In this document: in pieces, positions 1 to 52,181 of the stretch | How the letters are laid out: each line of letters begins with the position of its first letter | How positions within the stretch are numbered: position 1 is the first letter of the stretch | NCBI GenBank assembly: GCA_049999805.1 | Contig: JBNGIO010005928.1 | Location: 41,916-94,096 of the forward strand | Reading direction: 5' to 3' | Origin: Folioceros fuciformis | Lineage: Eukaryota | Length of the DNA: 52,181 bases | Notes under the pieces: model-generated | Databases searched by the model: none | What the model saw: the letters and a program-made list of their open reading frames with translations, nothing else | What the model was told of the DNA's origin: nothing | Position numbers and translations under genes: made by a program

Positions 1-3000
1 TCCAGTGTTTTGCTTCTCAAAACTCCAGATGATGAACATTTCAGCTCACCCACGAACTTTGATGAGGGACCTTGGATAACCGTTAGAGAAGATGGGGTCA
101 CTAAGAGATCCGAGGAGCAAACTATTTTGGAGATGGAGGCAACAGAACACGAAAAGCGTCTATTTGATAACAATTAATTTTGAAACGTGGATCAGTCCTA
201 TTGACCTCCCTGTTCTCATCCTTCCTGTCACATTGAACCACGATTTTGCAATAACAACAGCACCGACCTGTCCCAGCACGTTAATTTCCGAGCTTTCCTG
301 TGTTCTTGAGGTGAAAAATGCGAAGGAAAGGAGATGCGCGGAGCCAGGGACTTGGGAGCATGGACTGGAGTGTGTATGGAGCCTCCCTCCCCGGGTGCTC
401 TTCCATGTGATGTAAGAGGATCAGCTAAGCTTCAGAAATTCGGAGAAGGCGACAAACTACATTTTGGTTTTTTAGGATCCGCTCTTAGAATGACGACGCA
501 CACCATCAGGGCAGAAGAAGGTGAGCGGTACGAGTGACTTGTTGGAAGCACGAGGCGTGAGTGATTGAAAGTTTCGAAAAGCCCTGTGTGTGCATGACTG
601 CAAATTTTCCATTAGCGGGAACGTCCACAGACGGCTTGGGTTGAAAAGAAACCAGATCTGCAGGGACGTAAAGTGAAGCAAGGCCAGGGGCAAGACGAAC
701 GTAGATGCAAGACTCAGCGAAATTCAGGGCACCGGGTTATGCATATTTCGCTAGTCTCTGATCCATGGATTGGGCGTGAAGCGTTCTCGTTCTTCCCTAT
801 TGAAATGGGGCCAAAGCGACCATTTGCTTGGAATCTCTCCTTTTAAAGAATAATGGCGGTTGTCAGTTTCTTAGGTTTCTTGCTGTCGTCATGTTTCCTG
901 CCCTGTACATGCGTCGATGTATAAGTGTCTGTCCCCGCTTCCTCTCCCATTTCACTTGTAGTTGTATGGCCTAGTATGAAACTCCTTGCCCCGCATTATT
1001 GTAGGGCTTGATGGCCTTTGCAGCCGTCCCCCAAGGACAAGCAAACAGCCAACAGGGCTGTAGGGCAATACGCTCGACAAAAGCCCTATCCTCCAAACAT
1101 GGTCGGCTGCTGTCACGGTGGGCAAACGTGTCAATCTAGCCTTCTGTCCTCAAACAATACATGGATCTCTCAGAATTCCTCAAAGTTACTTTGAAGACAC
1201 CTCTGAGGTTGGGGTTGATGATGTGAAATAATATTTGTCTGTTTAGTGTGGGCACTGCAAAAGCACTTTACTTTAGTAGTTTGTGTCTGCTGCAGAAATA
1301 ATCTTTGTGCATCAGAAAACTCGGGGAGGCAGCTTATGCTCCTCGGAAGCATGATGTTGCTTCTGCATCCTAGTGACCTAGCCAATGCTGCATTGTCGGT
1401 CCTTGCAGTATGTATCTGAAGAGCACAATGTCAGAACCATAAAATCTTGCAATGATCCAGTTAACATACGCTAAACTTCGAGCAGAACAAGATTTGGTGC
1501 AAACGCTCAGCTCCTGTTTTTTTATGTCTTTCGAGATCGGCATGCAAGTAAACAACATTCTAACCCCTTCAAAGCCTTTCGGAAGTAGTGTTCATAAGTA
1601 GAAGACAGTATTAAGAAAGAAAGCCACGGGTTTAGTGGCAAAACTGGTGAAAAGCATGACCTGGTCTGACAAACTTTGAGAAGTCCGGGAGGGTTACTTT
1701 TGCTAGCCACCAGCTCACTGGACGAGATATCAAGGTTCGGAATGCTATATGTCGTCCAGATTCTGTTCCACGTTGCTTGTGGAATGGTCGAATGTAAGTT
1801 GTTGCCTATGCTCCAGGTTATCAGTGACATCCGTTCTCATGATGGACTTAGGAAAGAGGACATTAATGCTTCTGGAGATGGTATGCCTGTTAGCAGCCCT
1901 GTTGGACAAAAAGCATGACCCCACCCAAGGGTTGCTGGGATCAAGCTTACACATTCCGTTTGCAGGTGATGTTTTGGTTGTGTTTGACCTACAACCTGAT
2001 GAAAGTCTGATTGAAGCTAGATTTACAGAAGTAAGCGTGCTGACCGTTTGAGGTCCGCTGGGTTTCAACAGCAGCATGTGTTGTTTACCACAGCTCACTT
2101 ACTCTCTGCTCGTTCTGGACCAGATTGAACAGGGTTCAGACGCTCGGAAAGAATGCTGGGCTAGGGGCCACTGATATTATCGAGGTGTGTTACAAAGTAC
2201 TGCAAGACGAACCTCCCACAGGTGAAAAGATTTGTTTTAGCCATGTTGTCAGAAAGCCAAATAGGGCCATGTATGCATAGTAAAGGGGCAGCTGTGTGGG
2301 CAGACTTGGTTTCAATCTCAATATGCCGGCCTCTTCCTTCTTGCTCAGGACAAGCTGCAGGGCATGCGGAATTGTATAAGTTCACCTCATTTCCAGAGAT
2401 TTTGTCAACTTGAGAACAGAGTTGGCTGCCAATGAGAACAATGTACGTTCCGCTACCACGACTTCTTGTTCTCCACCTCTGGATACATAATTGAGCTGCC
2501 ATTTTTCACTAACTAATCTTCCGTTCTTTCTTTTTCGTTTCGTCCCAGATCAAAGGAGCTGTAGATGGGCAACAGGCATACGAGTTTTGGGTTGGCCAGC
2601 ATTTCTATCTACCGGTTTCAGAACCAGCGCGGAAGAAACTCTTAGTTTAGTTTTCTGAAAATGATCCAGATGGAATGTGATGTACAGGGGTGCCAGTTCA
2701 ACAATTTCAAATAGGTACACATCAAACCAATACATGAACAAACGGAATCGAGAATTTCGATGATCAATAAATATGATTTCGCCTTGAGTTCAACAACGAG
2801 ATTTTTGGTCTATCGGCTGGCGGGGACGTAGCGAATCTTCCGCATGCCTCCTCCAACACGGAGGGTCTCGGGTAGTCCGAGGGCAAATAATGAGCCCATT
2901 GCCTTTGGCTCATTTAAATCTGTAGTGATCCTTCTTACAACATTCACAGGGCTATAATTTACGTAGACCTTGCAGGATTGAGGAAGTATAATGATCTACA

Positions 3001-3425
3001 AAGCAGAAACTCCACAGGAATAACCGGTCATGGACGGTAGGCCATAACACAGAATCACCATAGCTTCTTCCTGCGGTGGGTCAAACCTAAGCGGAGAGGT
3101 CAGAATCATGAACCTCTTCCCGTCAGCACCATCAAAGGCCTGAATTTGAGCGACGGGAGCATTTCCGCTTCTTGCACACAGCACACAGATGTGTTCTTCA
3201 CGTGACGTCCACCGGGCTGCACTGCCTGCCCACCTGCTTGATTGTGGACCTACGCCCGGTCCAGAAGACTCACTGCGGTCTTCTTTCCAGATTACAGAGG
3301 AGCAATCGTTTCAATGCCCTGAAATCCACATAGCCTTGGCTTGACCTGAAGACGCTCAAGCGTTTGCGGGGCAATTTGAGACAAAGCTCCAAATCCTGAA
3401 CAAAAGCTGCACACGATTTTGGGAC

Positions 3426-6254
3426 CTACACTGCATTAGCCGCTCGCTCCAAGCCCTTCGATTGTGTAGATAGTTGCAGCTTCCTAATTGCCGCGGTTCC
3501 CAGCTGCCTAGCCCGCTCTCGAGACACACCATGTCTGTAGCGCAGTTCGCGGAAGTTAACCAGAAATACATGTTGCGCTAAAATGTCCATAAGAGCATAG
3601 GTCAAACCACGTGTCAACCATCCCATCGGAACACACGTTAAACGTACCTCAACCCGATCTTGTCAAAAGACAACTGCTGGCCATCTATTTGACCTAGCCC
3701 GTAGTGCATCTTCACGATATCTTGCTCCCGTTGGCTCAACATAGATGACAACAGATAGTTGACGTCCTCCTGGCAGCAGAAGACCAAAGCGCAATGTGTC
3801 AGAAAAATGAAAGCCAGGTCTCGGGTACTCCGGCCACCGTGTGATTGCCGTTGCTACCTTCAGGAGTACTCTGTCAACCTGCGCCCATGGCTGATTTTCC
3901 GAGTCGTTGTCAGCGATGATCTACGTGCAAGCCATTCAACGCGATCAGACACGCTCCACAAGGGAAATCAGGAAACACTGAAGTAAAACACTGCAACTTA
4001 TGAAAGTATCATTTGCAAACCGTACTCCTCAAAGGCAAGGACTTGGGCTCACTGTGTGAAATGTGTCCTTGTCACCATCTTGTAAGCTATCCCGTCGAAT
4101 TTCTCGATCTATTGACTTCAACCTTTTCTTGGTCTGCAATAACAGGTCACGGCTGCACATTAGACTTTCCCCCTCGGTCCTGAACAGTCCACCAAGCAAA
4201 TAGGGATCCTTCTAGGTGCACCGCAAGAAACGAAGGTTTAGAACCCTTACAACCACCTTGAGGGCATTTTGCACTTTGACATCTGAGATGTTGAGAGCCT
4301 TCGAAATCTTCTGCAAACGATGTCACAGAAACACAGACGTAAACGATATTATAAAGAAGATAGTACAGGTCCTGGCGTGTAATGAGGTTCTGGAACGGAA
4401 ACAACTGGGTCAGGGGAGCTGAAAGTGATTAAGAGTTGAAGCTGACCTGAACTGTAGGAGTTGAGCCCTCAGACGCTATTTTATTTCTAACTTTCCTTAT
4501 CCTGGCCAAAGTATCATGCACATGGACGGGGATCCGCACAGTATTGGAGTGGTCAGCAATAGCCCTTGTCACACCCTGTCCAGCATCCAGATTGCCCCTC
4601 AATCAGAAATGTTTGACTACGAAACATTCTAGAAAAACAGGTCTGAGACCGTCTAACGGTTGTACCTGGCGTATCCACCAGTGCACATAGGTAGAAAGCT
4701 TGTAACCTCTTGTATGGTCAAACTTCTCCACCCCTCTGACCAGCCCAATCGAACCTTCCTGGTGAGCATCAATGGAGGGGGCCTCAGTAGTGCTGAGAAG
4801 GAGTAAGCGCAAACAGACACAGGTGCAACGGGCTTGCCACAGCGGGGCGTGCCCAGCACATTCTGTAAGTCACATTGCCTTGCAAACCTGAATCAAGTCA
4901 GCCAATTCAAGGCCACGGTTGTTGTAGCGTTTAGCAACGGAAACAACAAGCCGTAAATTGGACATGACCATCTTGTCCCTGGCCAGATCGGCTTCGTTCA
5001 ACGTGTTGAGCACGTCACTAGTGGACATTCCCATGTGTGAAGCCCACTGCTCATTACTAGGAGCATACCCAAGCTCCGCCTCCAAACTGACATAGATATG
5101 TAGCAACGAGGCAAGTCAGCAGCGAGCCAATGCAGGAACGGCTCAAACGATAACATCCAACACTGCAGATTTTGCCCACGGTAATAAACCCTGCACACAA
5201 AACTGCTATGCATCTCATTCAGACATTTCTTGCAAACATTTCTTGCAAACAAGGAGAAGACAGCGAGCAGTGTCACGGCCATCCAACACGGGCTACCAAA
5301 CACTAAGAAGTAAAAGCAAAAGGCAGGCGTGACCTACTTCTTACGCACGTCCTTCAGCTGTGTCCCTGACTTGATCTTCTTGGACAACTCAATCTCATCA
5401 TCCCTAGACAGTAGCTCCGTCTTGGTCATGTCCCTCATATACGCCGTCAAATAGTCCTGCAAGCCGTCCGGTCTAGGTCTCGGCCTATCCCTGAACTTCC
5501 TCCGAATCAGCACAGAGGCAGCGGGCGCTTCAGCCGCGCTCCTCTGCTGCCTGGCCTGCATGCGCCGCTGCCTGGCAGACGGCTTCCCGTCGCTCATTAT
5601 CCTACGCCGCGCCGACTCCCCTTTCCTGTCGTCCACTCCGGGCCTTTGCACCGGCTCCCGCTCCAGCACCTGCTCCTCCTCCCGCTCCCGCTCCTCCACC
5701 GGCACGCGCTTCTTGAGCGGCCTCCCACGGCGGCGTGGCGGTGGATTCAGCCTCTGCTCCAAGGCGGATAATTCCTCCAGAGACAAGGCCCACTGCCGCT
5801 CCAGCAGCGAGCGCTCCAGCGCGGTGGTGGGATCTCCAGCCAGGGAAATATCCCCCTCCCTCTCCCGCTCCAAGTCCAGCCCTAAAGAGGCCCCGAGGAA
5901 AGCCGCGTCCAGCAGCGCGAGGCCAAACCCCCGGCTGCTGCTGCACGCACCGGTGTCCTCCAGCACGTACCCGGCCTGCTGCTCCCGCAGCGCGGCCACA
6001 GGCTCGCCCCGGTCCCGATACCCGTCCCGCTCCATCCCCGCCTGCATTGCGCGGTGCTTGAGCGGTGCTCGTATCCGCACGTGCTTGCGCGGCTCTGGAT
6101 CCCCCGCGGCGGCTCCTCCCGCCGCCGGGGCCGCGCACACGCAGGCGCATTCCTGATGGTGGTGCCTGGGGAGTGCCTGGGGTTGCCCCCGCAGCCGCTC
6201 CAGAGGATCTGGCAGCCGCAGGCACGCCTGAAATCCCAGGCCTGAGGCTGCCAT
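3426..6254 (-). CDS. SIG1: Nuclear-encoded plastid RNA polymerase sigma-70 factor, SIG1/SIGA-like; 9 exons (6254-5338, 5086-4888, 4758-4666, 4575-4447, 4310-4257, 4133-4053, 3920-3858, 3769-3648, 3534-3426), ~588 aa
   Basis: GT-AG splicing gives a continuous frame with region 1.2 ([26 protein letters not shown]), region 2 ([50 protein letters not shown]), region 3 and region 4 ([25 protein letters not shown]). YVxWWIRQGVxRA and IADxxxENxPW resemble plant SIG1. The start ATG and the subfamily are inferred. Confidence 0.9.
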
Positions 6255-6848
6255 GCCCGTTTCATGCACAAGCGCAATGCGCTTTGCCTGCGCTGCCACC
6301 ACCTGCAGTAACCATTTTTCCTCAACTATCTGCACCTCCAACTCAAGTGAGACTGTGCAGCGGATGGATAGGGCACGCCAGGTGGCGCCTGCCTGGGCCC
6401 GACGATCCCTTTGCCCAACCACGCCCCCCTTTCCCTTCTTCAGATATTTTGCCTCTCCAAGGCCTTTGCACACATCTCCTAACGATATTTTTTGGTCTAG
6501 CATCTAACATCCGTCATTCTCGCATATGTATCTATCTCTCCTTTTTTTTTATTTGCTATTGAAAAAAGATGAAAGTTCCAACCCGAGGCCAAAGGCCACA
6601 ACGTATTAGCTCGAGTATCATTCTCACAACTACCTATTGCTTCCGGATGTTGTTATGTGAAATAACAAAAAAAATCTACCTATTCATGCTGAAGAAGACA
6701 CTTGATCTATACTTGTTGTTGTTCAAAAGGCCTCATTGGCCAAACCTCTTTGCAAAGCAATGGATGCGTATCATCTAAAGAAGGCCACCACTAAGGCAAG
6801 AGGAAGGAACTCATTCCTATGTCTATAATACACCTTTGTGGACTTTGG

Positions 6849-6864
6849 TTTAGGGTTTAGGGTT
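6849..6864 (+). repeat. Two interstitial plant telomere units (TTTAGGG)2, telo-box-like
   Basis: tttagggtttagggtt lies ~600 bp upstream of the SIG1 ATG. Confidence 0.5.
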
Positions 6865-7500
6865 ATCAATATGTCTGCTTTTCTTTTCTCTTTTAGTCTA
6901 GGACTCCTTCTCCACCTCTTCATTTTTGTGGTCACATCAACGTATTTGTTAACAAATCATACAAACATCGAGGTTCTACCTTCATGCTAAGAGTCACGGG
7001 AACGAAAGTGGAGGGTGGTGTGCAGAGTCATAGTAGAACCATGAGCCACACGACGCCGCACTGTAGGGCCTAGGTCCATAACATATTGTCCAAGCCTCGT
7101 GCGCCCAGAGTTGGATCTCATGCATATGTAGTTAGGCCTCTCGTTCCAGCAATTTGGCTTTGTGCCCTTGTGATCAAAATATGCGCGCCTACTTCCAAGC
7201 CCTACAAGATCCTAATATGGCTCTGTGCGCTTGCTACCAGAAGTGCGACAAATTCACAAACTCCATAGGAGAATTTGTTGGCCTCTGACGTGCTCCCAAA
7301 AATGTTGTTAGTGCCTCAACTCCTATCCAACAAAGTGCTCAATTTGAAAGGCTTTCCTACAGCGAAGAGACTCACATGATAGGTTTGCTAGCCTTCCAAC
7401 GAGGAAAAAAGGATGGGCGGCCAAATACACTTCCTCTCGTACAATAAGTAAGGAATATCATTTAATTGTTCTACATGGAGTTTGAGAAGGTGCATACAAT

Positions 7501-7730
7501 TTGGTAGTCCATAAGAGACTTAGTGCGAGGCCAAAGGAACAGTGTCTTTGGCAGTCCATGTGAAACTAGTGCAAGGTAGATGGAATGGTGTCTTTGGTAG
7601 TCCATGTGCAACTAGTGCAAGGTAGATGGAATGGTGTCTTTGCTAGTCTATGTGAGCATAGTGCAAGACATGTGGAATGGTGTCTTTGGTAGTCCATGTG
7701 AGACTGGTGCAAGGGAGATGGAATGGTGGT
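7501..7730. repeat. ~46-bp tandem minisatellite, ~5 degenerate copies
   Basis: Repeated unit gtgtctttggtagtccatgtg..actagtgcaaggtagatggaatg. Confidence 0.85.
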
Positions 7731-10142
7731 GTCTGGTTTGTAAGATAAAATCAAAATGGCAAACAATAAAAAGTTATGAGGAAAACGGCTAAACCGCTAA
7801 AAAGATATGAGGAGCATTCTTTTTTTAGTTGCCTAGGTCCTCCAACTCCAAGGAGAGCGTCCTTCGGCGCGCACATTTTATCTTCCTCTGATCCCATTCT
7901 CAGAAGGGTGATTCCATTCATTAAAAATGTAATCTTGGCTCAATATCCAAAAGATGTAGTATTTTGTACCATAGAAATAGAATAATTAAGAGCATAGGTT
8001 TCTTTCCCTTTCTCTCAGATCATACCATCCAGTCTTAAGAGCTTCACAATTATTATGAGCTATCTAATTGATTTGATAACAACATTCATATTATCGAAAT
8101 GAAACAAACCGTAAAGGAAAAGAAGATTATAAGTCAATGACCCGTGGCCATCCTGCTATCTCGTGTGGGTGTCAATTCTAAATAAAAATCCTTAGGATGC
8201 AACCATAGACAATCCACATGAAATGCTTTGTCCGAAACAGGAAATGCTTTCTCCAAAACATCTAAACAAGGATCACCCATTACTTTAGGGTTCCACTCTA
8301 TGGTTGAGTGTGGTCTACTTGAGTAATTGGTGCTCCTATGTGGGATATGGAGGTAGGGTCATTGACTGAGGTGAAGTCCTAACAAGATAGTCGTAGGGGA
8401 ACCTGTGGCTGGATTGACTCCTTTTTTTTTTATGAATTGCAATTCTTTTTTTTTGTCAATTTTTCTTCCTCATTCACCATTTATCTTTTGTTTAGTGATA
8501 TGCTCCGTTGTTAGCCAGACAACCTCAAGTCATTAGATAATGAGAAAATCTTGCTTAGAAAGCATGAAACAATAGAACAAAGACTATGTGACTTATCGTA
8601 CTGCACATTTTGCAATGTAAAATTTTCTCCTTCCGTGAGATTAAGCTATCTCGTACTATTGTGAAATTTGTCTTCGTTCTTCTAATGATTTGTCTACTTT
8701 TTTGTAGCAAGAATAGATAGTAAGCGTGCAATGGAAGAAAATGGCTTCTATGAATGACCTTCGGCCTTTATTCGCTCACTTCTTCGTAGTAGAAGATAGG
8801 AAAACTTGCTTTCCTGGAGGTCTTCATTCTAGCCAATGTTGAAGTGGCCTTTGCTTTGCGCCGAAGGGTTTTGGCTTTTTTGTATAATTCTGTCTCCTAT
8901 TAATTTACAACATGGCTAGCCTGCATGTTTCACTTGAACTTAGTAGAAATTCTTTCTTGGTTAGATGGTTGGATGTGATATTTACACAACGAGGATCTGT
9001 ATGAACGTAGATGATACCATCACGACTTCTTTCGTACCGCTGGGAGCTTCTTTGCCCATTGACGCTACAACGGCCCCTCTATCATAAAGGATGACTAGAA
9101 GAAGACAAGAATAATAACTAGTTTTTCAATTCCAGTGAGATTCGACAAACGGGAAGGAAATTTCTGGTGGATATTCAACGTGATTCCGTCTGAGGCAGGG
9201 GCTTGAAATCGTATTTATGGCACATGTAGACGCTACAATCTAGTAGGATTGCGATCTTCTAGGAATGATTTTCATCAGAGGAGAAGGCTAGAGGTGTCGT
9301 GTGCAAACTAGGCAGCGGAATTGAGTGGGGTAACGATAGTAACCAAGAGAGACCATGGCTCCTTCTTCTTCCTTTTGTGATCAAGCCATCTTTCAGTTTT
9401 GTTGGGGCTAAGCCTAAGGATTCCTTGGATTATAGCTATTCCCTTATCGGAATAAAAGTGGGTTGCAACCTTCACATTATGGTTGTGCTCCGTAGTGCGA
9501 ATTATTTACGCCCTACTACGAAACCACGTTGTACAAATTAACTTTCATTAGATCAGTAATAAGAGATACTTGAAAATGGTGTGTACGGGGGTGCCTTCCT
9601 GTAATCCCAGATAATTGTAGTAGATACTTGTTGAGTTGTTTGTTGAGAGTTATGCTCTCGCCAAAAGCGAGGTGTAGCCCTCAACGGCCTAGCCCTCATC
9701 AGGGCTACCTCCACCAAGTAAGAGAAAGAGGCTTGATTAAGAAAGTAAAAGGTCTTCAAGCCAGACCGCAGTGGTTTTTGTCTGGCTCTACCGAAGAAGT
9801 CTTGCGAGACGTCTGTCGCCTAAAGAGCATCCCAGGAAGGCCCTTTAACCTGCATGCTCCCAGTTTTATTTTCGCCAAAAACCGATTCATTTGCTCAGCG
9901 CTCGGCACCCAGGTATAGGGCTAGTAGAGTAGTACTCCTCGAGATTTATTGGAAAAGGAGTAAACATATACGTTACAATTTCTAGCTTCATCCCATTTAA
10001 ATCTAAGTGGAGTAACGCCCCTTTCTTACGCAGCGTAAAAGGAAGCAACAGTCTCGAATCTCGTCTATTCACTCCGCAGCGCTCCACTTACAAATCACTC
10101 ACTCCCTCTCACACAACTCAGCACTAGGCTCCAAGTAGCCCG

Positions 10143-10500
10143 TTGTCCAGACAGGCAGGGGGGCCACTTCTCAAATTCCAATGGTGGGGAGTGGTTTGGT
10201 CCCTATCACTGTTTTCCTTGTGGCAAAACTGGACAGCAATGGTATATGGTGGGAGTGAGCCGGTCACTAGGAAAGCTTTGCTATGGCGCATATGGGAGCA
10301 GGTACTTGTGGTCGCAGAAAGTATTCGAACGTCCACTCACTCTAAGTTCAGGCAGAGAGAGTGGATACTTGCAGGCTTCCTCCGACACAATGACCAATGG
10401 GAGCACTCCTGCCTGTGGGGCAGATACGTCTCATAAGGGTTGGGTGGCTCTTGATCGTAGGGTAGTTTAGCTTTGCTTGCTTCTATAGCTTAGATTTTGC
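10143..10500 (+). mobile_element. Possible 3' end fragment of a LINE ORF2
   Basis: The Trp-rich WWGVVWSLSLFSLWQNWTAMVYG...LWRIW resembles the C-terminal 'W..W..RN..IF' segment of plant L1 ORF2; weak. Confidence 0.3.
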
Positions 10501-10776
10501 TTCTATAGGCTAAGGTATTCAGTTGCGGACGCAATTGATATGCCGTTGGTGTAGCCTAAACTACGAATAATCAGATTTTTTTCTTCGCGGAAAAATAAAG
10601 TAGCCCATCATCCACTAACGACTCGCAGACCACCACGACTCGCAGACCACCTCCTCTAGGTGCTGCTCTTTATTCAAGATACTTACTAAAGAGTTTGGCG
10701 ATCTACGCCCCACTGGCTACTGCTCTAGACTCAATCTGACAAGCTTGCTCTTCAAGCCCTCCACAATTATGTCTCA

Positions 10777-10982
10777 TATCGAAAATGGTAGAGCATGAGA
10801 AGAGAGCATAAGGAAAACAAAACATATATTATGAATATGAGAGAATTATACAAAAAGTGTTGTGTAAGTGAATATAGGTCTATCCACTAGGCTGCGTACC
10901 CCTTCACTAACTAACCCTAATATAAAATAACCATAACTAACCAAAGTAATTAACCCTAAGCAAATAAGATTACTCGCGAACA
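10777..10982 (-). repeat. 3' LTR of Copia B (~206 bp)
   Basis: Aligns to 22661-23007 and abuts the PPT. Confidence 0.85.
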
Positions 10983-11713
10983 CCCTCTCTTAAGCATGAT
11001 GAGCTTAGGCAGCGTAAAGGCGGGACTGAGCACGGGGTTTGTGAAGGCGGTGTAGGATGGTCACAAGGCGAAGGCAGGCATGTAGGAAATAACCAGTAGC
11101 TCTCATTGCTAACCGTTCACTACAGCAAGGATGTGAGCTGGTAGAAGATGAAGTTGCTACAAATCTCGCGACCGCGTATGCAGCATTCCTCACTATCAGC
11201 TTCGCAGGAATCCACATAGTTAGGGTGATTCTTCTGTGCACGATGCCGGGAAAGAGGGCTAAGCGTCGAGTGAGAAGGGAGCAACCTGCAAGGCGCCCAG
11301 CTGAGGGAGAGTGGGACAAATCCCATTTGATTGGGAGTAGTCTCAGAATCGACGGCTGGAAGGTGCTCTTCAATGTGACTCTGTGTTGGGCAAAGCCAGT
11401 AAAAAGGGGCGGTGAGTCAGCAAAAGATACTGGAGATGAGGCCAGTTTACTGAGGCCGCTCCAAGAAGTGCAGCGACTGTTGGGGCTACTCAAGATACTA
11501 CAGGAGGAAGAAAAGGATCGCCAGCTGTATTCAGGTGATTAGAATAGCATGGAGCTTCATCCACCTGGAATAACAGTATGTGATATAGCAGCCTGTCGTC
11601 AAACTAATCCTCCTTGTCATGGAACGCAGGTGCTGAAGGCTAGGGAAAGGGCTGGCCTACTAAAGTATGCAAAAACTGAGGACTTGGGCCTCACCTATAA
11701 GTCCCCTTATCTG

Positions 11714-11915
11714 TCTCATGGTTTAGAGCTAAGGACATGCCTCACGTTGAGTGCAAACAGACATGAGGGCAGGAACATGCGAGAGCACACAAGCGGCTTC
11801 GAAAGAGAATATATTAGTGTTAAGGTTTAGGAAAACGTTATGAACAAAATTGTCTGTGTGTGTGACGGTTCATCCAAGGGACACCTAACTACGCTAGGTT
11901 AACAATCTCCTAACA
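11714..11915 (-). repeat. 3' LTR of Copia A
   Basis: ~95% identical to 17207-17408; flanked by PPT and TSD. Confidence 0.95.
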
Positions 11916-14900
11916 CACCCCCTCAAACTAGCTGGTTAGGCGTTGACTGGAGACAAGCCCTGAACTTCAAATAAGCAGCCCATGTGCTGCAAAATAATGA
12001 GCTGCACAAGCTAAGGAGCCAATTGAAAACACCTATGGCGTAGCCGTGTCCATATGACAAGGGAGAACAACTGGCGATTGGAAAGATCGATAAGCTTCAT
12101 CCACCATGTTCAAATAAGTTAGTTTTGAGACGTTGATGACAGCAGAGAAGTAAAATCTCATAGGCCCAAGGATTCCATATGTTGAAAATGTTTATGCTTG
12201 GGCAGGTTCTTGGTAAGCATGTCTGCAGAATTCATGTTGGTGGATACATAAGCAATCTTTACGATACCTGTTTCAACGGATTGTCGGACATAGTGCTGCC
12301 TAATCTCAATGTGCTTGGTCCTCAAATGGAAATGAGGATTGCTGGTCATGGTAATGATGGATTTGTTATCACAGAGAATTAAAGTCGGAGAGTCCTATGT
12401 GTACGTCAATCCTTGGAGGAAGGTCCTCTCCCATGCTGCCTCCTTAGCATCATCCGTTAAAGCAGTATATTCAGCTTCAGTGGATGAAAGAGCCACAGAG
12501 GTTTGTTTCTTAGACTTCCAATTCACCGTACCATTGGATAGCATGAAGCAATAGGCTGAAATGCTTTTTCTGCTGTCTGGGTCAGATGCCCAATCGGCAT
12601 CTGCATAGTCTGTTATAGAAACATGTGGGCTGTAGTCTTGAAACCATAAGCCATAAGAGATTGTCCCCTTTAAATACCTGAAGACCCATTTGACAGCTGA
12701 CCAATGTAGAGGTCCTAGATTCTCCAAAAACTGTGATAAAGTGCTGACAGTATATTGCAAATCGGGACGGGTCCATGTACATGAGTAGTTTAGACATCCA
12801 ATGGCATGCCTAGAGGGCATATGGGACATAGCAGACTTTTCTTCAGGGGTTTGAGGAGACTGATCTGAGGTAAGTTTAGAACCAACAACACCAGGTGTGC
12901 TCATTGATCTTGCTTGGTCTATATTAAACTTACGCAAAATCTCATTGATATATTTTGTTTGATGCAGGACGAGGATGCCTTGGCTTCTATCTCTAAGCAG
13001 TTGGACACCTAGTACACAGGTAAGTTCACCTATATCCTTCATGTCGAACCTCTGATGTAACATGCTTTTTACGTACTCTAGTAGCTTATTATCATTAGAG
13101 ACTAAAATGGCATCGTCTACATATAGGGCGAGGACTATAAAGTGTGATCCCTCTTGCAATAGGTAAACGTTAGCATCAGTAGGATTATGGACAAAACCAA
13201 GACTTTTAAGGTAGTGATCTATGACTTTATAACATTCTCGGGCGCTTTGTTTTAGCCCATACAACGTTTTCTTAAGTCTACAGACCGAATCAGGGTGTTC
13301 TGGGTCCACAAAGCCTTCGGGGTGAGCCATATAAATTTCCTCATCTAGGTCTCCATATAGAAATGTTGTATTTACATCCATCTGATTAAGATCCTGATTT
13401 TGTTTAGCTGCAAGAGCTAAAAGCATCCTGATAGATTGTGTCTTCATGACAGGAGAGAAAGTTTCGTTGAAGTCGATTCCCTGTTCTTGAGAGAATCCAC
13501 GTGCCACTAGCCGGGATTTATATCTAGCTATTTCTCCAGCAGCATTCAACTTATGCTTAAATACCCATTTGCAGCTCACAGTTTTTCTGCATGCAGGTAA
13601 AGGACATAACTCCTAGGTTTTGTTTCTCATTAGCGACTGATACTCATCCTGGATGGAAGGTATCCAATGCTTTTTGTCTTTCCCTTGAATAACTTCTCGG
13701 TAGGACTGGGGTTCTAAACTGGAGTTGTGACTACAGAATAGATGGTGGGTTCTGTATCATCAGGAGGTGCAGAGTTATCTACTTGCAGTTGTGCTAGTGA
13801 ACAAGTATGAGTTCGATGAGAGGGTGGTTCAGGTGACCATCTATCGGGAGCTCGATGTTCTCTTGTGGGGTACCTACGTTCTGGCTGAGCTAGGGAATAT
13901 TCAGGAGCTGGCCTGGATACCAGCACGGGTTGTGGTGGAGGGATAGGATCACCAAATGGCTGATCTAATGTGTCCTCAAAATCTGACTCAGCTGCTAAAA
14001 GTTGCTGGTATTGTATTTTTGAGTCTGCTTGTGAAGAGGGGTCGGACATGGTATCAAACTCTTGAACATCGACTGCATCTCCAACATCTATATCACCTTG
14101 AGCAGCATCAACAGTTGCGGGATCAGCATCTGTGCCTTGAGTGGCTTTAGTATTCGGTAGCAGGCCAACATCGTCGTGACCCCCTGGTGGACCATAATCA
14201 TCAGCTGAATCTGAATCTTGAGCATCACCCTCTGCACAGTCATATGTTGGAAGACCATCTTGAGGATATGTAATAGGAAGATCATCAAAGTCACAGCGCT
14301 GGTAAGCACCCTATTGAGAATGTAGGTGGCTGTGACTACGCATTTTGCCTAGTATGCCTTGTCAAGACCACTCCATGCTAACATGCTCTTGGTCATTCCA
14401 AGCAGGGTTTGATTTCTTCTTTCCGCAACACCATTTTGTTGTTGCGTGTACGGAATGATGAGTTGCCTCAAAATGCCTTGTGACTCCAAAAGGTGATTGA
14501 AATTTGCATTTGCAAACTCAGAACCGTTGTCTGTCCGAATGCATTTCAGTAGAAGACATGTCTGTCGTTGGATCATGGAAGCCATTCACTAAACGAGGAA
14601 AAGGTGTCAGATTTGTGCTTCAACAGATATGTCTAGGAATACCTGCTGAAGTCGTCGATAATGGTAAGGTAGTACTTAGCCCCTCCAAGGGAGGGTACAT
14701 GTATCTTCCCTGAGACGTCCATGTGAACCAGGTCTAAGACTAAAGAAACACGGTGACCTACCTGTCTAGGAAAAGGTAATTCTTTATGTTTTGCTACGAT
14801 GCAGGATTCACAGAGTGCAAGGTCCTTAAAACACTTAGGGAGTGGCTCCCTGTAGCAATCAGTGTTTGCCATCTTGACAAGCTTTTTTTTGTTCATGTGC

Positions 14901-16708
14901 CCCAACCGAGCATGCCATAACTGTGCCTGAGCCCCGTGAGCCATAGCAACAACCTGTGATATAGGGAGGGGAAAACACTGAACGTTCAGCTTATACATAT
15001 CGTTTGTTAAGAGAACTTGAGCTACCACTACACTGTGACACTCATCATCTAACTCCTGTGTAGTGATGAAACAACCATCTGAGGAGAAATGAAGTTGATA
15101 TCCGAGAGTTTTGAGGAGCTGACTGACCGACAAGAGGTTTTTGGCCATGTCAGGTACGTACAAAACACTATCAAGAAATAGAAATGTGTTATCCTGCAGC
15201 TTAAAACGACAAGTACCTATTCCATGTATGGTGAGACCTGTCAATTGATGTTCATCTCCCAGCAGCACTCAATCAGGTGTGTGGGATGCAACCAAGTTAC
15301 TGAGCAGCCGTTTATCGTTGCAGATATGGGAAGTAGCACCCGAGTCAAGGTACCACGAGTTGGAGTTGTTGGCCATAGCTAAAAGGCAAACTATATAACC
15401 ACTGGTTGCTTGGAAGAGGAGCTGGATGTTAAAGATTTATCCTTGGAAATTATATGGGCCTCTGCCGACTTGTTCAGCTTTTTGGTTCGTTTAGGTTCTT
15501 CTGATTTCTTCTTTCGACATTCATGATCCCAGTGGCCTTTGATGCCACACATGTTGCAAGAGCCACCACGCTTCTGTTGATTAGGCTATGACGTTCCTGA
15601 AGCTTTGTTTTTAGCTTTAAATGGAGACTTTCCCTTAGATGCATAGAGCACTTTGTCTGCTCTGGTCTTTCCTGAAGAACCATGAACTTCCCGCCCTTGT
15701 TCCTCTTGAAAAAGGGCACCCACCACATCTATGAAGGAGATTGGTGAAGGGTTGCCAGCGGCTACAACAACACTCGCTGCCCTTAAGGAAACACCTTGTC
15801 CGGACATGAATGTCTGATAGTTGGGAGGGAGACTCATGAAAAGTTGTGCAATGGCATCCAACTCTGACATGGTTGAGCCAAGTGCTTTAAGTTGGGCACG
15901 CAGGTGCCGAAATCTACCCGCAAACATAGGGGCTCGTTCTCCTTCCTTCATGCGCAAGCCGAAAAATTCACTCCTCACCACACAAAAGGTATGGATGTTC
16001 TGCACTGCGTAGGTTTGGGAAAGTTGATCCCAGATTTCTTTGGCATCAGTCAGGTATTCCACATTCGGGATTAGAATCTCGTCAAGGCCGCTAATGATAA
16101 GTGCTCTAGCGACATTGTTATGATTATTCCATTTGAGCTGAACAGCAGTTGGCTGAGGAGCAGGTGCGCAGGGCACTACCGGCACTACAGAAGGAGCAGG
16201 GTTGGGGTAGGAGCCATCCACTACAGGCCAGACGTTTCGTGCCTTGAGGCTTGATCTCATCCGAACCCTCCAAACCTCAAATTTTGAGCTATTGAATCTA
16301 CCACGTTCTTTAAACTCATATGTGTAAGCTGGCTGTGGAATTGTGCCAGGAGGAGGAGGCGGTGGAGGAAGCGCTGCCATACTAGCTGTGCGGGGAGCAA
16401 AAGGTCAGCGCAGAAGAAATTATGAAGAAGAAATGGTGAGACACCAGTGCAAGCAAGCACGGAGGGACGTAGTGGACCTACTCCTAGGTGGCAGCCAGGA
16501 ACGTGTCTCCTAGAAAAAGGGCGTCGTTCCAAAGCTGACATTTGGATTCCAGGGTGAAGTTCCGGATCCAGCTCCTTGGATAGGCGCGACCTAAAGCGCC
16601 ACCATCCGCAGAGCGCACCCCCTGCAATTTGCGAACACGGGACGGCAATGGCGGTGATGATGCCTTTCATAATCTCGAGCAAAAGCTCGATGATCCCAGC
16701 CTTGATCC

Positions 16709-17131
16709 TCAGAAAGTGACCTTAGGTTGGAGCAGCATCATTCGCTCTATCATTGAGGCAAGTTTCCTTTGTTGAATTGCAAGATTATTGATTCTCGCCT
16801 CCAAACTTCCCAGATCCTTGACTCTCAATAGTGCGCAATCTTGGATTCTTATGGGCTGCAAATCTCGTTGCAGGTTCGATTGCCTGCACTACGATTCTGA
16901 GCAACAACAGGTAGGGATGGTTCTTTCAAGATTTGCACCTTGGTCAGTTGGAAATGAATTTGTGGGCTGATCCCGCCTTGATGTATGTTTTGTAGCATAA
17001 ATGGGATTTGCAGATGCACTCCTATTTGCCACTGGTGTCCGATAAAAGTAAGCAGCGTTCCTCTTGGTTTCCCCGGGAAATTGCTGGCTTGGGAAAGAAG
17101 AACTCCAGGTGTGCTGCTTACGTCTTGGCAT
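16709..17131 (-). pseudogene. Additional ORF upstream of gag in Copia A (~140 codons, one internal TAG at 16889-16891)
   Basis: MPRRKQH...ES*CRQSNLQRDLQ...LGSLEARINNLAIQQRKLASMIERMM; shares motifs with the equivalent ORF in Copia B. Confidence 0.5.
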
Positions 17132-17206
17132 GGTTGCTCACTCAAGAAAGGCTCTAGATTTCAACATGAGGCAGGCAGCGGAAGTGAGGTACCTGCTCTG
17201 ATACCA

Positions 17207-17408
17207 TCTCACGGTTTAGAGCTAAGGACATGCCTCACGTTGAGTGCAAATGGACATGAGGGCAGGAACACGGGAGAGCACATAAGCGGCTTCGGAAGAG
17301 AATATCTTAGTGTTAAGGTTTAGGAAAACGTGATGAACAAAATTGTCTGTGTGTGTGACGGTTCATCCAAGGGACACCTAACTACGCTAGGTTAACAATC
17401 GCCTAACA
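17207..17408 (-). repeat. 5' LTR of Copia A
   Basis: Flanked by PBS and TSD. Confidence 0.95.
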
Positions 17409-20400
17409 ATCTGTCCTGCAATAGGTCATGGATTGGGTTTGTAATAGGGTTGGTAGTTCATCAGCCCTAGGCTCTGCATATGTTTTTGATGCTTATCTCT
17501 AGGTAGGGCCTTGGTCAAGATGTCTGCTGTATTGTCCTCAGCAGGAACATAGAGGATTTTAATTAGGCTCCTCTCAGTAGCATCTTTGACATAGTGGTGA
17601 TGAACTTCAATGTGTTTCGTCCGAGCGTGGAAGCAGGGATTGGCAACAAGAGCAATGGCAGATTGATTATCGCAATACAGGTGAGTAGGACCTAGTTGTG
17701 TCTGCCCAAGATCATGTAAGAATGACAACTTCCATTCCACCTCTTTCGTAGCATCCGTCAAGGATTTATATTCGGCTGCCTTTGTGCTGGACAAGGCAAT
17801 ACTCGTCTACTTTTTACAGCTCCAATTGATGGTGGCCTGTGCTAGAAGGAAAACATATGTGGAGAGACTCTTACATGAGTCACTATCTGAGGCCGAGTCT
17901 GCATCCGTGTACCCCTCAAGCACAAGGTGAGACTGTCCTTCACGTTTATAGCACAAACCAAAATAATGTGTGCCTTTAAGATAGTGGAAGACTCTTTTCA
18001 CAGTTGTCCACTAGGCACGTCCTGGATTATTAAGGAATTGTGAGACGGTATTAACCAAGTGCTGAACATTTGGTCTTGTCCAGTTGGTGACGAAGATCAG
18101 GCTACCAACAGCCTGACGATATGGCACATCAAGCATGTCTTGCTTATCAGCATCTATCACAGGAGACTCGTATCTTGTGAGTTTCGTGCCTGCAGCACCT
18201 AAAGTAGTAGCTGGATGAGTCTATGCCATGTTAAACCTGTGTAAAATCTCTGCTATGCTTGTGTAACACCTTAACAAGGTCTTCATATGTGATAGGATGG
18301 TAGGGTTACTGGCTGCAAGGATTACATCATCGACATAAAGTGCAAGGATAACATAGGCAGATCCATCGTGAAACATATTAACATTCGAGTCAGCTTTGCA
18401 TTGTGTGAAACCTAGAGACTTCAAGGCAGTATCACACCTTTTGTACCAGCGTTCTGCACTCTAATTTAATCCATACAGGCATTTGATTAATTGGCAGACG
18501 TGATCAGGGTGTTCAAGGTCAATATAACCTTCTAGCTACTCCATGTACAATTCTTCCTCAAGAATACCATGGAGAAAAGCCGTGCAAACATCCATCTGCT
18601 GCAATTCCAGGTCATACTCCGTAGCAAGGGCCAAAATAATCTGGATGGATTGAGCACGTACAATTGGAGAAAAGGTTTCTTGGTAATCTAATCCAGCAAC
18701 CTAGGTAAATCCTCTTGCACACAGCCTGGCTTTGTAACGCGCTATGTGCTTTTGTGCATTAAGTTTATGCTTAAACACCCACTTACAGGTGATAGCTTTC
18801 CTGGTTGCAAGCCTAGGAACCAAACACCAAGTACCATTCTCAATACAGCTGTTGTATTCGTCATCAATAGCAAATTTCCATTTTTGCTTGTCTGGTCTAG
18901 TGAGAGCTTTTGTAAGAGAAGTTGGCTCTAGAGGCAAGTCTCGAGGAGAGGAAACTGCTGAGGCAGCATGATGTCTGAAATCAATACTAGAATATGGAGG
19001 TTCACTCCACTAGGAAGGGGGAGGTATGTGTCTTGTAGAGCGATGTGGGCTAGTATCCTCAGCATCGTTCTGAGTTGGTTCAACTACGACTAGATCGGGC
19101 TAAGGTAGCTCATCGATCGCATCAGGTATGTCATCTATCACTTGTGCATCAGGATTGTCTATAAATCCCAAGTCGTCCTCTAGATTTCCAGCATCCTGTT
19201 CAACTGGATCAGAATCCAAATCGTTCAAGTCTGCTTCAGGTGCCAAGGGATCTGGCAGGTTATCAACACTGCCATCAGCAGCAAGGCCTAGATTGACAAG
19301 ATCTGGTCCTGGATTGTTTGCTGGAATATTGTGGGCAATGCCATCAACATCCAAGGGATACAAAGACAAAAGGCCAAGTGGGTTCTCTAGAACTGTGTCA
19401 TCAAAATCGTCAGGCTACTCAAAAGGGTCATATGGTTCATCTCTCGACAGGGCAAACTGTAAGGGTTCCAAAAATGTGACACTTCTAGCAAGGATAGGTT
19501 GCTTGGAAATTGGATCAATCAGCTTGTACGCCTTCACTATTTCACTATAACTCACAAAAATAAGGCGCTTTGAGCGATTGTCTAACTTTCGTCATTTGTC
19601 TGCAGGTATATAAGCATAGGCCTTAGAGCCAAAATTCCGAAGATGAAGGAGGCTAGGCTTACGTTTCCAGAACAGCTCGAACGGTGTTGTGTTAGGGACA
19701 AGGGAGCTGGTGGGCAACCTGTTCAATATATAAGTTGAGGTGACCACTGCTTCTGCCCAGTAAGGAGATGGGAGGCCTGACCACAGCTCATTAAGGTTTG
19801 ATTTTTCCTTTCAGCAACACAATTTTGTTGTTGTGTATAAGGCTCGATTAACTGGTGGATGATTCCTTGTGTGGTGAAGAGGGTTTCGAAGGACTGATTC
19901 ATGAATTCTGTGCCATTGTCAGATCTAAAGATCTTGAGGAGACAACTTGTTTGGCGCTGCACCATGGCCAGCCAGGTTTGGAACAGAGGGAAAGTCTCAT
20001 TTTCCTCTTCATGGGGAACGTCCATGTATACCTTGTGTAATCGTCTGTAATGGTGAAGTAATAGTTTGCCCCTCCAAGTAAAGAAACCTGAAGGCGGCCA
20101 GATATATCAGCGTGCACCAGTTCTAGGGGTTGGGAAGATTTGTGAGCTGGTTGGGAAGGGTTTCTCCTTCTGCTTAGCAAGGGTACATGTCTTAGAAAGA
20201 GGAAGTGCCTTTAGGTGAATAGGAAGGGGCTCACGATAGCAGTCACTGTTGCTGAGGGATGCTAAAGCTTTGCAATTCAAATGGCCAATTTGTGCATGCT
20301 AGAGTATGGACTGCTGTTTGGCAGAGAGATTTCCTGCACTTGTAGAGTGGGCTTGATGCTTTCCTCCAACAAGGCAGGTGAAGTCAAGTTGGTAAAGGTC

Positions 20401-21942
20401 ATGTTCAGGTAAAGCCTTGAACACACATACGGAGGGTGAGTCCTTTCTTAAGAAGCAACAGGAGCCTTCTTCAACTATCAGCTGGAAGCTTCTAAGCTTG
20501 AGCAGTCTACTTAGTGACAGCAGGTTTTTGGCCATACTAGGCACATATAAAACCTCTATCATAGTTAGGGTATACCCATCACTAAGCTTGAACGTATAGG
20601 CTAATGTCCTGATATCTGCAGGCTAGTGGTATTACGTTCATCACCTAAGTACACTCTGTCTATACTAGAAGAGGGAGTTAGGGATGTGAAAAGGGACTCA
20701 TCCCTGCATATATGGGCTGTAGCCCTAGAATCCAGGTACCAGGCTGCTTCATCACCTATTAAGGTAGACAGGCAGATTGTTAGGATTTTAACTACTGGCT
20801 TGTTGGAATCTACAGGCTTGTCACGGACAACAGCGCTGGCAGTAGGGCGGGAAGGCTTGTGTGGCTCCCCAGCTTTCATTTTCCTACAATCATTAGCCCA
20901 TTGCCCAGGTTTGCCGCACCGTTTGCAATTTCCAGTGCGTTTTGTGGAAGGTCCTGCATCATTGCGTTGGCCTTCATTTCTGTTTCCCTAATATGAAGAC
21001 TACATCCACATCTTGTCTTTCTATGCCCCTCTTCCACGGAAAGCGGCTAGAACTCTATCAGCTTTGGATTTTCTAGACCCTAACATGAGCCTGCTCTGCT
21101 CTTTCTAGAAGAGTGCACCTACCACCTCGTCTAAGGTGATAGTGACTTGTCTCCCTGCAGCACCGGCAGCCATAGCCTGTCGGATGGGGACATTATGTGC
21201 AGATACAAAACTCTAGTAACTGGGTGGCAGGTTGGTGAGTAGCTGAGCAATCACGTCCACCTCATCCATCACAGTGCCGAGAGAGGTAAGTTGGGCTCGA
21301 AGGTGTCTAAGTTTGCTGGTGTGAGCAAGAACTTTGTCTCCTTCTCGCATTTTCAGTCCATAAAACTCTCTGCATAATGCATAGAGTGTAAGGACATTAC
21401 TAACCTTATACTAGCTCTCTAATTGTGACCAGATCTCACTGGCCTTAGTTAGGAATTCTATAGGAGGAATGAGATCTTCAGTCACGCCAGAGACAAGAAG
21501 GGCTATGCCTATGCTGTTTGCATGATCCCATCTATCCCTTTCTCCCTTAAGGGCACTAGGAGTAGGTTTAGGGATAGAGCCATCTACAATGCCCCAAACT
21601 CCTCTAGCCAATAACGTCGACTTCATCCGCACTCTCCACACCTCATATTTCTGACCAGTAAATCTGTCCTTCTCTTTTAACTCATATGTAAAGACAAGAT
21701 TGTATGCGCCATGAGGGAAAGGTGGGGGAGGAGGAGTTGTTGACATGTTGACCCCATTTTCTTTTTAGGTTTTTGTGTCTGTGCAAGATTTGCAGGTGTG
21801 AAGAAGCAAACGTGCAGAGAGACACAAAAACCAAGAGGTTACACAAAACGAAACCTACATGTCAAAATGATATTATGAAGAGGTGAATATATGAACCCTA
21901 ACTTTGATATGCCCTTTCACATGAATAGGAACCCTAACTGTG

Positions 21943-22365
21943 TTATCCCGATTTTTTAGGAGGTGGAAGGAGGGTTAGGAGAAACATCTTGACATCAGGT
22001 TGCACCAGAGAGATTGACATGTATGGAGGAATCGCTGGATGTTTGTGTAAAAGTTCTTTGAATAGCAGTTCTAGGTGCCCATTAATCTCAGTAGAGATTG
22101 AGTCAATTTTACTAATTGCCCTTGAATTTTGCGCCAGGAATTGTTGACCCTATATGGCCAAGACCTGTAATAGGGTATCCTCTAGATTGTTTATGCGCTC
22201 AAGAAGGTATTTATGAGCATCATGTGTCTTTGGTATTTGTGAAGAATCAATATCCGGAGTAACATCCAAGTTGACATGCTGAGCAGCCAAATTGGACTGA
22301 TTGCTGTGCTTGTTCTGTGTAGGTGGGGCCACGCGCCTAGAGTGACCTCGCCTCCATGAAGGCAT
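21943..22365 (-). pseudogene. Additional ORF upstream of gag in Copia B (~140 codons, one internal TAG at 22150-22152)
   Basis: MPSWRRGH...NQSNLAAQ...YLLERINNLEDTLLQVLAI*GQQFLAQNSRAISKIDSISTEI... Confidence 0.5.
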
Positions 22366-22660
22366 GTCTAGAGATTAGGAATTTAGATTGTATATTCATA
22401 ATATCTCAGAATTTTGTAACGGAGAATTGTGTGCAGTAAGGGCAATGTGGGCTTGAGCAGACTTTCATAATTATCAAAGAATAATTATGTGAATTTGCTA
22501 AAGTCCCTATTGTTCTTCCTCTACATCAATTGTCAATCTGTACTTAATAAAATCATTGATTAATTATTAATTATAATTAATTTTGCATAGATTCCCATAT
22601 GCTTTTTCTACGCGGAAGAATTAAGTAGGATCTATACCTTCAAACATAACTCTCATACCA

Positions 22661-23007
22661 TGTCGGAAATGGTACAGCATTAGAAAAGAGCATAAGGAAA
22701 ACAAAACATATATTATGAGCATAAGGAAAACAAAACATATATTATGAATATGAGGAAAAACATATATTATGAGCATAAGGAAAACAAAACATATATTATG
22801 AATATGAGGAAATGGTAGAGCATTAGAAAAGAGCATAAGGAAAACAAAACATATATTATGAATATAAGAAAATTATAAAAAGAGTCGTGTAAGTGAGTAT
22901 AAGTCTATCTACTAGGCTAGTCACCCCTTCACTAACTAACCCTAATATAAAATAACCATAACTAACCCAAGTAGTTAACCCTAAGCGAGTGAGGTTACTC
23001 GCCAACA
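22661..23007 (-). repeat. 5' LTR of Copia B (~347 bp, with internal tandem expansion)
   Basis: TG...CA ends, abuts the PBS, and carries several copies of gagcataaggaaaacaaaacatatattatg. Confidence 0.85.
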
Positions 23008-23389
23008 TGTTGAGGCTAGACTTCTCATTGTCTACCTCTCTCTCTCTCTCTCTATGTATATCCTTAAGGTCTTAGTGCTAGCCTATTTATACTCCATAGC
23101 TAAGCCATTGCTAAAGCTGGGAATGATGCACACCACTCATTTTAGAATATTAGTAGTCATTACAGGAGGTTTTGCCTAGAACACATCTGGTTTCCTATCC
23201 AAAGGCAACAAGAAGTCTATTTGCTTTTTCATCAAGATAATTCTAGATTTAATTTTTATTTTTCTACTTTTAACTTTCATATTATTTTATTTGTGCTATT
23301 ACTTTTCACTTGTGCCATTACTAGTGGTCTTATTTTGTCAAGTGCTCAATTCCAAAATTGGAAAAAATTCTTTCACTCAGAAACAAGAC

Positions 23390-23503
23390 TATTTAGATAT
23401 TTATATACCAGGTACCGTATTTAGATGTTTATATACCAGGTATCATATTTGGATGTTTATATTCCAGGTACCGTATTTAGATGTTTATAGCAGGTACCGT
23501 ATA
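23390..23503. repeat. 28-bp tandem repeat x4 upstream of RPS5
   Basis: Unit tatttagatgtttatataccaggtaccg. Confidence 0.9.
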
Positions 23504-23686
23504 TAGTAAGCCAGGCAAAATAGGGTTGCCGGTCGTGGAACCTTACTGCGCTGGTGAGAATAAGTAGAGGGCTTCATATACATCTAGGTGTCCAACCCCT
23601 AATTCTTTTTCGTGACGGCGCCTTCGTGAGGTGCGCTCCACATCGCGGTTGTCGAGTGCAAGACGGTCGAGGTCTTAGGCATAGCC

Positions 23687-24668
<982 letters not shown>

Positions 24669-25388
24669 GAAACTTTAGGACAAAACGCGGCTGTCATTTT
24701 AAATGTCAAGCGGGCTTCTGAATGTGTCTCTGAGGGGCTGTCCTCCTGGAGTATACTCAGTTTTGGTATAAGATCGGGGAATTCCCCTACGATTCCTGTA
24801 TATCTTTTTCAGCCAAACCATATGTTCTCGTGCGTGGTCGGTGGTTTCTAGTTCGAGATACAAAACTGGATGGAGCTTCCTATCCACATTTTAAACACAC
24901 CCAAAGCCCGTGCCCACATAGTTGCCCACGTATGGCCACGAATACCAGCTGCCGTCGCGCAACTTCGCGTCTTGAAGCGTTAATTTGGGGCCAAACCGCT
25001 CTGTCATCCATGTTCCTAAAGATCGTCTCACTACGCTCACTTCCCCACAATGTTCCTGACCGTCTTCAACCCGGTTGTGACGGCATTCGAACTTTGTCAC
25101 CACCTTCTCTTGTCTGCCTTCACTAGACGGACAATCGTAATCACATTTAAAAGTAACACAGCACGTCTTAGTTTCCAGACTGACTATCCCGGGGTGAAGC
25201 CTATGGTTCCTCAAAGAGGCTAGAGGAGCTTCTCCCACGAAGACAAGATTACAAGAGATGGTAATGGGTAGAACAACAAGAACACAATCAGAACCATCAT
25301 CCCCTAGATGGCCTTCTGTCAACAACACCACTCCATCACTCTGCAAAGAATACATGATATATAAGTTGGCAACTCTGGTAGTAGGTAA

Positions 25389-25486
25389 GCTAAGAAATTG
25401 GCCACCGGTGCTCGGCCATCACACCATGACCGAATTGCTAAGAAATTGGCCACTAGTGCTCGGCCATCACACTGGGACCGAATTGA
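25389..25486. repeat. 48-bp direct repeat x2
   Basis: gctaagaaattggccac..gtgctcggccatcacac...gaccgaatt occurs twice in tandem. Confidence 0.8.
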
Positions 25487-26404
25487 TTGTCGCATTGTTG
25501 CTAAAGATTGCACTACAAGGGAAGTAGAGAGGAGGAGAGAAAAGATACGAGGGCGAAGGATGCCGATGTGGTAGAAATTTGCATGCTTCAAAGTTGCTCA
25601 AGGCTGGTTGTGCGAGAGCAAGAAGAAGAAGAGTTAGAAAAGCAAGAAGGTGTAAACAAAGTGATGGCATAAAGTGGCATTCATGGTGCTAGTCCCTTTT
25701 TTTGGCCTTTGGCCTTTGGCCCTCTAAAGTTATTGTATTCGTCATTTTGTTTTAAGGTGGATAGGGTTTCCATGTCTTCTTTCAATAAAATATTTTATAG
25801 CAACTGGCAAAGAATATGGGCAATCCAATATACCCAATTTTGGATGCCCAATCCAATATACCCAATCAATTTTGGATGAAAAATTTAGCTCCGTAGCTCA
25901 AAACCAGTTTGCGTTTACTTTGGTTTCAAGTCGTAGGTCCGCGCGGCATTTCCTCGCACCTCGCAAACGATGTGCAAAGCAAATGGACCAATCCTAAATC
26001 CATACCTCGCTACCAAGCCTTCGGTATGCTGGGCTGCATTGTCTGATATGCTCCCCATTCTGGAAGAGTGGCTGCTCCGAATGTCTGAGTGAGAGACGGG
26101 GGACGCTGTTTCTAGTTGGAGACGGTTGTAGGTCGTGATGTTTGAAATTTTGGTGCTGGAAGGTGCCGTAAGCTGAGAGATCTTATCTCGAGAACGCGGA
26201 GGCAGGTTTCCCTGTGCTGAGGTGACTGATGGAGCGCTGCCTATATAAGTGTACATGAGGAACTCCATTGGAGGTGTCTGCCTGGCAGTGTGTTAGAGCA
26301 GAAGTTTCCAAGCCGAGCCTTCTAGGTAGTTGATGCACCAGCTGACCGGAGCCGGTCTGGGGACGTACAGAGGTTGGACCTGCGGCTGATCCCGCTTTGC
26401 GACC

Positions 26405-29838
<3,434 letters not shown>

Positions 29839-32033
29839 GTGGCGTGGTGGTGTGTGGTGTGCTGCGCTGTGATGTGCTGTGCAGTGATTGCAGTGCCCTG
29901 CAGAGCAGGGCAGGGCAGGGCAGGGCAGAGCAGGGCAGGGCAGTGCGACAGTGGTGTGCGTCCCTCACACTCTCGCCATGTGCATACGCTTGTGCGAGCA
30001 GTGGACTGTGGTAGTTTTTGTCACATAGGTGAGCTCCAAATGCTGAAAGGCGCTAGAAGGGGATTTTCAGGAAAGACGAGGTCCCCTCTAAAGACAAATT
30101 ATTGATGGCGCGAATATCCCAGCGCGAGAGTGGAGCAGCCCAGCTCGGTCCCCAGCCCATCACAGCCTAGCGCTGGTGTCTTATGTGCAACGACGTTGAT
30201 TCTTGAGCAGTAAAGAAGTGGCGTTGTTGGCGCACTGTGACTGTGCGACCAACCCACCTTTCCCTGGCCTTCCCTTTCCTCCCTATTTTCTCCTTGTCTT
30301 GTGCCTGTGCTTGTCCGTGTGACTGTTGCTGCTGCCGCAGTGCGTGGTGCGAGGTTGCGAGACAAACAAATGCCATGAATGTGTTCACCTAAATCCCGCC
30401 CGAGCCCGATTCCGGTGCCGTGACGGTGTGTGGGATTCACCATCTGCCTTGTCCCCATATGCACAAGTCAAGCCGGGCATATGGCGCGCACTGCGTGTGC
30501 GTGGTGTGGCAGACCCGGCTCCGGCTCTGGCCCGGGGTCGGGCCAAGGCGTCTTAAATGCCGCTGTGTTTCCGGACCCGCACCCGCACCCGCACACGCCT
30601 CTCAAGAATCGTGCTCAACGGAAGATTCTCGCTGCCAGCCGCTTGGAAGCATGCAAGGTGCGCGTAGGAGGCAAGAAAACAGGGCGGATTAGGTTGTGGC
30701 TAAGCATGCTTGTTAAGCATGCTTTGTCTTTGTGACAGCCCACTAATACTTGTCGGTGTGGGTGAAGGTGAAGGAGTGGGTGTGGGAGTGTGTGGGTGTC
30801 GGTGAATGGTCTGGGAGCGGGTGGCAAATGCCATCGCTGGTGGTGGTTTAGGTGTTTGGAGTGGGGCCCTTTCCTCTTTCTATCCTCTTTCTCCCCCTTT
30901 CTCCTCTTCCTCCCCCTTTCTCCTCTTTCTCCCCCTTCCTCCCCCCTTTCTCCCTTTCCCATCCCCCCTTGCTCTTGTCGCTAAGCCATAACCACCCGCA
31001 TGTGGCCTATCCCTCTCCTAATTAAGGCTTGATGGCCACGAAGTCGAGGGAAGCAGCGACGTCGGGAAGGTGGGCAGGGCCCCTTCCTTTGCTCAGAATC
31101 GGATACATACAAAAAAACCGCGAGGCTGGCACCCGCACGACAGAAGCGAGGCATCGCATGTGGCACTGGACCTGTTGATGCATATGGCGTTGGTATGGAC
31201 AAGAATGAGAAAAATTTACTACTGCTGGCCCATCTGCTTCTCCATGACTGGAGGCGGATACAGACGCAGGCATGTGGGTGGCGAGGACCTCGGAAAGTGT
31301 TTAAATCCTACAATGTGACAAGGAGGTGGAGGAGGTGAGTGATTGCCCGGAAGCCGCTACGCGTACCACGGACAGGCCCACGTCGTGACGCCCCTTGTTT
31401 CCAGCCGCAGCCGGAGCTGGAGCGGGAACCGGAGCCGGTGCTGGCCGCGAGGCCCGGCCCCGCAAGCTGCTTGCCCCGATGCCCACGCCCACGCCGGAGC
31501 CACCGCCACACCCGACGCCAAACTCCCCGTATCATATCTCATGCTTTGCGAATACGATAAAAACGCAGCTAAGAGTGTGACAGCGGAGTGGCGCCCATGC
31601 CATGCCAGGCCAGCGCCAGCGCCAGTAGGTCTGTATTGTGGTGAGGAGGGAGAAAGGAGGAAGAAAGGACGCAGAAAAGAGAAAGGGGAACGACGGGGCG
31701 AGGTGGCTGGCGTAGCTCCATGACATGTCACTTGGGATTGATGGCATAGTCTGGTCCTCGATGGGATGGGATTTATGGCGGGCCCCGTGGGAGGCTGGAC
31801 TCTTGCACGGGCGCGTGCCCCGCGCTGCACCTGCCTCTGTGTCTGAGCGCCACGCCGCTCCGGACACAGCTTGCCTTGCGCCAACTCCAAATCTATGGAA
31901 AGGCTATGATGCTGCTGCTGCTCCTTTGCTATTGCTCCACACAAAGGGAAAGGCCAGGAGCAGTTGCCTGCCGCTGCTGCTGCTGGCCGTGGGCTCTGGG
32001 CCCGGCCCTGGTCCTGCCCTGCCCGATTCTGCC

Positions 32034-32034
32034 G

Positions 32035-32082
<48 letters not shown>

Positions 32083-32096
32083 CAACCTGAACCTGA
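32034..32096. repeat. (GAGCCT)n hexanucleotide microsatellite
   Basis: ~8 perfect units plus a degenerate tail. Confidence 0.9.
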
Positions 32097-32998
32097 TAAG
32101 AAACAGGGGCATGAGGGAAAGGCGGGGGGCAGTGTTCACTGTGTGCTCTCTGCACACACACCGCACAGCTCCCACTGCGGGACCAGTGTAGGTGTAAGAG
32201 AAGATACGAGCCGAGTAGACAAAATTGAACATACATACTCCGCCTCTCACGCTCATCAAAGCTCGCTGTCATCAGAGTGCAGGCTCCTGCGAGGCGAGGC
32301 GAGGCGAGGCGAGGCCGCTCTGCCAAGGGCCTGACAGATGCCATGGGATTGCATGGATTGCAGGAATGAGAGAATCCTATTCCAAGTCACACCACATGCC
32401 AGCCACTCACTCGTCCCCGGGAGCTCCCTGCCCGGCAATGCCCCCAAACCCCAAAAAGTCAAAGAAAGTAAAAGAATATTAGGGCCTGCCCACCTCTACT
32501 CATCACTCTCATCATCGAAGTCAGCTCAACTGTTCATTTCACTTCCCTCTGCACAACCGGCAGGCAGTGCAGCAGTAGTGGCAGCGGGATCAAATATCCG
32601 CATTCCGGATTTTCATGGTTAATCCGGGCCCTCCCGTCTCGCTGACAGGTAGCAGCTGGGTCTGGTGAGAGTGAGTGACCGAGTGAATTGTGTGTGATCA
32701 TCATGTTGCGTTCGCGCATCAAAAGGCCACCTTCGTGACAACTCAAGAAAGGCATTCGCTCCAGGACAAGGCGCCCTTTCAATCATCATCGTGCAAGCTG
32801 GGAACGGGTGGCAACATTCATACCCCGGCCCTTCACATTTTATTGTCAAGTAGGTACATGCATGGACCCGGTTACAACTACCATAAATGAGGCAAGCAGA
32901 CGGGAGGGGGAGAAAATTGTAGCCAGGAATTGCGCTAACCTCCTCTTGTAATTTAGTGTAGTAGTGTGTCGGCTATAAGCTCTCATAAGCCTAGCTGG

Positions 32999-34327
32999 CT
33001 ATGGCTGGGGAGGGGCTTGAGGAAAGCAATTCAGGGTCCAGTCGGGCTCCAGCGGCACCCGCACGACATGGTACTCGTCATCCGTGTCGCACATACTCTT
33101 GTCGCGCACATGATCCCAAGTGTCGTCCACGAAGTCGTACACTACCATCTCAAAGCATCCTTTCTCGAATTTGGTGAAGTAGAGTCTGTGCTTGTCCGCC
33201 ACACAAGTTGAAGTCCTGGGCCACCCGAGGGACACGAACTCCTCCGGCATTTCGGCTATCAAAGCCCAGTCCACCATCTTCTCCAGCTCCGCCACTGTGT
33301 ACACGCTCACACGATTTCGGGAGCTGATGTCAATCACCACCAGGACGGTGCCCTGCCACTCCAAAAGGTTTGTCACGTAGTAGAACTTCAACGATGAAAT
33401 GGGCAGGGACAGGGACGTCCACGTCCTCTTCTCCAAGTCGCATTTCATCACAGCCATCCTCTCCCCCATCTTGCCCAACCCGATACAGTAAAGGGCCCCG
33501 TTGCACACCACATTCGCGCCATAAGGCCGCAGGGGCATGGGTGCCAAGAAACGCCAATAGCCTAGGGTGGAGTCGAACACGTAAGTGTTTCTCACCGGCT
33601 CCACCAACACCACCTTATACGCCTTGGAATTCCTGTCCATAATCATGCGAAGAAGCAGTGGAGGTAACGCAGATGCACCATCCGGCAGCGGCGGCAACTC
33701 CGTCCACTGGCCCGTCACGGGATTGCACACGGAATAGGATATGATATCCAGAAAATGCCGCTTGAAGCTCAGCAAGAGCAGGCCTCCAGCACCCGTCACC
33801 TGCCCACACGGTTTCACATTGGAGGGGAAACAGGACAGCGGAGGGAGCTTCTTCCACTCCCTCCTCGCGAAGTCATACGCGATGCATCCCTCCTTCCGCG
33901 CTGGTGCAGCATCCGGTAGCATGTTGTGGAATGTGACAAACAGAGGGCAATACGTTCCTCGCACTGACCTTTTATTCAATATCTCCAGAAAATCCGCAGA
34001 GAAGAGATACGGCTCCTTCCATCTCTTGCACAAGCTCCGCAACTGGCAAATCTTGGACAGCGGGAGGTGCGCTATCACTCTGTCCAGTATATCTTCCGGA
34101 AATTTGCTCCATAATCTCTCATCCATTTTCACACTCGTGGACGACTCCATGTGCTGCAGGAACAGCGACTCCACTGTAGCATCCCAACCGAGCCACGGCC
34201 AATGTCCCTGCCCCCGCCCCGGCCCCTGGGACGCGCCACCACCGCCGCAGGAGCGGAATCTTCCATGCGTGTAAACATTTCTCGCCCGCTTCGGGAACCC
34301 CAGCTGAACGTCCATCTCGTGCATCAC
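32999..34327 (-). CDS. Intronless F-box protein with FBA/kelch-type beta-propeller C-terminus (true start possibly ATG at 34150)
   Basis: F-box LWSKFPEDILDRVIAHLPLSKICQLRSLCKRW, then AYDFARREWKKLP, AGGLLL, VCNPVTGQWTELPPLP, YKVVLV, VFDS...W, VVCNGALY. Confidence 0.9.
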   Translation of the reverse strand: MMHEMDVQLGFPKRARNVYTHGRFRSCGGGGASQGPGRGQGHWPWLGWDATVESLFLQHMESSTSVKMDERLWSKFPEDILDRVIAHLPLSKICQLRSLCKRWKEPYLFSADFLEILNKRSVRGTYCPLFVTFHNMLPDAAPARKEGCIAYDFARREWKKLPPLSCFPSNVKPCGQVTGAGGLLLLSFKRHFLDIISYSVCNPVTGQWTELPPLPDGASALPPLLLRMIMDRNSKAYKVVLVEPVRNTYVFDSTLGYWRFLAPMPLRPYGANVVCNGALYCIGLGKMGERMAVMKCDLEKRTWTSLSLPISSLKFYYVTNLLEWQGTVLVVIDISSRNRVSVYTVAELEKMVDWALIAEMPEEFVSLGWPRTSTCVADKHRLYFTKFEKGCFEMVVYDFVDDTWDHVRDKSMCDTDDEYHVVRVPLEPDWTLNCFPQAPPQP

Positions 34328-34910
34328 ACCTTCTCAACTACACGCAAACAAGAAAAAAAACCCGACCGACCTGTGCGCGCTGGCCAGGCCGGTCCTCCAC
34401 ACAACCGACTACAAATTCTTCAACCCTACCCCAACGCCTCGGTCTTTGTAAGCGCGCGCCTCCTCAAGGGCCCCCTGACACAATCTTGAACAAATCCAGG
34501 GATTCCAGACCAAACCTTCCGGCAATTGGCAGAGCGAAAATATTGTCACAGCAGCTGACAAGACCGCGAGACTGCAGATCAATTTCTCCGCATCGGAAGC
34601 AGGAATGAAGCTCCCATGCAACAACGCCGTAATCTGGACCGAAGACAGACACACCGCATCATCCTCGCCGGGACTCTCCTCCAGCCGCAAAAAAAAAAGA
34701 AAAGAACCGAGTCCTACTCTCCTTCTAGACGAAGTCTCGGGAGACCGGAATCCCCGTCCCGACCAAATTTGAGGAGGCAACAGAGCGGAGCTGCAGACAC
34801 AGGAAGCTCACGCACACAAACCTGCTCCTCAACAACCGGAGGGAAAGCAGACTTGAGACCAAGAGCCGAGCCGGAAGAAAGCGAAAACAAGTCCGTGAAG
34901 GAGGCCCCGA

Positions 34911-34966
34911 CCTCACGCTTCACGCCTCACGCCTCACGCCTCACGCCTCACGCCTCACGCCTCACG
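34911..34966. repeat. (CACGCCT)n heptanucleotide repeat beside the assembly gap
   Basis: ~7-8 units. Confidence 0.9.
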
Positions 34967-35008
34967 GCAGGCGTGAGTAGATCTAACCGTCTGCGCGCGA
35001 GAAAGAGG

Positions 35009-35108
35009 NNNNNNNNNNNNNNNNNNNNNNNNNNNNNNNNNNNNNNNNNNNNNNNNNNNNNNNNNNNNNNNNNNNNNNNNNNNNNNNNNNNNNNNNNNNN
35101 NNNNNNNN
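35009..35108. other. Assembly gap (100 N)
   Basis: Run of N; true size unknown. Confidence 0.99.
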
Positions 35109-37489
35109 ACACGCAGAAAAACAACAGACACAGATCCGGAGGGCGACGCAACTTCTCTCAAATTCTCGCAGCCGGCAGCAAAATATCCACCTCTTCCCCG
35201 TGCCGTCCCGGCCGCCACCCTCTGCGTCTCCTGCCGGATGAGGCAGGATCCGAGGCCGGGTCCGCGGGGCGCTCCGGCGCAGCCCGTGCCGGTCCTGCAG
35301 CGCGCACAAACTGCAACCTACCTACCCACACCCGATCAATCACCTCACCTCACCTCACCTCACCACACCGGACCACTCCACTCCACTCCACTCCACTCCA
35401 CGCCACTCCAGCCCCGTCCACTCCGCACCAAAGGCCCAGTGCGCACCACCCCGTGGCAAGGCAAGGTACCGCCCTCGCTGTCACGCCCCCGTCGCCCCGG
35501 GATTACCTCTGTAATTGCGAGGCGCGAGCGGGAAGCGCGGGGTTGGCCGCACAGCCGCGTGCGCAGCCGCATTCCTCGCTGCCATCGCCAACAAGAACAA
35601 CAGCCTTGCAAGCTGCAGTGCAGCGAGCACGCCGCGCGCCCAAGGCTGGCAGCCAAACACAGGTTTTGCGATGAGGCTTCTGCCGCAGTTAGGGAGGTGA
35701 AGTGAGGAGGCGGAAGGAAAGAAGCAAAAGAAAAAGGAAGAAAAAGGGTTAAACCATGGAGTCGGTAATTAACGGGCACGGGCGTCGGTACGCACACCAA
35801 AGAGCCCGGTCCAGTCCGGTCCGGTCCGGTCCGGCCGACCCGGCCCGGCCCGGCCCGTCACACACATACACTGTACGTGTGTCGCTGCTCAGCAGCCCAC
35901 ACACAGTCCACCTCCGATTATTCTCCCCTCGCACCCCCGGCCCGCCTCGACTCGACTCCCGAGTCCCATTTTTTGGATCCAACAGTATCTGTGTCGATTT
36001 GATTGTTTTCAGGGATAGGTCTCCCCCTTCTGGACTTAACGCATCGGAAATCGGTTTCGCAGCGAATCTTCCTTCTTAAACCTCATATAAGGCACGAGCC
36101 GAGCGCGACCTCGACCTGCAGCTGCAGCTGCAACTGGAGCTGGAGCCCCTGTTTCAGTACTCCACTCCACTCCACACCAAAAGGATCTGTGCGACTGCTT
36201 AAACAAAAACAAACGGAGGAATATGAGAATGTGCTATCGCTTCACACCAACAAAAAGTGTTTGTCCTGTTATCTACACCACAGCAGAAACGCCATCGCCA
36301 TCGTCCTCACCATTCCTTCCTCCCCTCCTTCCTGCCTCTCCAAACTTTGTCTCATTCCCAGGGCGCGTGGAATCGCTCGAGACAAGTTGGGCCTGACTCT
36401 CACCGGTGTACTGCAATATCAAGCTCCAAGTCTCCCAGTTGCAACCCAACAAGCTGGCCGGGCCGGGCCGGGCCTGGCCTGGCCGGGCCGGGCGATGGCG
36501 GGGTCTCATCAGCCACGCAGGTGGGTGTGGGAATTGAAGCTTTTTGTGCGAGTGATGACCAGACGTTGGGTGGGTTGCCTGGGGGAATTGATGGGCGATA
36601 GTGCGGATTTCTCGAAGTCATGTGCGTTTAATGGGTACAGTACAGCGAGCGAGTTTAATGTGGCAGTGAGCGTGTGAGCCAGCAGCAGCACCACCCACTC
36701 CCTGGGCGCAGGTATTAACCCTAATCTGATATCCGGCCCGACCCGGCCCGGTCCGGCCCGGTCTGGCCCGGGGCGGGCGAGGGAGCGGGAGGCACGTGCG
36801 AAGCTCCGGGGGAAGGATGGCGGGCCGGGCAACATGGGACCAGACGCAGGAGTCGCCCGAGCCGTGGCTCTAGTTCTGGTGTTGTAGTGTATCGCGGCGC
36901 CCAATGGGGCGGGGTCAAAACTGACACGCACAGCCTGCTGCCTTTTTGGTCTGTCTGATCAGGAGCTCGCTGGATGATGAGTTCCCGGGCCCATCCATTT
37001 ATTGTATTTTATTTCGGTCAGTAAATAAAGCACGCGTCGATAACGATGTGAAATTACTGCGATAACGTTGCCCATTTACACTCGCTGGAAGGCCGTTTCA
37101 CACCGCCGGACGGCCTGGCGTGTGTCCTCAGGGCGGTGCAACGAGAGCTGGACGCGTGCGACGACAAGTGGACCCGTCCACGCTCGAGACCGGCGATGAA
37201 GGCCGTGGGATCGCGCCAGCCGCTGGATCGTGGCGGAGCGGAGCGCGGGGCCGTGAAGGTGAGGTGAGGTGAGGTGAGGATCGGCGGATGAAGTGTGCGG
37301 ATTTCTCTGCAGTTATTTGGAGGTTGATCGGACTCCAGTTGAGCGAGCGACTTTCGTGTTGGATTTTGAATTTGGAGGTCTGAGGAGGGGTTGGATCTGA
37401 GTGTAAGTTGTGAGAGCTGGAAGGTGCGGGGGTCGGGATTGATGAAGGAGCTGCATTTCTTGTTGGCCTTGCGGAGGTAGGAGGAGAAA

Positions 37490-39734
37490 ATGGCTCAGGA
37501 AGAGGCGCGGTGGAGGGAGAATCCGGTGTTCGAGGAGGGGGGGGATGGGGATGTCAGAAGCGGGAGTGCCGGGATGGCGGATCTGGAGCTGGAGCTGGAT
37601 GCGGCTCGGCAGATGGAGGAGAGTCTGGCCAAGCTAGGACTGGTGGAAGGGGGAGGGGACGGGGAGCGGCGGGCTCTTGCTGTAGCTCGCGCGAGGGATC
37701 CGAATGTGGACCGCGAGGTGGAGGCTTATTTTGATGATGTGCAGGATATCATCAGGGAGGAGAAGTATGCGGATTCCTCGTCCATAGTGCACGTCGGGCA
37801 TGCGGCGAGGAGGAAGCACGTAGATTTTGCCCGGACCGAGAAGATGTCGCAGACGGAAGTGTATGTGAACGTGGAGGACGCAAGGAGGGAGCTGTTGAGT
37901 TGTCATGCAGTGGTGCAAACGGATGGTGTGGTGAAGGAGGAGGGACCTGAGTTTTCGGTGACGAAGAAGGAGTCTGGGACGCAGCTCATGCTTGGGAGTG
38001 CGGACGCGAGTTTCATAGCTCCTTGCTTGAATCCCATCCGTGTTCCCGACGAGGTGGCCGCGTTCTCGCCACCCCTTCCCACAGCCGGGGCAGGGTTGGT
38101 GGAGATTGTCGCCGGGTATGGTGAGAGTGCGGCGCCTGAGATTGGGGGAGAGGGTGCTGGCCCTGGGCTTCCTACAGGTGCGGTGGAGAACGGAGCATTC
38201 CACGGTGAGGCTGTGGATTCTGAGTTGATGTATCCCATGACGCCGGAGGAGGAATTGGACGATGAGCTCGAGTTGCAGCAGAACATCATTTTGGACGCCA
38301 TTCAAGCCTTTCGAGTCGATGCAATGGCTGTACCATCTCAGCAGAGAGGGAGAGGGGGAGAGGGAGTAGGAGACGGTGAGGGTGACGGGTCGGAGGTTGC
38401 CAGGACTCTACTGCTTGGCTCGCAAGATGAGTTGGCCCTCGGTGGACATCCTGACGATAGTGTGTACGTTGGTCCTGGCTCTGCGTATCCGGAGGGAGGT
38501 AACTACATTCTAACCAGGGATGCTGCTGCGTTCGCCGACCAGGAACTCGCAGACATCGTGTCCAGTAACCTAGCGGCTGCAGAAGTAGATGAGGAGCAGG
38601 CGGGATTCGGGCACAAGAGTGCCACCTTGGCTGAGGGTGACTTTGCGTTAGGGGGCTCTCACCAGCCCCAACAGCACACTGTTGCGGCTGCCAGACGAAG
38701 AATCTTTGGTAATAAGCCCAGGAAGATGGTGCATCTCCGTCACTTGGATGATTACCTTGTCAAGGAAGCGGAGTCGAGAGAGATTGATACCTTTCTGAAT
38801 GAAAAGGACGAAGAGAGGGACGTCGATGAGCTTCTCGCTGGCAAGCCACAGACAGCTGGCCTCCATGATAGTTTCTCCAGTTCAAGCGTTGAAAATGTCC
38901 AAAACACTGCCAGGACAGGTGTGATGTCCTTGGATGACACCAGGTTTGCTGGAGCCGAGGAGACCTTGCCTTCGGACCCTCAGCTTTCCGGCTCAGCAGA
39001 TGTAGAGATTCCTGTTGGACCCAGTACGCAGCAGGGGCAGCAGATTGCAGACACCCTTGAAAAGGCTGGTATTATTCCCGAGGTGTTAGATAAATTCACG
39101 TCCACAACAAGTATGCTCGTCTACTACGGCACAGGACCAGTGGTAAGAATTTGAGTGGGTCCAGCTGTGACGAACGGGCGCCTCCGTGTTCCGTGGTTTA
39201 ATGCTGAACTGTGCTCTCTTTGTGCAGCTTCGGAATGGTTCAACACTGACTGCCGAGCAAGTTGCAGCTGAACCAGAAGTTATGATAGAAGGCGCATTTG
39301 TGATGCCCGGAACTACCTACGCGTTAGTCTTGGTGGATACGGATGCGGAAAGGGCTGTTGATGGAGAACGACTGGAGCGACTTCTTTGGTTGAAAATCAA
39401 CATCCCGGGTCCTCAGGACATAGGAGACACAGGTAAGATGCGTGCCACTCCCAGACAACCTGTGCATCTGTAGTCAGGGATTCGTTTTCTCAAGTTTTGA
39501 CAGCCGCTGTCTGGAACAGGGGTGATAGCTGCTGGTACAAGCTTGGTGGAGTACGAACCTCCAACAGCTAAGAGTGACAAGGTGCATCGTTACCTATATG
39601 TCCTGTTCAGACACAAGAACAACAAGTTCAAAGTGCCTGCTGATAGGGAGGCATTTAGCTGCCGCTTGTTTGCAACAGTTCATGGGCTTACACCCATAGC
39701 GGCTGTGAATTTTACAGTTGGCAATGCTACATAG
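37490..39734 (+). CDS. Atypical PEBP-domain protein with long acidic N-terminal extension; 3 exons (37490-39142, 39228-39432, 39520-39734), ~690 aa
   Basis: The C-terminal ~175 aa carry PEBP-fold motifs: GIIPEVLDKF, MLVYYG, NGSTLT..QV..EPEV, YALVLVDTDA, WLKINIPG, LVEYEPP, HRYLYVLF, PIAAVNF. GT-AG introns keep the frame. Confidence 0.8.
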
Positions 39735-40028
39735 GTAGTCAATTATTTGGAATCGTTTTAGACTCTCCAAGGATTGGAAGACAGCGACCGATTGCCAAGG
39801 TGTTCGAACTATCGCCGCAGGGGGGGAGTAAAGTGTGCCACATTTCACACAGCCAGGAAACCTACAGAGATTGCGAGCAACCCAGAACATGCGTGACAGA
39901 CTCTGAGATGATCGTGCGGACTGTAAATACATGATCTGCACGACTAGAGTATTCTTCACGTCCGTTGATGTATGCAAAGCCAGAGGGCGCAAAAACTGTG
40001 AATTCTTGGTCACCGAACATATGTAGGA

Positions 40029-41355
40029 CTACAAACCTGTTTTGGTGCAATGTCGGTCTCCTCCAACCTTCATGCAGTGCGTGTAACCCACACTGGTCAT
40101 GAAATCCAAGATTTGTTCCCTGCTCGATTTACTTTCTGTGAGAAGTCGTTCATCATCTTCATATATAACATAAGGGGAAGCCTCAGGCGGCCTTGTCAGC
40201 AGGCGTGCTGCCCCTTTAAGTACATGATATTCCCAACCTTGGACGTCAACTTTCAAAAGCAGGACAGGTTCATCTTCAGCAACGATGGAATCTAGAGTTA
40301 CGGTCGCAACAACAACAGGAACCACCTCACTTGATTTGAACGTCAGGGCCGCTCCGGTGGCCGACACAGCACTGTTATCCAGCCTCCCAATCACCTGCAA
40401 ACGGGATACGTACCAGACCCTGTCAGACGAAAGCCCGCAGGAAAGACGCCACCTTTTAGCAGGACAGAGTAGCGTGGTCCATAGACCAGTACTCAAGCTT
40501 GACGCACTCAGTCATTATCATTGAAGCTCTCTCCTCCTCGGCAGTGTCCACATTCCCAAAACCAGAGAACGACAGGGTCGCCTTGTGGAATCAGGACTGT
40601 AGCATACTCTAGAGACTTCAGATGTGGGAAACCTAATCCGCGGCGATGACCTTGCCTACCTGATGGAGAGTGATGTTACCAACTTGATCCGACACAGCAG
40701 CCTGGTAAAGCTTCACAAGATGTCCCACCCGGTTCAAGTAGAGTCCATCACAAAGTCTCTGAAGGTTTTCAAAGACCGGCTCAAAAGCTAGCACACGGCA
40801 GCCCATGGCAGAGGCAGCAAACGACGCCATCCCGATGTTAGCACCCACGTCCACAACCAACGCCGCCTTCCGCTCCGAACTGGAGGCATTTGGGGCCAAT
40901 CTGTCGAGCAAATCCTGCACGGTCTGGGATATGGCCGGCTTCTGGAAGAACTTTCCCTTGATCATGCGCTGGAAGTTCTTCACCGGCTTCTCAGCTGTAC
41001 CTAGGTCATTGATGGAGATAAAGAAAGGGTACCGCATTCCCTCCACCTTGTGTGCGAACACTGGAGCCCGCTGCGGCAGAGTCCAGCAATCTACGGACTC
41101 AAAATCATCGTCACCGCTGTGTAGGCCGCTCCAAGACGAGGTCTGGCGGCAACCAAGCATAGACCGCTGCTCCCTGCCATCGCTCTGAGGCGACGCGCTG
41201 GGAAATTGGCCGAGGAAAATGCCGGCTAGGATTGCAGAGCCTCCCAGAAGAAAAAGCACTCCGCAATAGAGGCATCGTTGAGACGCAGGATGCCTCTGCA
41301 GAACCCTAGCTGACGTCTCCCTGCGACTCACTCCCACCACTTTGCAGGCATGCAT
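40029..41355 (-). CDS. FkbM-family (Methyltransf_21) SAM-dependent methyltransferase with N-terminal TM anchor; 2 exons (41355-40660, 40394-40029), ~353 aa
   Basis: VVDVGANIG, RVLAFEPVFENL, VTLDS, LLKVDVQGWEYHVLKGA; hydrophobic GVLFLLGGSAILAGIFLG. The start is uncertain. Confidence 0.9.
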
Positions 41356-43399
41356 CACTAGGTTCTGCCTACCGTGCACGCACTCCCAAACAGCAGCGTC
41401 ACGAGCCAGTAGTTTTGGTGTTGCACCAGTCTAAAATCGCTGGCACCGGCAGCAAAGAAGTTCTGTGGCAGCCGCTGCTGTGGCTAGAGACGTTGCGCTT
41501 CGATCTCAATACTGTGTGGTTGGCCTCCTCCACGGCCAAATAGCCATCTCAAATGAAAACATAAGCGAGCGATGCAAGGGAGTCAGGACCACGTTGCATA
41601 GGACAAACACGCTTAACCCCAGACCGTCCAAGGAATTCGAATCGAGTCCCTGCGTCCAGGTTTGGCTGACTTGCTCCACGTACCAGGATGCCAGGAAGCC
41701 GTCGGTCGGTCACGGATTGATTGACGGGCAGCCCGCGGACAGGCGGTCACGAACGTTGGAAGCGACTACTATCACGGCTTAGCCTCGTGGAGCGTTGTCT
41801 GCCACCAGAAATGCGAAATGTTGAGCTGCCACAGCCAGGCGACATGGACTTCTCAGGTTCAGGATCTGATCAACAATTCTCCACGCCCCTCTTCTCGCAC
41901 TGAGCTGCACATGAACAAACTTCCTGCCAGGTCCTCATCCCAAATGTTTGGACCCGACCCAAGAAACAAAGTCCGTTCCTGGCAGCTCAATTGTTGGACT
42001 TCACAATCTTGTCTAACGTTATTGAGTCCCTTCCAGCGAGGCTTAACATCAACTCCCTGGTGATAGCATGTCTTCGGCGCTTTCCTCAGCTGGTTGCGGA
42101 ATCAGGCGAAACATTTGTTGGTGTGACTTTTAGAGGCATTTCTAGAGGTGCAGGCCGGTACCTCGCACCCGTTTTCTGCAATCCGGGCTCGGTGTCAACG
42201 CACCTGCAGGATGGTGCTCTCCATCGCCACGCTCAACTCGCTTGCAACATATCCTCATTGCACATGGATTTAAAAGAGAGTTGCTGGTACTTGACTGTTC
42301 TTCTACACTACACCTGGCCCAAAAGGCTCGAGCTGACCCGCTTGAAAGGGAAAAGAGGCCGACGAAGAAGATCTGGCCCAGCGTTTGCTCTCGGAATATC
42401 GAAGACCCTACCTTTGGCGCGAAGCAAACAAAGCGAGAAGCTGCTTCTATTACGGCATTCTGCAGCGTAAGCTGAGAACATACATGCATTTCAGCATTCT
42501 GCAGCGTCAGCTCTATTTGTCCGCATCAATTATGTCAACACACACACCTTAAGAAGGTCTCACAACAGCAACGTTGTTCGACTGGCCGCCCAGAATTCAG
42601 TCTTAGCAGCACAAGTAAGTGAGTTGTAGTAGGTCGTTCCAGTAGGTTCAGGGACTGCAAATCAGCAACAGCACTCATAGACAACTACCACATCCAACTG
42701 TAGGTCTACATCAGGATCACCGATCGATTCCAACTTCAGACTTCAAAATTCATGTGATTTGTTGTACGTAATCAGTACAGTCCTCAGCGGTGGCGGCCTC
42801 TCGCACACCAGCAGCCCTCTGCACGCACGATGACTTCAAACAACTGATCACCCTAGCTACCTTGCCAGCAACTCAACTGTTTTCTCTCTCCACGCTGCAG
42901 CCACCCTTCTCTAGCCATGCCTCTAGCGCTTGTACCAGCTGAAGGATAGCTCCAAGGGGTTCAAGCCACACCGCTTGCATGCTTGACTCACACGACAGTC
43001 TATGATGGCCTGCCGTTGCTCCATGACTGGTACGTTGGTGCTACTTGGCTCAGCTTGGATCTGGTCGTGATTTGTGCGTCGTCAACCACTGTGACTTATA
43101 ACTGGAAAACCTAAAAACTAGCCAACTAAACTCTCTGCCCGCATAATTCAGCACAACTTATCGGGCTCTTTCTATTTCTATGAAAACAAGGCCTAACTAA
43201 ATGAGGTCATGTTTCCAATATTCCTCTTGGTAGTGAAAGAGGAATCCCATTTGACTACTAAACCTAGTGTCTCCATTCTACCTAACCTAATGATATATAC
43301 TTATGATTGATACTTTGTTACGAAAAAGAGATGGATGGAAGACCTTAAGTCTATAAGGAAAAACACAATCCCAAGCTCTCAATTCTTTGCAATGCAAAA

Positions 43400-44400
43400 C
43401 CAACACCAACTTGGCAGTTTGCCTAAAAAATTTTGCCCCTTAAGCAGCTAGCTCGTCCTCAGTAAGCCATCTTCCAACCCACAGAAAGTGGGATAGTACC
43501 ATAATCGATCTTAAGGCTCCATTGCCAATCTTCCCATCATGTTGGCCTTGTTTTTCTAAAAAGCCACAAGAGATACCACTCAGCATCTATTTGTGTAGCT
43601 CAATGTCGGGCTGACAAGAGAAGTGTAGACCACTCAGTCGAATTCTAGAAGAGCTAGATCCTCCTCCAAGTCCTGTTCTTGTTCCCCAACATCCATTGTA
43701 TAGGCGTCCCATGCTTCTACTCCCACCTCAACTTGTGTTGTCAATGCCTGTGTAACTCCTTCATCCATGTCACTCTGTAGCCAGCTAACATCTAGCAAGG
43801 ACTTGTTTGCGAGAATGTTGTCTATCCTTCTTCTCCCTTTCGGAACATCTTGCATTGGTTCAAGATGTTGGGTAAGGAAGCTCTTCCAAGGGTAGCTACA
43901 AGGGTCAGCAGTCCCAACGATCCATTGTGCATGGAGAGCTTTCGTTTTGCTCAAAGTGTCCACTAGCCCTAGGCGCATCAATTGCCTAATCTTGTGATGC
44001 CATGCCACCTTTTTGCATTGTACTAGGTCCCTTGCAATTTCAGTTCCACATAAAGTTGGTCACAACCCACTCCAGCCACTTGTACTCTATCTTCAAGAGA
44101 GCCCACAGGAAAAGATAATACTACAAGGAGGCAGACAAGATATGGTTCATCACCACCAATTTACTAATGAGTTTGAGCTCTAGGAACTATAGGCTTGTTG
44201 CTTTCTTCATCAACCAATGGAGAATAAATTTACCAATCTTCTCATTCTCCTCTTTTTCTCGAAAGGGCAAACCTGGGCAAACCTAGGGTACTATTGTGAA
44301 GATCTAGGATGCACTTGCGAAATATGGCTAATGCATTATGGTATCTCAATTCCCATGTTTAGGGACACCATGCGGGTCATTTATGTCTATTGGGAGGGTG
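43400..44400 (-). mobile_element. Degenerate non-LTR (L1-like) retrotransposon ORF2 fragment, post-RT region
   Basis: Frameshifted motifs LGLPF, KLVVMNHILSA, FMWN, AKKVAWH, LGLVD...KALHAQW; boundaries approximate. Confidence 0.6.
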
Positions 44401-44969
44401 GCTTAAATGTGATTTCGAAAGTTGTTGCATCTTATCCCCATTTGGGTCTTTGCAAATTGGTACTCCCAAATAAAAAACTGATGTTGGTTGATTCCAAAAG
44501 GCGTACTTCCAAAAAGGGTGTTGTGGCGGTTGGTCGGTTCGCGGGCGGGCGGTTGGAAGGTGATCAGGTTACTGTTCTGCTGCGTTATCCCTCCACTGCC
44601 AGGAGCGGGGGGTAGTCGCTGCTCGGTTACCCGCCTCACGCAATCCCCCCCTCTCCAATGTAACCTCACCAGCTTCCTCCGACACTGATGGTGCTTCACC
44701 TCCCGACTTGGAGTGGGCTCAGCATCTGCACAGTAAGTCTGGCCTGGTCCAACCGAGCCCTTATTCACGACCACCCATTGCCCCCGCTCGGGTCACAAGA
44801 GAGCGCTTACCTCTCCCGGCTGATATATGTGGGTTATCAATTGATATATATAGCGTCATACAATCTTTTCAGTGGCAATATGGGTTATTTACCCAAGTTG
44901 GAGCGCTGCATTCAACGTGATTAGGCGGCAGCTACCCTTACGCACCAAGCTGAGAGAGCCAAGTACCTG

Positions 44970-45990
44970 GCTGAGGGTAATTGGGGTGAGGAAAGAGTTC
45001 GGGTCGGTACCACATGATTCGGGTACTCACGATCCATGGGTAGAGGTCAAAGCATACAACGTCCACGATACCAGTAAGCAGACGGATCTGAATCCTAAGT
45101 TTGTTGTCCAAGTGTACAGAGATGTGGTCGTTACCGGAGATTTACATTTTGCCGAAGCAGCCTGGCCTGCAGTGTACGCGGATCTGGCATACATGGACCA
45201 ATTTGACAGAGATAGGGATGGTCTCATCGAAAACGATGGGTTCCCTGACCAAACGTATGATACCTGGCCTGTCCATGGTATCACTGCTTACTGTGGACGA
45301 CTCTGGCTGGCGGCCCTTCAAGCGGCTGCTGTTATGGCTGACCTAGTTCAAGACATGAATGCAGCTAAATTTCCGTGGGAAATTTAGCCAAGCAAGGGTT
45401 GTGTGTGTCAAGAAGCTTTAGAACGCCTCCTACTTCAATTACGACAGTAGAACGAGCAGTAATAGCAAGTCTATTTAGGCTGACCAAATGGCGGGGCAAT
45501 GGTATGCTTGGGCATCTGGGTTGCCACCACTCTTCGAGGACTACAAGCCACGAAGTGCGCTGAGAAAGATCTTCGATTTCAATGTCCTCCAGGTGCAAGG
45601 AGGCAAGATGGCGTGCCCCCAGACGGCAGAGTTGATGAGACCTCAATGCAGTCTCGCGAGGTGTGGACAGGTGTAACGTATTCCCTGGCTGCTGCTAGGA
45701 TCTATGAAGGAATGAGGGATGAGGCATTTATAGCTGCTGAGGAAATCTACCTGGCTTCATGGTTGGACTTGGGGTAAGTCAGCAACATGCTTTTGAGAAT
45801 GCTTGCACCTGTTCCTCTGTCCATGCAACTCCCTTACTAACAAGTGCTGTGGCACCACCAGGTACTGGTTCCAAACTCCAGAGGCTTGGACAACAAGTGG
45901 ACGCTATAGATGCCTCACTTACATGCGGCCACTCGCTATCTCGGCTATGAAGTGGGCACTCCATCCGCCAAAGAATGTCAAAGAGGCTCC
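44970..45990 (+). pseudogene. GH116 non-lysosomal glucosylceramidase (GBA2-like) 3' fragment, frameshifted
   Basis: [79 protein letters not shown]. Frameshifts near 45370-45470 and ~45610; intron 45774-45861 retained; 5' half absent. Confidence 0.9.
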
Positions 45991-46050
45991 AAAACTTCAG
46001 CATATGGAGAATGCCAGTGTTAGGGTCTTGAGGACATACACTGATACACT

Positions 46051-46138
46051 GATACACAGTGAGACAGAGAGAGGCAGACAGTGAGGAGTCTAGCGATACA
46101 CAGTGAGACAGAGAGAGGCAGACAGTGAGGAGTCTAGC
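46051..46138. repeat. 44-bp tandem duplication
   Basis: gatacacagtgagacagagagaggcagacagtgaggagtctagc x2. Confidence 0.9.
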
Positions 46139-46814
46139 CTTGAGGCATAGCTGTGGAGGGCTTGAAGAACAAGCTTGTCAGATTGAGTCTAGTAGCCAGC
46201 GGGGCGTAGATCGCCAGACTGGGGTACAGCTTCCTGCACGAAGGCTTCTCTTCTGTTGCAGATGCTTTGAGGCATGCTCCAAGGCCACCAATTCGCCAGC
46301 TTTGCAATGTCTGTTCCGCCGTTCTCTGCTGTGAATGACGTTGACGTAATTCATGGTTATCGTTGCAGATCCACTCCTTCAGACACTGGAGTCGATTGAA
46401 GGTCTTAAACCTGGAGATACTCTTGGGTACCGTCATCTTGTTAGTGGAATATTCTTTGAACTGTAGGAGCTTAATCACTGGAAGAACCCGAAAATGTGAG
46501 GAGCTTAGACAGTGAAGGAGACTAGACCGCGACGGGCCTTCATGTTATTTCACCTCGAAATGTCTTCCGGAGTTCCGTTCGAGGCACAAGAACGCTAAGG
46601 GAGCTGCCTCCGGACGTGAGAGTTGTATAATGTTATTTAAATAAATTTCCCAGAAAAAAATATCTCAATCCAATGACAGGAGGACTTTACCAAATACAGA
46701 ATCGTGGTGACCTTTTGAGAAGATCAATTCCGGTGGGAGGTTGCCTGTTCTAAGATGGGAAACTGCCTAGCCTGCAGGGCAGGTGATTTTGGCACAGCTC
46801 AAACTCTCGATCTC

Positions 46815-48025
46815 CTAACGAGGCCTTAAGACTCTCTGCAATGAAGGAAAAATGCCGGATAAGAAGGAAAAGACTTGAGACACAGATGCTACGAATATCT
46901 GATGACAAAATAACTCACCCTTGGAACGTTCGCAGCCACAGCAGTGTGATCGTTATCAGCGTTGTCAGTAGCGAATATTTCATTGTCCAGCTTGAAGTAA
47001 GTGTCCAACGACAACATCGAAAAGGGTCTGATTTGATTCACTTCCATCGCGGAAAGGTTTTTCATCTGGCACAAGGAGCCCACAGTGGCCGCTTAGTAGA
47101 GAAGCACATTAATACTCCAAAGAGACTTGAAGTGCCCATCACCCACCATCTTACTTTCACAGCATGTGTTCTACCAGACAGCTTGGGGAATCCATGGTCA
47201 ATCTTATCCCGTCGAACATTTTAAACGTCCTCAACTTTGGTACAAACCTGCCGGGGTGGTATTGTTAGACCAGGGGTGACTGGAGTGTGAAGACACCAGT
47301 ATTGTATGCCTGGGCCATGTGTGTATAACCCACCTCGAAGGCTCTGTTCTGCAACTCCGTCTCACTGCAAGAAGCACCAAGGCGCAGCGTCAGCAAAGCA
47401 TTTGTGACAGCACTGGTACAGGAAGGGTGGAAAACACCACACAACATACTTGACCAGAACAAGACGTGCCAACTCGATGTAGTGAAATGCGAGAGGCTGA
47501 AACTCCACTGGTGCTTCCTTTTCGGCATCTAGAGTTTGAGCAAGTTTCTCTGAGACCAGCCCAGAAGAACACACTCGCTCAATGAGCAGGGCAGAGTGAA
47601 AGCAGAGAGAGTTGAAGGCACACCTGCAGACATCCAGTCGGGGATTTGAATTCTGCATTTCCCACGTTTCTTCAATGCAATGCCGAGCCAAGCAGGAACT
47701 TTGATGGGAACCTGAGGAAGAAATGGACCGTAGTCTCCCTGTGGAAACACCCACCAAAGTTCGTTAACGATGTTGCCACTTCGAGGGAAGAACACACAGG
47801 CAAGCATAAGCAGCTGAGGTGTAGAGCATACGCAGATGAGGTGTAGCGTGTCCATACGGACGTGGGGCACGACCTCAACATTCTCTCCCTCAGCTGAGAA
47901 CTCAACCTGCACAGAAGGCGAATGTGAGGAACATGCACGCTTGCCAAAACCGTTTTCTGCACCTGGATCGCTCGTCCAGACCGACTTGCCTCAGCAGGTG
48001 TGAAAGGGCTCAACGTGGTGTCCAT
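46815..48025 (-). pseudogene. PSF2: GINS complex subunit PSF2; 8 exons (48025-47990, 47906-47832, 47738-47624, 47549-47450, 47364-47334, 47247-47155, 47065-46919, 46835-46815), with in-frame TAA at 47223-47221
   Basis: FTPAEVEF.AE.E.VEVVP, GDYGPF.PQ...VPAWL...LKKRGKC.I..PDWM, FQPL.FHYIELA, NLSAMEVN.IRPF. The model is 205 codons with a stop at codon 128; it could be an intact gene with a base error. Confidence 0.85.
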
Positions 48026-49899
48026 CCTCCCCGCCGTTGCCGCTTCAGGCCCCAGCCGGTGAGATGCCGTGCTCGGGATTGTGTACCACCTCGGAACATA
48101 CCCAACAGAGTGCTGCTTCACCGTTGGGCCCGGTGCCTACGGACCCGGCCCTCTCATACTCCTTTCTCGCGCACGCTGTGTTCTATTTGTCAGTCGTGAT
48201 CGCAAATCCAGGGATCTTAAGCTTCTGCCTCTGCGAAATTGCAGAGATACAAGTAAACAAGCCATGAGGCGCATGACATGCGAAGAAAGGGTAAGTGGAT
48301 CAAGGAGCGGAAGTCGTCAAATCGATTAGGAGCAGTGCGAGATGCCAGATAAGATTGTACGACGTTCACGCTACACAGTCTGCCCACCATGGTTGACAAT
48401 CTTCTTCGTCTTCTTCGTGGCCTTACTTGTGTGCAAGGGAGAACACTGGAGGTCAAAATAGGCACCTTTTGTGTCAGCAACTTTCTGAAAAAATTGGAGT
48501 CAATTGTGCAAGAGTTGAAGCAACTGTCGGACAAGTAGACGAACCATGACCCATCTGTGTTCCCCGACACCGGCGCTTTACCAAACGGAAGATTACATAG
48601 TGAGATCAGCACCGCACAGCGAGGTATGAGGGAAAAACGGAACGGAGGGCGTTGTAGGACAATTCTGATCTGCCCAATGAGGTAGCTAGATATTGACACA
48701 ACACGATTTCTTTTCTGCCTACGGTGGCTAAACATGTCGGATTCAAGACTTCCTGGACAGAAAATGGTTACAAAATTTCACAGGAGGGTTGCTACATTTC
48801 ATAAGTCCCGAGGACACGAACGCGACCTAAGCTCATCATGCCCCAGTGGCACCACCCTTGCCCTTCCCTTGCACGTCTTGTTCCATAGCTGCCTGAACTG
48901 CATAGCCAAATACCTATAGCACACAAACTGGCCTACTCTGTCATAAACTATCTTCCACAACCTAGGTCCCACACCCCAATTCCACACAACTGGAACAATG
49001 CTCGCTATCACCTCCAGTGTTGCCTCCCCAGCCACCAGTGGTTCAGCACTACTGACCTTGTCCTCCCCTACAGGGTCCACATCCTCCTCTCCTGGGGCAT
49101 GTGCACTATCCTCCCCCACAAACGCACTTGCCTCCTCTACGAAGTGCGCTGCAGCCCCAACTGCCTGCCACATCACTGCGGCCATAAACCTAGGGCCCCC
49201 CCTTGCAGCACTTGTAGGGGACGAGGGTGAGGCCATAGTAGTCCTCGCCCTCTCCTCTACTGCTTTGTGACGCTGTGGGGGAGGCTGTGACTTTTGCGTG
49301 CTAGGCCCCAACCGCAGTTGCCGCCTCCAAGCTACCTGCCCCAATCCTGAGGCATCTACATCCTAGCACGGCGATGCTGGCTGCGCTTGCCAGATTGCCA
49401 TCGCCACCGCCAATGCTACACACCCTCGCTGCTACTAGCCTCTCCTCAAGCTCACTTGTTCTACCCTCACACCCAAGGCTGCACCTTGCCATCGCCGCAA
49501 CCCCATTCGGGTATGTCACCTTCAAGAGGGCCTTCACAAGGACGCTTCTCCTTGGACAAGAAGAAAATGCTCAGTTGTGTTAGGCCTCCCCCATCTTGTC
49601 TCCCCAACCCTTCCTCCTCCTTTGTCCTCTTATGTCGTCGCACGCACCCATTGCCACCCACAGCGATAGTGTACGCGGCTGCTGCTATGGTCCAAATTAA
49701 TCTAATAGCAACTGCAAAGGAGGGGATGCAAGCAACGACGACAATGGTGCATGCAATGGCAGCTCCTCCAAATATGCCAGCTTGTGTCTGCACTCTAATG
49801 CTTTGTTATGGCTGCTTGCTCCAACAATGCTCCCATTGCTGCTCTATGTCTACAATGCTCTGCAGCTGATACCCCTCCCCCCTCCACCTACCCCACATA

Positions 49900-50460
49900 C
49901 ATTTCATCCTGCACCACGAGAGTCACCTTGCAGTGTGCCTTAGACATCTACAATGAAAGGAGACAGATAAACCTTTGCCCAAGTGCATTGCAAACCACGT
50001 CCTCAACCATGCCCTTGGCCTCTCGTTCAGCGAACTCCTCCGAATGCATGCCAAGGATTTTAGTTGCCGTAGAAAAAGGCTTTGCCCATACCTGCTCCCC
50101 TTCACCCTCTAGTAACATGCGAGCTTAGAACATGAACGCATACCCCCTGCAGGTGTTGCACTTCTTGCACCACCTCGCTGGCACTGCAATGTGGCATGCA
50201 ATGCATCCTAGGTACACCAAAAATTGGAAAGTGTCGCTATTACTGGATTGGTCTCCAAGGGAAATTGCCATGTGCTACACGGCCCGCGCCTGTAGCACCA
50301 TCTAGCACCTTCCTTTCTTGCTCGGTGCCTCCATCCTACCCATACTTCTCCACGGTCTTACGGCAGATGCTTGGATGTCCCCTTGCCCTAAAATGTGCAA
50401 AATTGTAGCAGCCTCTTTCTCCCACGTTGTGCATTTCACCTTGTGTAAAGTTTACCGACG
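49900..50460 (-). pseudogene. RPA1/RPA70-like OB-fold relic with C4 zinc motif (possibly Helitron-derived)
   Basis: Manual translation through stops: KVKCTTWEKEA... and LVYLGCIACHIAVPARWCKKCNTCRGYAFMF*ARMLLEGEGEQVWAKPFSTATKILGMHSEEF...ALGQRFICLL. Confidence 0.5.
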
Positions 50461-51428
50461 CACTCTGATGTCAATGCAGAGTGCTCCAATAGACCAGGGC
50501 ACTCTAATGTCAATGCCGATCTACCAGTGTACTCTTCAAGAAAATGTTCGAAATCAAGAACCATGGACCATTGATAATGTACCTCTAATGTAGATTTGCG
50601 ATTTTATCAAGGCATGTGTCATGCGGTCGGGAACATCATTCCCACCATGTAACTGGATAGTTTCATACACTTTTGCTATAACACACCCACAATTCAATTT
50701 TGTTGTCTTCGATTGCCATCATGAAGAAAGGGAAGTACGACATGACCATTTTAGAGTTCATTTCCGCCTGTTGTATAGTAAACCGACAGAACCATGGATA
50801 TGTGCCACGAAAATTACACAAAAAATTCATTCGAAGCTTGATACGGCGAAATCCGACTATTAGGTATAGACCATGTTAGTTGATGAAAAAATGGGTCGTT
50901 TTCAAATCCTCTGCGGAGAGGGAACTAGATGCAAAATGTTACATGAGGTGCGTCATGGCCATGCCCACGGGTGAGCACACAGGCTTGTGCAATTAGCTTG
51001 GACGAAGCAGTAATGGGACGCACAGTTGTATCCATTTGATCCCTTAATGAATGAGATTTTGTGTAGGATGTGTAGTTGGGTAGAGATTGTACATGCCACT
51101 ACGTGTTCCCCTAAGTGCTATGCAATATCATGTAGTATATGACAAAATATATCACTTACTTTTGTGTGCATGTTGCAATCGATGGGGCCACACATTACGT
51201 CCCGTGGTTAGTGTTGGAATACAATAGACGAGGCTTTACTGTTTCCAACGCATATGTGGATGTAGCTTGCAAGTTTGAGCACCTCCTGTGCATCCACTTG
51301 GACTATGCTATAGAGCATAATCTCATCTATGCAGATATGAACCGTGCACGACCTAGTGCCAATGGCAACAATTTCATGCGTGGACCGTCAGTGCACAATC
51401 AGGTGTGTGGAGATTTCCATGTTTGAAT

Positions 51429-52181
51429 TGTTGACTCCAATGGCGCCCATGTCGCGCAGCAGCCGCATAGCTGCATGCCTACCTAGCCTGTCTACCAAGC
51501 TAGGTCACTAAGCTTCCGCCTGCCTGCGATCTCCTTGGCCTTCGGCCCAGGAGCAACAATCCTAGCCTTAATTTGTCCTTGGCCTATGGCCAAGAGCAAG
51601 GCTACAAAAAGAGACTAGGTTTGCCTAAGAGAGGCAGACCCGGGACCCGTCAACACCGTGCTTGCAGGCCTGCGCTGCAAGTACACGTAATCTCCAGATG
51701 CAAACTTGCGGCCTTTGGGCTTCCACGAGCCCCCCCGCGTATAAGCATACCTCAGCTGGTCCCGATGCTGGGCCACAGCCAAATTATCCATAGCCATGGG
51801 AAGAATTCTTTGAAATACTTCTGCTCTGGCTTGAACCTGTGCCAAGCACACATTTGCATCTTTGCTCCAATCAACAGGGATGGAGTAGGTGTCCTTCACC
51901 ACATTCGGCAACACTGCGTTGCGTCCAAATAACAAAAAGTATGGACTGAAACTTCCAAGAGCTGCCTGCACACTGACCCTGTACCCCAACACGATGTAAG
52001 GGAGCAATTCATCCCAACACTTGGGCTCCACAGTAATGCAGTATTTCCTTAGTGCATCCTTGAAGGTCTGCACTAGCCTTTCTGCCAGGCCATCGGCCTG
52101 TGGATGATCCCTCGATGTCCTCCTGTGATCAATGAGACTCCTGTCGAGCAAGGTCTGGAATTCACCTCGAAACTCGTTACC
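51429..52181 (-). mobile_element. Ty3/Gypsy integrase fragment running off the window, possibly joined to an LTR end
   Basis: GNEFRGEF...HRRTSRDHPQADGLAERLVQTFKDALRKY...WDELLPYIVLGYR..VQAA...SPYFLLFGR...FASGDYVYL. A candidate LTR terminus ...GTCAACA is at 51429. Confidence 0.85.

Follow-up and report, generated by a model that had tools for sequence, protein, structure and literature searches.

Two Copia elements, A and B, each carry a sense frame of 140 codons in the stretch that separates the PBS from the gag ATG, and we lean, by a modest degree, towards reading both as chance near-open frames in untranslated leaders, with no accessory gene shared between them. On this reading the two frames would have arisen by chance in long, fast-evolving, untranslated Copia leaders, and their hosts would be distantly related, decayed Ty1/copia elements. 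The leader itself would act as RNA, in tRNA priming at the PBS and probably in packaging and in the control of gag translation. The peptide words QSNL and RINNL, present in both frames, would be a coincidence between two translations rich in Q, N, L and R. The original prediction had proposed a Copia lineage with an accessory protein common to A and B. Its assignment to Copia stands, and the relatedness tests (BLASTP, Smith-Waterman and flank comparisons) lent the common protein no support, nor is it refuted: a sister copy of the B leader is free of indels and keeps RINNL.

Results

Two nested Ty1/copia elements with long leaders

Elements A and B are true Ty1/copia LTR retrotransposons, both old and decayed. 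Each has the order LTR, PBS, leader and gag-pol, with the domains in copia order, and A is nested in B, inserted directly past the B pol stop with a 5-bp duplication (Table 1). No further Copia element was found in the window, the whole 52,181-nt stretch of DNA that was analysed. Element A (~5.7 kb) has 202-nt LTRs that are 95% identical and is flanked at either end by the TSD CAGAT; its PBS, which abuts the LTR, is taken to be of the type matching a full-length tRNA-Met 3' end. Element B (~6.5 kb) has an LTR pair 86-90% identical and a PBS-like site. Pfam recognises a Copia-type gag (PF14223, Retrotran_gag_2) in A (15589-16404, E 2e-22) and in B (21414-21764, E 1.2e-08). The reverse transcriptase of A (PF07727, RVT_2; 12398-13612, E 1.2e-68) has gag_pre-integrs (PF13976, 14636-15268) on its 5' side on the minus strand, which is the copia order, and the B pol matches that of A piece by piece in the identical order.

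The two elements are 46% identical in RT and 45-49% in gag, where the alignment starts at each one's own ATG. Their LTRs share nothing past the first ~10 bases, in keeping with the lack of LTR similarity reported earlier, and their leaders (814 nt in A, 904 nt in B) can be aligned as DNA at the PBS and not beyond. TAG accounts for 10 of the 13 in-frame gag-pol stops examined and TGA for the other 3; the stop in each leader frame is, as had been claimed, of the type that makes up most of the damage to gag-pol. Searches of the window with both frames and leaders (tblastn, blastn) returned self matches only, metagenome scans with the A gag and with an alignment of the A and B gag gave no relatives, and Rfam, searched over 10500-23200 up to E 0.1, matched nothing. 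Run X4, which we guess to be RNA, yielded only two contigs, which lie on pol and leave the leaders uncovered.

Table 1. Positions of the features of elements A and B within the window
Feature	Position	Strand	Remark
B 5' LTR	22661-23007	-	direct repeats with 10783-10982
Expanded 29/54-nt tandem array in B 5' LTR	22688-22872	-	
B PBS-like site TGGTATGAGAG	22650-22660	-	aligns with A PBS
Frame B, 140 codons + terminal TAA	21943-22365	-	translation
Frame B internal TAG, codon 72	22150-22152	-	
Frame B QSNL (aa 23)	22288-22299	-	
Frame B RINNL (aa 57)	22183-22197	-	
B gag-pol, decayed, ~16 pieces	17429-21746	-	gag ATG 21746; 9 stops examined: 7 TAG, 2 TGA
A TSD CAGAT, 5' side	17409-17413	-	second copy 11709-11713
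A 5' LTR, 202 nt	17207-17408	-	95% identical to 11714-11915
A PBS TGGTATCAGAGC, directly after LTR	17195-17206	-	
Frame A, 140 codons + terminal TGA	16709-17131	-	translation
Frame A internal TAG, codon 81	16889-16891	-	
Frame A QSNL (aa 84)	16871-16882	-	
Frame A RINNL (aa 113)	16781-16795	-	
A gag-pol, decayed, ~9 pieces	12161-16380	-	gag ATG 16380; 4 stops examined: 3 TAG, 1 TGA
A 3' LTR	11714-11915	-	pairs with 5' LTR
B 3' LTR	10783-10982	-	direct repeat with 5' LTR
Remaining B 3' untranslated region, separated by A insertion	10983-11708	-	

No relationship detected between the two frames

The anatomy of the frames is as first described: each lies in the sense direction between PBS and gag, is broken by one TAG, starts with MP followed by basic residues, and contains QSNL and, further on, RINNL. 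Nothing supports a meaning for their equal length of 423 nt, which had already been suspected of being chance. At the level of sequence comparison, the A and B frames are not detectably related. BLASTP of one against the other gave a best E of 8.9, in a match that does not include RINNL, and their Smith-Waterman score of 25 lies below the shuffle mean of 27.2 and was equalled or exceeded in 71% of 2000 shuffles. Scores stay at chance level ahead of the motifs, in the interval that separates them and past them (p 0.11, 0.34 and 0.69). Across all nine frame pairs of the leaders, 53 ungapped matches score at least 22, among them RINNL at 25; the top match, at 34, falls in other frames and off the diagonal, and the top scores of 30 shuffles average 33.

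The motif pair itself points to a gene inherited from a common Copia ancestor of A and B and diverged everywhere except for a helical QSNL...RINNL core in mid-leader, a reading that we hold to be improbable. Such a gene would supply the element cycle, in trans, with a small helical protein that possibly self-associates. A shared 5-mer in any frame pair is common (27% of 20,000 leader shuffles), and a shared 5-mer with a collinear 4-mer is rare, occurring in 0.235% of 20,000 all-frame leader shuffles and, as a collinear pair, in 0.0145% of protein shuffles; this statistic was devised after the motifs had been seen. The pair also occupies the same relative place in both leaders, at offset 398 of 814 in A and 452 of 904 in B. 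Every base difference between A and B in the nine motif codons is synonymous, as a shared gene would have it; a chance match at the protein level also yields synonymous differences only, so these codons do not discriminate. Both frames are near-open with TAG-type lesions and, given the divergence of gag and RT, a protein evolving faster than these could have become unrecognisable. Against common descent, the flanks of the motifs have no similarity, and the motifs span aa 84-117 in A vs 23-61 in B, so that the starts and ends of the frames do not correspond. That a plant Ty1/copia lineage has kept a helical accessory protein of ~60-140 aa in mid-leader since the split of A and B we likewise regard as improbable.

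Coding signal differs between the frames

The preference for chance frames also draws on the coding signal. With 2000 dinucleotide shuffles per leader, a frame of at least 140 codons with one stop appeared in 14% of those of A and 2.2% of those of B. Frame A has one stop vs 5-6 in the other frames, and frame B one vs 4-12 in the remaining five frames over that 420-nt stretch; the stop density of the frames (1 per 140 codons) is not above that of gag-pol. In a codon-usage control on coding windows the true frame ranked first each time (19 of 19 and 18 of 18). Frame A scored 0.049, less than any of the 19 true coding windows (lowest value 0.074), and was not the best frame, which argues against a gene shared with B. 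Frame B scored 0.125-0.129, the best of its three frames and inside the coding range, but short of 0.141, the 95th percentile of the non-coding controls. Seven ATGs precede the ATG of frame B within the leader.

The A leader also holds a fully open frame of 154 codons (16721-16260) that enters gag out of frame, and chance frames this large therefore do occur there. Together with its neighbours it forms a chain of overlapping open frames down to gag (17137-16712, 16721-16260, then 16404 onward), interrupted by two frame changes and one TAG, and per 271-272 codons the sense frames of this leader have fewer stops than the antisense frames (7-10 vs 11-12). Such a pattern could be left by a transduced host-gene fragment or by a former N-terminal extension of gag broken by frameshifts. 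We consider remnants of either kind very unlikely: B has no such chain, the A and B gag align from their own ATGs, and the searches described below match them to neither a protein nor a Pfam family.

Predicted structures and homolog searches

Structure prediction, which had been suggested as a check, places RINNL in a predicted helix in both frames, with pLDDT ~93 in A and 72-81 in B, in single-sequence models made without a control fold. Residues 1-95 of frame A are unstructured in the AlphaFold prediction, a point against a protein common to both elements, and frame B is predicted to form two long helices (49-70 and 74-108). Overall model confidence is low, with mean pLDDT 64 and 55 for the two frames. 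Features like those of the MDG1-type sORF2/FAST proteins are absent: the maximal 19-residue Kyte-Doolittle mean is 0.41 in A and 1.18 in B, below the level of a membrane helix, and both frames start with MP, not with a myristoylation motif.

The homolog searches that had been called for found no true homolog of either frame. Word-indexed protein searches, two among proteins of near length and one among longer ones, gave no homolog. An exhaustive HMMER search with frame B against 1.84 billion representatives gave four matches, each with 5-7 matched stretches. The two that were inspected are tandem-repeat proteins, one of them with eight SEA-domain stretches, and all four were therefore treated as spurious and rejected as homologs. 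Pfam accepted no family for the frames; MbeD_MobD on frame A (E 0.057, 14 bits against a cut-off of 21.6) was dismissed as noise. The Atlas recognition scores of the two frames, 1993 and 1509, are both below 2300, a score reached by 91% of known-family proteins. The first Atlas match of frame B, at 0.92, is to unnamed clusters, as are the others, and shuffled proteins get there 4-10 times per 100.

Few copies carry the B leader

Summed contig depth is 270-438 over the B gag and 14-42 over the B leader, with a single contig at ~10-13, which indicates, at a similarity of 80% or above, dozens of relatives with the B gag and only ~2-3 copies with the leader. In the sister copy the B leader shows no indels over 672 nt. 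The sister has a sense codon at the position of the TAG of B and a TAG of its own at codon 29, each stop being private to its copy, and it keeps RINNL with one synonymous change. B and the sister differ at 28 sites. Among the differences listed, 8 of 11 changed codons alter the reading and 3 of 11 are silent; the other 16 differences, with the state of the sister over codons 73-140, fall outside those listed. We rejected these codon changes as a dN/dS test: most of what separates old copies is decay that followed insertion, and a ratio of 8:3 therefore tells little about past selection.

The sister copy bears on a further reading, in which only frame B is real, as a young accessory or de novo protein of the B subfamily with ~140 aa and two helices. 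Translation would take place on the genomic RNA, ahead of gag, with a frame still uninterrupted in the common progenitor of both B-leader copies, and frame A and the common motifs would be coincidence. We regard this as possible, if rather unlikely. The frame length, the single stop, the codon score, the first Atlas match and the helices predicted without an alignment are all consistent with it, as are the private stops and the absence of indels. The seven upstream ATGs, the codon score relative to the non-coding controls and the lack of a homolog weigh against it. So does the scarcity of the leader relative to gag, and the two copies compared are too few to tell the older state. A conserved accessory ORF of an LTR-retrotransposon family is one that occurs in all or most copies (Vicient and Casacuberta 2020, PMC7264820).

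Discussion

Chance frames remain the reading that we lean towards, and the case then carries a lesson: two near-open frames and two short common words in the leaders of related elements can mimic a gene when no test of relatedness bears it out. Should a gene nevertheless be present, we found no earlier description for plant Copia of a small sense ORF placed between PBS and gag, to judge from the literature consulted and from the summary table of REXdb, which is distinct from its per-element eORF lists; the means by which gag, lying downstream, gets translated would then become a question.

Elements A and B resemble ordinary plant Ty1/copia elements in the layout of LTR, PBS, leader and gag-pol, in the 5-bp TSD (of A) and in the copia-order domains, and differ from them in the length of the leaders, 0.8-0.9 kb being long for total sizes of ~5.7 and 6.5 kb. 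In REXdb most Copia lineages combine a tRNA-Met PBS with a 5-bp TSD, and in Bryco, a Copia lineage of mosses, the PBS is 1/2 tRNA-Met in 100% of elements (PMC6317226).

Extra frames upstream of gag are catalogued in REXdb as eORF-5'F, which counts frames of at least 250 codons (Neumann et al. 2019, PMC6317226). They are listed for the Ty3/gypsy lineages Tekay (33%), TatII (23%) and Ogre (21%), and these 5' extra ORFs of gypsy elements are a heterogeneous set, most of which contain no known domain (PMC6317226). The frames described here lie in the same place, the 5' LTR-gag interval, and likewise in sense orientation, but they are shorter (140 codons with an internal TAG) and their hosts are Copia elements, whereas Ogre, Tekay and TatII are Gypsy. 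For 13 of the 16 Copia lineages the REXdb table has no eORF percentage entered; SIRE stands at 74% under eORF-3'F, and Bianca and Ikeros have small percentages in a column that is ambiguous (PMC6317226). SIRE (Sirevirus), with its env-like ORF, is the one Copia lineage for which an extra ORF is characteristic; that ORF lies 3' of pol, whereas the frames here lie 5' of gag.

There is also a likeness in size and position to the MDG1 group of Ty3/gypsy elements in Drosophila (412, Mdg1, Stalker, Blood), in which sORF1 and sORF2, of ~110 aa, lie in the sense direction in the LTR-gag interval of the full-length RNA (PMC11952523). These sORFs are too diverged for sequence searches and have reported helical predictions, yet they occur in nearly all members of the group with a reported low dN/dS and with peptides detected, and sORF2 combines a transmembrane helix with a myristoylation motif (PMC11952523). 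The frames of A and B share with them a small size, the sense orientation and a place between LTR and gag; they belong to plant Copia rather than Drosophila gypsy elements, and they have no hydrophobic segment. A protein shared by A and B would, if real, give Copia an equivalent of the small 5' ORFs found in Drosophila MDG1 elements and of the Gypsy eORF-5'F.

Two decayed copia elements, one nested in the other

Two Ty1/copia elements lie on the minus strand of the window, one nested in the other, and their Pfam matches to copia-type gag, gag_pre-integrase and RVT_2 follow the copia order. Element A (11709-17413) is complete, with CAGAT duplicated on both sides; it starts 16 bases past the pol stop of element B (17429) and was therefore inserted into the 3' untranslated region of B, which it splits. 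The A leader (the stretch between PBS and gag) is 814 nt long and is followed by gag, with its ATG at 16380, and by pol, which ends near 12161. In B the leader is 904 nt, gag starts at 21746 and pol runs to 17429. By sequence the two are distant relatives, with amino-acid identities of 45-49% in gag, 53-62% in pieces of integrase, 46% in RT and 53% in RNase H. The gag-pol gene is decayed in both, to ~9 pieces in A and ~16 in B. TAG accounts for 10 of the 13 in-frame stops examined in the two genes (12161-21746, minus) and TGA for the other 3, a bias that would be expected if methylated CAG sites had decayed by C-to-T change.

The LTRs of B differ in length because a tandem array (22688-22872; period 29 or 54, ~3-6 copies) has expanded in the 5' LTR, while the 3' LTR has a single unit (10783-10863). 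Between A and the B 3' LTR, the 3' untranslated region of B holds a 177-codon stop-free sense frame (11008-11538, minus) with no Pfam match, which may have arisen by chance or be an extra ORF on the 3' side. The flanks contain host-type genes (5337-6503, 28944-29690, 30495-30590, 33002-34333, 40636-41430: a sigma-70 region 1.2 match, a SIS domain, a tRNA-Gln call, an F-box/Kelch protein and an FkbM-type methyltransferase domain) and a 100-N gap at 35009-35108.

Features of elements A and B (window positions)
Feature	Position	Strand	Remark
Element A LTRs	17408-17207 and 11915-11714	minus	202 nt each, 95% identical
Element A target-site duplication CAGAT, 5 bp	17413-17409 and 11713-11709	minus	both flanks
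Element A PBS TGGTATCAGAGC	17206-17195	minus	adjoins LTR
Frame A	16709-17131	minus	stop-broken
Element B 5' LTR	23007-22661	minus	carries tandem array
Element B 3' LTR	10982-10783	minus	86-90% identical to 5' LTR
Element B PBS-like site TGGTATGAGAG	22660-22650	minus	
Frame B	21943-22365	minus	stop-broken

The leader frames and their shared words

The original prediction proposed that a sense frame in each leader encodes an uncharacterised accessory protein common to both elements. What it had observed is confirmed in the sequence: each frame has 140 codons, starts with MP plus basic residues and is interrupted by one TAG (codon 81 in A, codon 72 in B), and the words QSNL and RINNL occur in both, at residues 84 and 113 in A and 23 and 57 in B. 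The LTRs of A and B are indeed unlike apart from their first ~10 bases, and the leaders do not align past the PBS. Seven ATGs precede that of frame B; one, opening a 4-codon frame, precedes that of frame A.

No test on the sequences supported a relationship between the two frames. The best BLASTP match between them had an E value of 8.9 and did not include RINNL, and the Smith-Waterman score of 25 was under the mean for shuffled sequences (27.2, sd 4.4). The flanks of the motifs match at chance level (p 0.11 for the 20 residues before, 0.34 for the stretch between and 0.69 for the 20 after). RINNL (25) is one of 53 ungapped matches scoring at least 22 over all nine frame pairs, the top match being 34, off the diagonal and in other frames, where shuffling gives a mean top score of 33. 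All base differences between A and B in the nine motif codons are synonymous, which does not discriminate because a chance match at the protein level would give the same pattern.

A 5-mer common to both leaders in any frame pair arose in 27% of 20,000 shuffles. A 5-mer with a collinear 4-mer (spacing within 5 residues) was rarer, at 0.235% across all frames and 0.0145% for frames A and B alone, but these values exaggerate the significance to an unknown extent because the test was framed after the motifs had been seen. The pair lies mid-leader in both elements (offset 398 of 814 in A, 452 of 904 in B). It is the sole point in favor of frame A being coding; we regard one accessory protein common to A and B as improbable, given that the frames have no alignable similarity at all, that the motifs are placed differently within them, and that the leader is poorly conserved among gag relatives.

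Frame length, codon usage and predicted structure

In 2000 dinucleotide-preserving shuffles per leader, an ATG frame of at least 140 codons with one internal stop appeared 14% of the time with the A leader and 2.2% of the time with the B leader. Over the 420 nt that each frame spans, the frame itself has one stop and the other five have 5-6 (A) or 4-12 (B); when those 420 nt were shuffled, 5.0% (A) and 3.5% (B) of 5000 trials gave some sense frame with no more than one stop, values that flatter the frames because the segment was picked for being open. The A leader holds a second, fully open frame of 154 codons (16721-16260, minus; no Pfam match) that covers the leader end and extends 120 nt into gag, out of the gag frame. 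It cannot all be coding, and shows that long chance frames arise in this stop-poor leader. We lean modestly toward chance frames in non-coding leaders as the explanation of both frames.

A codon-usage score, trained on gag-pol of one element and tested on that of the other, ranked the true frame first in 18/18 and 19/19 coding windows (means 0.15 and 0.13, minima 0.061 and 0.074). Frame A scored 0.049, with another frame higher; frame B scored 0.125-0.129, the highest of its frames and under 0.141, the 95th percentile for 62 control windows of non-coding sequence. AlphaFold models, made from single sequences and without a control fold, placed RINNL in a predicted helix in both frames, as had been proposed. 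Frame B has predicted helices at 49-70 and 74-108 (pLDDT 72-81; mean 64), and frame A has 95 unstructured residues and one helix at 96-133 (pLDDT ~93; mean 55).

No homolog of either frame at near lengths, nor of frame A at longer lengths, came up when 5.8 billion proteins were searched by word index, and a Pfam scan of the frames found no match. Exhaustive HMMER with frame B against 1.84 billion representatives returned 4 hits, which score by summed weak matches, each comprising 5-7 matched stretches; the two examined were tandem-repeat proteins, and all four were rejected as homologs. Atlas recognition scores (1993 and 1509) were under the level of most known-family proteins, and the first hits, to unnamed clusters, scored 0.92 for B and 0.80 for A. 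That the frames are a remnant of something else seems very improbable.

Other copies in sequencing contigs

Contigs of four runs, from at most two samples, were aligned to 16300-22700 at 80% likeness. Individual contigs have a depth of ~10-13, and summed depth was 270-438 in B gag and 100-410 in most of pol, falling to 41-55 in the variable linker between integrase and RT, to 14-42 in the B leader and to 14-28 in frame A. The gag and leader depths imply dozens of relatives with gag at least 80% alike and only ~2-3 copies with either leader; the leader is conserved no better than the polyprotein is at its most variable. In one run, X3, 410 of 843 differing places were C>T and 219 G>A, whereas changes were balanced in the other two DNA runs from its sample; the pattern in X3 resembles that of a cytosine-conversion (methylation) library.

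A sister copy of the B leader was found as a 672-nt contig (21655-22326), which aligns without gaps and has 28 differences. The 12 differences listed, all within 22149-22281, change 11 codons of frame B, 3 silently and 8 not, and RINNL carries one synonymous change. The sister copy has a sense codon at codon 72, where the window copy has TAG, and its own TAG at codon 29, where the window copy has Gln, so that each stop is private. This would be expected if the frame had been open in the ancestor of both copies, although two copies cannot prove direction. A real ORF confined to the B subfamily is supported by several weak signs that agree (length, best-frame codon score, private stops and predicted helices), and we still consider it unlikely, if less so than a protein common to both elements. 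Overall, the evidence leans, though not decisively, against the accessory-protein interpretation.

Comparison with known extra ORFs

In the literature searched, we found no account of a small sense ORF between PBS and gag in plant Copia. The REXdb entries consulted (PMC6317226), where extra ORFs count only from 250 codons upward, give no eORF percentage for 13 of 16 Copia lineages, 74% eORF-3'F for SIRE, and eORF-5'F in Gypsy for Tekay (33%), TatII (23%) and Ogre (21%); by these entries, the background of the original prediction, with 5' extra ORFs typical of Gypsy Ogre and the SIRE extras 3' of pol, was right. According to the section consulted of a review of additional ORFs, a conserved one must occur in all or most copies (PMC7264820). 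The nearest functional analogues by position and size, in the part consulted of their description, are sORF1 and sORF2, upstream of gag in the Drosophila MDG1 group of Gypsy (PMC11952523). These are conserved group-wide and their peptides have been detected, and, in contrast to both frames, which lack a membrane-type hydrophobic segment, sORF2 carries a membrane helix and a myristoylation motif (PMC11952523).
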